In this document: positions 1 to 64,000 of the stretch, piece after piece
How positions within the stretch are numbered: position 1 is the stretch's first letter
How the letters are laid out: each line of letters starts with the position of its first letter
NCBI GenBank assembly: GCA_013265495.1
Contig: MU058198.1
Location: 1,252,419 to 1,316,418 of the forward strand
Length of the DNA: 64,000 bases
Origin: Vicugna vicugna
Taxonomy: Eukaryota
Reading direction: 5' to 3'
Position numbers and translations under genes: made by a program
Notes under the pieces: model-generated
Seen by the model: only the letters and a program-made list of their open reading frames with translations
Told to the model about the DNA's origin: nothing
Database searches by the model: none

Positions 1-591
1 CTGGGGGTGATTTATCTGTGGCTGTGCTGGGCTCAGCTCAGCTCCACAGTCTGAGATCCATGCTGGGGGTAGGACCATCTGGGATATGCTACTCTCATGG
101 CAGAGGGCAGTCCCTGACCACACAACCACACAATCACATCCACTCACATTTCACTGACCAAAGCATATTCTATGGGCAATCTAATGTCAATGGAGATTCT
201 TTTCTCCAGAATGCACTGGGTAAGTCATGTGGAAATGAATGGGGACATACATATAATTCTACAGGGAGGGGGCAAGTTGTTGGGAAAAATAACTAAATCT
301 ACCACACCACTGTGTTTTAAGCACAAAAGGATTTATCACGTAAGAATTGGGTGTTCACAAAACTGTCAGAAGTACTGGAGAAGGAGGACATGAAGTCGAT
401 GTGGTGCTTTTGGAGAATGGCATATCAGAAGGAGACTGAGATAGAATGGATGCTGACTGCCAATTCACTGATAACCAAAACAGATTAATTTCTGGAAGAA
501 CCCTGTAAGGTTGGGATGAATCTCCTCAAGCAACTGATGACTCTACGGGAAAGACTCACCTGTGTGTTTTCTTTCCTTTGCAGGTTCAAAC

Positions 592-768
592 ATGCTTTGG
601 CTGCAGAAATTCCAGAGGCTTTGCATCTTATGGGGGAGTCGGATACCCAAACGTACTGTCCACGTTCATACAAGGCAACTGGCATCCCTGCAGTGGGGCT
701 ACCAGGAAGTTCCTCCCAAATTTAACTTTGCTAGTGATGTGCTGGATCACTGGGCTGACATGGAGAAG
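592..768 (+). CDS. ACSM2: ACSM2 coding exon 1 (mitochondrial targeting peptide; acceptor ends 583, 5' UTR part 584-591)
   Basis: tttgcag|gttcaaacATG; MLWLQKF...DHWADMEK; donor AAG|gtaatt; 177 nt. Confidence 0.95.
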
Positions 769-3700
769 GTAATTGGGAGAAGACGCACCAAGTTGGACAA
801 CTTGGCTGAGTCCACTAATTCATCCATTCATTGAGTAAATATTTATTGAGCACTTATTGTGTGTCAGGTACAGTGATGAGCTAGGAACAAGATGTCCATC
901 TTCCATGAAGGCAGCATGGGGTGGGAGCAAGGGAACATGGGCTTGGCAGAAAGAAGGGCTCAGGAGGCTGGTGCAAGAAGGAGCGGTCTGGGAACCCCCC
1001 TCCCCAGGCAGCTGATAACACAGCTTGCCTGCACGTACTGCACGTGCTCTGCTGTGACGTCCCAGAGTGAAATCAGGACTAGTGGGTTGCGGTCATAGAG
1101 GAGGTAGATTTGGGCTCAGTAAGGGGAAATCAGCATTCTCTTGTTAAACTAGCACCAGCCAAAGACTAAGCCAGTCTTCTCAGAAAGTTATGGGTCTTTG
1201 TCATTAAGTAGGATGACTGCTGGGCAGGGATTGTCAAGAGAACTCCGATATGAGACATCAGAGAAAGAGAGTGATGCAGGAGTTTCTGTTTCTTTTCCTA
1301 CCCTGGACTTATAGAATTCCACCCCATTCATTGCTGGTCCTATCCTTGCCTTTACCTGAAGTTCTGTGCACCTTTATGGAGGGTAAAAGGACTCACCCTG
1401 GCTAGGGTAGCAGAAGAGGTGGATCTGCTAGCCTGGGCTTAAAAGAATGGTGCTCCAAGGGCATCCTAATTCGGTCCCAACACCATGACACAACTTTAGC
1501 ACAGAGACTACAAACACCAGGCCTTTAGGCTGAAGACGCCCCATGGTGCAGGGCTCTCTTTAAAAAAAATCAATCAATATTTTAAAATTGAAAAATTTCA
1601 AAGAAAAATTTAGATATCTGGCTTTTCTTTAAAAGTTATACCTCCTTGGAATAATGAAGAAGCTCTTTACTACCAAGACTCGAAGTCATGAATCCATAAA
1701 ATAAGTGATTTAATACATCTGCTACATAAATATCAAAAAACCTCTCCATTGACAACACCGTAAGTAAAATTTGAAAACTAGTAACAATCAGGGGAAGTGT
1801 ATCATGTCACAGCAAAGAGTTAATATCCTCAGCACAAAAAGAGCTCCTGGAAATCAAGCCAAAACGTAGGAGCAATCCAACATCTACCTGTGGATTAATG
1901 GAGAAACCGATGGGCATATCTGTACAATGGAATATTATTTGGCCTTTAAAAAGAATGAAATTCTGATGTATGACACATCATGGATGAGCCTTGTAGACAT
2001 TATGTTAAGTAAAATAAGCCAGACAAAAAAGGAAAAATATTATGTGATTCCATTCACATGAGGTACCTAGTGTAGTCAAATTTAGAGACGGAAAATAGAA
2101 TGATAATTACCTGTCGCTGGGAGGAGGAGGGACTAGGGAGTCATTGTACGATGGATGCAGAGATTCGCTTTTGGTGGATGAAAAAATTCTGGAGATGGAT
2201 GATGGTTGTGATCACACAGCAACGTGAATGTATCTAGTGTCACCAAACAGTGAACTTAAAAAATGGTCAAAATGGCAAACTTTGTGTTATGTATATTTTA
2301 TCCCAGTAAAAGAGAAAATGAAAATAAATAAATACATAGACAGAGAGATAAATAAATCCAAGATATTTGCCTTTTCCACTCTCATTCTCTCACAAGCGTA
2401 CTGTGCATTTTCCAGAGACTACAGCAAAGTAAGTGCAGAAAGATGGGAGAACCCAAATATCTTCTACTAAGGAAGGTGTTAAAAAGATTTGCAAAAATGT
2501 ATAATATAAATCTCTCTCTTCATTATAATGTTTTTGTTTTGGAAAGTATACTTACCTCTTTATTAAAACACATTTTATGTCTGATAGTAGGTAATGGGTT
2601 TATTACTAGGATATTTAAAGCACGCATTTATGAAATATCTCAATTTAATTTCTAAGATAGCAAATATTGATGGAGAGAATCCACGTAAATAAAAAGTCTT
2701 TAGGATTATGATACTTCTTAAGAGCGTATAGGGTTCCTGAGATCAAAAAGCTTATTAAGCATTGATGTGGCAGTCCCAAGGTGGAATTTAGTCTACAAGC
2801 TCATGTACCAGCACACCCTAATCATTAGGCCTTCTGTTTCTTCAGGCTGGAAAGCGACACCCTGGCCCAGCCCTGTGGTGGGTGAATGGCGATGGGGATG
2901 AAGTGAAGTGGAACTTTAGTCAACTGAGTGAACTTAGCCAGCAAACAGCCAACGTCTTCTCAGGGCCATGTGGCCTGCAGCGCGGGGACCGGGTGGCCGT
3001 GGTGCTTCCCCGAGTGCCTGAGTGGTGGCTGGTGATCCTCGGCTGCATGCGAGCAGGTTGGTAATTGACCACCTGAGCGGGCCACTGTCTCCCACTCGTG
3101 GCAGAGAAATAGAACCAATACTCCCAAGAGATGCCCCCTCCACGTAGCACGTGGTCCCTCCTCATACAGAGACACCACCCTTCTCCCGTGTATTTAAATG
3201 AGCTATGTACCAAGCTCTGTTCTAGACGTTACTAACACAGAGTCAGCAGAACAGTCTATGCACTCGTGGGACTCACGGATCTTTGGAGAAAGACAGCTAT
3301 TAAACTAGTCATTGTACATATAATTATTTAATTATAGTTTTGATAAGTGGCGTGAGAATTCTTTAAGACTCTATAAAAAAATTGGTAAACTCTGACCTGT
3401 AGGCCAAATCCAGCCTAAAGCTTTTTTTCTTTCTTTGTAAACAGAGCTTTATTGGAATCCAGTCGTGCCCTGTTTGTATATTGCCTGTGACTGTTTTTGT
3501 ACTATCATAGCAGGCTTGAGGGCTTGAGGAGTTGGGACAGAGAGCCTCTGGCCCACAAAAGCCACAGAATATTTACTGTTTGTTTGGCTATTTGTTGAAA
3601 AAGTTTGCCAATTGGCTACCAAAGGAGACCTAAACTGACTAATCAGAGGGGGTCATGGGAGTCTCAGAGGAAGTGGTGTTTGGGCTGAGAGCTGGAGGAT

Positions 3701-6700
3701 GAGGGGGGTTTGGCCAGGGGCAGAGGCAGAGAGGGTTACTTCAGGCAGAGGGACCAGCACAGAGCGGAGGGAAGACTGAAAGTTATGAGAGAACCTGAAA
3801 TGACGTCCAAGTGCCTCAAGTTCAGGTGGCAAGGAGAAAGTAGTGGCAAAGGAGCCTGGAAAGATGGGTAGGTGCTACACTGGCAGAACCTTGTGGGTCA
3901 TGCATGGCAAGGGTCCCGGATTGTTACGCAGTGAGGAATGGGAAACCACGGCTGGACTGAGTGGCATGATTGTTTTCTGTTTGTAAAAGGTCACTTTGGA
4001 TGGTATGCAGAGAATGGGATGAAGGCAGGCAAGAATGGGGGTGGGAAATTCAAACAGGAGACAAAGGGTGATGATGATTTCAATTTGGATGGGAGGAGTG
4101 AAGATGGAGTTAAGTGGATGGGTTTAAAGGACAATTTGAAGGAAGCTGATAACAAGATGTTCTGATGAATGACATATGGTAGAGGAAGGAGGTCAGGGAG
4201 ATGGAGAAGCCACACACAGTCGGGCAACGGGCTGGATGCAGGAGTCTTTTGATGAAGTGAGGAGCACAGGGAGACACAGCTACGGGGTGTCAGGGAAAGA
4301 TGACAAGTTCAATTGGGTAATTGTTGACTTAGGGGTGCCCAGGTGATGTTCAACAAAAGATGTGAAGTTCTAATTACAAGGTAAATGGGGGGACAGTGGT
4401 GGAGTGCCTACCTAGCATGCACAAGGTCCTGGATTCAATCCCCAGTGCCTCCATTTAAACAAACAAACCTAATCCCCCCCCCCAAAAGGAAAAAAAATAG
4501 GAAAAAAAAAAGCTAAATATGTCCTGGGGATGTAATGTACCATATGGTGACTATAGTTAACAAAGAGTGTTGTATATTTGAAAGTTGCTAAAAGAGTAGA
4601 TCTTGAAAGTTCTCATCACAAGGAAAAAAAATTGTAGTTATGTGTGCTGATGGACGTTAACTTATCGTGGTATTCATTTCATAGCTTACAGGTACAGCAA
4701 ACCATTATGCTGTACAACTAAAACCAGGTCACTGTTATATGTCCATTATGTCTCAATTTTAAAATGTATGAAAAGATGGGATGAGAAGTGAGTAGCTGGA
4801 TTTAAGGGCATAACATCTGAGATGGAGACAGAAATTTGAGAATCATCAACCTCAGATATAAGAGATGACGAGTGAAGAGATGTAAGAAACAGCCTCAGGA
4901 AACCCCAGGGTCCCTCACTCCCAGCCTTCTTCACACACGACAGGCATTCTCACCAATAAGGAGGGAGATGTGAATGAGGTCAAGAAATAGGAGTAATCAG
5001 AGGAAGCTGAACATAATTGTAGGAACTTGGAGCCCCACGGGAAGAGTGAACAGGCCATGAGAGAAAGGTGACATAGAGACATGATGGTCTCAAGGGGAAA
5101 ACAAACAAACAAACTCAGAGTGGGAGATGTATCTGCACTTCTGTGTGCTTGACTCAACGTGATCATGGCTCTGGAGAGACGGTTGCCATGGTAACAGGTC
5201 TGCTGTGGGGATACTGAGACGTTGAGGGCGGGAAGAGAGTAAGCCAGGGGTGGAATCTAACAAGAAGAACATGTGCGATCAGCTTCACAAAAGGTGACAC
5301 AAAGTCCAGCTACTCTCCAGAAGAATAAAACAAAACCATAAAATCTCATCAAGACAGAAAACAAAACAAAGAAAAGCTAAGAGCACCCTTCTCTAAGAAA
5401 ATTCAGCTTCCCGGGTTTGGAAGAAATAGTCAGGACCTAGAGCACTGTGGTGTTGCATAGACAGTTGCAAGTTCCTTTGCTAATTATTTTAATTACTATA
5501 TAAGAGTGTTTGGATACAACAGACTCCCGTAGGGCATCGTGTGTGTGTGTGTGTGTGTGTGTTTGTGTGTGTCTGTATTGGCTGTAGACTATCAATGGTG
5601 TGACATTAGGCAATTCAATTTCTCTCCTTAGTATGGGTAGACCCCTTACAGCTCTGACAACCTTAGGAAAATCTGTACTCAAATTACTCTCTGGTCCTCA
5701 GTTCCCTGGTTACTGATACTCCAAATCAGTCTTCACCACCCCAGCCTCTCCTACCCCATTCGCTTGCCACTGGCTGTTTGCAGCACACTTCTCTAGGGAA
5801 GGAAACAACCCTCCCTTCCATTTGGCTTCTCCAGGCCTCGTCCTCATACCCGGATCTATCCAGCTGAAACCCAAAGACATTCTCTATAGGCTGCAGGTGT
5901 CTAACACCAGGGGCATCGTGGCTGGGGACGAAGTGGCCCAGGCAGTGGACACCGTGGCCCCTGACTGCCCTGCTCTGAAAACAAAGATACTGGTGTCTGC
6001 GAAAAGCCGGGAAGGGTGGCTGGACTTCAAGACGCTACTACGGTGAGTGTGAGGGTCCTGTCAGAGTGGGTGTGGTGTGGTGCAGTGTACTCCTACCACG
6101 TGTCTTAGCCTGCGTTCCCACCAAAATCAGAAACTGAGCCAAGCACTTATGTGCGGGGTCTTCATCCGGGAAGTCTGAGGAGCAGGGTGTGGGACTGGGG
6201 AGAGTGAAGCAGGAAAGAAGTAAGAGTTAATATAAGAGTTTATTATTTTTTTAAATTTTATTTATTTAATTTATTTTTTGAGGGGGGAGGTAATTAGATT
6301 CATTTATGCATTTATTTTTAGAGGAGGCACTGGGGGTTGAACACAGGACCTTGTGCATGCTAAGCATGTGCTCTAGCTCTTGAGCAATACCCTCCCTTCA
6401 AGAGTTTATTATCTTTATTGCTGAGTCACTGCCTGGGAGAAGTAGGGCTTGATCTGCAGGGACTTTCTGAGGAGCACATAGAATGTCTCCCCAGATTGTC
6501 CACAAAAGGATTGGCAAGCATTGACCCATCAGCCCCTAACCTCCTTTGGTAGAGGGCTGCCCGGGGGCATTATCTACCCTACACTCTGGGCTGCACACAC
6601 ACGCGTGCAGGATGGGATCAGAGCCGATGCCATGGCGGCAACACACAGTGAATCACCTGTGGTTCACGCTAGAAGCAACACCAAGGAACTCACCCAGAAC

Positions 6701-9700
6701 CGTTCACTGGCTGGAATCAGAGGTGAGGCCAAAAGCATAAGAGTAAAACAGAAGGTGAGTCACCAGGACATCTGGTGCCCAGTGCAGTCCTGAGAAGGTA
6801 ACGGTCTGTGTCTCTGTCAGGGAAGCACCTACCACTCATCGCTGCGTGGAGACTGGAAGCCAAGAGGCAGCTGCCATCTACTTCACCAGCGGGACTAGTG
6901 GCCCCCCTAAGATGGCAGAACACTCCCACTCAAGCCTGGGGATCAAGGCCAAGATGGATGCTGAGTAAGAAGGGTCCTTTCTCTCTACAGAGAACTGCAT
7001 GATCAGGCCTTGAGATTTTCCTGACCGCAAATGCAGTTCTCTTGGGATGGGCTGCTATCTGATGCTTCTGAGAAAGACAGTTGGGAAGTGGGGCAAGAGG
7101 GAGCATGGCTTAGCAAGCTAGCTATCCAGTGACCTGTGGTGGGACATTTCTGTTGAAGGTAACACAGGATCTCAAAACCCCTTCAAGTGCTTTGAGCTGT
7201 GTGTCTACTAGGCTGAATGCTTGGCACAAGGTTTCTACACATTTTCCCCTAGACTGATCTATATATCTTGTTCTTCCAAGTGCTGGTAATTTTCTTTGAT
7301 GCTACCCATATTTCAAAAGGGCATTTTTTGTCAGCAGCAACTTACTTCCCAAATTCATTGAAGAGGGCCCTGTAATTGGATTAATTAGATGAACTGAGAT
7401 CTCAGAATTTCTGGATCTCAGATCTCATCATCTAGACTTTTCCTCCATGCTACAGCAATCCCATCAGGGGAATTAGAAAATACTGTGCCAAGGCTGTCAT
7501 GCAATGATAACAAGAGATCTTCCGGGTCTTTTTCAGTCGATCCCACTTGCCATGTTAGTTTTATTATTAGAACTAGAAAAACGCTTTAATGCAAAAAAAA
7601 AAAACCTCAAAAATTTAAATGTCCCACCTATGAGCCTCTGGCATCAGAAAATTAAATTATTTCATAGAAATTATTTAATAGAAGAGCCATAGTAAAGTGT
7701 AGCTTCAAAAGATGGGAAGATAAGTCACTTATAAATATAACTAATATATTAAATTCTCACCCACCCCCCCAAAATTTGGTTCTATTAGGCTAGGACCTAA
7801 TTTCCCTACAGAGCTGAAAGGAGTCATCATCTTCAGGAAGGGACACAGGCTATGGTAATTCCCAGCCACAAGGAAGTTCTTCATGTTTAGCCTAAATCGT
7901 TTTTGCTTTAAAATAAGCCTAATACTTTTTTTAATTCTGGGCTGAAGAAAAAAAGGGAACAAGTTTTACTTTGTACAGGACCCTCAGTTGTGTTTAGGCA
8001 ATTCATGGTGCTCCAAGAAAAGAGAACCGAAGGTCTACTCAGCCAAACTTGAACTTAGCAAGGACACTTGTTAGAATATTCCCTTAGGTGTCTTTTGTTA
8101 GTAAACATTTCCTGGGTGGTTCCAACAGGCCAAAAACTGTACTCAATTCTGGAGATTAAAGGAGAGTGAGACCCAATTATCTGTTAAGTCACGGGAGCTA
8201 GGGGGTCACACCTTCTGGAAAGGCTCCCTTCTTTTTTTTTTTAAATTTTACATACTATGCTTTTATTGAAATTATACCAAATAAGCAATGAAGGAAAATT
8301 TCTCTTGGCAACATCATTTTCAAGGATCATTTCATGCATTTGCCGCCAGAAAAGCATCTAAGTTTGACAACCATGGGGTGAAAATCTCCATGCTCTACTT
8401 TGAACATGAAAGAAGATGGTGTCATTTTGGTTCCCCGCGCTGAGTTCCCTCAAATCTTGCCTTCCTGTCCCTGCCTGATACAATTTAGTCCCTCCTTAGT
8501 ACCTGCTGTTGATATTTTGCAGCTTCCATATCACAGGTGGGGTATCATTTCTTCTCCATGAAAAATGACCTGAAATTATAATGGGACCCAGCATTCAACC
8601 AATGGTCATTTGCCCCACTCATTGGCGAGGCTTGACCAAGTGCCAGGCAACCAGCTGGTTTTGGTCATATCAGAAAGTAAAGATGCATTTATGATCTGGT
8701 GTAGGCTGAGCCAGACATTTTTCACCAGTTTTGGCTAACAGGAGGATGACTCACCTCACCAATTCATAGGCATTCACCAAAATTTTGTAATTTCACTGGA
8801 GTTATATGGCAGATTAAAATGTGAAATTGACTCAGGCACAGATAGGGTAATATCTTTGTGGAATGCAATGAAATAATTTCTATTTCTAATAATGAGCAAC
8901 TTCTGAAGGGAGCTAACCTTTCGTGTAGAGAGAAGGACTTCTAGCTGCCTCCTATTGGCATTTCATTTTTTTTTTAATTGAAGTATAGTCAGTTTACAAT
9001 GTTGTGTCAATTTCTGGTGTACAGCATAATGCTTCAGTCATACAGATACATATGTATATTCATTTTCATATTTTTTTCATTGTATATTTACTACGAGATA
9101 CTGAATATAGTTCCCTTTGCTATATAGTGTAAACTTGTTTATTTATTTTATACATAGTAGTTAGTGTCTGCAAGTCTCGAACTCCCAATTTATCCCTTCC
9201 TATCCCCTTCCCTGCTGGTAACCATAGGTTTGTTTTCTATGTCTGTGAGTCTGTTTCTGTTTTGTAAATAAGTTCGTCTTTTTTTTTTTCTTAGATTCCA
9301 CATCTAAGTGATATCATATGGTATTTTTCTTTCTCTTTCTGGCTTAACTTCACTTAGAATGACAATCTCCAGGTACATCCATGTTGCTGCAGATGGTATT
9401 ATTTTATTCTTTTTATGGCTGAGTAGTATTCCATCATATAAATACACCAAAATTTCTTTGTCTAATCATCAGTCAATGGACATTTAGGTTTCTTCCATGT
9501 CTTAGCTATTGTAAATAGTGCTTCTGTGAACATTGGGGTGCACATGTCTTTTTGAATTAAGATTCCCTCTGGATATATACCCACGAGTGGGTTTGTTGGA
9601 TCCTATGGTAAGTCTATTTTTAGTTTTTAAAGAATCTCCATACTGTTTTCCACAGTGGCTGCACCAAACTACATTCCCACCAACAGTGTAGGAGGGTTCC

Positions 9701-12700
9701 CTTTTCACCACAGCCTCTCCAGCATTTATCATTTGAGGACTTTTTAATGATGGCTATTCTGACTGGTGTGAGGTGATACCTGTGAGGTGACACCTCATTG
9801 TAGTTTTGGTTTGCATTTCTCTGATAATTAGCGATATTGAGCATTTTTTCATTTGCCTGTTGGTCATTTGTATGGCTTCATTGGAGAATTGCTTGTTTAG
9901 GTGTTCTCCTCATTTTGGGATTGGATTTTTGTTGTTGTTGTTGTTGTAGTTATTAAGTTATATGACTTGTTTATATAGTCTGGAAATCAAACCCTTGTCA
10001 ATCGCATCATTTATGAATATTTTCTCCTATTCCATAGGTTGTCTTTTCATTTTGTTTATGGTTTCCTCTGCTGTGCAGAAGCTTATGTTTAATAAGGTCC
10101 TATTTGTTTATTTTTGCTTTTATTTATATTGCCTGGGTAGACTTCCCTAGTAAAATATCGCTAGGATTTGTGTCAGAGAATATTTTGCCTGTGTTTTCTT
10201 CTAGGAAGTTCATCGTGTCTTGTCTTATGTGTAAGTCTATAAGCCATTTTGAGTTTTACTTTTTGTGTGTGGTGTGAGGGATGTTCTAACTTCCCTGGTT
10301 TCCATGCTGCTGTCCAGCTTTCCCAACACCACTGGCTGAACAGACCATCTTTTCTTCATTGTATATTCTTGCCTCTTTTGTCCAAGATTAATTGACTGTA
10401 GGTGTGTGGGTTTATTTCTGGGCTCTCTATTCTGCTCCATTGATCCATATGTCTGTTTTTGTGCTAATTTTCCTTTTTGGTAGTGTCTTTGTCTGGTTTT
10501 GGCATCAGTGATGGTGGCTTCATTGAATGACTTTGAGAGTGTTTCCTCCTCTTCAATCTTTTGGAAGAGTTTGAGAAGAATTAGTATAAGTTCTTCTTTG
10601 TATGTTTGGTAGCATTCCCCAGTGAAGCCATCGGATCCTGGACTTCTGTTTGGGAGGCTTTTTTTACTGCTGATTTTATCTCACTCCTACTGATCGGTCT
10701 GTTCAGATTGTCTGTTTCTTCTTGATTCAGTTTTGGTGGACTGTATGTTACTAGAAACTTGCCCATTTCTTCTATGTTGTTTAATTTGTTGCCATATATT
10801 GTCCATAATAGTCTCTTATGATTTGTATTTCTATGGTGTTGGTTGTAATTTCTCCATTTCATTTCTTGTTTTGTTTATTTGTTTTCTCTCTCTTTTCTTG
10901 GTGAGCCTGGCCAGAAGTTTGTCACTTTTGTTTAATCTTTAAAAAAAAAAAAAAAGCTCTTGGTTTGATTTTTTTCCTATTTTTTTAATCTCTATTTTAT
11001 TTATTTCCTCCCTGATGTTTATGGTTTCTTTTCCTTCTGCTGGCTTTTAGTTGTGTTCCTTCTCCTTTTTCTATTTCTTTCCCTGCTGTTGGAAGAGAGG
11101 CTTTGAAACCTACTTCTGAGCTGTGGTGTGTGTTGTAGGCGGGCTGGTGTGCTTCTGTTGGAAGACGAGCTGCTGAATATTCCTCCACAGGAGATGTCCG
11201 CCTGAAGGTGCCTTCGTTGTCTGGGCTCACAAAGTACACTTTGATTTTGCTGCCCTTGTCCTCAACTCAGCCACGGGAATGTTGGCACCCCGCCCTGGTT
11301 CCATGTTCACAGAGCACCGGTGCAGATCCAGCGGTGGCGTCAGGCAACAGGACCCGCTGTGATATGGGTGCAGTTATGTACCTGCATCTTCTGTGAACTA
11401 CAGGGTCAGCCCAGACCCCAGACCCGTGTCCACTGTTAATGCCAGACTCGCCCCTGCCGCATGCTTGTCTTGGTTGTCTCAGCAGCGCAGGTCCACAAAG
11501 GCCAATCTGCCGCAGCCACCTGGGGCTCGGCTCAAATGTCAGTCCCGCCTGTGAAGTCCTGAGACTCCTGGGAATGGGTTCAGGTTTCAGCAGTGCCCCC
11601 GCCTGAGGGCCAAACACCAGCGATTGTGTCTCTCCAGAGCAAGCCAAGAAGACTGCTGTGTCTGGACCCTGCTCTGTCGCCCACGAGAGCAGGACAGTGT
11701 GGCAGGGCTGCGTGTACCCCTCCCCTCAACACGCACCAGCAGTGGCGCCCTCTATCGGGGACCCGACTCTTCTGCACACACTCAGCCCCAGTCCTCTGCC
11801 CAGGCTCGTCTGCAGAAGCCTGGGCTCCAGCCCCCAGTCCCGGCCCTCCCCCGCTGGCTCACCTCCAGGGCTGGGGATTGCAGGAGCCCTCTGTGCCGGT
11901 TTCTCTCTGTTCCATCCACCAAGCGGCTGCGGCTTTCTCCTCTGAGCTTCTGAAGCCCCTTTTCAGTCCCAACTGACCTCCCCACGGCAGAGGGGGCTTC
12001 CTAAGGTGAGGGTCCCCTCCCTGGGGCACAGGTCCCATACCAATTTCCTTCTTCTTCTTCTTCTTCTTTTTTTTTTTTGCTACCTGGTTTTGTGAGGGTT
12101 TTCCTTGTAGTTCTGATAGTAAGAGATGCTCTACCGAAGTTCAGCACATACTTTTTGCGAATTATTCCATATGTAGATGTAGTTTTTGTTGTATTCATAG
12201 GTAAGGATGAGCACCGCGTCCTTCCACTCCACCATCTTGACAATCTCCCCCTTCCCCCTGCCAGGACCCTTCGTTGATAGAGGATGTGTGGATAAAACAA
12301 CTCTCCTTTTTCCTGCTTGCTTATACTTAAACACACTCTTACAAATCGACACAATCACATTTAGGTACCCGTGCACACATACACACACCCACCTCTCCCC
12401 ACAGACACTCATACACTCGTGCTCCCCCCGGCCCAGCATGCACTCACTTACATGTGTTTCCCCTTCGTTCTCAGAATTTGGACAGGCCTGCAGGCCTCGG
12501 ACATAATGTGGGCCATATTAGACACAGGTTGGATACTGAACTTCTTGGCCTCCTTGCTGGAACCTTGGACATTGGGAGCATGCACATTTATCCATCTATT
12601 GCCGAAGGTTGACCCACAGGTCATTCTAAAGGTAAGAGAAGATCCAGTTTGCAGGTCAGAATGAGCCCAAGGTCTGCATACTCCAGATTATTGCGGTTTC

Positions 12701-15700
12701 TTTCAATGCATCTAATTTTTGTTAGAAAAATGGAACGCGTTCAGTAAGCAAGGTGGAAACTGTCCCCGCCCTCGCGGAGCTAATGGCCCAGGAAAGGAGA
12801 CAGACTCATGTACAGTTAAAAGGAATATTCAGGAGACAAGCTTCGTGAGTCATTCATTCACTCAATACATATTTAACTGTCCCTTGCTCTGGTGTCAAGT
12901 ATCAGATAGATGGTAGTAAACTGAGTGTAAAAAGGAGGGATGGAATATTGGAGATGATGCTGCTTGTGTGCATGGGTACGTGTGTGCATAGAGTTAGTCA
13001 TCTTAAGTGTGTAGCTTGAAAATAATTTATCTGTGTTAAACATTTTATGAGTTGCTCATTCTGCTATAACAAAATCCCACAGATGGGGTGGCTTAAGCAA
13101 TAAATATTTATTTCTCATAGTTCTGGAGCTTGGGAGTTTGAGATCAGGGTGCCAGCATAGTTGGGTTCCTGGTAAGAACTGTCTTCCTGGCTTATAGACA
13201 TCTGCCTTCTTGCTGTAGCCTTGTAAGGTAGACACAGCGAGCCCTGGTGTCTCTTCCTCTTCTTGTAAGGGCAATAATCCCATCATGGGAGCCCCACCCT
13301 CATGACCTCATCTAAACCTAATTATCTCCCAAAAGACTTACCTCCAAATACCATCACAGTAGAGGTTAGGGGCTTCAATATATGAACTGGGAGCATAAAG
13401 CATTCAGTCCATAACAGACACCCATGTAACCACCACCAGATCGAGATATAAAACATTTCCTTCAATGCAGAAAGTGCGCGTACCCCCTCAATGTTATTGT
13501 CCATGCTTCATAACTTAATCATTATTAACCTGTATCACCAGAGAGTAATTTTGCTGCTTCTCGAGCTTCATATAAGCAGACTCATACAGTATATAATCTT
13601 TTATGCCTGGCTTCTTTCATTCAATGTATTCTCTGTGAATACTGCCCATGTTGCTGCACATATTAGAAGTTCATTTTTTTCAGTTGTTGTGCAGTGTTCC
13701 ATTCTGTGGATCTATCTTTTCTTTTTCCATCCTATTGTTGATGGGCATTGGGGTTATTTCCAGTTTGGGACTATTATCTGTGAGAAATTTTAAAGAATAA
13801 ATACAGAGTTGGTTTTTTTTTTTCTTGTGGAACTTGATGGGCCAACCATTAAATAAAATCTACAAACTACATGACCCTGAAGCAAGGAAGCAACGCAAAT
13901 GGGCTCATTTTTGCTTGCAAAGGCACATCCTATGCTGGACTTCATTTGTGATAGAGAGTTGGGCAGTTGCCATCCTGGGGCCTCCAGATCTCTGAAGCAG
14001 TTAATGGCTTGCCCAGATTTCTGTTTGGCTGGCAGTAGAGATCCCAGGAGCAAACTAAGGCACAGGTGACATCCTCAAAAGTCAGAAGATCAGGCAAGCT
14101 CTGGATTCTCTCAGGGCATTCTCTTTGAATGATTCTGTCATTATCTGCTTTAAACAAATTCTGACTCTGTCTCCTTTCAAAAAGAATTTGAAGTGGCTTT
14201 TGTTAAATATCACAAATAGGAAAGAAAAAAAATCATGAAACAGATGTAAAGTTATAAAACTTATTAAGAAAATATAGGCTGGAGATGTGGAGTGGGTGGG
14301 TGGAAAGACTAAGGAGAGTACAGCAAATAAGTAGATAATTGCATGTTGAGCCTCCTGTCAGGCAAGGCAGTAAGGGAAATGGGATCATTTTCACATCTTA
14401 TATCAGTACACCAGGAGCACCCAGAGGAAATAATTGCATGATTTGATAATATTAATAATTTCCCCTAGATATTTTGCCTAGACCACTCTTTGTAATAAAT
14501 TCTGCACAAAGAAAAGCATGGGATCGATGTGGTGTTACTAATGGTTAAAAGTATAGGCTGCAAACGTTGGTTCCGCTGCTTGCTGACTGACTCTGGGCAA
14601 GTTACTTAACCCTCCGTAAAGAAGGATGCTAATGCAAACTACGTGAGGTTATTATGAGAATTGAATGAGAGAGCACACAGCCTGGCACGTATTCAGTACT
14701 AGCTACTGCTCAGTAGTACTTCTCAAATGTCTACAGGTGCTTTTAACTTTTGAAAACACTTTTCTATGTGAATTATGTCCCAAAAATATTTTAGGGAAAA
14801 TGCAGCTGGAATTAATCTATTGTAAAGCTGGTCCAAGGAGGTTAAGGACATTAACCAAGACCACACAGCCGACTTGGAACAGCAGCTGGTCCTCCCTCGG
14901 TGACTAGGAGTTTATGTAATTCTTGAGGTGTGCTTATGAGAGCAAGTCATTCAGTTGGCAGGAATAGGCAATCTGATTTGACGAAAATGTTCCAAATCAG
15001 TCCTTGACCTTTTCTCTATAATGATTAAAACAGATGTGGTCATTTCTCTGTCATTTTTGGCTTGAGACTTCATGAGAATTGGGCTCACTTGGCCTGAAAT
15101 AGACATAGCCTAGAAGCTAGGGTTGAAGTCCAGGCGTCTACAGCTCCATAGCCCACACCCATAACCACTGTGCTACCAATTAATTTTTGGCATCTGACCT
15201 GCTGGTGGGTGTCTCAGCTAGCTCTCTTCCTCCAGGTGCTGTCCACCTATCCAATCAACAACATGCTAGGCGCACCCCTTATTTACCGGATGTTGCTGCT
15301 ACAGGACCTTTCCAGGTGATGGGGTTTGAGGGCTTTTGAGTCTCTGATTTACTGGCTCATCCTCCTGCCTCCCTAGTCTGTCTGACCCCCTGAGCATGCA
15401 TAGTCTCCCTGAAGCCGAACTCATTGTCAAAACACCCAGAATCCAGCTCTCGGCCTGGGCAGAGTTGGATGCAAGGGAGGCTCAGGGAGAAGCACTTACC
15501 TCTCTTCTCTTCTTCAGCTACAAGTTCCCACATCTGCAGCACTGCTTCAGCGGAGGGGAGAGCCTCCTTCCAGAAACTCTGGAGAACTGGAAAGCCCAGA
15601 CAGGACTGGACATCCGAGAATTCTATGGCCAGACAGAAACGGTACCTGCTCTAGAAAACCAAGAGCTGGTGGACCTGGTGGACTTCAAAGGCTCTCTGAT

Positions 15701-18700
15701 GATAAAAATACGAGCCACCATTTACCATGCTCTTACTCAATTAGTATTTCTTGAGCACCTACTATGGGATAGGTATTGGCAATTCAGCAGAAATAAAACA
15801 GGCAAAACTCCTGTTCTTATGGAGATTATATTCTATTGGGAATGGGGGAGAAAGATATAAACTAATAAATAAATGACAAGCCAAGCAGGTGAGGTGAGGT
15901 GAGGTGGGATAATGGCCTGGTATTTCAGATTTGTTCGTCAGGAAAGTCCTCTGTAATGCGGTAACATTTTAGTAGAGACCTGAGTTTATCAAATGTGTCA
16001 GGCACTGTACTAAGCTGCTCAGATGGGAATGAGGGCTAGGGAGAAGTCCCCACTGAGACCCCTCACCTTACCTGCTGAGACATCTTGGAACCCTTGGGGC
16101 CCCATGAGCGCAATGTGGATTCATGTTGCCCTGTTCTGTGCCACTTACCAAAGCAACCTGGGGAAATATGTCTCCTCACCTCCTTTCTTCAGTGCCTCTT
16201 ACTTGTGACTCTCAGTACGAATCAGCTCCTCCTCTCCACTCTATTACTCACATCCTTTTATGGTTAATGGGTCCCCTGGCCCATTAGAACTCCTAAGAGG
16301 GTTCATGGCAGCACTGTGATGTGGAAGAACTTTGCAAGTATGGGTTAAGACAATGGAGTTGCAGCAAGGGCTTCCGGCCATTCACAAGAGTCCACGTCCT
16401 GGGATGCTCCTTTGGGCACTAAGGTCTCTGTAGGAGAATTCATTTCAGCATTCAAGCAGAGCTGTCCCTCTTATGGGAGGTAATTGAATCCTATACAATT
16501 TTAAAGGATTTTAGTGTCTGTGTTCCCTTAGGAAAGCATGGCTCCCTCTAAAGAGACTGTAATGTAGTTGTTAGTTCCTCTTCCCTGGGGAGTGGACGAT
16601 CAGATTGCTTTCCAAACACATTAGTGAAACTTCTAAGATGGCAGTTCCAGACAAAGAAAGAGAGAGCCAGAGAAAAGGGAGAGAAGGAACCACCAAACGT
16701 GAGCCAACTACACCTGATCTGCTGATTTTTTTTTTTCTGTGACTTTATGACTCCTCCTGAGGTTTGTTCATCTGTCTACTGCTTTCCACAGGGACTCACT
16801 TGCAGAGTTTCCAAGACAACAAAAGTCAAACCTGGCTGCATGGGAACCGCAATTCCCCATTATGATTTGCAGGTTTGTTAGGGGTCCCAAGGAGGGAGGG
16901 AGGGAGGGAGTATACTAAATTTTCAGTAATTTATTACATTGTGCATTGAGGAAAAACAATAGAAAGTGAAGGTATTAAAATAATATTTTAAAAGAAGGGA
17001 AGGAGGAAGGGAGGGAGAGAGGGAGGAATGAAGGAAGGAAGGAAGGAAGGGGAAAAAAGAAATTATTCATATTCTTATCATCCACAGAAAATCACTTTGA
17101 ATAGCTAGCAAATTAATTAGCTAGTTAGTTGCATAAATATACACATTTTTAAAACAGAAATGGGGGTGAATCTTGACATATCATTTTGTAACTTAATTTT
17201 ATCATTGCGCAACCTTGGATGATCATCTTTCCAGGTCAGTTAATACCTAGCTACAGCACTATTTGTAATGAGTACATAGTAGCAGATAGGATGACCTCAC
17301 CATTCTTTATGCCTTTTGTTAGTTCACAGATGATTTCTAAAACTTTCACTAGTAAAGTCAACACTGCAATGAATGTATCATAGCTAAAATTTTGCTCTTT
17401 TCCCTTATTATTTCTTTGGGCTAAATTCCAAGAAATAGAATTTGTGTGTTTATGGTTACACGTATCTAAAGTGTAACAATCCACATGCTATTCATCGTTA
17501 TGTGTAATTGCTTGTCCCCGTCTCTGATGACAACTATTTTCGAAGCCCCCTTTTTTAGTACATTATTTCATTCTCACATAATCCTGTGAAATAAGCCATA
17601 ATTATCTCTGTTTTACAGATGAAGACACTGAGACGTAGAGCTTAAGTATCTCAAACTCAACTAAGAAGGTAGCAGAGTCATAATTTGAGTTTTAATCCGT
17701 CTGAAGTCCAGTCTGTCGCAGGCAGATGGATTAGAGATTTGGGCTTGAAACTCTTGGCTTTTCTTGGTTTCTGATTCTTGTTTTCGGTCACCATTGGAGT
17801 AAGAGGGTCTTCCACCTTTCACGTTGCCAGTCAAGCCGTCTTCTGTTTTGCCAATCATTCTTCCAATCTGCTTCTTCCTCCAGGTCATAGATGACAAGGG
17901 TAACGTCCTGCCTCCTGGTACAGAAGGTGACTTGGGCATCAGGGTCAAACCCATCACGCCTATAGGCATCTTCTCTGGCTATGTGGTGAGAAACCCATGC
18001 TCATTCACCTCCGTCTCCTGGTCAGAATCGTGGGCTCTGAGATGGATGTGGGGCAGGTAGAAGGGGAGTGTCCCAAAGTTATGTACCTCCCAAGAGGTAT
18101 TGGTGAGAAATAGGGACAATGGGTGTCTAGTGTCTAAGAATGGGCACTTTGACAAGTGAAAAGACTGGCTATTCACTCCCGCTTTCCTTAGCTTATCATT
18201 AAGACCCCACTTGAAGAATTATCTTTCTCCAGTAACCCTTTTCCAGCTCAAGAGCTCTTCTGTGACAGAAAGCGTATTGCCCCTGAACTCTGTACAACTG
18301 TATTCTCCCAAGGGAAGCCCTGCTCCCTCCCACAGGTACCATCCCCCTGCTCTATGCCACTGATCTCCTTTAAAGCCAAAGTTAGACACTTCACATTGAG
18401 ACTTCGCCATAAGTTGAAAGCATCCCTATCTTCAGATCTTGGAATATTAAGAATAGATGATCCTCGAATCCAACTGCCTCACTATATGGGTGAGGATGGT
18501 GAAGTTTGAGAGATGATAAGACTCATCCAAGTCCACTACAGTGAACAATGGTCAGGAAACACCTCAAACACATTCTTTTGATGCCAAGAAGATTAAATAA
18601 TAAATTAAATAATCAATCCAATAGTAATAGTAGCTGCCATTTATTGCATGCTTACCGCATGGCTCTAGCACTCATCTAAAGCAGTCACATACATTAAAGT

Positions 18701-21700
18701 CATTTAATCCTTCTCACTACCCTGTGAAGTCCTCAGAGCCAAACTACCTGAGTTTAGAACCCTACTCCACTTTTTGCTGTGTGACCTTGGACAAGTTTTT
18801 GATCTCTCATGCCTCAGTTTCCTCACTTGTAAAATGTGTATTATAATATCTCAGAGAATTGTTATAGATATCTACAGGCAGAAATATTTGTGAAACACTT
18901 AGAACAGTGATACATAAGTAGGTAAAATAAAAGAATAGTTGTAGAGCCAAAATATCATTCCCATTATACAGATGAGGAAAACTGAGCCTCAGAGATGAAG
19001 GCACAGCCACACTGTGCACTTCAAGTATTTCCTGTGCACTGTTCCACTCTGTTCTCACAGCCAGTGAGGTAGTTAAGGCATAGGTTTCCCCATATTCAAC
19101 AGAAGAGGAGACAGAATCAGAGGAGTTGGCAGATTTAGCTCCAAGGCCACAGAGTTAATGCCAGCAGGGGCTGCACAGTGGTCAGGAGAAAAAGTCAGGC
19201 TGGTGGTTAAGAGATCTGGCTTCTGATCTCAGCTCTGCCATCTGTAATGGCTGTGTGGTTGTGGACTTGCCTCTTGACCTTTCTGATCTTCAGTTCCCCT
19301 ATCATCCTAATGAAGGAGCTCTGCTATGAATTCCTTGTGCCACTTTTAAACCCAGTGACCAAACATCCAATCTGGAGCTCACATCCCCACACTTGAACAA
19401 TATATAAAGATGCTCTGACAAGGGACAAACCTCAAGCCTTCTCGCTGCTCAGGAACAAGTGCCCCAGCTGCATAGAGAGGTCCAGCCATTATAGAAATAT
19501 GCACATTGACTGCAGCCCTGGGGGCTGGCTGGTATATCTCTAGAACTTTCAAACCTAACAACCTGGACCCAAGAAAAAAATATCTAATAAATCTTGGTGC
19601 CCTTGAGCGGTGTTGTGGAGTGGTGTCATGGAAGAATTAGGGAAGGTGGAATCAGTTGGGGATAATGCCCTAAAGTGTGGGTAAATGAATGTATCAATAT
19701 TATCCACCAGGTTGGACCCAGGGGAGCTGATGAGAGACCCTGGGTGGAATAAATAAAATAAATGAGGAAGTTTCAGTTTCACCTAGGGGCTGGGGTTGGC
19801 GGGTTGAGGGCAGTCCCATCATGTGTGAAATGAACAATCTGCACAACTGGTCCTGTCAGCCCTGGGGCAGAGGATTTAGGCTTTGTAGGTACAATGACTG
19901 TCTTTCTGTGATTACCAGGACAATCTTGAGAAGACAGTAGCCAACATTAGAGGGGACTTTTGGCTGCTGGGGGACCAGGGAATCAAGGATCAAGATGGAT
20001 ATTTCTACTTCGTGGGGCGGGCAGATGATATCATTAACTCCAGCGGGTAAGCTTGGTTTCTGGGCTGGAAAGGGTAATCTGGATCTTTATTCTATCTGGT
20101 TCTAGACCTTTGGGGTGAGCTAGAGGTTGAGTGTGCAATCTTCTCTGAAGGGGAGGTTCTTCTGCAGGTACCGGATTGGGCCCTCAGAAGTGGAGAATGC
20201 CTTGATGGATCACCCTGCTGTGGTTGAGGCAGCTGCAGTGAGCAGCCCGGACCCCTTCCGAGGAGAGGTGATGGGGGAGCTGTAGCCTGAGGGTGTGCAG
20301 ATGGTAGTTAAGAGTATGGACTCTGGGGATGGATAGTCTGGGTCCAAATCTTGGCCCTGCTGGTTTACTAGCTGTGTGTCTTCAGGCAAGCTACTTAGCT
20401 TCTCTGTGCCTCAGTTTACCATATGTAAGATGAAGGGTTCTTGTGAGGATTAAATGCATTAATATTTGTAAAGTGTTTGAAACAAGGCCTGGCATGTAGC
20501 AAGTGCTAAATAAAATCTATTATTGTGGGACTGCCGGGATTCTATCCTGTTGTTTCATATTTGAATCAGAATCTGATCCCTGAACAGAATAGAGGAGGGA
20601 TCTGAGCCAAGAATTACAGCCCTTGTGCCATGGGGCTAAAGTGAGAGTAGGGGAAGAAGAAAGACCCCTTTAATGCCAGGGCTAAAGAAATAGACCCAGG
20701 TGAAATTTAAAGGAGCTTGTTGTATGTGTAGGGAAAGGTTAAAGAGGAGAGGTGTGGATAAATGTCCAAGTATATTTCGGCAGGGTGAAAATTAATAATA
20801 TCGTACCTTTGGCAGGTGTGGGACATAAGACCATGGAAATCATAGGCTCCACCAGGCATATGGGGCCCAAAACCCTGGGTGCCAAGCACTGAGCTAAGCC
20901 ATGCTGTATATGATTTCTTTTTACTTCCCATGAATTTAAGTATGAAAACTGGATTTCTATTTCACAGATGGGCAAACTAGCTTGAAGAGGGTAAACAAAT
21001 CATTTAGTCTTATTGTCCTTAATCTTTACTTTTTTTTCTTCTCTTATAACTAGTTTCTCCCCATTGCTCTCTATTGCCCCTGGGGTATGAGGTGATCCTG
21101 GTCTCAATCTTGTAGATTGCCCTACCTGTGCATGCAATAAACAGCTTGAGAGTTGGAACCTTGGCCATGCTTGTCCCCAGTGTCTCCCTTTCCCTTACCC
21201 AAGCTACCTGGAGGTGAAAATGAGGGGATAGGAAGGTGGTGGCTATGGTGGAAGTCTTAACACTGGTTTCACGTTATCTCAGGAGATGGCAATGCGCTCT
21301 GATTCTTCTCCCTTGGCTCTCATCCTTGCTGCAGGTAGTGAAGGCATTTGTGGTCCTGGCCCCACAGTTCCTGTCCCATGACCCGGACCAGCTCACCAAG
21401 GAGCTGCAGCAGCATGTGAAGTCGGTGACAGCCCCGTACAAGTACCCAAGGAAGGTAAGGTCTCTGGAATCCCATGCTCCTCCAACTTAAGGAAGGAGAG
21501 ATGGTTCTCTTCTTATATTTCTCTTTTTCAGGCTGAGGACAAAGCCTCAGATCTAAAGTTCTGCCTGATTATGACCAAGAAAGTCCAAAAAGGATAATCC
21601 AGTAACTGTCTAAATGCCTAAAATTGGCTTCAGTCTTTAATTCATTCTCAATTGAAAATCAGATGCTTCCATGGGAACAAATTCTAACCAGTACCTGGCA

Positions 21701-24700
21701 TATATTCCCACTCTTGGCACTGAGGTTTTGTTGTGTTATTCAGGATTCTATCAGTTGCAAGTGACAGAAATTCAACTTGAAATTTATTGCTTACACAATT
21801 GAAAAGTCCATGATGGGAGAAGCTTTGTTGTATCTGGTACCAGGCATTCAAATGTTGTGGGCAGGGGTGTCTTTCATCTCTTGACTCTTGCTTTTTCTTT
21901 ATTGGCTTCATTTCTTGAAGTGCTCTTCCTTTGAGAGGGCCCCCAGCATCTCCAAATATATATATATATATTAGCAACTTAGATAATCCCAATGGGAAAA
22001 AAAAACCGCATCTTTTCCCCCAAAGGCACCAGCAAAAGTCTCCAAGTTGATTCTGATTGGACCAACTTGGGTCATATGCCCATGGTTAAATCAATCGCTG
22101 TAACCAGGGGAATGGGGCACTCTGACTGGCCAGTTCTGAGTCATGTAATCAGCCTTGGCAAGAGTGCAGGAAGGATGGGAGGGAGGGCTGCCCTACACCC
22201 ATGTAATGAACTGAATGAGGGAGGAGGGGCTCCCCACAGTAAACTGAAACTGCTCTTACCAGAAAAGGCAGATGGCATAGAATGCATGATACCTGTTTTC
22301 AGCTGTTTTCATTCTGGGGCAGGGAACTAAGGCACGGAGGTTGGTGTGGAAGGAGAACCCAGTTTTTGGAGCTGGGTACAAGACAGAAGCTTGGTCCAGG
22401 GAAAGAAAAACATATTTTTGTGTCCAGGGTAGAAAGAGTCTTCTATAACCCACATTCTCACTGATGCTTTGTCAGCAATGGCAAATTGTCATAGGTGAGT
22501 TTTCTGAGAAGCAAATTCTGGGAAGGAGATTAGCATGCAAAGGTTTATTAGGGAGTGTTTTGGGATCAGCACCTGGAGAAGGAAATGGAGTTGAAGGGAG
22601 AGAAAGGGCAGATGTTATGCAAAACAGACTGTTGGATATTTCTCCAGCAAAAAATGCTTTTTTTCCCAAGATCAGCAAAGAATTACAACTATGGCAAGTC
22701 ATATGCTAGTCCACCTGCAGCAAGGAGAGGTGGAAGGAATTCTTGAAGAGGAGAAAAGGAATTTGAGAGGGCTATAATAAATAGAGTCCAGTGGAGGAAC
22801 TGAGAGTTCAAAATTTGCACTGTATTTTGAACTCTATTGGCTGAGTTGTAACAGTTGCGCATTGACTGAGCTCTTGCCAGGCAAGAAGAGGAAGTTTTTC
22901 TTCTTCCTGTTGGGCTCCGTTATCACCATGAGGCACGAGAGCTCCCCCTGCTGGTCTCCCAACTCTATTTTAATTGAGGTTACTGTTTATTAAGTCTCTT
23001 ACATTATCAAGATCGTATACACTGAGGATCATCTAAAACATTGTATCATCATCACAGGTTTGGTGATAGTCTTCCACCAGGCCTGGTCCAGGTATCTTGG
23101 GAAAGCTTTCTTGTCAGATGTCATTTGCTTTAATTCCAGGAAATGTTTACTTTCAGGTCACCAGATAGGCAGATCCAGGCAGTGTTTGGTGCTTTCTATA
23201 GCAGTGTCACATGAGTCTGAGAGTCTAGTCCCTGGAATTTGGCAGCACAAGAGCTGGTTAGCAATACCTGATAGGAGAGTTTCCAATGGGTTTGAAACAA
23301 ATATTTTTCTGGAGGCATCTTTTTCAATAGACAAAATCTCCAGGTTGCAAGATGTGACGCTCAAGGTCCTCATTCCTTGAGTATGCTCTGTGAAATGATA
23401 TTGCTCTACCAAAACATGGCCATTTTTAATAAAAGCAACTTGGCCTTTGTAATATTGGAGTATCTCTCCTTTTATTAGTTGTGGGTCAAAAGAGGCAGTA
23501 ACCAAAAGAGGAGTTTGGTGTGCCGTGGCTATCTCAAAGAGTGAGAGCTTGTGAGTTCCAAAAGGTGTGGATCTAAGATTTAGAAGGACCAGCGACAATG
23601 CTTTTGGCCACAACATTTGGAAGGCCTCTACAAACTTTGCCAACTGAGTCTTAATAGTGTTGTGAGTGTGTTTGAGTAAACCAGAAGATTAAGGATGGTA
23701 AACACAGTAAAAGTATTACTAAAACCGACCAAACAGGGCAGACCCGTTGAAGTGCCTGACCAGTGAAACAGGCTTCTCAATCACTGTGAAGTTCCCGAGG
23801 CGTCCCGCAAGTAGGGGTAATCATTTCCTATTATATTAACCGCAGAAGAAGCAGTCGCTTGTCTGCAAGGAAAGGCTTCAGTCCAGTGTGAAATATACAG
23901 GCCACGACTAAAACATATTTATATCTATTAAATGGATGCAGTTCTAGTAACTCCATTTGCCAGACCTCAGATGACCCATTAGGCAATTTCAAATCCAGGA
24001 GCAGTAGAAACAGGCTTTCCTGGGTTGTACTTCAGACACATGAGGTAGGCGAGATAAACCTTGTTTTTTGTTTGTTTGTATTTTAGCCTTGTTAATGTTT
24101 CCTCATCAATATTGATCCATAAAGGCTATCATTTTGTCAGCAGACCAATGGCTTAAAACATGTACAGTGGTAAGGACTGGGAAATTTAGAGTGGCTGGAA
24201 GGACTGGGTTGTCCATTGGTCCAAACCAGAACTTTCTCTTTTTATCAAACCAACAATTTTTGAATTTCCCATCTTGTTTTCCTTTTCTGAGGCCAATTGT
24301 TTGGCTTCTTTAGCCAGTTTTTCTAAATTACCATTTTGGGAAATATTCCTGGACCATGACAGAAGTTTGTCTGCTTCGGTCCCTTTAAGACCAGCATTCT
24401 TTGCAGAAATATCAGCAAGGTGATTTCCTCTTGCTTCCAGAGACTCAAGTTTAGAATGCCCTCAGAATCTTAATAATAGCTAAAGCGGTAGACAAAAGTA
24501 TTGCATTCAGTAATTCCTGAACTTAGGGGCCATTTTTTAATTTTATTTCCTCCAGAAGTAAGGAAGCCACATTGCTTTCACAATATTCCAAAATCATGAG
24601 CTACCCCAAAAGCATGTCTGCTATCAGTATAAATGTGGGCAGTTTTGTCCTTGGCTAAAGTTCAAGCTCATGTAAGAGTGTAGAATTCCGCCTGTTGGGC

Positions 24701-27700
24701 AGAAGTAGCCATAGGTAAAGATGCTGCTTCAACAACATTAAAAGGGGTTGCAATATAGTGTACCCAGCACAATATTTGCCCATTGCCACCTTTCAAATAA
24801 GAACCATCAGTGAACTCTGAGAAGTCAATGTTACCCGATGGAATTTCCTGTTGACCGTAACGAGCAAGGAGATGGTTCACCAGCTCTAAGCAGTCATGAA
24901 GGACTTCACTGGTGACAGAGGGGAGAAGAGTAGCTGAGTTGAGGTCACTACGATGGAAAAGAGTTATGAGAGGAGCAGTTCATGAAAGGACTTCATAGGA
25001 GGTGAAGCAGCTGACTGAGAAATGTTGGGTGTGATGAAAATTCAAGAGCTTCTACTGCGTAAGGTACAAAAATAGTTAAAGGGAGTCTTACAATGATTTT
25101 CTCAGTGGCCTTCATCAAAAGGGCAGTGGATGTCATAGCACTAAGGCTAGGGCGGTGTCCCCATGCCACAGGGTCCAGTTGTTCGCTATAATATCCTATA
25201 GGTTGGTGCTGGTCTGCTTTTCAGTGAGTACCCCAGGGGCATTCCCTTCCTTTTCACATACAAAAGGGGGAAAGGGACTCTGATCATTGGGATGCCCAAG
25301 GGCAGGTGGATTGATCAAATTCTCCTTTAAGGCCTTGAAGGCTACGTTATCTGTTTCTTCCCATAAAATTGGGCCAAGGTTGTTATTCTTGAGTAAAACA
25401 TACAGAGATTTGGCCCATAAGAAAGAAATTTGGCATCCGATTCCAGCAATAACTAACTAGCCTGAGAAAACCTCACAGTTGGCACTTAGTTTTGAGTTAT
25501 GGGAAACTTAGGACATTATGAAGTCTACCTGGATCCAAGCATAATCTTTGCTCTGATATCAGATGGCCTAAATATCAAATCATAATCCAGGCAAACTACA
25601 GTTTTTTCCCTGGTGACCTTAAGTCACCAAGGAAAAGTGGACGCTATCTTCCTGTGAAGAGACTGAAGAAGGAGAGTAAGAAACAGAGCATCTACAACAA
25701 AGTGCAACCCGTAGGGAACTTTGTACCATCCAGATCAGTCTTCAGGGTGTGTGAGAATAAAATTCGGAGGCATTACTGTCTAGGAAAATTGTTTTTCTTC
25801 CCAAGTAAGGCAAAAGGCAGCTTCATCATCTGGGGTACTAAAGAATGTGCTGCCTAAGTTAATTATAGTAAATAAATTGCTTCCAGTGGGAATGGATGTC
25901 AGTAGTGATGAGGGTTAGGAGCAGCAGGGTGTGGAGGGATACCAATGTAGTTTATTGCTTGCAGGTTCTGGACAAATCTCCACCCTTGGCCTTTAGGTGT
26001 TCCCATTGGTCCTCAGGGACTAGTACAAGGTAATGAGGCCCTGAGCCTTATCATCTTCTGTGATGGACTTTATGTCTTGAAGCGCTTCTTTACTTTGGGA
26101 TATTGATTAATTCTGGGAAGAAGTTTTGAGGGATCTACTTGAATCTGGATGGGAGGCATGCTGTGAATTTTGCAAATAACTTGTGGAGATTTTGCTCATA
26201 AGGAGGGTGGTAGCTGGTACAATATAGGGACCAATGATCGGTGTTTCCAGAACCAGCTCTAGTCCTATCAGAGACAAAGCAAATAAAAGATGTCAAAGGA
26301 TCATATAACTCATGTTTAATGGCTGCTCTGATGACCACTGTCAAATTCCAGACTTATTTTTCCCTTTGAGAAAGAAATTCTGACGTGAGACTTTGCTAAG
26401 AAGTTCCAGCCTAATAAATGGATAGGGGTAGAGGAACTAAGGCGAAAAGCATTAGTATGTCTCAAAGAGAACAGGTTCAGAGATGGGAACCCCTAAAGGT
26501 TCACTAGAGAGTGCGCTATTTGAGCTGTTCTGGTACTCTGAGACAAGGGTTGCTTGATAGTGTGGTTGAGCACTGAGAGTGTGCTCCTGTGTCAGTTGGG
26601 ACTAGAAGTAATTCAGCCCAAATCTGCAGAAATGTTTCTCCAGCTGATTAAGAGGGAGGACTGGGAAGAGCCCATGGGGTTCCTCAGAGCCCCATCACTG
26701 AGATTTGGGAGAACCTTGGAAAGGTTGGTTGGAGGGCTGAAGGTGCCTGAAGCACTTAAATTTGTGACAATCGCTTTTCCGATGTCCTGGCTCATCACAA
26801 TACTAGCACATTAAGAGGGTTTTATTTTTGTCTGAGAGGCCTTCATTTGCTGGAGTTACAGATTAAGAATTTTGGTCATCTTCCTTCCAGGCCACAGAGT
26901 GTGAGAAAGCCGGTTTACTAGGTTAACTAAATCTGGAGAGGACCTAGTTCCCCATTCCATCCAGGTCCTTTTTACTAGCAGTGCAATGTCCCAGTTCAAC
27001 TCATTAATAAACATAAGAGTTAAAAGCTACCCCAGGTGGAATCAACAGCTAAAGGAAGACCAACGTTTTCTTTAAAAATCATCTGAAGTTGATCGCAATG
27101 GTCATGAACAGATTCATCAGATATTCGTGTGCAAGCTTAAAGTTTGTTCCAATCAACAAGCTTCAGGAAAGCGCTAGGAATTTCTCAGTCAAATCTAGTC
27201 TCATAAGTAGGTTAGCAGATCATATGATGAATTAGCGGACTGTTCTTCTGGTTGCAATTCTAGGGATCGCTCAGGATTTTCCCAGTTTGCAGTTTTTATC
27301 CAATGCTGGACCTGGCCTTCACTGACAAGCATATGAATTAGCTGATACAAGTTGGAGAAACCAGATTGAAAAGTTTGAATTACTATATTAAATTCATCAG
27401 CAAATCTGTGAGAATCTTTGGTTACTTTGGGAAAATCTTTGAATATGGCTCACAGTTCAGCAAATATAAGAAATTAAGGGTTTGGCTTCTGGATCCTCAG
27501 AAAGCTTAATTTTAAAGAGATCGGTTCTGATCAATTCAGAGGAAAAGGGAGTGAGGAGGATTTCAGAGAAAAAGGGAAGTTTGGTGAGAGAATTAGCAGG
27601 GGGCAACTGAGGGTATAGTGGAGGTGCAGGCAGAAAGGAAGGAAGGAGGAAGATGGTATGAAATGGGGCCTGAGCACTAGGGACTGAAGAAGACAGACGA

Positions 27701-30700
27701 GATGGCATCAGGCCCAGAATTTGAGACAAGCCAGGGAAGAAGAGCCAAGGCTTCCGGAGTCATTTTATCTTTCTTTGAATATTTGTTTGCCTCAGTTTAT
27801 TTTAAAATCTTATTTTGCAGAGAGGCAATTTAAGGCTCCTGATAACATTTGGAAGTCTTAAAATATCAATTAAAATTCCAATTTCCATTCAGTTTTGGAA
27901 ATTTAAAGCCTCAGTTACCCAATATGGTCTTAAGAGAATTAAGTTCAGGGATTTCAAAAGCTCTCCATACTGGACATTGATGTTTGAAGTTGTTTTGGGT
28001 TAGGTCTGTCCGTGCGGTTAGAAATGCACATGGATGAGGGCTGTGGTTTTCAAACATAAAATGGACCAGGGTCCCTGGAGGGGGGCCCCCTTAAAATATT
28101 GAGACAACTAGGAATTCTATTTCCTACAGAGTTTTCTCTAGAATAAACGAGTAATTTTCAAACAACAGCGCAAACAACCTGAATAGCCTGCAGGCGTAAT
28201 ACCAGCCAGTTCTAAGAGAATAGTCAGTCTGGTCCCACAAGAGGCAGGCCAAAAGCTGCTGAGGGCAGTTTCAATAGAACAACCCCTATTCCAAACAGAA
28301 TTGGGCCAAAGGCTGAATCAGCACAGTTCCAATTAAATAGCTCCAGTTCCCAGAGGAATAGGCTAAAGGCTAAGTCAGTTTCAAGAAAAACAGCCCCTGT
28401 TCCAAAGAGAATCAGGGCAGAGGTTAGCACAGTTGGGACAGCCTGGTTTTAATATCAGGCCAAAGTTTCAAATGAGTATTTGCATACAGGACACAGCTTT
28501 AACGGAAAGGACAAAACCTTTAAATAAATCTTGAGTAAAACTTGGAGAGCTTCAAAATGCAAAGAGGGTGGAAGCTCAAACCCAGGAGAAAGACATACCC
28601 TCAAACTCCAGGGCTGGCCAGACAGCCGTGAGCAGCAGTGGGCCCAAAGTGGGAACCCCACCTGCTTGCTCACCAGCCCTGGAGTTGTCAAGGGTCTTCT
28701 CTGAACCCCCTTACAGGCCATCAAAATATTGCCCTTAAACAGAGTGCCAGTTATTTCTCCAGCAAAAGTGGGTTTGTTCAGTGTTGGGCCAACTAACATC
28801 CTTCAAAGTCCAAGGACCCCCATTCCTGGGCTCTCAGAAGTTTGCCTGCGATTCCTCAACAGATAAAGTACACTCTTTACTGGGCGTGTTTGCCCTAACA
28901 AACTAGTAGCCCTAGGCAATGTCTAATCTCACAATAGCCCAGGCTGGCTTGTTTCAGCACACCTTATCAGAGTCATATCCCACCACCTTTCCTAGGTAAA
29001 AGGACCCTAAACCTTTTACCTCACCTGCAACCAGTCAGAGACTTGTGCATAAGCCAATCAGGCACCTTGTGACCCAGCCTTATAAAAGACCCCAACAACC
29101 GGCCCTTGGTGCTCGCACAGGCACCTCTAGTCTGTGTGGCCCACTATTGTCTGTGACAGCGTACTCTTAATGAACTCCTTTTCTACTCTTATACTTTATC
29201 TCTGGTAAATTCTTTTACCAATCTGTGTGTCACCGGCTCACTGATTGGCTGCTCTGTTGCATCCCACAACATTCAGGATCAGCAAAGAATTGCATTTTGG
29301 GGTCTGCAACCATGGTGAGCCCTGCTCAAGCCCTCTCCCACAACAAGGAGAGGAGGGCTCTTTTAAAGAGGAGAAAAGGAAGTTGGGAAAACTATCAGAA
29401 ATAAAGAATTCATTGGAGGGGTTGAGAATTTGAAGTATAGAGTGTTTTCATCGGCTGAGTTATGACCATTGCTCATTGGCTGAGCTCTTACCAGTCAAGA
29501 AGGAAAAGGTCTTTCTTCTTCCCGTTGGGCTCTGCGATTAACATAGGAAATGACAGATCCCCCTTCTGGTGTCCTGACTCTATTTTAATTGAGATTTACA
29601 TTTATAACTTTTACCAAGGGAAGGGAAGCGAGGATTGGGTAGAATATGCAATTGCACTGCCTCAGCCAACCCCATGAAGAGTTCTGAAGCTAGGACAACT
29701 TTTTAGGGTTTCCTGAAGGAAGGCGAGGAGGGGGTTCTTACAGCTTATGTAGGTCAGGCACGGATGCAGGCTGCCCTGGGACGGGGGTGTGGCCCTGGGG
29801 GAGATAGCTCTCCTTGGCTGCTGTGCTCCCCAAAGGGGCTTGACAGTGGGGGTGTAAGCCTTTTATTTCTGCTGGGGGATCTAAGTAGCACTTCAAAGAG
29901 TCCATCACACAGACTTTCAGCCTCAAACCGACAGGCATTGCAGCACAGTCTCTGAAATCAAACGGTTACATTCAAAATTTATCTCCATCACTTACTTTCT
30001 CAACAGTTGTTCTGTGCCTCAGTTTCCTTGTCTGTAAAATGGGGATACTGGTGTTACTCCTTCACAGGCTGTTAAGATGATGAGCAAATATTTGTTAGGC
30101 ATAAGGCACTTGGCAGAGTGACCAACACATAATAAACATTTCATAAGTATTTTAAAAGGAGACTAGAAATCCAATCATATTATGAATTTTGAATTGTAAT
30201 TGAGTATTTTGGAGGATCCAGTGGAGGGGGTCCTATCACACAGTATAACAGTGTATTACTCAATAGATGTGTCTCCTTTGACAAGTCTCTCCTCTCAGAT
30301 GCTCCAGGCAGCAGGTGATTTCCACTTTCTCCCTCCTTCCAGTGACTACACCCTCTGTTTTCTTCTTCATGATATGCAGAGTAGCTTTCTTCTTACCCTT
30401 AAACCTGGATCTCCCTGTGGCTTCCTCCTAACCTTTGTCTACACCACAAGGGCCAAATAGGTAAATATTTTAGGCCACACTGTGTTTGTTGCAACTACTC
30501 AACTGCCCTTGTAGTGTGAAAGAAGCCGAAGACAACTGTCAGTAAATGGTGTGAGTGTGTTTAAATAAAACCTCATTTACAAAAACAGAAGGAAGGCTGG
30601 GTTTTGCCCACAGACTATAGTTTGCCAACCCCTGTTCTACCCCTATTGTGATTTTAACAAACTCCTTCCTCGACAAGGCAGTCTTACCTTCTGGGAAAGT

Positions 30701-32235
30701 CCCACATCAGCTGCTAAGAAGCTATGTTTTCTATATCAGTATCCCTATGGTTACTATTTTTATTAACCCCAAGACCATTCGACTCCTAGACCAATGCCTT
30801 GTTAAGCTGAACCACACAACGGGAAGCTTCAATGAACTGTCTTCATCATCCATATTTTAGGATTCAGGAATATTAGAGATGGATGGGTCCTTGATATCAA
30901 ACATTTCTTTTCACAGGTAAGAAAAGTATAAATGGAGGGATTTTATAGTTTTACAAAGGACACACCAACAGGAAATGACTGAGATGGAATTCAAAACCAG
31001 GCTTCCTAACTCTTAGCTGTCTATTCTCTCTAGTCCAGATTAGTAACCACATCTAATATTTTTGAGTATTTACCTTGCTGGAGAGGAAGAAATTTTCTTC
31101 TGCCCTTCTAGGTTCTTCTTACTGATCTAAGTATTTAATCAATATGAGACGAAAGAAAATCAAACAAAAGTTTAATCACATATACGTGGGAAAGACCCAG
31201 GGAACTGAGTGATTTGCGAAAATGGCCAAAGCCCTCACCTTAAGTACCAACTTCAGCTAAATTTTGGCAAAAGAGAATGTTGGGGGTGGTGGTTTGGGAC
31301 CTCAAAAGGGAGGAGAGCAATTCACATAGAGATGGGAAGGCACATGTTTGGTAAATAAATGTTTCCTGGGCCAGGCAGAGACAATGGGACACAGAACACA
31401 CACTGATTTCTAGGCCCTGCCAAGTCTCCCCCACCTGACTAGCCTATGTTCTCTACAGATGTCTCTGATAATAGCTCTATTCTGGGAACATACCCTTTAT
31501 CTAAGTTCTTTTAAGCAATTAAAGGGGAAGTAACAAGAAAAACTTCCCAAGTCTTCTGTTTCATAAAAATAATTAGCCTAAATTAATCTTCATGCCAAAA
31601 AGACACATTTTGGGCTGGCAAATTTTGTTCCCTGACAACCCCATGCCAAGAATTTAGTCTGGGTAATTGCACTTTTCATCACAATAACTCAACAAAGCTA
31701 TTATCCTCCAGTGTATTTAGTGGGAAAATTGAGAAACCAATTTTCAGAAAAAAACAAGTGACCTGGCTGAAGCCAGAGTGGTAAAGGAAAGACTGGAGCT
31801 CGGAGTTGTCTGCTACGTCATGTTGCATTCACCATGCTGCTTCTTCCCCGTCCTAGGGAATGTCAGAGACCAGCTGACTAACCTTAATGTCAAGTTCTAG
31901 CCATTCTCTTCTTGTCCTTGTCCCAGAGCACTTTCTGAAGCTTCTTACTGCACGGGGGGTGGGGGTGGGGCTTCCTTGGGAGTTTTTCAGGCTCAGTCCT
32001 CACTCACGTGGAGTCTTCAGCCTCAAGAGTTTCCTCTCACCCTATAGCAGTTTCTCTGATTAAAAAAAAAAGAAAAAAACAACCCCACCGGGGCACGAAC
32101 AGCCCACTTTGGACTAATTTTTCCCAACAGATGGAGTTCGTCTTGCACCTGCCTAAAACCATCACAGGGAAGATAAACCGGGCGAAGCTTCGCAACGTGG
32201 AGTGGAAGAAGTCTGGGCAAGCTGGGGCCCAGTGA
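592..32235 (+). CDS. ACSM2: Acyl-CoA synthetase medium-chain family member 2 (ACSM2A/2B-like), mitochondrial; complete spliced CDS join(592..768,2846..3056,5835..6042,6821..6964,12475..12631,15236..15315,15518..15641,16792..16872,17884..17985,19919..20046,20168..20267,21335..21454,32131..32235), 578 aa
   Basis: 13 exons joined by hand, all with AG/GT boundaries and consistent phases; 1737 nt open frame ending TGA. Adenylate-forming motifs [33 protein letters not shown] and LPKTITGK are present. N-terminus [32 protein letters not shown] matches recalled ACSM2. Confidence 0.96.
1880..2330 (+). mobile_element. Old L1 3' end fragment (L1MB-like)
   Basis: Typical L1 3' UTR text: tacaatggaatattatttggcc...attatgttaagtaaaataagccagacaaaaaagg...ggagatggatgatggttg; boundaries approximate. 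Confidence 0.75.
2846..3056 (+). CDS. ACSM2: ACSM2 coding exon 2
   Basis: ttcag|[24 protein letters not shown]...[14 protein letters not shown]; donor G|gttggt; 211 nt. Confidence 0.96.
3381..3612. mobile_element. hAT-Charlie MITE (MER58-like)
   Basis: ggtaaactctgacctgtaggccaaatccagcc at one end and aaaagtttgcca at the other resemble MER58 termini. Confidence 0.65.
3620..5210. mobile_element. L2 remnant interrupted by an L1 3' fragment (about 4360-4765) and a SINE
   Basis: Purine-rich L2-type text (ttgggctgagagctggaggatga...ggtcactttgga...tttgagaatcatcaac); approximate. Confidence 0.55.
4387..4512 (+). mobile_element. tRNA-derived SINE (camelid Vic-1 type)
   Basis: agtggtggagtgcctacctagcatgcacaaggtcctggattcaatccccagtgcctcc (B-box-like), followed by a C-run and A tail. 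Confidence 0.8.
5539..5572. repeat. (GT)n microsatellite
   Basis: Direct reading. Confidence 0.9.
5835..6042 (+). CDS. ACSM2: ACSM2 coding exon 3
   Basis: ctccag|[25 protein letters not shown]...[10 protein letters not shown]; donor CG|gtgagt; 208 nt. Confidence 0.96.
6101..6640 (-). mobile_element. Ancient ERVL-type solo LTR (LTR16/LTR33-like) split by a SINE
   Basis: tgtcttagcctgcgttcccaccaaaatcagaaactgagccaag start; homology resumes after the SINE TSD; right end approximate. Confidence 0.5.
6247..6399 (-). mobile_element. tRNA-derived SINE (camelid Vic-1 type) with 13-bp TSD
   Basis: Minus strand gggagggtattgctcaag...cttagcatgcacaaggtcctgtgttcaacccccagtgcctcc; TSD aagagtttattat at 6234-6246 and 6400-6412. 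Confidence 0.88.
6821..6964 (+). CDS. ACSM2: ACSM2 coding exon 4 (AMP-binding P-loop)
   Basis: tgtcag|[54 protein letters not shown]; donor GA|gtaaga; 144 nt. Confidence 0.96.
8966..12250 (-). mobile_element. L1 with 5' UTR, ORF2 fragments and 3' UTR, internally deleted (no ORF1, no RT core)
   Basis: 5' end tcaagatggtggag near 12240; GC-rich 5' UTR 11090-12240; ORF2 pieces ([17 protein letters not shown]-terminal [12 protein letters not shown]); poly-T and 3' UTR from 8966. Confidence 0.85.
12475..12631 (+). CDS. ACSM2: ACSM2 coding exon 5
   Basis: tctcag|[26 protein letters not shown]...VDPQVILK; donor AAG|gtaaga; 157 nt. Confidence 0.95.
13045..13416 (-). mobile_element. MaLR solo LTR (MLT1A-like)
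   Basis: tgctataacaaaatcccacagatggggtggcttaagcaa...gagatcagggtgccagcatagttggg...cattcagtccataaca. Confidence 0.75.
13430..13790 (-). mobile_element. Old L1 3' fragment (L1ME-like)
   Basis: gcctggcttctttcattcaatg...ttgatgggcattggggttatttccagtttgggactatt. Confidence 0.65.
15236..15315 (+). CDS. ACSM2: ACSM2 coding exon 6
   Basis: ctccag|[32 protein letters not shown]; donor AG|gtgatg; 80 nt. Confidence 0.94.
15518..15641 (+). CDS. ACSM2: ACSM2 coding exon 7
   Basis: cttcag|[23 protein letters not shown]...REFYGQTET; donor ACG|gtacct; 124 nt. Confidence 0.95.
16792..16872 (+). CDS. ACSM2: ACSM2 coding exon 8
   Basis: ccacag|[33 protein letters not shown]; donor CAG|gtttgt; 81 nt. Confidence 0.94.
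17884..17985 (+). CDS. ACSM2: ACSM2 coding exon 9
   Basis: ctccag|[40 protein letters not shown]; donor GTG|gtgaga; 102 nt. Confidence 0.95.
19919..20046 (+). CDS. ACSM2: ACSM2 coding exon 10
   Basis: taccag|[27 protein letters not shown]...[11 protein letters not shown]; donor GG|gtaagc; 128 nt. Confidence 0.95.
20168..20267 (+). CDS. ACSM2: ACSM2 coding exon 11
   Basis: ctgcag|[40 protein letters not shown]; donor GAG|gtgatg; 100 nt. Confidence 0.95.
20300..20520 (+). mobile_element. MIR SINE
   Basis: ggcaagctacttagcttctctgtgcctcagtttaccatatgtaagatg MIR core. Further MIR fragments lie near 14530, 17570, 18730-19000, 29945-30150, 33400-33630, 42960-43180, 46320-46470, 52700-52840 and 58375-58600. 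Confidence 0.8.
21335..21454 (+). CDS. ACSM2: ACSM2 coding exon 12
   Basis: ctgcag|[46 protein letters not shown]; donor AAG|gtaagg; 120 nt. Confidence 0.95.
21733..22190. mobile_element. Old MaLR LTR (MLT1J/K-like)
   Basis: tcaggattctatcagttgcaagtgacagaaattcaactt...tctgattggaccaacttgggtcatatgcccatgg. Confidence 0.55.
28706..28723 (-). other. Degenerate primer-binding site, tRNA-Ile(AAU)-like
   Basis: Minus strand TGATGGCCTGTAAGGGGG versus TGGTGGCCCGTACGGGGA (complement of the tRNA-Ile 3' end, recalled): 14/18; lies 3 nt inside the 5' LTR edge. Confidence 0.6.
28782..29271 (+). mobile_element. Solo LTR (490 bp) nested inside the ERV 5' LTR
   Basis: TGTTG...CAACA inverted termini; TSD ttcag at 28777-28781 and 29272-29276; CCAAT near 29054 and TATAAAA near 29082 on the + strand. 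Confidence 0.88.
30440..30635. mobile_element. hAT-Charlie MITE (MER58-like)
   Basis: aagggccaaataggtaaatattttagg...gactatagtttgccaacccctg. Confidence 0.7.
31076..31637 (-). mobile_element. ERV1 solo LTR (MER34-like)
   Basis: TG...CA ends; approximate TSD acct/accc; reverse-complement homologue of 38107-38672. Confidence 0.75.
32131..32235 (+). CDS. ACSM2: ACSM2 terminal coding exon 13
   Basis: caacag|[40 protein letters not shown]; contains the catalytic-Lys motif PKT-TGK; 105 nt. Confidence 0.94.
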
Positions 32236-32397
32236 GACCTGCAGGAAGTTTTACTTTGGGTCCTTTCCTTCTTCCCATTTCATTTTCCTTTGGATCATCT
32301 GCCTTCCTCTAAGGATATCAGATTCTTTATGACAAGACGTGATCTAATTTTTGTCTTTCTTAGTTATTATTTCAAAATCTTGCCATGTTAGGTATTG

Positions 32398-32700
32398 AGA
32401 AAAGAAAAAGAGGGAAAGAATGAGTGAGAAGAAAGGAGAGAAGAGAGAAAAAAGAAAGAAAAATGAGAGATGCAAATACCAAAAGAAAAACTGAGAAAAA
32501 AAAAGAGGGAGGGAGGGATGGTGGGAAGGAGGCTGGGAGGAAAGATGGAAAGCATTAGAGGAAGGAAAAGAAATAGAAAAAGGATTAAAAAAAGAAGGAA
32601 AGGAGGAAAAGAAAAGAAAGAATACGATAAAATAGTAAGAGGAACTGATGATGAAAAATGATGGAAGACAGAAAGAATGAGAGAGATAGAAGGAAGGAAA
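32398..32700 (+). repeat. Purine-rich (A/G) low-complexity tract downstream of the ACSM2 stop
   Basis: About 300 nt, mostly A and G. Confidence 0.85.
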
Positions 32701-33094
32701 TATAATTACTCCCACAAGTGACAGAATCATGCAGAAAATTAGGTCTTAGAAAGGAAATGAAAGACCATGACACCCCATCGTACCCCTAGGATAAAAACTC
32801 CAGATGGAGAGACTTGTATGTGTAGTTGGGACATTAGAATCATCTTCAAGTCACTCCAAATTTGGGGGCAGTTATGACCAGAGATGGGGAAACCACCATT
32901 TATTGGGCATTTGCCACATGCAAAGCATTGTCCTAGGCATTTTATGAAGATTGTTGTGTTTTGTTTCTGCATGGCATCTACAAACTTCAGATCATAGCTG
33001 TGAGAACAGTGTAGGCACTTAGGCACCTCAAAAAGGTGCCCCTTCCCTTGTGGCTTAAGGGTTTTTTTGGCATGTACTCTTCCTAGAAAAAAAT

Positions 33095-33100
33095 AATAAA
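33095..33100 (+). terminator. Candidate ACSM2 polyadenylation signal
   Basis: First AATAAA seen after the stop codon (an ATTAAA lies near 32584); usage not demonstrated. Confidence 0.3.
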
Positions 33101-34551
33101 ATAATTTGTTAAATCAAGATCCTAAGGATTCTTTTTGGGGGAAACAAAGATGGGCAGAGTGATGTTGTTGAAGGATAAACCATGGAGTTAGTTCTTAGGG
33201 CCTCTGGGAGCCCAGAGCCAGGGATCCAGGAGAGAGAGGGATCTCTAGTAAGGACTATGAGAGCTTCCTCTCTGATCCAGAGATGGAAGGTGAACATTCC
33301 TAGCAGGTTCAAATGAGCTGGAGAAGAAAGCGAAGGCTCTCTGAGGGTCTATGAACTTTCATCTTAAGAATATTTAATAATAATAGCAACAATAATAAAT
33401 ATGTCAATCACTTATCAAGTACTTGTTAAGTGTCAGGTCCTATGGCAAAATACACATTCATTACCCCTCCTTAAAGTTCACAATCACTCTTCAATTCAGG
33501 TACTATTATTTCCTCCCATTTTACAGAGGAGGAAATTAAGACTTGGGGAGATTAAGTAATATGATCCAAAGTTACACAGCTGGGAAGTGACAGCATTAGG
33601 TTCAAGCTCAAGCCTATCTGCCTACAATGCCTATACCCCCCTTCCATTTGCTTGCCTTCTTCTCTGGCCCTTGATAAAATGCTTCTCTCAAAATCATCTT
33701 TTAAAATATCCATGAGAGAGAGGTACAAGGTGGCAGCATAGGAAGACTCCTGAGCTCACCTCCTCCCAGGGACACACCAAATCTATACCTACATACAGAA
33801 TAATTCTTCTTGAAGAAGCTTCAGGATGGATTGAATAACTACTGCACACAGAAGGACCACATAGGAATGGGTAGGAGATATGGAGACAATATCCATGGGA
33901 ATCCCTCCCACATCACAGTGATCTGTGGTAGGAAGGGATATCGCTGAGGGGTCCAAATGCAGACTTGCTCACCCTGGGACACAGTGAAAAAATAGTTTAA
34001 AGAGTACTTCAGCTATACAGAAAATGTACCCATTTGCTAACCCTAGAGTTTCTGCCAAAAGGGCAGAGAACTGCTGGAGCCCTATCCAGGAGGTGCACCA
34101 TTGTTTGAATGCTCCTAGAACTCCCTCTGGCCCATGCCTGCTCCACCTCCAGCAAGCAAGGAAGTCTTGACCCAAGAACTGCCCTTAGCCAGGATCTCCT
34201 CCAGCCCCAACCACCCCACCAAGGTGGTCTTGGGTGCAGTGCTCCCCAGAGCCTTTCCCTAGCCTAGGCCCATTGTAACTCCAGCTGGCCTGCCAAAGGT
34301 GTCAGGTACAAGCAGTCTATACAGGAGATGCTTCCTCAAAAGTTCACTCTGTCAAGACCACGGGAGTTACCTCTTTTGCCTAATTCATAGAAACAAAAGT
34401 CAGACAAAATGCGGAGACAAAAAAAAATGTTCCAAATGAAAGAACAAAATAAAATCCCAGAAAAAAAAAACCTTAATGAAACAGAGGTGAGTAATTTACC
34501 TGATAAAGTGTTCAGAGAAATGGTTATAAGGATGCTTATTGAACTTAGGAG

Positions 34552-35169
34552 TGCGGGGGGCCACTCATAACCTGAGGACTGCCGAGCACAGAGGTTGGGC
34601 CTAAACTCCCACAGTGCAGGGCGTCAGGCTCTGAGGTTGATTCTAACAAAGACAATCTCTGTCCCGCCACCCCTTTGAAGAATGCACCAGGTGCATTAGA
34701 GCCTGAGGAACATCCTGAGCTATTAAGTCACTAAGGACCTTTGGAAGGAGAGATACAATCGACACACAAGTTAGTGATCTTAGCCTGAAGAACAATCACC
34801 TGAGTGAATAGTACACGAGTCACGATGTTAGCTTAGAGGAACAATACCTTAGTTTATGATCTTGGTTTCGGGAACAGTTAATCTTAGTTTATTGAGAACT
34901 GTAAACAATAATGATGTCTGTAACAATATACAAGTTAATGATTTTAGTACACGATGTTAATGTACCCTAAAACAATACCNNNNNNNNNNNNNNNNNNNNN
35001 NNNNNNNNNNNNNNNNNNNNNNNNNNNNNNNNNNNNNNNNNNNNNNNNNNNNNNNNNNNNNNNNNNNNNNNNNNNNNNNNNNNNNNNNNNNNNNNNNNNN
35101 NNNNNNNNNTCTTTCTTTTTCCTGCAGCACAGGTTTCTGGACCTGATCGATTGTCGGCTGGCTCCGACA
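34552..35169 (+). mobile_element. Young LTR element (class II/betaretrovirus-like by its 6-bp TSD) spanning an assembly gap
   Basis: TG...CA termini; perfect TSD taggag at 34546-34551 and 35170-35175; retains CpGs; host L1 ORF1 resumes after it. Confidence 0.8.
34980..35109. other. Assembly gap (130 N)
   Basis: Run of N. Confidence 1.
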
Positions 35170-35558
35170 TAGGAGAAATTGCAGAAACTTAGAACTTCAG
35201 CAAATACTCAGGCATGTGAGAAAGAACCAATCAGAACTCAAGAATACAATAAGTGAAATTTTAAAAAAATACACCATAGGAAATCAACAGCAGATTAGAT
35301 GATACAACAGAATAGATAAGTGATCTAGAAGACAAAATAGCAGAAATCACCTGAACAGAACACTAAAAAGAAGATTTTTTTTTAATGAGGAGAGTTTAAG
35401 GGATCTATGAGACAAACATGCCCACTCTCACCTCTTTTATTCAACATAATGTTGCAAGTCTTAATTCAAAAAGATATACATATCCCTGTGTTCTTTGTAG
35501 CATTATTTACAATAGCCAAGACATAAGAGCAATCTAAGTGCATATTACAGATGAGTGG

Positions 35559-35559
<1 letters not shown>

Positions 35560-35606
<47 letters not shown>
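35560..35606. repeat. (CA)n microsatellite inside L1
   Basis: Direct reading. Confidence 0.92.
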
Positions 35607-35608
<2 letters not shown>

Positions 35609-36565
35609 GAATATTACTCAGCCATAAAAAAGTATGAAATCTTACCACTGTGGCAACATGAATGAATATGGAGGGTATTATGCTAAGTGAAATAAGTCAG
35701 ACAGAGATTAAAAAAAACCCATGACTTCACTTATATATGGAATCTAGAAAACAAAACAAATAAACAAACAAAACAAAAGAGAAACAGGCTAACAATACAG
35801 AGAACAAACTAGCAGTTGCCAGAGGGCATGAGGGTGGTGGGACCAACAAAACAGGTGAAGAGAATTAAGAGGTACAAAATTCCAGCTGTAAAATTGCTAA
35901 GCCACAGGGATACAATGTGCAGATAGGAAATACAGTCAAAATATTGTAACAACTTTGTATGGTGACAAATTAACTGGTCTTATTATGTTGACCACTTTAT
36001 AATGTATAAAAATATCAATTCACTATGTCAGACATCTGAAGCTGATATAATATTGTATGTTAATTATAACTCAATAAAAATAAATTAAATATCCAACAGA
36101 ATGTAAATATACTGTGATATACTCCTCTCCTGGAGTCCACTAAAATTCACCCGAGTTTTATGTTTGGCCTAGTAGAGAAATGCAATTTGCTAATCAAATA
36201 GCAACACTTTCTTTTTCACAATCTGGATTCATCACTGTTGAAGGGAATATCATTTAACTGATGCTTGCCAAGAATTTAAAATCTAGCAGATTGATCATTC
36301 TGACACTTTCACGTTAACTTTATCCTAGAGTGAGAATGCTTTTGATCATAACCCCTTACCTAGTGCCCAGTCCATGATCTCCTTACCTTCTCCAGAGTCA
36401 GGAATGAGTGAAGGTGGGAATCCATACTCTTAGGGGAAAATCTATGACTTACCCAAAGTACAAAATTTGTCTCTCCTTCCTTTACTCCATCCTTTCATCC
36501 ATACGGTTTGTGTAAAGGAATCAAAATATTTGGCCAGTACCTTTCAGACTGGCTCACTGTAACTA

Positions 36566-36849
36566 CGGGCATACCTCATTTTATTGACCTTCCCTTTATT
36601 GTGCTTCACAGATATTAGGCTTTTCACAAATTGAAGGGTTTTGGCATCCTTGCATTGTCAGATTATGGTTAAGGTATGCACATTTTAAAGACATACTGCT
36701 ATCACACACTTAATAGACTATAGCATAGTGTAAACGTAACTTTTATATGCACTGTGAAACCAAAAAATTTGTATGACTTGCTTTATCGGGATATTCACTT
36801 TATTGCAGTGGTCTGGAACTGAACCTGCAATAGCTCCAAGGTAATCCTG
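36566..36849 (+). mobile_element. Tigger1-derived non-autonomous DNA transposon
   Basis: ta|cgggcatacctc ... aaggtaatcctg|ta: imperfect TIRs with TA TSD; internal text gtgcttcacagata and ttattgcagtggtctggaactgaacc. Confidence 0.8.
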
Positions 36850-38106
36850 TAAAATGAAGCCACCGACTCTTTTCTTTTTCATGATGAGATAAAATAGACT
36901 ACCTCATCCTTCCTGTCTTTGTCTAGTAAAAGTCTTTAAGATACCCCGGTAGCACCCTAAACCAAGAAGTAATGATTGCCTAGTCCCTGTCACCCAGTAC
37001 AGAACGTGCATAACTTCCCTGGACAATCATTAACTCTAGAAGATCCACAGACTAATTAACTTTTGTTTGTGTTGATGGCATAAGTTGACCCTGGATTGCT
37101 GCAATTATCTGTAGATAGAAGGAGGAACATACCCTTAAAAATAACAGTCACCTCACTTACATTCAGTATCATTTCAACATCAGGTACAAGTTGTGAAATG
37201 GCAGAAGGGGTGATCATCCTATCACATGATAAAAAGTTTGAACTTTATCTGGAGAGTGAGGAACACAGTCAACAATGTTTTCCTAAATGATTACCTTGGT
37301 AGCTGAGTGTTAAATATATCAAAGGACAATTTGAGAAATGCTTCTTTCTTTGTGGAACTTGGTAACTTAGTGACTAAGGTGGATGGGGTAAAAAGGGAAA
37401 GGAAGCACACAGAAGGATGATTTTTTATTAGGTTTTTTAGATTTTTGACTAGGTTTTTGATGAGGTAAACTGGAGTAGGTGGTTATAAGACTTTCTGAGA
37501 ACAGGTTTGGAGGTGGGAACACTGAATTCAATTGTGGTCATGTTAATTTATCTATGTTACCTATGAAGTACTGTGGTTAGTATATATTTATAATCAGCTG
37601 GATATTTAAGTTTGAACTCAGGGGAGAAGTAAAGATTTTTAATGTGAATAGAAAATTAGAGAGAGAAAATGAGTGAGGTGAAAACGGAGTACAGAAGGAA
37701 CGAGAAGAACTGGTGGCTGAGTGGATGACTCCTTGAAGAGCAGCAACATTTACAGAGAAGAAAGAGGACGAGAACCTTATAATCAATATTGAAAAAGAAG
37801 ACTCAGAAAAGGCAGAGTGTGATAACAGAAAGTTGGAAGAGAGCAATGTAAGAGTTGATCAACATTGCTAAGAATGGCCAAGAGTCAGAACTAAAGAGGA
37901 TCCACTGCATTTGGCAGAAAGAATGCTCAAGGATTTTTGTTGTTGTTGTTTAAGTTTTGATGGAGTAACTAAGGGTAGAAAACTGATGGTTATGGGTTAT
38001 TAGTGAGGGATGCAAAGACCTAGAAACAGCTAATTTAGTCTATTCTTTTTAAATAAACATTAATTAAAAGGAGGAGGAATGAAAGAAAGGATGCAAAATC
38101 AAGAAA

Positions 38107-38672
38107 CATAGGGGAATAAAATTCATGACCCCAAAATGTGTAACTCTGGAATAAGGATTAATTTAGACTGATTATTTTTAAGAAACAGAAGCCTCAGAAG
38201 TTTTTCTTGTTATCTCCCCCTTCACTGCCTAAAATGATTTAGATAAAGGTCCTGTTCTCAGAAAAAGCTATCAGCAGAGACATCTGCAAAGAATATGGGC
38301 TAGTTGTGGTGTGGGAAGCCCAGCAGGGCCTAGACATCAGTATCCACTCTCTCTTATTGTCTCTGCCTGGCCCAGAGAATGGTTATTTACCAAACATTTG
38401 CTTTTCCATCTCCATGTGAATTGTCTTCCTTCTCTTCTGAAGACCCAAACCCCCACCCTCAACATTTTCTTTTGTTGTTGGCTGAAGAAGGCATTTAAGG
38501 TGAGGGCTTTGGCCATTTTGGAGGTAAAATCAGTTTTCCTGGGTCTCTCCCATTTATATGTTTTATTAAACTTTTATTTGATTTTCTCCTGTTAATCTAT
38601 CTCATGTCAATTTAATTCTTAGATAAGCCAGAAGAACCTAGAAGTATAGAAGGTAATTTTTCCTCCCTCACA
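38107..38672 (+). mobile_element. ERV1 solo LTR (MER34-like)
   Basis: ccccaaaatgtg...attatttttaagaaacagaa...gaagaacctagaag...tttttcctccctcaca; same family as 31076-31637. Confidence 0.72.
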
Positions 38673-38730
38673 GAAGCAACTTTTGAAGAAGGAAGGGACT
38701 TGAACAGTGTGACAAACATTATGTCTCTCC

Positions 38731-39115
38731 TGTTATAGATGGAAATGTACCCTCCCCCCAAACTTCCTATGTTGAATTCCTAACCCCTACTACCTCAGAC
38801 TGTGACTGTACTTGGAGATAGGGCTTTTAAAGGAGCAATTAAATTAAAATGAGGCCATTAAGGTGGGACCTAATCCAATCTGACTGGTGTCCCTATAAGA
38901 AGAGGAGATTAGGATACACAGAAAACATCAGGGGTACAAGCACAGAGGGACAACCATATGAAGAGCAAGAGGATGGACATGGACAAGCCAAGAGGAAACC
39001 ACCTCTGCTAGCACTTTGATCTTGGCCTTCTAGCCTCCAGCACTGTGGGAAAATAAATTTGTTTTTTTAAGACACCTGGTGTGTGTCATTTTGTTATAGC
39101 AGCCCTAGCAGACAA
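38731..39115 (+). mobile_element. MaLR solo LTR (MLT1B/C-like)
   Basis: tgtgactgtacttggagatagggc...ctaatccaatctgactggtgtccctataagaagagg...tttgttatagcagccctagcagac. Confidence 0.78.
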
Positions 39116-39981
39116 TGGCCATTCTCCATCACCTCTATACCACCTTGTTCATTGATTCCCACCCCACCACCCCATCACCGATTTTGTTAAGAAACAGAGT
39201 GAGCTAACCACTGGACATAAATTATGACTGAGTTAAGCCAGTCTTTTTCAAGTTCTCTTCAATTAAGGCAATTGGAAAGTTTCAGTTTGCTACTTTTACA
39301 TCTACCAGTTTTTTGTGGTAGAATATATTTGTTATTCAGCAAATATTCACTCTCTACTCACCCCAGCTCACCCCCGACCCCAGGGAGGAATATAGCTCTC
39401 TGCTCCACGAGGTTGAACTTTGGCCAGTGGAATGCTAGTGTGCATGATGGAAGCAGAGATTTTAAATGTGTTTGCACAATTTGACTTGATTTTTGGTGCT
39501 TCAGCCATCCACTATGAGAAGAAGATGTCCTGGAGAGTCACTGGTCTCAGACTTGTGAGAGAGAAATAAATGTGTATTGGTGTAAGCCACTGAGATTTGA
39601 GAGCTGTTTTTATGCAATAGAATCATAGCAATAAATAGCTGATGAAACCTATATTTTTGTTTTTAACAAAAAGTGAATGAGACTAGTCGCAAAAATTGAG
39701 AGGCAACTATGTCCAAATGGAATTTAATAACAATGACTATTTTTGCTTTCATTGTATTCATTTTTAATTTCCTCCATTGTGGCAAGTAAAATAATTTTTT
39801 ACTTCTGGTAGTGGTACAGAGTTTCATTTGGGTTAGTATTTTTTTTGTTTTTTATTTAATTTTAAGGAAATAAATATAAAAGGAAATATTGAGTAAGTAA
39901 GAATAGAGGTAATTGGGCATGGTTATAGCAAAAAGAAAAAAGATATAAAGAAAGAGAAAGAGCGAAAGAGCAAAAGAGTGA

Positions 39982-40084
39982 AAGGAAGGAAGGAAGGAAG
40001 GAAGGAAGGAAGGAAGGAAGGAAGGAAGGAAGGAAGGAAGGAAGAAAGGGAGAAAGGAAGGAAAGGAAGGAAGGAAGGAAGGAA
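39982..40084. repeat. (GGAA)n microsatellite
   Basis: Direct reading; a smaller GGAA/GGAG tract is at about 16995-17050. Confidence 0.92.
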
Positions 40085-41823
40085 AGATGCAACATGGATG
40101 ACTGAAGTTTGAGAAACATTAGCATAAGAATGGGGCAAGCTTACAGAGGAGAAGGGAAGGGATGAGGCCAAAATGAAAATCCGAAAGAAAAGACAAGTAG
40201 TGTCATCTTTCCTGAAAAGAAGTAGCCAAGGATCTGTGTGGAAAGCAGCTAACGTAGAGTTGAAGGTATGAGCTTGAGTTCTGTTACTACAGAGGATGCC
40301 CTGCTCACTTTAGTCCTCAGTTTCTCATCTGAGAAATGGGAGTGACCCAACATCTCCACGGGGATGCAGTAGACATTCATGGATATCATGCCAGTGGAAG
40401 GACCTCACAGGGTTCAGGGGAACACCTAAGAAGAGGTTCAAGTTTTAGAGATGTGAGAGTGAGGAACTGAAGTGGGGGCCAAGAGAGTGAATGTGCTCCC
40501 AGCCAGACTGGGCACAGCAAACCAGCTGTGTGAACTCTGATCAGAAGTAACATCTTCTTTAATTTAACTACCCTTAACTAAACTTTCAGTCGACCGAGAG
40601 AGCCAGTCTGCCCACAGATGGAGAAACAGAGGGGAGGAGTAAGCAGGGTGGGATCATTTGCTCAGAAGAGCAGGAGTACTTACAGAATCTAAGATCCAGC
40701 TTTTTGGTAGAGTCATGACTTTTTTTGTTGTTTTTTTTTTTTCTCCACCCACTCATGGGTACCATTCCATTGCCCACATCTCTCCAAGGCCTGGGAACCC
40801 TGAAAAGAAGAGGGTCCTGGGATAAGAGAAACAGAGACCCCTGGGGCTTTGAGCTGGATAGGGAGCCTCTCCCACAATTGGTTTGGAAGGTCCAGATGTC
40901 CCAGGAAGCCCCACAGAGGGTGTGACAGAATGGATATCTGAAACCCGCAATACAGAAAGGGCCCTACAGAGAGTCAGGCTCTCCGCCATAACTTGATATT
41001 ACTAGCTCCCCACGTGGTGTCCAGGACTATTGAGTCAGAGGAAGAGATTATAGAGAATTCGTATCAGCTCTTAAATGCCTTAAGCCAGAAGTGACATGTG
41101 TCACTTCCACCTGGAGTGCATTGTCCAAAATTGGAATTCAATAGCTTCCCCTAACTCCAGAAGAAGCTTGGAAATGAGAGAGACATGCAAGTGGAATCTT
41201 CAGAGAATTCTACTGTATGCCATACACCCATTGTTAGGGTGAGAAAACTGAGGCACAAAGGGATAAGAGAACTGCTCAGTGTCATGGACCTGGTAACTGG
41301 TAAAGGCCAGGCTGAAACCCAGGCTGCTGGCCCCAGCGCCTGTCTTCCGGACCGGAACACTGGTGTTAGTTCCACACGAGAGATTTCTTGAGATCCAGAG
41401 ACTGTCTCATGCACTGTTCCTCCTGTTCCCATTATCTTCTCAAAGGTGACTGCCTCTTCTGTTTGACTAACAGGGTTTCTTGTACTTTATAATCTTTAGC
41501 TTACTGTAGCCAGTCAACTTGCCCTGCCTTCTTACTTGCTCCTCTCCGTAACAGGAGTCTAACCTGAGCTGAAATTTCATCATGAACACATCGGCCAGGA
41601 GGAGCAAGACCCACATCTCGGAAGTCAGGCTTGCCCCTCAGCCCTGGCAGGGGTGTTCTAGTAGTCTCCAGCGATCTTTCATGGTGGCTTTGAGCAGAGG
41701 TATTTTTCTCCCTGGTTCAATGGAGGTTGAGAGGGAAAAGGTGATGGGAAAGTTGGACCAGGATACTGGAGATCCCCCACCTCCTAACCACACCCCAAAT
41801 TGTCTCTAGACATTTTGTTAGAA

Positions 41824-41880
41824 ATACTGTCTATGAAACACTTGGGCTAGGTCTTGGACTGGGACTTTGCACGTTCAGTT
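41824..41880 (-). repeat. 57-bp perfect inverted copy of 42820-42876
   Basis: Base-by-base reverse complement matches 57/57. Confidence 0.95.
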
Positions 41881-42819
41881 GTTAGACAACTAACAAATAG
41901 TTGTTAGAAAACTAACAAGCCACTACCTGTGACATTCCAGGCTTACCTAATGTAGCATCAATCCAGAGTCTACATGCCTGAGCCAGGTGCTTTGCAGACT
42001 GTACATCCTACAGAGCTTTCAAAGATCACATGGAACCAATCTTATTAACAACCACCCACTCCTCCATTTTTCGGATGACAATATCAAAATTAGAAGAGGT
42101 AAATGGCTTGCCACGGGCCACCTTGTAAGTGGCTGTGCCAGGATTCAAGCTCCAGACTTTGGGATTCCAAAGACCGTGCATTGTTCGAGTACACCAAACT
42201 GTTTCTCTTAAAATCCTGAGTTAATAAAACAGCGCACGTGGATTATGTTTGCATTGTGCTATGTACTTTTCATGTATTATTTCATCTAACAGTAATAAAG
42301 ACAGCAACAAAGAACTACCGCCGGAGACAGGTGTCACTGTTATCACTCCCATCTCACAGAGAAGGAAACTGAAGACTAGAAACAGGAGGTCCATGAAGGT
42401 CAAAAAGATGTAATGGCAGACCTGAGGCTTAAGCCCAAAACTCCCCACCCCCACAGCACAGGCTGTAATGACTAGCCAACACTGGCACTTGGCTGTCATT
42501 CAAATGAAAATATTGGACGTACTGGACTGGGGAGGAGGAGCAGGTTAGCCTCAGAGAACTTGCAAAAGTGCTCCATTTGGCTTAATTTATTCATTCACAC
42601 TGCAAGGCATGCCCACAAGAATCGGAGAGTACTTTATAGTTTGTTTTTCGAACTGATTTTTTCTCTCCATGGGAGCTTGTGATTGCTTTCTGCCCTTTTC
42701 TATGTGAGTATCTCCTCCCCCTTTGAATGATTCAATTCCTGCCAGGTTCTCCACCCCCAGCGGTGGCCAGGAACTAAGTCCTGTTATGTGAACACTCCTG
42801 GGAACTTCTGATCAGAGAG

Positions 42820-42885
42820 AACTGAACGTGCAAAGTCCCAGTCCAAGACCTAGCCCAAGTGTTTCATAGACAGTATCAGGTAAGA
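42820..42885 (+). promoter_or_regulatory. Candidate ACSM1 regulatory element or upstream exon end: HNF4-like CGTGCAAAGTCCC followed by strong donor CAG|GTAAGA (42879/42880)
   Basis: CAAAGTCC core fits the HNF4A motif and ACSM genes are liver/kidney expressed; no transcript evidence available. Confidence 0.35.
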
Positions 42886-43184
42886 CAAAGGTGAATGACA
42901 CCTTATTTGGGAGGGAATGTGTGTGTGTGTGTGTGTGTGTATCTGTCACAGGGCAGCAAAGTGTATACAGAGCCTTGAACTTAAAATCTGAAGGCCCAAT
43001 TTCAAATTCTGGCAATGCCACTTACAGACCTTGGGCACGTCTGTTAACTTCTCTGACAGTTCATTTCCTTTACTGCAAAATGAGAATGATGGTACTGAGT
43101 GAGAGGGATTGATGCGAACATAAATGTCATATGCCTAGCACCATGGCTGGCTCATAGGTGATCGACTGAATGTTAGACAGCTCA

Positions 43185-43344
43185 CCAAGTGTGGTGAGAT
43201 GCATTCCAGTTAAACTCACAGTCTCGTTAGTTGAAGAATTCAGAGCAATGTCAACTTGCTACCCCGTGATTAGAACTTAACACTTGATCACAATTACCTG
43301 AGTGTGTACCAGATACTTTTACCTGCTATCTGGTTTCTTAAATG
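43185..43344 (-). repeat. 160-bp inverted copy of 46401-46560
   Basis: Ungapped reverse-complement alignment, 153/160 identical. Confidence 0.95.
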
Positions 43345-44235
43345 TGGTGAGCTGTGCAAGGAGGGTGCTAAGGGGAATAAAAAAGACCCAGAAGATCAAC
43401 ACTGGAAAGAAAACTCCACTCTGCAGAAGTTTGTTCACATTATACAAAAAAAAAAAGTTTTTAATTATCTAATTTGGGGGTTGGCTTCAGAATTTGCTGG
43501 GAGCTAGAGAGCACCTCAACATGTTATTGAGCCCTTATTGTAAAAGTGTCATGTAGATTATCTCACTAATCTTTGTGGAAGCCAGATAGCAGGCATTATG
43601 ACTGTGCCCCCCAAGGTCAGAGGCGTAAATGGTGGCCAGGACCTCTTAGCTGGTAGACAGTGGAGTCGAACCTGGCTCTGTAACACTAGGACCCCCTATA
43701 ACACACTAAGTATGTTGCCTCAGAAGATAAATAGCTTTTCCAGTCCGAATGCTTGTTTGCAGGACCTCTTGGCACTGTGTACCAGTCATGTGGGATTGGG
43801 TCCATCTAATGCCTTCATTTTAACTTAATTACCTCATTAAAGATTCTGTCTCCAAACAGAGTCGCATTTTGGGGTGCTGAAGGTTGGGATTTCAACACAT
43901 GAAATTTGAGGGGACACCATTCAGCCCACAGCAAAGGATTCGCTTCCTCATTATTACTCTTCCTTTCGTTTTGGCTTTTAGCCACTTATTAAAGTGTTGT
44001 GTACGCTCTCCTTGAGTATTTTAAGGAAGATCCTGAGGTTACTTACATGCCTTTGTATAAAAAGAGCAACTGATATTCTTGCTCTAACTCAGCTCATGCC
44101 TGTGGAGGGAGGTATGTGTTGGGAAAAAATAGCAGAGAAGGCAGGCTTTTAGAACCAATTCTGCTACTAAGTTTGTCTTGCAACCTAGGGGAAATTCCTG
44201 TCCCTCTTGGGATGTTGGCCAAATCAAGATTTTTA

Positions 44236-44268
44236 TTTTATTTTATTTTTTTATTTTTTTTTTTTATT
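44236..44268 (-). mobile_element. Poly(A)-only retroinsertion (AATAAA plus A tail) with 15-16 bp TSD
   Basis: caaatcaagattttta at 44220-44235 and 44269-44284 flanks a T-rich tract; minus-strand target reads TTT/AAAAA. Confidence 0.8.
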
Positions 44269-45989
44269 CAAATCAAGATTTTTAAAGTCAAAGATCCCCA
44301 AGGATTGGACAGGTACAGTAAATGGAGAAGCAGGTGGGTGTGACAAAATGAGAAGTGGCAGAAACTATGTCAAATTAGAGAACCTTCCATGTAAATTGAG
44401 CAGACAGTTCTCAGCTCCAGTCAGTTGGTACCAAGTTGAAATGAAACCCCAATGTTGCTGGACCTTCTAAGCTTTCAGGAGAACTCTTCAAGGCTTTTAA
44501 ATAAAATCTCCTAAATTTTAAATGTTGGCAATTCAAAATTTTTCCTCCAAAGACTGAGGGCTAAAGGTAGTATGTCTGAAGACCAGGTTATGGGCCAGCT
44601 AATATCTTAGGATCTTTCTTCCTTCAAGTGCTCTGATAAAACAAAAGACAGTACTGTTGACTGACAGGCACTGAAATGGAAGGGGGCATACTTTAGTTCA
44701 CGTGGCCCAAGGATCCACACTGTCAAGCAGGGACGAAACTAAGGGATGAAACTTTCACATACCTCTCCTCTTTTCTGCAGACAGACAATAGCAGTGTTCT
44801 GAGGACAGCAACAAAATTAACTGGCATTAGGTTACTATGGGTCTAAACAAGTTGAAAATAAATTGAGTCAAGTTTTACCAATCTATTCTACAGGTCTGTT
44901 GTCAGGCAGTATCATCTTACTGCTGAAACTGAGGAGGAGGGAGCTTAATTGTTTACCATGATAAAGTGCTTGAACCTCAAGACTATTTCTGACGTGGCTT
45001 TCTTCCAATTTTCGCAATCAAACTTTAAGAAGGGCCCTAATACATGAGAGTTTCACTCCCAGGTAGAAGCATTTGTTGGGATCTGGAGTGACAAGTTTTA
45101 CTTCATGGGTCAAGTGATAGATCGGTAATCGTTGCCTGGAATGCTGTCCTGGGAAAGACCCTGGTGTCAGACCCCAATCCAGTAGGGAAGTCGCTGTGAT
45201 ATTAGCCTCATCTGTCCTGAGTATGGTTGGGCATATTTGTCAATATTCTTATAGCCCCAAGTGACGGGACCCCAGTCTCAGGCAGGAAAAATTGCTGGCT
45301 CATCGAATTCAGTTCAGGATATTAACAAGAGAAGTGAAGAGGGGCCTCAGGAATAGTATGAACCAGCAAACTGAATGCCTCTGAGATACTCTCTGCTCCT
45401 TATTTCTATGAAAATTTTACACAAACATTTTGGAGAGGGATTATGACTCGCCCAGTTTGGATTTTAAAAAATCTTGGGAAATGACTGCTTGACTCTGGAC
45501 CAATCAACTTTGGACAGGTGGTGGAATCATTTAAAAACTTGACAGTTTCCATGAGAACCACATATTTGGGTTCAGTGGGAAGAGAGACCTCCAGAGCAAG
45601 GGTAGTATGAGATACAGGACTTTCAAAATGGTGAGTTTCTACCAAAATGAGGGCTACATGGCTGCCATCCCGGGGGGTGAGGGAGAACAAGAAGACCCTC
45701 AGGGATGCGTGCCAACCTTATCTAGTAGCTACAGCCCTGCCCCATCATTTTTTTTTTTGCCTTGTGATTCCTCAGTTGAGAAGAGAAATCCCACCTAAAT
45801 CAGTAAGTTGTGCCTTCCAAATTCCAATGAGCTCAAACAAAGCCATCACTCTAGCAATTAACCAGGAATATGCCTTCATTTTGCAGAGGAAACTCCTGCT
45901 CCAGCGATCAACCTATTTGCCATCTCTTCCCAAGGCAGGTGGTGAGCTGAGAATTCTGTGCCTGCTTCCTGAGGACTGCTCCACCCACC

Positions 45990-46181
45990 ATGCAATGGCT
46001 AATGAACTTCCGAGTCCTCCGGGGCATCCTCAAATCCTTCCATGGCTTCCACCCTGCCCCTCAGCGCCTGTGCAGACGGTTTTTATCAGGACCTGGAGAC
46101 CCCAGCTGGAATGACTACGTTAGACCCAAGGAATTTAATTTTGCAAGTGATGTAGTAGATTACTGGGCTCAAATGGAAATG
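45990..46181 (+). CDS. ACSM1: ACSM1 coding exon 1 (acceptor probably caaggcag| ending 45938)
   Basis: MQWLMNFR...[16 protein letters not shown]; donor ATG|gtaagg; 192 nt. Confidence 0.94.
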
Positions 46182-48726
46182 GTAAGGAGGCACCCTTGAT
46201 GGGGGTGGTGAGAACAGGATTTGCTTCACTGGTCTTATCTTGCCCCTTAGAAGACTCAGGGGCACCGAACCAAGAACAGCTTCTGACTGAGCTTGTAAGT
46301 GCCCTGAGAAAAGCTTATGTTTGGGGGTTCAATTCCCAGCTTGGACATTTCCTCAATTCTCTGAGCCCCAGTGGTTTTACCTGTGAAATGGAGATAATTT
46401 CATTTAAGAAACAAGATAGCAGGTGAAAGTATCTGGTACACAGTCAGGTAATTGTGATCAAGTGTTAAGTTCTAATCACAGGGTAGCAAGTTGACGTTGA
46501 TCTGAATTCTTCAACTAACAAGACTGTGAGTTTAACTGGAATGCATCTCACCACACTTGGACTTGACTTCAGGATACATCCACAGGGAGGGGACTCCTGA
46601 TTGTGCACGTGAACACCTGACACATAACTAAGTCATATCATCTGTCTTCCTATGAGGATAGCAAGTGCAGCTGTGGTGCTCCCCATCAGATACAACCATG
46701 AGCGTGGCTTCAGGGTGTGTCCAGGGAATCCAGTCTCTGTGGTCTCTGCTGAAAGACACACATGCTTGGTTTGTCTTTTCCCAAGAGACAGACCACGAGA
46801 GAAGTGGTGACACTAGGATTTGGGATGGACAATGGGTGGTGTTCCAGCTACTAAATTCCAGCAGGTGATGTTCACATCGTGAAAACTCACTCAATGCTGT
46901 CTTTGTACAGAAGACTGAATTCACCTGAGGTGGAGGCAGAGAGTTGATGTATTTTTAATTTCCCATAAACAAACGTTCGTAGGTTAGCATTCGAAGCTTA
47001 TGTGCCTTTCACAGGGACTTCTTCCCTACCTCCTTCTTTTTCCTTTTTCTGAATTTTCATGGTAACTCCAGGGAAAATAGAGCCCTCAGTTAGGAAGAGC
47101 ATTTTTTAATGTGCCATGTTGAGAGCTTTGCATTTAATATTCTGATTAGATGGGCACATTTATTATCCTCACTTTCTAAATGGGGAACCTGAGGTTCCAA
47201 ATGTTCAAAGAACCTACAGAATAAGCCAAACAAGTGAAGAAGCAGGATTTAGGTCCAGGCTGTTGGGTTCTATGATCCTCTGCCTAATCTGGCCTCACAA
47301 TCTGATCATGTCAAAACATTTCTGCCTTCAGACTATAAACTGACTTTCATCACTGCCCATCCCAAAAGTCTGGTTAAGACCTTTTGAATCACAAGGTGGG
47401 CCAGAGAGGGAGGACACAGAGAAGGCGAAGCGATGCCATCACTTTTCTCTGCATTTATCTTCATAAAAAGTCCTACACATAAACCCATGGAGATAATAAC
47501 CGAGTGAACATTTGCCCAGAGAATCCCCCATCTTTGTTAGGTTTTATATCACCTTTTTTTAGTCATTGTCAGTTCCTCCATATCTTCACATTTTTCGTAT
47601 CCCCAGCATCCCCATCTCATTAATGTTCATTCTCACAACACTTCTGACCTGTCTGCTTCTACTTTTCCAATTGTCTTAATGAAGATCAGTGTCTCTCGAG
47701 TGACGTGTGGGCCTGACACTTAGCTGTCCCTTAGTACACTTTTGTGTCATTAATTAATTTTGAAACTTACCTTGTAAGCACAAAAGACCTTCCAGAGGGC
47801 ATGAGTGCTCTCCAGATACCAGAGTCCATGCCGGCTTCCTGTGTGACCCCTTACAACTTAACAAACATCACTGATCCATAGCCTAATGAACAACACAACC
47901 CAGATCATAACAAATTACATAATTTATTTTGACTCCATTTTCAACGCATTACACTTGTAAAACCTTTAAGTTAGAAATCTAACAGTTTACTGTGATTTTT
48001 TTTAAGTGTAAGACAGCCAACACAGGTCCAAGGGTGGAATAGAGTCACTTATTCAGGCCACCAATTTATAACCCCTGACTGTCCTTGGAAATTAAACCTT
48101 ATATCAATTTCTAAGGCCCCTAGGCTCCTAGAATATTACACGTCAGTTGATTCCTGGAGTAGCCTCCCACATCTATTCATGAGAAGTCACATTCATGTCC
48201 AAAATCATTCATTCTGTCTCTTTGATACTTCATTCATTCATTCAGTTAAGATTCAGTGAATACCTAACATGCGCCAAAGCATTGTTCTAGAAAATAGGGG
48301 TAAAAAAGTAAACAACATACAATTCTTCATTTTTCCTCTTTGGACAGTGTGATTCTCCACTTCATGTCCCAGGATAGGTAAGCACAGCATTAAGTGATAT
48401 TAACTTCTGTTTGTTTCGGCAAAAGTCATGACAGAAGCAAATTTGTCCTACCAATGTTGATGCAATTTAGTATTAAAATATTGCTCAATCAGTGTAAATA
48501 TCTACAAACCACAAAGCTTAAGAAAAGCAACAGCTCAATGTCATTGCCACATAACGTCTGGCTCTTTGCTCTATAATATTTCCCAAAAGAAATTGATTTA
48601 TATGCTGACAAACTTTCTAAATTTCTTAATATGCAATAGTCATGTCTGTCTAGATTTTTTTCTGGGCCAGTGGGTCTGTGTTTTGTGGTTCTTGAATTTA
48701 AATCAATCTATCTGTCTGTCTATCTG

Positions 48727-48771
<45 letters not shown>

Positions 48772-51700
48772 ATTTTAGGTTTTTTTCCTGGGTTGTGGGA
48801 AAGGAGATAATTATATTTATTTATTTATTTTTAGAGGAGATACTGGGGATTGAACCCAGGACCTCATGCATGCTAGCATGCTCTCTACCACTTGAGCTAT
48901 ACCCTCCCCTTAAATCTATAATTTTATATAAGTAATCAGTAACAATCCTATTTACTTAGTTAATCCATATGAATTGATACTCAGTAACTGTGTCTCCTAG
49001 TTTGGCATATCATTTGATGAGCCTGTAAGAAGGATACATATTTCTTATCAATGGCAATTTACAAAAGAGTAACATGCCATTTATCATAGTAAGTTATATG
49101 TAAACCACTTTCTTTGTAAGTTAAATTACAATCAATTAGATATGTAGACATATTTAAAATAATTAGTTTGGCTATAATCTACATCCAGCAAATTTAATTA
49201 CTGTCTAATTTAGAAAAAAAATGATAAGTTTTATCTAAAGAAATGAGGTTTCAGGTCTTATATTTAAGTCTTTAATGTATTTTGAGTTTCTTTTCTGATC
49301 TCATCTTTAGTTTTTTAATTGAAGTATGATTGACTCACATAAAAAATAATAAGTGTACAACATAGTTGATTCAATATTTTTATACATTTCAAAATGATCA
49401 CATGATAAGTCTAGTTATCTATCACCATACAAAGCTATTAAAATATTATTGACTACATTCTGTATTCTATATATTATATCCCTGTGACTTACTTATTTTC
49501 TAGCTGTAAGTCTGTGCCCTCTTAGTCCCCTTCACTTATCTCATTCATCCCCCAAGCCTCTCCCCTCTGGCAACTACCAGTTTGTTTTCTGTATCTAGCA
49601 GTCTGTTTGTTTTGTTATTTTTGTTCATTTACTTGTTTTTTAGATTCCACATGTAAGTGAAATTACATGATATTTGCTTTCTCTGTCTGACTATAAGATC
49701 CACTAGTTCTATCCATGTTGTCACAAATGCCAAGACTTCATTCTTTTTAATGGCTCAGCAATATTCCATTTTGATATTAACCCCTAATCAGATACATCTT
49801 TAGCAAATATCTTCTCCTATTCAATAGGCTGCCTTTCTGTTTTGTTGATTGCTTCTTTCACTGTGCAAAAGGTTTTTATTTTGATGTAGTTCCATTTATT
49901 TTTGCTTTTGTTGCCCTTGCCTGAGGAAACAGATCCAAATAAATAGTACAAAGATCAATGTCAAAGAGCATATGCTGCCTATGTTTTCTTCTAGGAGTTT
50001 TAAGATTTCAGGCCTTATATTTAAGTCTTTAATCTGTTTTGAGTTTATTATTGTATATAGTATGAGAAAGTATTCTAGTTTGATTCTTTTGCATAGGGGT
50101 CCAGTTTTCCCAAAATATTTATTGAAGAGGCTGTCTTTTCCCCATTGTATAATCATACCTCTTTGTTGTAGATTAATTAAACATGTTAAGGGTGGGTTTA
50201 TTTCTGAACTCTCTTTTCTTTTCCATTGATCTATATGTCTGTCTGTACCAGTAACATTTTGTTTTGATTACTATGGCTTTGTAGTATAGTTTGAAATCAG
50301 AGAGCAAGATACTTCCAGCTTTGTTCTTTTTTCTCAAGTTTTTTTTTTTTTTTGGCTATTTGAGGTCTTGTGCATTTCCATGCAAATTATAGAAATTTTC
50401 CAAGTTTTGTGGAAAATGCCATTAATGTTTTTATAGTAATTACATTAAATCTGTAGATTGCCTTGGAACTATGGCCACTTTAACAATGTTAATTCCTCCA
50501 ATTCATGAGCTTTCCTTTGTGTTTAATTGATTTTTTTAGTAGTATGCTCTCATTTCTTTTTCACTGCCTTTTGTGTATATTCTGTAGATAATTTTTTGTG
50601 GATACCATAGGGATTACATATAATATTCTAAAGTCATTACAATCTATTTTGAACTAATAAGAACTTAGCTTTATTCACATACAAAACCCTACTTGTTTCC
50701 AGCTTCCTCTCACCTCCCCATGTTATGTTATTGATGTCACAAACTCATCTTTACATATTGTGTACCCATTATAGATTTATAATCAACTGTTTTTATGCTT
50801 TTATCTTTTACATACTGTGAAAGAATAAAAAGTAAACTTATAAACCAGAATTATAATACTAGTTTTTATATTTCTCTGTGTATGTATCTTTATTAAAGAA
50901 TTTTATTTTTGTATTCAAGTTACTCTCTAATGTATTTTTGCTTCAACTTGAACTCCTTTTAGTATTTCTTGTAGAGAAAGTCTAGTGGTAATAAACTCCC
51001 TCAATGTTTTTTGTCTGAGAATGTCTGAATTTCTCCCTCATTTTTGAAGGACAATTTTGCTAGATACACAGTTTCTGGTTGACAATATTTTTCCTTCCCC
51101 ATAACTTTAACTATACAATCCACCTGTCTTCTGGCCTGCAATCCAGTGATAAGCTTATTAAGAATTTCTTATACATGATGAGTCACCCTTCCTCTGCTGC
51201 TTTCAAGATTTTTTCTGTCTTTTATAGTTTGATTGTAATACATCTCTGTGTGGGTGTCTTTGGGTTTTCCTGTTTGGAGTTCGCTGAGCCTCTTGCACTT
51301 ATGTATACATCCCTTTCCTCAAATTTGAGGAGTTTTCAGCCATTAATTATTCAAATAAGTTCTATGTCCCATTTTCTCTCTTTCTTCTCCTTCTAATACT
51401 CCCAGAAAATGTATATTGGTCTGTTTGTTTGTGCCCATAAATTCCTTAGGCTCTGTTCACTTTTCCTCATTTATTTTTCTTTTTGCTCCTCAGACTCAAT
51501 AATTTTAAATAACTTGTCTTCAAGTTTACTGATTCTTTCTTCTTCCCACTCAAGTCTGCTGTTGAGCCCATTTGTGAAGTTTTCAATTCAGTTATTCTAT
51601 TTTTCAGCTCCAGAATCTCTGTTTGGTTCTTTTTAATAATTTGTGTATCTTTGTTGACATTCTCATTTTCTTCATATATCATTTACCTGATTTGCTTAGT

Positions 51701-54700
51701 TCTTTGTGTGTGTTTTCCTTCAGCTGTTCCAACATATATATGATAGTTATTTTAAAATCTTTGTCCAGGACCTGAAGCCTATGTCTCTTTAGGATCAGTT
51801 TCTGGAGATTTATTTTGTTACTTTGAATAGGCTATGTTTCTCCTTTCATTTGTAAGCCTTGTGATCTGTTGTTGAAAATTGAATATTAAAAAAAAAAATC
51901 CAGCTGCTTCTCTCCATCTTTGCAGACTGTCTCCATGGAGGGAAAGACTTTCAGTAATCTGCCCAGTATGAAAACTTAAGGTCTTCTTAGGCCTTGTCTG
52001 GCACGTGTCTTTCCTGGGCCTATACATTTGCTTTTTCCCCTAGTTTTCACATACACATGACTGCTTTTCATATTTTTTTTTAAGTCTCATACCTGCTTCT
52101 TCTTGGGACCTTAGATGTTCTATTATATTCCTCTCTCTGTAGTCTCTTACCATAGGTAACCCCAGGTCTACAGTTTCCACACAGTGTGACAGCTGCCACT
52201 GCTTTTATACAGCTACAACCTGGTATTCAAATGATGTTATCATTCCCATATGAGCTCCAAGTCAAACAAGACAGAAACGAGTTCCTCATGCAGCCTCCAC
52301 TGAAAAAGCCAGATTGTTACAAACAAGTTTCAATATTTCCCATCTATCCCTCAGGAGAGGCTGAGAACTGGGTACCTTCCTCCTGAATTGCACCACAGCA
52401 GAGAGGAGGTGGTGCAAGAGTGAGCAAAACACACCACAAAATGTCTTGCCATTTTGATTGTGTGTTTGCACTGTTTGAACACTTGTTGATTGCTACACAC
52501 CCTTGACTGTTTCTAGAGTTTCAACAAAGCTATCTTAGTCTATTTTTATTTTCTTGATGTTTTTGTGAGGGAACAAGGGCCTGAAGCTTCCTAGTCTGAC
52601 ATCTTGCATCTCTAGAGGTACCTTAATTTTAAAAAACATTTTCCCCAAATGTTCAGGAATTAAATTATCCTCTTTTATTTTGTTGTAATAATAATAACAG
52701 CAATTTTACTGAGCACCTACTGCATGCCAGGCACTGTTATATACACTTTACTTTTAAAAATAACTAATTTAAACTTTATTACTTTCTAGGTAGTATTATT
52801 ATACCCATTTTATAGGTGAGAAAACTGAGGCACAGAGAAACACCTACTGTCCATATGGAACTAAGAGAAACACATGGAGGAATAAAATTTTAAGGCTCTA
52901 ACAGGTGATATGAAGGCTTTTCATGTGATTTGAGAGAAGGGGACTACAGTAGACCAGAAGAAGTCGGCTGGATCACACCTCCCCCCAGTTTCTTTTGGCT
53001 CTACAAATGCTTTAAAATGGGATCTCAGTCCTTGAGCTGTACTCACACTGGAATGTAACTATGTTAGCGGATTGGCCAAATTAGTGCCCCTTTCCTTCAA
53101 AGCAGGAAATAACATGTGATGTTTGATCTTAACCAGGAGGGCAAGAGAGGTCCCAACCCAGCCCTGTGGTGGGTGAATAATCAAGGGGATGAACTGAAGT
53201 GGAGCTTCAGAGAGATAACAGAGTTAACCTGTCGTACGGCGAACGTCTTGACACAGACCTGTGGTCTGCAGGAGGGAGACTATCTAGCCTTGATTCTACC
53301 TCGAGTGCCCGAGTGGTGGCTGGTGGCCATAGGCTGCATCCGAACAGGTCAGTGAGCCCAAGGGACCCCAGTAGACCTTAGGGCTGGCCTCAAGCCAGCT
53401 GGTCCTGAAATACCAGGTACTTTCTCTTCCCTACCTTTTCTCTTCTTAACAGTCTTTCTTTTTCTCAGGCTCTCTCAACTATAATTATACTCATTCTCAT
53501 TCACTCTTTCACTTACACTCACACACTCTCAAATAAGGTCTTAATTCCCTCTCATTTATACACACACACTTTCTCTTGCACGAGCTCAGACATTTTTACC
53601 TTTTTTTTAAAGAGTCATCCATTGTTAACATTTTGCCATGCTTGAGCCCTTCTCCACCAGTGAGTCATTTAAGAATCAGTTGCGGGCATTGTGATACCGC
53701 TGAACACCAGATAAACATGAGAGCACGCATCTGCTAAGATCCAAGACATTCCACTTATAGAACCACAATAGAGTTAACACAGAAGGAGTTTAACACTGAT
53801 GCAATAGAGTTACCTGAGAATCAGCTTCAAGATGGCAGAATAGAAGGATGTGGAGCTCACCTCCTCCCATAGATACATCAAAAATACATCTACATGTGGA
53901 ACAGTGCTCTCAGAATACCTAATGAACTTTGGCAGAAGATCTTGTACAAGTGGAACTACAAGGAAAATCATCACAAAACGGGGTATGAGAGAAAGAAGAA
54001 AAGGAAAAGGAAATTGGGATGGGACCGTCCCTTCAGGGATGGAGTAGTGAAAGAGGAAAGGCACCCTCACTCTGGGGAGCCCTTTCTCCAGTGGGGAGGT
54101 CAGCTGAGCTAGAAGGGGGGCTTCAGAGGCATGGAGGAGGGCACTGGAGCCACTCTGCAGCAGACAGAATGGAGGGAAAATGGCACAGACGGTCCATGCA
54201 GTCCCTAGACTGATGTGCGAACCAGGTGGCGTGTGCCAGGATTGGGTGCTGGAGCTTGGGCTCCAGACAACTGACTCGGTGAGAAGACTGGGGTTAATAG
54301 CACAGAGGCAGCCTCAGGGGCTTCAGTGTGGTATGGGTTGAGGTGGAGAGTTTGTGCAAAAGAGCCTGGGTCTGCCATAGAAAGCCCCACGGTTGGTGCA
54401 CATGACAGGAGGGCCACAACACTGCATGCAGGGTGTGGCTTGGCTGGAAAGTCTCTGTTGTTAACATACTCTCACACAGGGAGGAGAGGGTTGTTGTCAT
54501 AGCAACTGCCTTCACTCACAGGGCATTCCCTGGCCGTAAAGTCCCCACTGTTAACAAGCTCTGTAAGCCCCCATAACAAGTGATAGACAACAGCAGAGAG
54601 TATTCTAACTTCATTGTTTTACACACAGGTTTCCACAATAAATGCTGGAGAGGGTGTGGAGAAAAGGGAACCCTCCTACACTGTTGGTAGTTTGGTGCAG

Positions 54701-57700
54701 CCATTATGGAAAATAGTATGGAGATTGCTCAAAAAAACTAAAAATAGACTTACCATATGATCTAGCAATCCCACTCTTAGGCATACATTCAAAGGGAACT
54801 CTAATTTGAAAAGATACATGCACCCCAATGTTCATAGCAGCACTATTTAAAATAGCCAAGACATGGAAGCAACCTAAATGTCTATTGACAGATGACTGGA
54901 TAAAGAAATTGTGGTATATACACAACGGAATACTACTCAGCCATAAAAAGAATAAAATAATGCCATTTGCAGCAACATGGATGGACCTGGAGATCATCCT
55001 ACTAGGTGAAATAAGCCAGAAAGAGAAAGAAGGATGCCGTATGATATCACATATATGTGGAATCCTAAAAAAAAAAGGACATGAGTGAACTTATTTACAA
55101 AACAGTGACACACTCACAGACATAGAAAACAGACTTATGGTTACCAGAGGGAAAGAGAGTGAGGAGGGACCAGCTGGGAGTTTGGGATTTGTAGATACTA
55201 ACTACTATATATAAAATAGATTAACAAAAAGGTCCTACTGTATAGCACAGAAAACTCTATTCAATACCTCTTAATGGCCTATAATGGAAAATAATATGAA
55301 AATGAATCACTATGCTGTCGACCAGAAATTAACACAACATTGTAAATTGACTTCAATAAAAGTTTAAAAATATAGTTACCTAATATACATTCATAATCAA
55401 AATTCCTCATTGACCCAATGATGTCCTTTATAACATTTTTCTGTTTGAATCAAAAATCCAATTGAGAATCATGCATTGCATTTAGTAGTCCTTTAATCTA
55501 GTATGTGTGTCTAGCCTTTTCTACAAGAGAATGACATTTTTGCCTTGTCTAGGCCAGTTGCTTTGCAGAAGGTGCCTCAAAATTCGCATTTCTGACCCTT
55601 TATTCATGATTACATTCAGGTAAACATTTTTAGCACAAGTACTAGAAGGGTAACATTTCGTCTTTCCCAGTGCATCACATCAGGGATATATGATGTTTGT
55701 TTGTCCCAACATCAGTGATGCTATTTTATCCCTTTAGAAAGGTTGTATCCACCTTGGTAAAGGCACCCCTTTGTAGTTAGTAACAAATCTGTCATGTAAT
55801 ATTTATGAGGCTCCATGAATATCCTGTTCCCCAGCTGTCTTTCCCTTTATGGTTTGAGAATCCGTTGATGAATCTTGACTGAACTGAATATTATAATTGT
55901 AGTTTTATATGAGAACTTTCTATTTATATCATTCCCTCCACACTTACTAGTTGGCATTCTTCTGTAGATAAGTAGATAGATGGCTTATCTATCTACTGAT
56001 CTATGTAATCACTATGGGATTCATGGATTCTTTTTTTTTTAATTACTTCAGTTGTTCTATCATGCACGTTCATACAACAGTCTGTCATGCTCTTGCTCAT
56101 ATAGTCTCTCATCTTCTCTCCCAAATAGTTGTCAAGGTCATATGGAATCAAGAATTAATAGCAATGGTAGAGGGAGTATAGAGGTCCATGTCACTCAGAG
56201 AGTTAATAGATGGCCCATGAGAAATCCAAGACCTGATCTGAGACCCCTGGGATAAGAAGAATTGAAGAGTCAATAGAGGCAAAAGAACAAGATCCCAAGA
56301 ATGGGCATAGCACATGGAAATGCTTAGAGTCAGGAGTAGCCTATATGAAGAATGGACATTTTGAAATAGAGAACAGAATTGTGGGAGGAAAAGGTCGAGA
56401 GTGGGCAGTGCCCTTGATGTCAAGATGGGGAGTGTGGTGTTTTTCTGGAGAGGGGGCACAGGTGTTAGCGAAGGGAAGAAATGTGGAGGGGAAAAAGTCA
56501 CTGCTCTGTGGAACTTAAACAGGTAATAATTTGGAAGGTGGGCAGTAGAAAGATTCAGGACAGGGCATCTGCTGGAGAGAGTAGAATCCAGCAGGGGCAC
56601 CCAGATACCTGAACTCATTGTTGGTGATGGAAGATGGAAGGGAAGCTAGAAAAGTTCAAAGGACAACGTAGTTTACTTTGGGAATGAAGAATGAAGGAGA
56701 GAGGAAATTCAAGATGACACAAGGGACTGACAGAGAAGGTAAGCGAGAGGAGAAAAATGGGGGCAGGGATGTAGCTAGTCCTTGGGTCGGGGACACCATT
56801 TTGCTTGCATCTTTCCCAGATTCTGTGTAAAGTTGTATGAAGTAGGATTCACCTGTCTAGTGGCTAGATCCATCTAGAGTAGAAAAGGCTAGGGCAGGAT
56901 GTTCACATTTCAACGTGCATAGGAATCACTTGGAGATGTCGTTAAAATACAGATTCTGATTCAGTAGGTTTGGGGTGGGGTGTGAAATTCTGCGTCCTAT
57001 GCGGTGCTGATGCTGGTCTGTGGACCACACTTTGCATAGCAAGAGGTTAGGGAATTTCTATGCAGATAAACCAGGTCTGAAGCCCATGGTTGTGACAGAG
57101 AAACCTAAAGAACTTCTTTCTCATCCTTAGGGATCATCTTCATGCCAGGGACCATCCAGATGACGACCAAGGATATTCTCTACCGACTACAAGTCTCTAA
57201 AGCTAAGGGCATCGTGACCACGGATACCCTCGCTCCAGTGGTGGATTCTCTGGCCTCTGAGTATCCTGGTCTGAAAACCAAGCTCCTGGTGTCCGACCAG
57301 AGCTGTAAAGGGTGGCTGGACTTCCGATCATTGATTAAGTGAGTTTCTGGTCTGATGAATGTGTTTTCTGAGGACTAGCAGAAGGCTGTTCAGTCCCAAG
57401 TGCTGGTAGACAAGCAGCCAGTGGGAGGAAGCTGATCAGGTCTAAAGCCTAGAACCTCTTCCGAGCTACATTACTGACCCTGGACTAGTTCCTTATCCTC
57501 TCTTGGCTGTGAATGTTTTATCTGTAAAATCAGAAAATTGAACTTCCATGCCTCTCTCACTAAAACATAATCTGCCCTTGTGCAAAGGAGATGTGTGAAG
57601 TCAGAGGGTTGTAGTGTTGCATCTTCTTTGTAGGTGGGGAATCTGAAATACCATTTTTTATTAAAAAAATATGTGAAGAAGATGAATTTTCAAGGTGAAG

Positions 57701-60700
57701 TGAGATTGAGGGAAAAATTGAGGCTGTGGGAGCCTCAGGCAGCTTTGGGAGCAAACACTTCCCATCTCCTAGGAGGGTGGGTGCCTCTAGGGACAACTTG
57801 AAGGAAGCTAAGGAAGTGTCGACGGTAAGAAAGACCCTCTCCACCGCCAAAACTCTGATTCTGCAAGCCTTCAGTCATTTTTCAAGTCACACACAAACCA
57901 TGCTGGATTTGTTTTCTTGAAGTAACTCCTCAGTTTTTAAAGCTCTCTAAGGCAAATATTACAGTGAAATCATATCTTATGCTAGATTCTAAAGTCAGAG
58001 AATTAAATCAAAGTAGCTTAAATAAAGAATACTCGTTAAAACTCCCCTAAATTGCCTAGAGTCAATACGGTATCATATCTCAGCAAGAACCAGTGTTTCC
58101 TCTAGCACTGATATTATTTGCAGTCGCTCTGATTGAAGACATAGGAAGCTTGCATTTACAGAGACTCAGTCCAGGAGAAGCTCCCAAGAATCAAGGCAGA
58201 CTGAGGAAACTACAAATTCTATCTGTCATCTCCAGCCCATGCCAGGGCAGATGTACATATTTCTTTTACTCTCATTCTCTGTAGCTTTCTCTTCCCCACC
58301 TCTTTCACCAAAGTTATGGGGTCAAATTCCTGTAAATCTAGTTTGTGTAAAAGAACAAGTTTAGCAGCGTGACTAAAAACATAGTGTATGGGTCAGACTG
58401 TCTGAGTTTGAATCCTAGCTCTGCAACTTGCTGGCTATATATCTTTAGGTAAGTTACCTAACCTCTCTGAACCTCAGTTTCCTTATCTGTAAAATGGACA
58501 TAAGAGCAGTACTCACCTCTTAGGGTTGCTCCGAAGATTGAATGAGTTCTTATTAGTAAATCTGGAAACATAGTAAATGCTATTGTAATGTTTGTTAAAT
58601 TAAAAAATAATCCACCATATTTTCCCCATTTTAAAATGAAGAAATATCAGTCCACTGATCCAAGTCACCTATAAACTTTGTCTGATGACTAATACTAGGA
58701 GTTTTTCCTCCAGTATTGCAAACCTCAATTTTCTCCAAGTCTTTTCCAAGTTTCGTATTGTTTCTTTTGCTTCGCCAGAGGATGGAAAAACAGGAAACGT
58801 GACTTCTCTCCTCTTGTATTGAATCCCTTTGCAGATCAGCATCTCCAGATCACGTTTGTATTAAGTCAAAGACCCTGGACCCAATGGCTGTCTTCTTCAC
58901 CAGTGGGACCTCAGGCCTCCCCAAGATGACAAAGCACAGCCATGGACTTGCTTTACGATCCGTCTTACCTTCCTGGTAGGAAAGAGGGTACCAGCTTAGA
59001 GGCTGGGACACAGATCTGGGGTGGAGTGTGTTTGTGTATGTGCTGGGAAAGGAACTCTAAATGGAAATGACCCCATCCTGTTTCTCCTTTCTGATCTCTT
59101 TGGCTCAGACCCCCGATGGCGTGAGAGATGTAGGCTAGGTCTAAGTGTTTGCTGACAGGCACTTGAATGACAAAGGAGGCACATTTGGGTCCCGCCTGAG
59201 CACGTGCACAGGAGGTGTGGAGGAAATGTGGGATCTGCAAACCACACAAACCACAGACCATTGTGTGTTTCAGGGTTTGGTGGGGAAAGATAAGATGTTT
59301 CAGCAATGTGACCTGCAGTGACGGGTCCTCTCCTCTCCTCAACTGTGAACAAATCAGGCTTGGCGTTTACCCAATCATGAGCTGTTAGGAACCTGGAACC
59401 AAGCCACACCAAGCCACTGCCCAGCCTAGAGCAAACCTAGAGGCTGAAGCTGTAGCCATCACGGTTTCCCAAGAAAAAAACATGGTTTATGTTCTCCTGC
59501 CCTTGAGACTTGTCCCAAAATTTCTAACATGTTGTTACTCTGGGACCTGTAGCAACAGGTTCAACCCTGGGAAAGTATCCCACTATTTGAACCCAGGTCT
59601 GTGCAGAAGCCGTAATAACCCTTCATTTGATTATTTGGTTTTAGACGAAGTTGTATAGGCTTGTTCCTCACAGAGCCCTGGTTCAAATCGACTTTCGATG
59701 TTTTTTAAAAAAAATATATTGCTGACACCTGGTTTACATGTAAAAGAAAGAAAGCAATTTTAAACCAAAGTCTTATCCCTTCTCCCCTATCCCCAAGAAA
59801 TAATATTCAAACCAGACCAAGTTCTATATATTTTTTAACTTATTAATTAGACCAGGGAACAGAGAAGGCTTTTTGTAGACAGTATTTATGCTAATGATAA
59901 CAACTGAGTGGCAAAACCCTGGAGGAATGGGGCTGGAGAGAAGGGCATTTGTGTAGCCAGAATAGCATCTGAGGCCACTGTATTTTGGAGTTAGCAGGAA
60001 ATTTCTGAAGCTGAAGACGTCTGATGTCTTCTGGTGCCCGTCAGACACAGGCTGGATTATGTCTATGGTGGGGTCTCTGCTTGAACCATGGACAGCAGGG
60101 TCTACAGTCTTTGTCCATCATCTGACCCAGTTTGACCCCAAGGACATGATACAGGTAAGAAGACTAACCTTTTAATATCAACAAACTCCAGGAAGAAACT
60201 CATTTTCAAGTTCAAAAGCTAGATCCAGCTGAGAAAGATTTTATTTAGCAAAGAAGTGTATTAGCATAATATAACTCTAGTTCTGGGTTTCCCAAATTGT
60301 GAAGCACTGAATCAGTCACTGTTACCAGAATTACATTAAGATGCAACCTTGAAGAAAATACATATTCCCATCCAAGTATAAGCCAGGCCCGAGCCTGCTT
60401 AGCTTCAGAGATCAGACAAGATCGGGAGCATTCAGGGTGGTGTGGCCATAGACAAGAAAGCACATATTCCAGACCTTTCCTCAGACCTATGGATTGGACT
60501 TGGTGGACTCAGGAACTGGAATATATATTTTAAGAAGTTAAAGCAACCAGAGCAAGCTCAGGTCTTCTGGATTCTGGACCCTGGCTCTAGAAGGGCCAGG
60601 GAGCTCACGTGTGTACGTGTGTGTGTGTGGTTACTCAATCTAATGATGTGATTAGAAACAGAGCCCTTGCAAAATGACAGCTCTAGCTTCTTATCCCACG

Positions 60701-62669
60701 TTTTAACATTTATTAGTGGTTTAAACTTACCATTCTGAGCTTCAGTTTTCCTTATTAGTAAAACGGGAGTTTTAATGGTTACAACCTCTACAAATTGTTG
60801 GGAATATTAATGAGATGATACAGGAAAAGTGTGTGCAGTTTTCAGCCCTGAAACTGGAACACAGACAACACTCAGTAAGTGTTAGCAGTTGCTGTTATGC
60901 ACACAGCATGATAAGTGAGGTCACCCTCATGAACTCCTGCGACATATTTCTCTTCACCTGAGAATTGTGTCTTTGTGTCTCCACTCACTCCTCTGCTTTC
61001 CATCTCAGAGACAGACCTTCCCCTTCACCTCTCAAAGTCCAACTCCCTCCTGACAATTGATGTGGATTGTGTTCTTTCCCTGCCCTTCTGTTCGGAGACC
61101 CTTTCTATTAATCTTTAATCCATTAAACCTTCTCTCCTGTATTTTCAATCTCTCCCTTTTCATTAACTCCACTCCCTCAAGCCATAAACACATCCAAATT
61201 CCCCATCCTAAAAATACCTCCTCTTCACTCCGGTACACATTGGACCAACCCCATCTTTCCTCCCTTAATATCAAACTTCTCCATAGAACATTTTCAACGC
61301 ACCACAGCCACCTCCTCTTCACCCAGCTTACTCCTGAACACTGTCATCCTCCAAGGGTCTGCCATCAACCTCCCTTCCCTTCCAAACATTTCTTTCACTT
61401 CCATTTCTCCAGGAGGCACATCTGTTCAGGTGGCTCTCAAAACTGTACCCTGAGTCTACCAGACTAATTCTCCCATGTTTGTCTGCTGGTTGATTATGTC
61501 CGTCTGACCATCCCTCCAACACCTGAAACTGCACCTCTCATTTCTCATTCCCTGCCCCGATATTAATATTTGCCTCTCCATCATTTTCTGCTCACATCCT
61601 GTCAGCCCCAGAAGCATAAATCTGCAGGAACAACATGGACTCCACCTCTCCCCTCCCCCCACCAGGTCTAATTCTCCTTCCCCTTCAAGGGATCTTCCAA
61701 AAGGCTCAGTGTGTTTTAAGCTTGAATTATTTCGTAGTATTAATTCTACAGATCTACCAAAACCCCAGCATTTGAAAGTTTAATGATTCTGATTTATTTC
61801 CTACTTGTTATTTTTATGAATGTTTTGCAATAAACTTTTTTTAATTGAAGTACAGTCGGTTACAATGTGTCAGTTTCTGGTGTACAGCACAATGTCCCAG
61901 TCATGCTTATACATACATGCATTTGTTTTCATATTCTTTTTCATTAAAGGCCATTGCAAGATATTGAATATAGTTCCCTGTGCTATACAGAAGAAACTTG
62001 GTTTTTTTTTAAATCTATTTTTATATATATAGTGGCTAACATCTGCAGATCTCAAACTCCCAAATTTATCCTTTCCCACCCCTTTCCCCCGGTAACCGTA
62101 AGATTGTTTACTATGAATCTGTTTCTGTTTTATAGATGAGTGCATTAGTACCCTTTTTTATTTATTTTTTTTAGATTCCACATATGAGTAATATCATATG
62201 GTATTTTCCTTTCTCTTTCTGGCTTACTTTTAAACAATAATGTAACAAACTTTCAAATTTACTTGGTTTCAGTCCCTCTTATTGAAGATGGGAGATAGTG
62301 ACCGGTAAGAATGGTAAATTAAAAATTTACTATTTAGATTCACAAAACAAAACTTTCTCTCCATTTCTTCTCTGCCCACCCCCTCAACTTAGACTTTCTT
62401 GCTTCTCCCCTAACAGTACCTGACACATGCTGTGTACAAAATTCATGCTCAATTTAGGAACACTGAAGGAATTAACAAATGAATAAGTGGGCTCTCCTAG
62501 AGGGGAGATCAGAACTAAAGTGTTAATAATAGATTGATATTTTAAATTTTAACTGTAAAACTAAAATTTCTTCTCTTCTCACTTCCTAGACATTATTCAA
62601 ATACCCCATTACCTACTTCCTTGCTGCACCCTCTGTGTTTCGAATGATTCTGCAGCAGAATCCCACCAG
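45990..62669 (+). CDS. ACSM1: Acyl-CoA synthetase medium-chain family member 1, mitochondrial; 5' part only, join(45990..46181,53137..53347,57131..57338,58835..58975,59995..60154,62590..62669), continues beyond the window
   Basis: ccaccATG Kozak context; [24 protein letters not shown]..., [25 protein letters not shown] and LKTSDVFWC match recalled ACSM1; six exons in frame with GT-AG introns; exon sizes 192/211/208/141/160/80 parallel ACSM2. Confidence 0.94.
48706..48772. repeat. (TATC/TGTC)n microsatellite at a SINE tail
   Basis: Direct reading. Confidence 0.9.
48773..48909 (-). mobile_element. tRNA-derived SINE (camelid Vic-1 type)
   Basis: Minus strand ggggagggtatagctcaagtggtagagagcatgctagcatgcatgaggtcctgggttcaatccccagtatctcc (A and B boxes). 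Confidence 0.88.
49310..52606 (-). mobile_element. L1 remnants: 3' UTR/ORF2 pieces (49310-50510) and 5' end/ORF1 (50510-52606)
   Basis: ORF2-like [24 protein letters not shown]1-like [18 protein letters not shown]; 5' end caagatgtcagact on the minus strand; may be one or two elements. Confidence 0.75.
53137..53347 (+). CDS. ACSM1: ACSM1 coding exon 2
   Basis: aaccag|[18 protein letters not shown]...VAIGCIRTG; donor G|gtcagt; 211 nt. Confidence 0.95.
53816..55368 (+). mobile_element. 1.55-kb L1 derivative: 5' UTR + short inverted ORF2 piece + ORF2 end/3' UTR, with TSD
   Basis: 5' cttcaagatggcagaatag; inverted piece about 54598-54632 (CKTMKLEYS on the minus strand); [21 protein letters not shown] aata(g/t)agttacct at 53803-53815 and 55369-55381. 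Confidence 0.85.
56900..57045. mobile_element. MER5A (hAT-Charlie)
   Basis: gaatcacttggagatgtcgttaaaatacagattctgattcagtaggtttgggg...tgtggaccacactttgcatagcaag. Confidence 0.75.
57131..57338 (+). CDS. ACSM1: ACSM1 coding exon 3
   Basis: ccttag|[25 protein letters not shown]...[10 protein letters not shown]; donor AA|gtgagt; 208 nt. Confidence 0.95.
58835..58975 (+). CDS. ACSM1: ACSM1 coding exon 4 (P-loop)
   Basis: ttgcag|[52 protein letters not shown]; donor TG|gtagga; 141 nt. Confidence 0.94.
59995..60154 (+). CDS. ACSM1: ACSM1 coding exon 5 (tandem NAGNAG acceptor; alternative start 59998)
   Basis: ttag|[27 protein letters not shown]...FDPKDMIQ; donor CAG|gtaaga; 160 nt. Confidence 0.92.
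60366..60453 (-). pseudogene. 5S rRNA pseudogene, 3'-truncated (nt 1-88), tailless, with TSD
   Basis: Minus strand gtctatggccacaccaccctgaatgctcccgatcttgtctgatctctgaagctaagcagg...tacttggatggga; TSD aagaaa(at/gc)acatattcc at 60352-60368 and 60454-60470. Confidence 0.93.
61836..62229 (-). mobile_element. 5'-truncated L1 3' UTR (same family as 8966-9350)
   Basis: ttaattgaagtacagtcggttacaatg...gatattgaatatagttccctgtgctata...ctttctggcttactt. Confidence 0.85.
62590..62669 (+). CDS. ACSM1: ACSM1 coding exon 6
   Basis: tcctag|[32 protein letters not shown]; donor AG|gtatgg; 80 nt. Confidence 0.93.
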
Positions 62670-62753
62670 GTATGGTAGAAGTGGCTGTGGCTGATAACAA
62701 CAATCTTTGAGTAGGACTTTAAGGAATCTGACTGTTTTTAACTCTGGTTCTTT

Positions 62754-62758
<5 letters not shown>

Positions 62759-62796
<38 letters not shown>
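62759..62796. repeat. (GT)n microsatellite
   Basis: Direct reading; another (GT)n is at about 42918-42940. Confidence 0.92.
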
Positions 62797-62798
<2 letters not shown>

Positions 62799-62929
62799 AA
62801 CAGGGAGGGTGGGTAAATGTTGGTGGTGATAATTAGCAGCCATTCTAATTATTTCATTAAGCAGGGCTCAAAGAACCAAATGAAACACTCAGTGAGCCTT
62901 GTATCACTGTGGTTTTTTTCTTTTTGAAA

Positions 62930-63670
62930 CATTTTTGTTGTGAGATAAACATACAGAAAAATAGATAAGATATACATTTACAGATTAATGAATAGCTGAA
63001 AATAAACACCTATGTAAACACTCACCCAAGTCAACAAAATAGAACACTGTCAATGCCCCAGAGTCCTCCTCATGCCTCTCCATCTCCCCTAAAGGATTTC
63101 ACTATCTTGACTTTTACGGTGTTCATTTCCTTACTTTTCCTCATAGTTTACCTCCTAAGGAAATATCCTTAAGCAAATTACTCCATTTTATTTGCTTTTG
63201 AACTTTATGTAATCATACATTATTCTATAATATCTGGTTTCTTTTTTTCAACATGTTTCTAAGATATGTCTGTGTTGTTACATAATGCTGGAGTTAATTT
63301 TGATTGCTGTATAATATTTCATTTTATGAAAATACCATATTTTTAATCAGTTCTATCATTAATGGACATTTGGGTAGCTCTCAGTTCACGGCTACTGAAA
63401 ATTAATGCTGCATCGAATTCTTGCACATGTACCTAGATGCACAAGCACACATTTCTGTAGAGCTTTTCTGGCAGAGGAATTTCTAGGTCACACTGACATT
63501 GTACCTTACCACTCTATTTTCCAAAGTATTAAACCAATTTAGGCTCCTGCGGCGAGCAGGGTAGGAGGATTCCCACTGTTCCACATCCTTAGCAATATTT
63601 GTTGTTGTCAGAGTTTTTAGTTTTTGCCAATCTGACAGATGCATAGTAACTTTTTTTTTTGCATTTCCCC
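62930..63670 (-). mobile_element. Old L1 3' fragment (L1ME-like)
   Basis: aatggacatttgggtagctctcagttc...gttccacatccttagcaatatttgttgttgtcagag. Confidence 0.65.
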
Positions 63671-64000
63671 ATGTTTGTGGATTAATTTTTAATTAACCTC
63701 AAATCTGTTCTTTGAACTTTATGGTCATTTATCAGTCCTTTAGAGACTTTGCAATTGAAGTGACTACTTCAAAAACCAGAGATAACATGGTTTAGGCATA
63801 AGAGTTAAAATATCAAGGAGTTCAACAACTTATGAAGATTACTCAGAAATATACAGCTTGATTTATTCATGAGCCAGCAGTCTGGCTGGAGCATGTTTCC
63901 ATCTGCCTTTCAAAGCTCCTATTATAGCCACTTTCTGCAGCATTCTTGAGATGATGACCTTCATCCAAACCCAGTAAAAATCCAGCCAGGGCATAACTGT

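Follow-up and report, generated by a model that had tools for sequence, protein, structure and literature searches.

Why does the 5′ end of ACSM1, a fat-metabolism gene, carry two short inverted duplications about 1.3 kb apart in Vicugna vicugna? An earlier note on the window (the whole 64,000-nt stretch of DNA analysed) proposed that short palindromes had been struck in two independent events of different age, marking a cruciform hotspot patched with neighbouring DNA. Both duplications, referred to below as A and B, are real, unique in the window and have downstream templates; most likely they are ordinary DNA-repair scars. Repair by copying neighbouring DNA fits them well and corresponds to a known class of mutation; a cruciform hotspot is possible, though unsupported by the evidence presented here.

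Pair A comprises 57 nt in inverted orientation without a single mismatch (41824–41880 and 42820–42876), the two copies being separated by 939 nt. The following features surround it:

41815–41824, + strand: left junction of event A, the first 10-nt direct-repeat copy, equal to the left arm and part of the loop of the small hairpin
41824–41880, − strand: insert of event A, a perfect inverted copy of 42820–42876
41881–41900, no strand assigned: extra 20 nt of event A, non-donor, a further hairpin copy
41901–41918, no strand assigned: hairpin A, with a 7-bp stem and a 4-nt loop (−4.4 kcal/mol), containing the second 10-nt repeat copy
42820–42876, + strand: donor of A, stopping 3 nt short of a strong splice-donor-like site
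42877–42885, + strand: candidate 5′ splice site of a putative untranslated ACSM1 exon, proposed from its consensus match

The last base of the left junction provides a 1-nt microhomology with the donor, and the direct repeat crosses the insert (41815–41824 = 41901–41910). Of the 86 extra bases at this site, the donor accounts for 57, the repeat for 9 and the further hairpin copy for 20. These 20 nt decompose into 6–8-nt inverted copies of adjacent bases (41886–41891, 41890–41897 and 41898–41904) and belong to a 22-nt near-tandem repeat (41877–41918). The donor is not flanked by repeats longer than 3 nt. It contains an 8-nt match (42831) to an HNF4-type core, which also matches three further places on the + strand.

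Pair B is longer and less perfect: 160 nt, inverted (43185–43344 and 46401–46560), with a gap of 3056 nt and seven mismatches (four transitions and three transversions; three of the seven at CpG). Its features are as follows:

43177–43187, + strand: left arm of event B, the exact reverse complement of 43345–43355, with its final 3 nt inside the donor-matching tract
43185–43344, − strand: insert of event B, an inverted copy of 46401–46560 that includes the first 9-nt repeat copy (43190–43198)
43343–43355, + strand: right junction of event B, with a 2-nt exit microhomology, the second 9-nt repeat copy and the right arm of an 11-bp inverted repeat
45990–46181, + strand: first ACSM1 coding exon, enclosed by the arms of B and oriented as the five later exons found
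46401–46560, + strand: donor of B, within the intron downstream of that exon

A direct repeat is present here as well (43190–43198 = 43343–43351), and a 9-nt stretch of the donor (46547–46555) is an inverted match to the right flank of B. Junction repeats of 9–10 bp, as reported in the earlier note, thus exist at both sites; however, 43185–43198 is the reverse complement of 46547–46560, so that the first copy at B is wholly donor-matching. A single simple architecture, claimed for both events, was not confirmed: A carries 20 non-donor nucleotides and the first repeat of B is donor sequence. Flanking repeats longer than 4 nt are absent from the donor of B.

Both donors lie downstream of their inserts and are intact. 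Direct repeats bracket only the copies at 41.8 and 43.2 kb, from which we infer the direction of copying. A test of this direction through SINE continuity was negative, the first 100 nt of donor B together with an adjacent SINE-like core aligning no better than shuffled sequences (129 of 300 reached the score); the flanking repeats are therefore the sole basis for it. Junction microhomology amounts to 1 and 2 nt at A, and to 2 nt and 3–14 nt (model-dependent) at B. Comparable pairs are absent elsewhere in the window, where the longest other match among the non-simple exact matches listed is 28 nt with copies 45 kb apart, in agreement with the earlier observation. The difference in mismatches (0/57 versus 7/160), previously taken as one of age, is not significant (Fisher p = 0.19 two-sided, 0.11 one-sided), and the 95% divergence intervals overlap (0–6.3% for A, 1.8–8.8% for B). 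The ages are inseparable, so the independence of the two events is undemonstrated: one linked episode and two separate ones are indistinguishable.

Reads from a Hi-C library (run X2) were sampled to about 2/100 of the run, yielding 23 reads, or about 1×. At this depth joints, gaps and loose ends all fell below the three-read threshold, and three differing bases were listed; the reads seem to come from a close relative rather than an outgroup. At A, the coverage in 71-nt bins (0.37 + 1 + 0.76 on one track, 1 + 0.92 on the other) fits at least one 151-nt read spanning both junctions, giving about 1× support for A. Near B, the bins add up to a read length under one reading (38 + 61 + 52 = 151 nt) and are ambiguous, fitting either an empty-site read or a Hi-C read that stops at a restriction site. 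When the first coding exon was compared with metagenomes, 207 stretches matched, and none was confirmed as a mammalian orthologue. In a separate metagenome search with a 20-nt flank, the one locus returned was rejected as a chance match, lying in a contig of 64% GC with no further similarity.

The ACSM1 product is the same as that of alpaca at 329 of 330 residues, in line with a South American camelid genome. The earlier designation of the region as the presumed promoter was not confirmed: the observed-to-expected CpG ratio is at most 0.34 in all 13 bins, and a CpG island is absent. The splice-donor consensus match at 42877–42885 is one of ten on the + strand of the window. A literature search for the ACSM1 promoter, or for ACSM1 in alpaca, returned nothing useful, which is not proof of absence from print. 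The interval also contains SINE-like relics and a poly-T insertion flanked by 16-nt repeats.

We propose that A and B are probably germline scars of microhomology-mediated template switching, either MMBIR-like or polymerase-theta-like, in which hairpins were made or lengthened by fold-back. A stalled or broken strand end would pair through a few bases with the opposite strand 1–3 kb downstream and copy 57 (A) or about 160 (B) bases backwards. Short fold-back copies of the strand's own end would follow, creating or lengthening the junction hairpins, and the strand would rejoin slightly behind its departure point, which would leave the 9–10-nt direct repeats. At B, one workable bottom-strand path would depart at 43343 through the 2-nt microhomology and copy from 46401 through to 46560. 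The strand would next fold back, held by a 3-bp stem, pair again with the departure sequence over 7 nt, copy the rest of the arm and rejoin at 43176. The order of these steps and the ancestral sequence are modelled, and the scars are presumed neutral. Direct observations agree with this proposal: exact inverted local templates with intact donors, a shared polarity, microhomologies of 1–3 nt at three junctions, and the resolution of the extra 20 nt at A into inverted copies of neighbouring bases. Several points stand against it. The fold-back path for B has more steps than insertion into an existing hairpin; the variant loop base in the middle unit of A could also have arisen by duplication and a single substitution; two uniformly placed sites in 64 kb fall within 1.3 kb of each other with only about 4% chance; and both junctions have a 4-nt loop, reported as the most mutable size (PMC5737083).

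A different order of events was implied by the earlier note, in which the hairpins came first: a stalled fork or an extruded cruciform would break and be repaired with downstream sequence, and this would have happened twice, independently, at a local hotspot. We consider this unlikely. Collapsing the direct repeats does give clean hairpins with a 4-nt loop at both sites (stems of 7 bp at A and 11 bp at B), which upholds the palindromes described before, but as reconstructions and not as observed empty sites. Stems of at least 7 bp with 4–5-nt loops occupy only 0.45% of the window, and the reconstructed B site (63 nt, −13.6 kcal/mol) is equalled by 3 of 3000 random 60-mers, while 11-bp stems like that of B occur twice elsewhere in the window. 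The reconstruction of A, in contrast, is unremarkable, with 9% of 3000 random 60-mers equally stable, and the hairpin there is weak, of a size that is common in the window (50 stems of at least 7 bp lie outside the event zones). A pre-existing hairpin at B would further require, besides an 11-bp stem, a 14-nt chance match between target and donor, found within 5 kb at 3 of 1500 random sites; if the hairpin was made by fold-back, a 9-nt match suffices, and such matches occur at 75% of 1500 random sites. Judged from these sequence statistics, hairpin B, although unusual, may therefore be more cheaply explained as a product of repair. The extra 20 nt at A also find no explanation if hairpins came first, and both the independence of the events and the promoter position are presumed. 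In great apes, template switches mainly create stable hairpins, with a smaller structural signal in the ancestral sequence (PMC7954356); the smaller signal favours pre-existing hairpins, as does the reading of the depth bins near B as an empty-site read. For rearrangement breakpoints, however, the excess at short inverted repeats is very slight (PMC5737083). The hairpins at the insertion sites may thus be by-products of repair and not its cause.

Template switching is also compatible with a variant in which a single multi-switch episode made both A and B, with no recurrence, and we regard this as a tentative possibility, somewhat less remote than that of pre-existing hairpins. The two pairs lie close together, share polarity and cannot be told apart in age; the right junction of A and the left junction of B are alike at 16 of 21 bases in register (equalled in 7 of 1200 random zones), and 41887–41896 has a 10-nt match in donor B, equalled by 25 of 1559 random 160-nt tracts. 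Both similarities, however, were spotted post hoc among several comparisons, the middle unit of A has a local explanation, and the probability of finding 0/57 mismatches at the rate of B is only 0.06–0.08. RNA-templated patching in cis, with a broken end priming reverse transcription on nascent ACSM1 RNA, appears quite improbable. It would account for inserts antisense to ACSM1 with downstream donors, and for a donor of A that ends just before a splice-donor-like site; insertions templated by RNA have been described (PMC5110952), and bull testis is a tissue in which the ACSM1 protein has been found (PMC12211342). Nevertheless, neither insert has a spliced junction or poly(A), DNA template switching predicts the polarity equally well (a 1-in-4 chance for two events), and the start site and germ-cell expression in camelids are presumed. 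Its fullest form, marginally less credible still, holds that two patches were made at small hairpins in the 5′ end of ACSM1, in the camelid germline, by reverse transcription of the gene's nascent RNA, insert A being an almost complete antisense copy, 1 kb upstream, of a first exon of about 60 nt (start near 42820, splice donor 42879). Inverted duplications can flank inversions, and a staggered-break inversion of 41881–42819 that left the 57-nt duplication at both ends could in this way have produced A; it would make the 10-nt direct repeat across the insert a coincidence, and we find it very improbable. For B, inversion of the interval was rejected because the exon inside it runs in the same direction as the rest of ACSM1. 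The perfection of copy A and the presence of an N gap in the window (34980–35109) might suggest an assembly artefact, which is extremely unlikely given the 4.4% divergence of the B copies and the depth bins, whose sums agree with 151-nt reads that span A from junction to junction. An L1-type insertion was rejected for A and B alike, as neither insert ends in poly(A) or poly(T); a T run (41813–41816) is followed by G.

As they stand, A and B form a tidy example pair of a common mutation class, with a caution attached: a palindromic "empty site" obtained by collapsing junction repeats can itself be a product of repair. If both hairpins did come first, the locus would be direct evidence that hairpins of 7–11 bp attract kilobase-range templated insertions in the mammalian germline. 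If insert A were a reverse copy of the first ACSM1 exon, it could duplicate regulatory sequence, and RNA templating, if true, would make the locus a naturally occurring, inherited trace of break repair on an RNA template.

Several known systems resemble A and B. Templated sequence insertion polymorphisms (TSIPs) of classes 1 and 2 likewise place a patch of DNA from an intact donor at a new site, with microhomologous junctions in class 2 (PMC5110952). However, class 1 depends on an L1 target site and a poly(A) tail with its signal, neither of which is present at A or B, and TSIP donors are distant, while those of A and B lie within 3.1 kb, outside the definition of class 2. Short junction-side fold-back copies in new repeats, like those in the middle unit of A and the arms of B, are known from SD-MMEJ snap-back by polymerase theta (PMC5728401) and from yeast fold-back inversions (PMC11724301); the inverted copies of 6–8 nt in 41886–41904 and of 11 nt at 43177–43187 are of the snap-back kind. 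Templates in those systems lie within about 30–50 bp of the break, whereas here 939 and 3056 nt separate the inserts from their main donors (about 30 bp in PMC5728401), so an extra jump beyond SD-MMEJ or fold-back is required.

Among 1,019 humans, 277 inverted duplications have been reported, with a median of 284 bp and mostly 1–15 bp of microhomology (PMC12350158). They are small like A and B and similar in their microhomology, but their annotation was restricted to a 2-kb span at the insertion, while donor B is 3.1 kb off; the available text of that report makes no mention of hairpin targets. In the four-point model of template switching, when point 4 precedes point 1 the strand comes back to a position before the one it left, which yields a direct repeat and a single reverse-complement insertion, with hairpins arising in the descendant (PMC7954356), as proposed for A and B. 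A direct repeat from a return behind the departure point is clear at A (10 nt); at B the first copy matches the donor as well. Inserts in that study have a median of 12 nt and a maximum of 128, from templates tens to hundreds of bases away, whereas A and B have inserts of 57 and 160 nt whose templates are 0.9 and 3.1 kb distant. Human germline templated insertions of at least 25 bp (MMB-TIs) number about 100 per person and include several switches in 33/103 and 26/99 cases (PMC8421209). A and B differ from them in lying 1.3 kb apart and in that the empty allele was not seen in reads at about 1×. They share with the "complex" class of MMBIR-type MMB-TIs an inverted nearby template, short junction microhomology, several switches per event, and heritability without large rearrangement. 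Taken together, A and B fit a known class, that of local inverted templated insertions formed through microhomology-mediated template switching.

Two inverted duplications lie at the 5′ end of ACSM1. Pair A (41824–41880 and 42820–42876) spans 57 nt and is identical, and pair B (43185–43344 and 46401–46560) spans 160 nt with 7 mismatches and no gaps. The earlier note had found nothing similar elsewhere in the window, and indeed the longest non-simple exact match listed outside A and B is 28 nt, with copies 45 kb apart. The 10-nt and 9-nt direct repeats it described are likewise present, and collapsing them leaves palindromes with 7-bp and 11-bp stems, both with 4-nt loops. Flanking repeats (9 nt direct, 8 nt inverted) occur only at the 41.8 kb and 43.2 kb copies, the other copies having at most 4 nt; because the repeats bracket only those copies, we regard them as the inserts. 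An independent check of copying direction by SINE continuity failed, with 129 of 300 shuffles scoring equally well.

The gene setting comprises:

45990–46181, + strand, first coding exon of ACSM1, by match to ACSM1
592–32211, same strand as ACSM1, a paralogue that we take, from knowledge of the locus, to be ACSM2-like

The six ACSM1 exons found all lie on the + strand; over them the window equals alpaca ACSM1 at 329/330 residues and two dromedary records at 308/330 and 309/330, which identifies the source as a South American camelid. In the ACSM2-like gene, about 10.7 kb separate the final coding exon from the preceding one (21460–32119). A strong splice-donor-like site at 42879 (one of 10 such matches on the + strand of the window), acceptor candidates at 45886 and 45938, and the single ACSM1 sequence shared by three alpaca protein accessions are compatible with a candidate untranslated upstream exon. 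Should this exon exist, A would be located upstream of it or within it, and B in the intron that follows. A search for a CpG island in the ACSM1 5′ interval found none. The interval does contain transposon traces, among them SINE-like relics that are presumably MIR:

41956–42162, SINE-like relic
42251–42429, SINE-like relic
42989–43176, SINE-like relic, its end at 43176 set by us
46345–46405, SINE-like relic

At 44220–44284, a 33-nt T-rich tract lies between identical direct repeats of 16 nt and has an L1-type target sequence; it resembles a retrotransposition insertion consisting of the tail alone. Farther away, minus-strand frames at about 23100–25500 resemble, by eye, endogenous retrovirus pol fragments; they are flanked by direct copies (22718–22981 and 29341–29596, matching at about 72% over 267 nt and separated by 6.6 kb), possibly old terminal repeats. 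An old inverted pair, 31083–31632 and 38112–38665, matches at 76% over 566 nt with 6.5 kb in between and probably represents two copies of the same interspersed repeat.

A and B are most likely scars of microhomology-mediated template-switch repair, with hairpins made or lengthened through fold-back copying. The matches and microhomologies are observed; we infer the ancestral state, in what order the steps occurred, and neutrality. In A, 86 extra bases separate the two copies of the 10-nt repeat: 9 belong to the repeat, 57 derive from the donor, and the other 20 make up an additional hairpin copy, recognisable as a 22-nt near-tandem repeat. These 20 break down into inverted copies of neighbouring bases:

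41886–41891, inverted copy of 41877–41882
41890–41897, inverted copy of 41814–41821
41898–41904, inverted copy of 41886–41892

Part of the 20 bases could also be explained by a duplication and a single substitution. Hairpin A has little stability (−4.4 kcal/mol), its reconstructed site is matched in folding by 9% of 3000 random 60-mers, and the rest of the window holds 50 stems of at least 7 bp, which occupy 1.7% of the window; in our judgement, the hairpin's presence before the event is about an even call.

The hairpins bear directly on the earlier note's account, a hotspot where pre-existing hairpins were broken and patched. The reconstructed B site speaks for it, being very stable (−13.6 kcal/mol, equalled by 3 of 3000 random 60-mers), but stems of at least 11 bp are rare, with only two elsewhere in the window. 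Moreover, of the two copies of the 9-nt repeat at B, the first sits within the donor-matching tract, which starts 5 bases earlier, so a hairpin present first would require target and donor to share 14 bases by chance. When both strands were searched within 5 kb, 3 of 1500 random sites had a 14-base match and 75% a 9-base one. The left arm of B (43177–43187), the exact reverse complement of 43345–43355, may instead have arisen in repair as a fold-back copy, which would require only the common 9-nt match (46547–46555 to the right flank) and annealing steps of 2–7 nt. These statistics lower the probability of the hotspot route rather than exclude it, as repair favours longer microhomologies and the fold-back route has more steps; we consider the hotspot rather unlikely. 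RNA-templated repair, for which a report in human cells is listed (PMC12065846), would, if it acted in cis here, agree with both inserts being antisense and with donor A stopping 3 nt short of the candidate splice site, and is nevertheless improbable, while an inversion at A is more improbable still.

A variant of the template-switch explanation is that one linked episode made both inserts. The different ages proposed earlier do not hold up statistically (0/57 versus 7/160 mismatches, p = 0.19 two-sided and 0.11 one-sided, 95% intervals overlapping); at B's rate, A would be free of mismatches with a chance of 0.08, or 0.06 with CpG sites handled separately. The right junction of A (41880–41900) and the left junction of B (43171–43191) agree in register at 16 of 21 bases, including an exact 9-mer, a likeness equalled by 7 of 1200 random zones, and may reflect such an episode. 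The middle unit of A (41887–41896) also matches donor B over 10 nt (46512–46521), as do 25 of 1559 random 160-nt tracts. Both features were spotted post hoc and only hint at a link. Two sites placed uniformly come as close as 1.3 kb in 4% of cases, a figure to be read in the light of the window having been chosen for its cluster. We hold a single episode to be a tentative possibility.

An assembly artefact is hardly credible. At 4.4%, the divergence between the copies of B is larger than an assembly duplication would show. Roughly 2% of Hi-C run X2 was covered, and 23 reads aligned to the window, 18 of them at 95% or above. Deduced from summed depth bins rather than a listed alignment, support for A amounts to one 151-nt read over 41758–41908 in one track and at least 136 unbroken bases over 41784–41919 in the other. 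Near B (43095–43398), bins of 38, 61 and 52 nt sum to 151 nt and are ambiguous: they would be one read without the insert, matching exactly the empty site of the earlier note, or chimeric Hi-C reads whose ends fall at restriction sites, the 52-nt stretch ending at one (43394–43397) and the 38-nt stretch starting at another (43095). No joint was listed among the 23 reads. X2 differs from the window at 42447 and 42464–42465 in 4/4 reads, and the assembly has a gap of 130 N at 34980–35109.

Comparable events are described in the parts of the literature cited here. Each person carries about 100 germline templated insertions of at least 25 bp with microhomology, between a quarter and a third of them multi-switch (PMC8421209), and among 1,019 humans no inversion class is more frequent than inverted duplications (277, median 284 bp; PMC12350158). 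Template switches in great apes leave one insertion plus a direct repeat when the return point comes before the departure point; the rise in stable hairpins is steep in the descendant sequence and smaller in the ancestral one (PMC7954356). Where short inverted repeats have 4–5-nt loops and 7–15-bp stems, substitutions rise about 1.35-fold and indels about 2-fold, with only a very slight increase in rearrangement breakpoints (PMC5737083). The junctions of A and B behave like those of SD-MMEJ, whereas both events lie outside its short-range criterion; they also fall under neither the class 1 nor the class 2 TSIP definition (PMC5110952).

Follow-up and report, generated by a model that had tools for sequence, protein, structure and literature searches.

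What this locus raises is the question of how a short stretch of non-coding DNA upstream of the vicuña ACSM1 gene came to be present twice within 1 kb, in opposite orientations and without a single difference, and why one of the two copies runs into a stack of small AT-rich hairpins. We ask whether the insert is real, which copy is the new one, and what kind of event could have made it. The affected segment (41815–41918) is referred to as the patch, and the whole 64,000-nucleotide stretch of Vicugna vicugna DNA that was analysed (contig MU058198.1, positions 1,252,419 to 1,316,418) as the window; all coordinates are those of the window.

The patch and its surroundings

The window has the character of mammalian non-coding DNA (GC about 43%) and carries two tandem ACSM-family genes transcribed on the forward strand, recognized in Pfam and PDB searches. 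These are an ACSM2-like gene at 592–21460, which the PDB search places nearer to human ACSM2A, followed by ACSM1 at 45939–62667, which extends past the window edge. The start-codon exon of ACSM1 (45939–46181, forward strand, ATG at 45990) is placed by protein matches and, at the acceptor (45939), by its motif; over 64 residues it differs from two alpaca ACSM1 proteins at one and two positions, and from the dromedary protein at four, which makes a New World camelid the likely source of the window. The patch lies 4.1 kb upstream of this exon, and the donor of the copied segment 3.06 kb upstream. No Pfam family was found at patch or donor among 144 reading frames of at least 78 aa from the whole window and 86 frames of 45–77 aa from the interval 37–50 kb, and a coding role of the patch was rejected; elsewhere the same scan returned AMP-binding at the two ACSM genes and three weak hits below the cut-off. 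Rfam gave no family at patch or donor, its only hit being a tRNA-like SINE head at 48835–48906. This hit comes from the first of two related tRNA-headed SINE copies, at 48803–48908 and 6286–6396, which are 83% alike. A 20-base donor motif had 0 matches among metagenome contigs, and the literature searched, made up of main texts with few of the subscription journals, held nothing relevant on the camelid ACSM1 locus or its exon 1 and exon structure. Two other features of the window are recorded here. A 33-nt T-rich tract between two identical 16-mers (44220–44284) resembles a bare poly(A) tail inserted in LINE-1 fashion on the minus strand, complete with a target-site duplication, and the longest perfect hairpin of the window (11 bp, 5-nt loop) is in an ACSM1 intron at 55971–55997.

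The segment 41824–41880, read on the minus strand, is, as the initial annotation had stated, an exact copy of the 57 nt at 42820–42876 on the forward strand, 939 nt away; the match has sharp ends. It is the longest exact inverted match in the window outside the N gap, and the longest such matches in 20 order-3 Markov simulations of the window measure 15–24 nt. The copy has 1 nt in common with the left flank and 2 nt in common with the piece that follows it. The hairpins described at 41879–41896 and 41901–41918 are both present, as is the 10-mer that brackets the insert on the forward strand; its left copy (41815–41824) comprises the left hairpin arm and three loop bases and is the presumed exit point of synthesis, and its right copy (41901–41910) is the presumed point of return to the original template. 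Deleting the 86 nt from 41825 to 41910 leaves a single hairpin with a 7-bp stem and a 4-nt loop, again as described.

The AT-rich tail (41877–41918) is made of 1.9 copies of a 22-nt unit (Tandem Repeats Finder) and contains five overlapping hairpins of 6–7 bp: the two above and a further three at 41877–41891 (6 bp), 41886–41904 (7 bp) and 41890–41907 (7 bp). None of 200 shuffles folds as well as the hairpin pair (z −4.0), and the AT content of the tail is 73% against 53% in the flanks, a comparison that involves only 30 nt of tail. Fold-back copying via the hairpin at 41877–41891 would account for the C in the first hairpin loop. All of the junction debris is confined to 41815–41918, with none at the donor, which has no flanking repeats, which marks the copy in 41815–41918 as probably the new one. 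Two shorter matches were also seen: the 7-mer at 41816–41822 precedes the left junctions of both the patch and a larger sister insert described below, and the 9 nt at 41880–41888 recur at 43171–43179, which may be chance.

Read depth in a second library and a sister insert

Reads crossing the patch, the check that the initial annotation had proposed, were sought in one 2026 Illumina run from a close camelid (run X2), about 2/100 of which was used. Twenty-eight reads of 151 nt were placed on 40800–42800 at a depth of 1–3, and since calls of joints, indels and loose ends need 3 reads, the depth table is the part of the output usable here; depth in 67-nt bins was converted to base counts, and crossing reads were deduced from these rather than displayed singly. 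On the minus track the counts (47+67+37 = 151) have a single solution, a full read at 41758–41908 that spans the left junction, the entire copy and 28 nt of the tail. On the plus track there are 5107 solutions of up to 4 pieces altogether, the smallest of which consist of a full read at 41769–41919 together with two donor-derived partial reads. An insert-free allele gives 0 solutions on either track as long as the pieces are full-length, donor-derived or chimeric with their ends at restriction sites; if chimeric ends may fall anywhere, 66 three-piece solutions exist for it, on the minus track only.

The animal behind X2 belongs to the species of the window or to one closely related, since 12 of the 28 reads are at least 99% alike to the window, which would be unlikely at a divergence of 2% (P 0.004) or 3% (P 1.5e-8). 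It is probably a different animal, because three positions (42447 and 42464–42465, including a swap of two adjacent bases) differ from the window in 4 of 4 reads, unless these differences are errors in the window. An assembly artefact, for example a chimeric or fold-back library molecule, would explain both the exact identity and the stacked hairpins, which are typical of library chimeras, and the window does contain an assembly gap of 130 N at 34980–35109, while neither of the two runs listed under a Hi-C filter, X2 among them, was marked as containing the stretch; however, the X2 depth, from what is probably another animal, fits two insert-carrying reads across the patch and no insert-free allele, so that an artefact is highly improbable and the insert, judged by read depth, is almost certainly real. 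The suggestion that it might be polymorphic gained no support, as 2 of the 2 inferred crossing reads in X2, at a depth of 1–2 there, carry it.

The sister insert (43177–43355) is a 160-nt inverted copy (43185–43344) of 46401–46560, with 11-bp inverted arms and a 9-nt direct repeat, and removing 43199–43351 from it leaves a hairpin with an 11-bp stem and a 4-nt loop. At its right junction (43344–43354) it has the same 11 bases with which the ACSM1 start-codon exon opens (45939–45949), a match with a rough chance of about 0.1. Because the two copies of the sister flank that exon, a transcript could loop it out. The sister copy differs from its donor at 7 of 160 positions, 3 of them at CpG. That the patch is the younger of the two, as had been proposed, is plausible and unproven: comparison of 0/57 with 7/160 differences gives a Fisher p of 0.19, and the chance of 0/57 at the sister's rate is 0.078. 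The absence of differences sets a 95% upper bound of 5.1% on divergence, with the probability of identity over 57 nt being 0.56 at 1% divergence and 0.18 at 3%. Patch and sister may also derive from a single joint event.

Probable template switching and other origins

The insert was decomposed with a minimal template-switch parse, a scheme of our own with arbitrary costs. The 30-nt tail parses wholly into local templates at a cost of 7, against a mean of 21.5 and a minimum of 9.5 for 60 shuffled tails. If the hairpin existed beforehand, the whole insert resolves into 7 segments with 0 untemplated bases; if the right arm is new it resolves into 9 segments, with 0 untemplated bases at a minimum span of 5 nt and 2 at a span of 6 nt. 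An ancestral state with a new left arm needs 1–6 untemplated bases and was disfavoured. Junction homology amounts to 1 nt into the donor, 2 nt out of it, 1–4 nt within the tail and at least 4 nt at the final return, with the 1- and 2-nt values being near chance level.

Most likely the patch arose by accident during germline copying or repair, when a 3′ end that had stalled or broken changed template several times, and there is a good probability that a single such accident produced it, beginning with a long template jump and going on to short fold-back cycles. The sequence relations and the templated parse are what the window shows; the order of steps proposed from here on is an inference. Synthesis would have halted at 41824, once the left arm and some of the loop had been made; the free end, paired by 1 nt of homology with the opposite strand at 42876, would have primed there and copied 56 nt. 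The end would then have been released and re-annealed at the left arm by 2 nt, after which a few steps of 2–8 nt, either by fold-back on the new strand or by re-copying of the arms, would have generated the extra hairpin; re-annealing at the left arm with at least 4 matched bases would have allowed synthesis to continue. Read in the other direction, the same product would come from a right end that had been resected by 1 kb and had then folded back. Judged by sequence, the long jump looks like replicative template switching of the MMBIR/FoSTeS type, and the tail looks like stem-loop extension by polymerase theta. The initial annotation had proposed a templated insertion by repeated cycles of priming, extension and release during end joining. 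The cycles are supported, with the tail consisting entirely of local templates, unlike its shuffles, and the X2 depth fitting the insert allele; of end joining in the narrow polymerase-theta sense, the tail fits and the 56-nt tract from 0.94 kb does not. The patch itself is probably neutral and without function.

Whether the hairpin attracted this event or was left by it is a more even question. The window contains 32 perfect hairpins with stems of at least 7 bp and loops of 3–6 nt, five of which belong to patch and sister, and a random point falls in or beside such a loop in about 0.3% of cases; against that background chance does not account for the association of hairpin and insert. By the parse, a hairpin that was there beforehand has a slight advantage. 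In the sister, however, the donor itself already holds the loop and some of the stem, an indication that such arms are products of repair, and perfect stems are reported to arise in one step through template switching (PMC8794818). On balance a by-product of repair is somewhat the likelier of the two. Two inserts 1.3 kb apart, each with inverted arms and a reverse copy from downstream, offer a modest means of telling hairpins that draw breaks from hairpins that repair leaves behind.

Among other origins, two separate mutations at a pre-existing hairpin, namely a slippage duplication of the 22-nt unit and an earlier or later inverted capture of 56 nt, would agree with the clean 1.9-copy tandem repeat of the tail. 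Direct duplications at pre-existing quasi-palindromes are the commonest class in PMC8421209 (42 and 47 calls), and indels are enriched about 2-fold in the spacers of short inverted repeats (PMC5737083). This account requires two rare hits at one spot, however, and both the C in the first loop and the segment 41898–41904 are explained by fold-back through hairpins 41877–41891 and 41886–41904; because these templates include the end of the donor copy, the tail is tied to the copy, and we regard two independent mutations as unlikely. The copies might instead be old and held identical by function, as a binding site for HNF4 or as an RNA duplex, or by gene conversion. The copy carries at 41862–41869 (minus strand; 42831–42838 in the donor) a putative HNF4 site agreeing with 8 of the 9 bases of the HNF4-specific motif in PMC3384313, where the paralogue ACSM2B appears as a putative target; the arms would pair across all 57 nt in a shared transcript, which follows trivially from their complementarity, and 0/57 differences are compatible with as much as 5.1% divergence. 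Against this, the final base of the 9-mer is missing from the motif, three perfect 9-mers occur elsewhere in the window, identity over 57 nt requires no selection at a divergence of a few percent, and the junction debris resembles a repair scar, leaving maintenance by selection or conversion very doubtful. A LINE-1-mediated insertion would take the 10-nt direct repeat that brackets the insert as its target-site duplication, but there is no poly(A) tail, the repeat lacks at its start, on either strand, the A-run of a LINE-1 cut site, and the tail is made of fold-back copies. With tail and cut site missing, this origin was rejected as extremely improbable.

A more elaborate proposal is that the patch was templated by RNA, being a reverse transcript of ACSM1 sense RNA and possibly of the greater part of a short, non-coding exon 1 with 42879 as its splice-donor-like end. 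Next to the donor on the forward strand is a strong candidate splice-donor-like motif (42877–42885, 8 of 9 consensus positions), 3 nt inside which the copy begins, and the neighbourhood includes the HNF4-like motif at 42831 and, at 42581, a half match to the HNF1 pattern; one might guess from such motifs that the donor is the ACSM1 promoter or first exon. Patch and sister copies are both antisense to ACSM1, the right junction of the sister coincides with the first 11 bases of the start-codon exon, and RNA-derived templated insertions have been described (PMC5110952). The copy, however, shows neither a splice junction nor poly(A), and its inverted orientation is predicted equally by DNA fold-back. 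Germline transcription of ACSM1 would also be needed, and ACSM1 is expressed mainly in liver and kidney. Donor-like sites scoring at least 8 number 30 on the forward strand of the window, equal to or better than the one at 42877, with 11 of them between coding exons of the two ACSM genes, and the 11-nt match of the sister has its rough chance of 0.1. An RNA template for the patch is accordingly quite unlikely. The fuller version is very improbable; in it the ACSM1 5′ region would have been patched twice, 1.3 kb apart, from its own sense RNA, the patch approximating a first-exon reverse transcript and the sister carrying intron sequence together with the opening 11 bases of the exon that follows. 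If true, local break repair from an RNA template would have left a natural record in a mammalian germline, and an HNF4-like promoter site would have been duplicated as well. The preferred reading remains a DNA-templated accident of repeated switching, and the patch would gain greater importance only if the donor turned out to be promoter or first exon of ACSM1, with the copy either altering expression or deriving from RNA.

Comparison with known templated insertions

In the following comparisons each known system is taken as it is described in the reports cited. The complex germline insertions called MMB-TI, microhomology-mediated templated insertions which are linked to MMBIR (PMC8421209), resemble the patch in having an inverted template nearby on the same chromosome, junction homology of 1–2 nt, several templates per insertion, and the form of a germline variant without larger rearrangement. 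Such multi-template germline insertions are common in people, with dozens per person: in the same source, 33 of the 103 calls curated for one individual and 26 of the 99 for another are of this kind. The patch departs from them in that its main template is 939 nt away, whereas MMBSearch has a limit of 100 bp (the tail is within it), and in that its tail is built from nearly identical cycles around a single 7-bp hairpin.

The templated insertions of polymerase theta (TINS) and snap-back SD-MMEJ (PMC5728401, PMC7165422, PMC11541566, PMC4032859, PMC11292364) share with the patch iterative rounds, weak first but longer final homology, hairpins made by fold-back, and short AT-rich tracts for which the flanks served as templates in either orientation. 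Theta inserts are reported to have AT-rich tracts with weak first and longer last homology (PMC7165422), theta extends stem-loops from two terminal pairs (PMC11292364), and snap-back synthesis converts inserts to longer inverted repeats (PMC5728401). The flank-templated part of the tail (41881–41910) agrees with theta norms in its templating, in tract length and template distance (mostly under 10 nt, from within about 20–50 nt of the break) and in AT content. With 56 nt taken in one tract from about 1 kb away, the main copy exceeds the usual length and distance: theta primary tracts are rarely longer than 10 bp (PMC7165422), and theta templates peak within 20 bp of the break (PMC11541566). An account by theta alone therefore fits badly with a 56-nt tract from 0.94 kb, and the jump fits replicative template switching better.

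Class 2 templated sequence insertion polymorphisms (TSIPs; PMC5110952) are similar in being short patches with an intact donor, no poly(A) and end-joining-like junctions; the patch is unlike them in having a local donor (939 nt) rather than a distant one, and in being bracketed by a 10-nt repeat where class 2 has no target-site duplication. Class 2 TSIPs are also presence/absence polymorphisms with an RNA-derived template. The poly(A) tail and TTTT/A cut site of class 1 TSIPs in the same source are absent from the patch; the 10-mer might stand for their target-site duplication of at least 5 bp, but it is also part of the hairpin repeat. The four-point model of short-range template switching (bioRxiv 10.1101/2021.11.26.470150; PMC8794818) agrees in its reverse-complement copying, in producing perfect hairpins in one event, and in that its events can be chained; its templates adjoin the site, whereas the main jump of the patch covers about 1 kb.

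If it should prove restricted to a lineage, the patch would serve as a homoplasy-free marker for camelid phylogeny. As a mutation it is another natural example of a well-described process, and as read here it preserves cleanly a template jump of 1 kb and the short fold-back cycles after it. It is a locally templated insertion of a broadly known kind, and strictly neither an MMB-TI nor a theta TINS, because it exceeds the 100-bp range of the former and the tract-length norm of the latter.

What the first reader, a model, noticed from the sequence alone, without database searches (positions are those of the whole stretch)
43177..43355. 160-bp inverted copy of downstream DNA inserted into an 11-bp-stem hairpin
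Seen: 43185-43344 is the ungapped reverse complement of 46401-46560, with 7 mismatches, 3 of them CpG transitions. Its flanks acagctcacca (43177-43187) and tggtgagctgt (43345-43355) are perfect reverse complements. The 9-mer tgtggtgag occurs at both ends (43190-43198, 43343-43351). Removing the insert restores acagctcacca-agtg-tggtgagctgt, a stem with a 4-nt loop. The donor begins ccaagtgtggtgag, matching that hairpin. The 46401 copy is continuous with a MIR, so it is probably the donor. Inference: microhomology-primed templated insertion (Pol theta-mediated end joining or template switching) at a cruciform-prone site. No TE hallmarks explain it.
Basis: partly seen in the sequence, partly recalled or inferred. 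Interest (0 to 1): 0.8.

Follow-up and report, generated by a model that had tools for sequence, protein, structure and literature searches.

The report
Two inverted repair patches near ACSM1
Upstream of the start-codon exon of a camelid ACSM1 gene, a 160-base piece of nearby DNA is present a second time backwards, with a second 57-base case 1.3 kb away; both are likely ordinary DNA-repair scars, and the small hairpins around them were probably written by the repair itself, not there beforehand.

Summary
43185-43344 is the ungapped reverse complement of 46401-46560 (153 of 160, three CpG transitions). An 11-bp inverted repeat brackets it; none of 63,123 other 160-nt segments reaches 10.

Both fit a common class: inverted duplications under 1 kb within 5 kb of their source (Sudmant 2015), likely made by microhomology-primed template switching.

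An independently pre-existing hairpin needs a chance 14-nt donor match (4 of 3,851 positions); a 9-nt match, 5 copied bases and snap-back build the same hairpin (1,138 of 18,179 ends). 'Continuous with a MIR' was not supported, and one test pointed the other way, so donor polarity rests on the junction scars.

No outgroup DNA or reads were obtained, so the empty site is untested. The scan noted this kind of scar before on other DNA, in this genome and others, but not this sequence. New member of a known kind; the close pairing and the 22-of-29 likeness of the two junctions are unexplained.

The parts
43185..43344 (-). Event A: 160-nt inverted copy of 46401-46560, likely the inserted copy
   Evidence: 153 of 160 ungapped; junction scars are on this copy
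43177..43187 (+). Left arm of the 11-bp inverted repeat; its last 3 nt overlap the copied segment
43181..43198 (.). 7-bp stem with 4-nt loop at the left junction; 43185-43198 is donor-matching sequence
43343..43355 (+). Right junction: 9-mer repeat of 43190-43198 and right arm (43345-43355) of the 11-bp inverted repeat
46401..46560 (+). Event A: likely donor, in the intron after the ACSM1 start-codon exon
   Evidence: only a 3-bp boundary inverted repeat here; MIR-based polarity inconclusive
41824..41880 (-). Event B: 57-nt perfect inverted copy of 42820-42876
   Evidence: 57 of 57
41879..41918 (.). Event B: chain of three overlapping 7-bp stem, 4-nt loop hairpins at 11-nt period
41815..41824 (+). 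Event B: 10-nt direct repeat, second copy at 41901-41910
42820..42876 (+). Event B: likely donor; ends 3 nt before a splice-donor-like site at 42879/42880
42951..43176 (+). MIR-like repeat copy (family name recalled; the region was the seed of the window model) ending at the left arm of event A
46341..46399 (+). MIR-like core abutting the 46401 copy
   Evidence: E 2e-5 with a model built without this region
45887..46181 (+). ACSM1 start-codon exon (acceptor-like site just before it, ATG at 45990), lying between the two 160-nt copies

Best explanation
The 160-base segment at 43185-43344 is an inverted copy of 46401-46560 that was likely written into a broken or stalled DNA end by repeated rounds of microhomology-primed synthesis, and the hairpin around it was probably made from the same donor during repair. 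Shown: the inverted copy, the 11-bp arms, the repeated 9-mer, and a second event of like build at 41815-41918. Inferred, read on the bottom strand: the right-hand end shares 9 nt with donor 46547-46555. Copying 5 more donor bases allows a 3-bp fold-back with a 4-nt loop, and snap-back synthesis of 8 nt yields the left arm. A further priming on the same donor (14-nt match at one end, 2-nt at the other), in the same or a later event, adds the 146-nt body. A variant with only 2-3-nt primings makes both arms new. The short junction pieces look like polymerase-theta snap-back products; the long tract may need a more processive polymerase (MMBIR-type). Event A is roughly 6-15 million years old by central estimates (range 2-44) and likely neutral.
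For: Exact copy with sharp ends. The scars lie on the 43185 copy: boundary inverted repeat 11 bp versus 3 bp at the other copy, and at most 9 in 63,123 controls. Four of the window's 8 perfect stems of 7 bp or more with a 4-nt loop sit at the two junctions. Cost of the rival order of events: a 14-mer has another copy within 3.5 kb at 4 of 3,851 positions, a 9-mer at 377 of 3,643. A 9-nt match plus an available fold-back occurs at 1,138 of 18,179 random ends, while a perfect stem of 11 bp or more occurs once elsewhere in 64 kb. Event B's 41877-41910 parses into 6-10-nt direct and inverse copies of neighbouring DNA. No target-site duplication and no terminal repeats on the shared segment. Literature, passages only: inverted duplications under 1 kb within 5 kb are 54% of 229 resolved human inversion sites (PMC4617611); template switching itself creates perfect inverted repeats (PMC7954356); polymerase theta extends stem-loops from 2-3 terminal pairs (PMC11292364); germline templated insertions use up to five templates (PMC8421209).
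Against: No outgroup sequence or reads were obtained, so neither the empty site nor the polarity is shown. The snap-back reconstruction restates the inverted repeat; it shows economy and is not an independent test. MIR evidence partly favours the opposite polarity: DNA after 46560 extends the 46341-46399 core in register with 3 of 19 window copies (z 3.9-5.4; empirical p 0.002-0.04 on 1,158 controls), while the segment's own start does not (p 0.64-1.0). The summed gain and profile tests were not significant either way. Polymerase-theta primary tracts are rarely over 10 bp and distal templates were under 0.1% of repair (PMC7165422). The 22-of-29 likeness of the two junction zones is not explained.
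Confidence: 0.68

Rival explanations
1. One reading: an 11-bp hairpin of independent origin existed at about 43180, broke as a cruciform, and was patched from a donor that happened to share 14 nt with it.
For: The excised site folds stably (-13.6 kcal/mol versus -2.6 for a right-arm-only site). Event B's simplest empty site is also a 7-bp hairpin. A subset of great-ape template switches start at pre-existing structure (PMC7954356, passages).
Against: It needs two independent rarities at one spot: a perfect stem of 11 bp or more (1 elsewhere in 64 kb) and a 14-nt match within 3.5 kb (4 of 3,851). Stems longer than 4 bp were not favoured as primers in Drosophila SD-MMEJ (PMC5728401, passages).
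Confidence: 0.1
2. Reverse polarity: the segment is native at 43185-43344, and the 46401-46560 copy is the insertion, splitting a MIR whose 3' part resumes at about 46555-46561.
For: The MIR-like hit ends at 46399-46404. Removing the segment gives in-register alignments with 3 of 19 window copies (empirical p 0.002-0.04). A 5-nt micro-repeat sits at the 46560 boundary.
Against: All hairpin scars are at the 43185 copy and would be chance (0 of 63,123 controls). Profile tests with matched nulls gave p 0.30-0.54 for the excised form and 0.20-0.30 for the intact form. The tail profile scored the segment's own start higher, 4.6 versus -0.3 bits, neither significant. By eye both stretches align as MIR 3' ends.
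Confidence: 0.1
3. Capture of a fragment released by two close meiotic (SPO11) cuts and joined, inverted, into a neighbouring break; two events within 5 kb would mark an old recombination hotspot.
For: In mouse germline, hotspot-derived inserts of 15-349 bp occur, and local inverted inserts have long microhomology at one end and little at the other (10.1101/2020.06.23.168138, passages). This matches the 14-versus-2-nt parse and the clustering.
Against: Those local inverted inserts came with deletion between the hotspots, whereas here the 3-kb interval and its exon are retained. Ligation of a fragment does not explain the chained hairpins without added synthesis.
Confidence: 0.06
4. 43177-43355 is a small non-autonomous DNA transposon with 11-bp terminal inverted repeats.
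For: Perfect 11-bp terminal inverted repeat.
Against: No target-site duplication (best 3 nt, offset). The second copy lacks the arms. Only two copies in the window. 4% divergence is far younger than the 40-million-year figure for the last activity of mammalian DNA transposons, which the camelid paper quotes as an earlier belief (PMC8605555, passages).
Confidence: 0.02
5. Assembly or library artefact (fold-back chimera), chiefly for the 57-nt event B.
For: Event B is 57 of 57 identical and hairpin-rich. No reads could be laid.
Against: Event A has 7 differences, including decay of all three CpG sites, one copy each, which an artefact would not give.
Confidence: 0.04

Closest known systems
'Inverted Dup' structural variants of the 1000 Genomes phase 3 set (Sudmant 2015, PMC4617611; passages read)
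   Same: A stretch under 1 kb duplicated in inverted orientation within 5 kb of the other copy (160 nt at 3,056 nt; 57 nt at 939 nt), with no sign of retrotransposition.
   Different: Those are human polymorphisms with a known empty allele. Here the empty allele was not seen, event A is old, and two events lie 1.3 kb apart.
Polymerase-theta templated insertions and SD-MMEJ snap-back (PMC7165422, PMC5728401, PMC11292364; passages read)
   Same: Junction pieces of 5-11 nt that are direct or inverse copies of flanking DNA, several rounds, 2-4-nt primers, new inverted repeats.
   Different: Primary tracts are rarely over 10 bp and come from within about 30 bp; here 57- and 160-nt tracts come from 0.9 and 3 kb away. 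Enzyme dependence cannot be tested.
MMBIR-linked templated insertions, MMB-TI (PMC8421209; passages read)
   Same: Inverted copy of a nearby template with junction microhomology; multi-template germline cases exist.
   Different: That survey required the template within 100 bp.
Class 2 templated sequence insertion polymorphisms (PMC5110952; part 1 of 4 read)
   Same: A DNA patch of similar size (73-414 bp in the cell-line set) at a presumed break, without target-site duplication or poly(A).
   Different: Their templates are distant; these are local and inverted.

Membership tests
Inverted Dup (Sudmant 2015) | Duplicated stretch under 1 kb, inverted | tested here: met
   160 nt and 57 nt, both inverted
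Inverted Dup (Sudmant 2015) | Within 5 kb of the other copy | tested here: met
   3,056 and 939 nt between arms
Inverted Dup (Sudmant 2015) | Not tied to retrotransposition | tested here: met
   No target-site duplication for event A; no poly(A) at either insert
Inverted Dup (Sudmant 2015) | An allele or relative without the extra copy | not testable with these tools
   No own genome held, no runs listed, no related contigs
Polymerase-theta templated insertion / SD-MMEJ | Junction sequence is direct or inverse repeat of flanking DNA | tested here: met
Polymerase-theta templated insertion / SD-MMEJ | Short microhomology at each priming | tested here: inconclusive
   2-4 nt or up to 14 nt, depending on which bases are ancestral
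Polymerase-theta templated insertion / SD-MMEJ | Short tracts (3-30 bp) from templates next to the break | tested here: not met
   Main tracts are 57 and 160 nt from 0.9 and 3 kb; only the junction pieces comply
Polymerase-theta templated insertion / SD-MMEJ | Dependence on POLQ | not testable with these tools
   Fixed germline sequence
MMB-TI (PMC8421209) | Template within 100 bp (definition of that search) | tested here: not met
MITE / cut-and-paste DNA transposon | Terminal inverted repeats | tested here: met
   11 bp at 43177 and 43355, absent from the other copy
MITE / cut-and-paste DNA transposon | Target-site duplication | tested here: not met
   Best 3 nt at an offset
MITE / cut-and-paste DNA transposon | Dispersed multi-copy family | tested here: inconclusive
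   Two copies in 64 kb; genome-wide count and repeat library not available
L1-mediated insertion (class 1 TSIP) | Target-site duplication plus poly(A) tail | tested here: not met
   A has neither; B has an 8-10-nt direct repeat but no poly(A)
Inversion with staggered breaks (duplicated breakpoints; model recalled) | Interval between the copies is inverted | tested here: not met
   For A the enclosed exon is on the same strand as later ACSM1 exons; for B no marker was informative
SPO11 hotspot-derived inverted insertion | Donor and acceptor are break hotspots | not testable with these tools
   No hotspot data
Known structured RNA family | Rfam match above gathering score | tested here: not met
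   2 matches at E 0.44-0.77, far below gathering scores, in 41000-47500

The most novel reading that the evidence does not exclude
A fossil, sequence-directed repair hotspot in front of ACSM1 where the scar feeds itself. A first round builds a hairpin out of a donor 3 kb away; the hairpin then breaks and, now carrying 14 nt of that donor, pulls the same donor in again. The same process struck twice within 1.3 kb at sites sharing 22 of 29 bases (2 of 59,115 geometry-matched controls, post hoc), which would imply a common recognition motif. The 160-bp arms might also bracket the start-codon exon in the pre-mRNA and give camelids a private skipping or circle-forming switch.
Probability: 0.1. Interest if true: 0.62.

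Novelty: new member of a known kind. Interest (0 to 1): 0.3.

Why it matters
As it most likely stands, it matters little: it is a neutral example of a common mutation class. Its use is as a test case. One alignment to camel and non-camelid genomes can say whether junction hairpins cause or follow such insertions, and whether one donor was visited twice. If the two events share a recognition motif, it would point to sequence-directed germline breaks near a promoter. If the arms pair in the pre-mRNA, the insertion could change ACSM1 splicing in camelids; nothing here shows that.

Tried and rejected
Outgroup DNA: no own genome is held. The one search for sequencing runs, filtered to PacBio, listed none; that is not evidence that none exist, and it left no runs to lay. 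An ACSM1 exon profile gave 177 pattern matches and 0 confirmed relatives in metagenome contigs.

MIR copies from outside: 2 loci from metagenomes, 2 from genome contigs and 0 in two viral scans. They gave no significant support either way; L003 was left out of the model because its tail runs off the contig. No MIR consensus could be read from papers. The camelid repeat libraries in the supplements of PMC8605555 were not held; they bear on the transposon question.

Marmot N-terminal extension as a marker of an upstream exon at 43111-43158: the only exact 5-residue match in six frames, but tied with unrelated sites over 16 residues, so rejected as evidence.

Which bases are ancestral at the end of the 42951-43176 MIR: three readings scored alike against three window copies.

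Selected RNA duplex: of 4 transitions, 2 give G.U on each strand, so no bias. Rfam and phage records: nothing. A full-text search for the ACSM1 start site gave one irrelevant hit.

The first junction-likeness null (P 0.0014) and the first boundary null (2 of 29,855) did not exclude the sites themselves; both were redone with them excluded.

Full report
Observation. The window's self-comparison shows 43185-43344 as the ungapped reverse complement of 46401-46560, 153 of 160 identical, with sharp ends. Three of the seven differences are CpG transitions. These are the only three CpG positions seen in either copy, and none is kept in both. The 11-bp arms (43177-43187, 43345-43355), the repeated 9-mer and the 7-bp inner hairpin are as described. 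Among 63,123 other 160-nt segments of the window, the longest inverted repeat touching both ends was 9 bp, so the arms are not chance.

Setting. 45990-46181 encodes the first 64 residues of ACSM1, 98% identical to the alpaca cluster. Later ACSM1 exons follow on the same strand, and an ACSM paralogue fills 592-32211. The start-codon exon lies between the two copies and keeps the gene's orientation, which excludes a staggered-break inversion of that interval.

A second event. 41824-41880 is a perfect inverse of 42820-42876. It is followed by three overlapping 7-bp stems with 4-nt loops at an 11-nt period, and bounded by a 10-nt direct repeat (41815-41824, 41901-41910). 41877-41910 parses into 6-10-nt direct and inverse copies of neighbouring DNA. 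Only three pairs of 40 nt or more at 90% identity or more exist in the window; two are these events, and the third (4413-4452 with 6323-6362) appears to be a SINE fragment. Four of the window's eight perfect stems of 7 bp or more with a 4-nt loop are at the two junctions. B may be younger than A (0 of 57 versus 7 of 160), but the difference is not significant (Fisher p 0.19).

Was the hairpin there first? For an independent hairpin this match is a coincidence. A 14-mer has a second copy within 3.5 kb at 4 of 3,851 positions, and a perfect stem of 11 bp or more occurs once elsewhere in the window.

A cheaper route exists on the bottom strand. The right flank's 9-mer matches donor 46547-46555. 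Five more donor bases allow a 3-bp fold-back with a 4-nt loop, and snap-back synthesis gives the 8 bases observed left of the junction, departing at the ninth. A 9-nt match plus a fold-back is available at 1,138 of 18,179 random ends. This reconstruction restates the inverted repeat and shows economy only. A further priming on the donor then adds the body. A variant in which both arms are new needs only 2-3-nt primings; comparison with three window MIR ends could not separate these readings. All of these steps are inference.

Which copy is the donor? A model built from 21 window copies with the region masked hits 46341-46399 and stops at the segment's edge (the family name is recalled). Pairwise tests favoured the opposite polarity. 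With the segment removed, the DNA after 46560 extended the core in register with 3 of 19 copies (z 3.9-5.4), while the segment's own start reached z 1.9. Against 1,158 window controls, p was 0.002-0.04 versus 0.64-1.0. But the summed gain was not significant for either form (p 0.14-0.16). A tail profile leaned weakly the other way, and profile tests with matched nulls gave p 0.20-0.54 throughout. By eye both stretches align as MIR 3' ends, so either polarity leaves one coincidence. The scars decide: 11 bp of boundary inverted repeat at the 43185 copy, 3 bp at the other.

Age. With assumed rates of 1.0-2.2e-9 per site per year (range recalled), event A dates to about 10-22 million years on all sites and 6-13 on non-CpG sites, with outer limits 1.6-44. 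The Camelini-Lamini split is put at 11 (fossil) to 25 (mitochondrial) million years (PMC1939714, passages), so camels may or may not show the empty site.

Comparison with what is known. Of 229 resolved human inversion sites, 54% were inverted duplications, nearly all under 1 kb and within 5 kb of the other copy (PMC4617611, passages). Both events meet that description. Template switching creates perfect inverted repeats in the product (PMC7954356, passages). Snap-back synthesis from 2-3 paired bases is a shown activity of polymerase theta (PMC11292364, passages; PMC5728401, passages). Its primary tracts, however, are rarely over 10 bp and distal templates are rare (PMC7165422, passages), so I do not file the long tracts under it. 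Germline multi-template insertions are documented (PMC8421209, passages). Meiotic hotspot inserts are a minor rival (10.1101/2020.06.23.168138, passages). Transposon and L1 hallmarks fail, though genome-wide copy number could not be counted. Of PMC5110952 I read part 1 of 4; of PMC8605555 passages only, supplements not held; of PMC5381342 and PMC6344866 only a supplement search with no hits. Searches are search listings. I make no claim that this locus is absent from print beyond.

Function. If transcription starts upstream of 43185, the arms would pair around the start-codon exon (duplex -274 kcal/mol). The nearest strong donor-like site upstream of the exon is at 42879, one of three in 33000-45890, but the start site is not known. 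The marmot N-terminal extension did not place an exon. The mismatches show no wobble bias (2 and 2), and Rfam finds nothing. Neutral decay is the default.

Unexplained. 43171-43199 and 41880-41908 agree at 22 of 29 positions; 2 of 59,115 geometry-matched controls reach this. The comparison was chosen after seeing it. Pieces of site A also recur inside donor B (8 nt at 42855, 7 nt at 42867) and in the exon's untranslated part (11 nt at 45939). An 11-mer recurs within 3.5 kb at 39 of 3,748 positions.

Earlier scan notes. Nothing near this place or like this sequence. Similar scars were noted on other pieces of this genome and in other genomes; these are unchecked leads.

Verdict. Real, and richer than reported, but a new member of a known kind. 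The empty site, polarity and copy number remain untested for lack of outgroup DNA. Interest 0.3.

Noticed in passing
41815-41918 with 42820-42876: Second inverted templated insertion (57 of 57) inside a chain of three 7-bp hairpins with a 10-nt direct repeat.
   Followed up: yes
43171-43199 and 41880-41908: The two junction zones agree at 22 of 29 positions; 2 of 59,115 matched controls do so. Post hoc and unexplained.
   Followed up: partly
46555-46650: Looks like a second MIR 3' part starting right at the end of the 160-nt segment; it could mean the segment interrupts a MIR.
   Followed up: partly
44220-44284: A T-rich tract flanked by a perfect 16-nt direct repeat, the pattern of a target-primed poly(A)-only insertion.
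   Followed up: partly
42879-42885: Strong splice-donor-like site 3 nt beyond donor B, the nearest upstream of the ACSM1 start-codon exon; candidate end of a non-coding first exon. 42830-42845 resembles an HNF4-type site (motif recalled), which event B would have duplicated.
   Followed up: partly
43191, 43344, 45939, 46205, 46554: Five of the window's six copies of one 8-mer lie in this 3.4-kb stretch; 43344-43354 equals 45939-45949 over 11 nt.
   Followed up: partly
43111-43158: Only exact six-frame match to five residues of a marmot ACSM1 N-terminal extension; not significant over 16 residues.
   Followed up: yes
42807-42816: 10-nt perfect palindrome just left of donor B.
   Followed up: no
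592-32211: Upstream ACSM paralogue on the + strand; the exons at 20169-20273 and 21332-21460 are much closer to ACSM1 (77% and 86%) than the others (35-63%).
   Followed up: no
L003, L004: Two short low-coverage contigs in bacterial assemblies carry a MIR-like core motif, probably mammalian contamination.
   Followed up: no
34980-35109: Assembly gap of 130 N.
   Followed up: no
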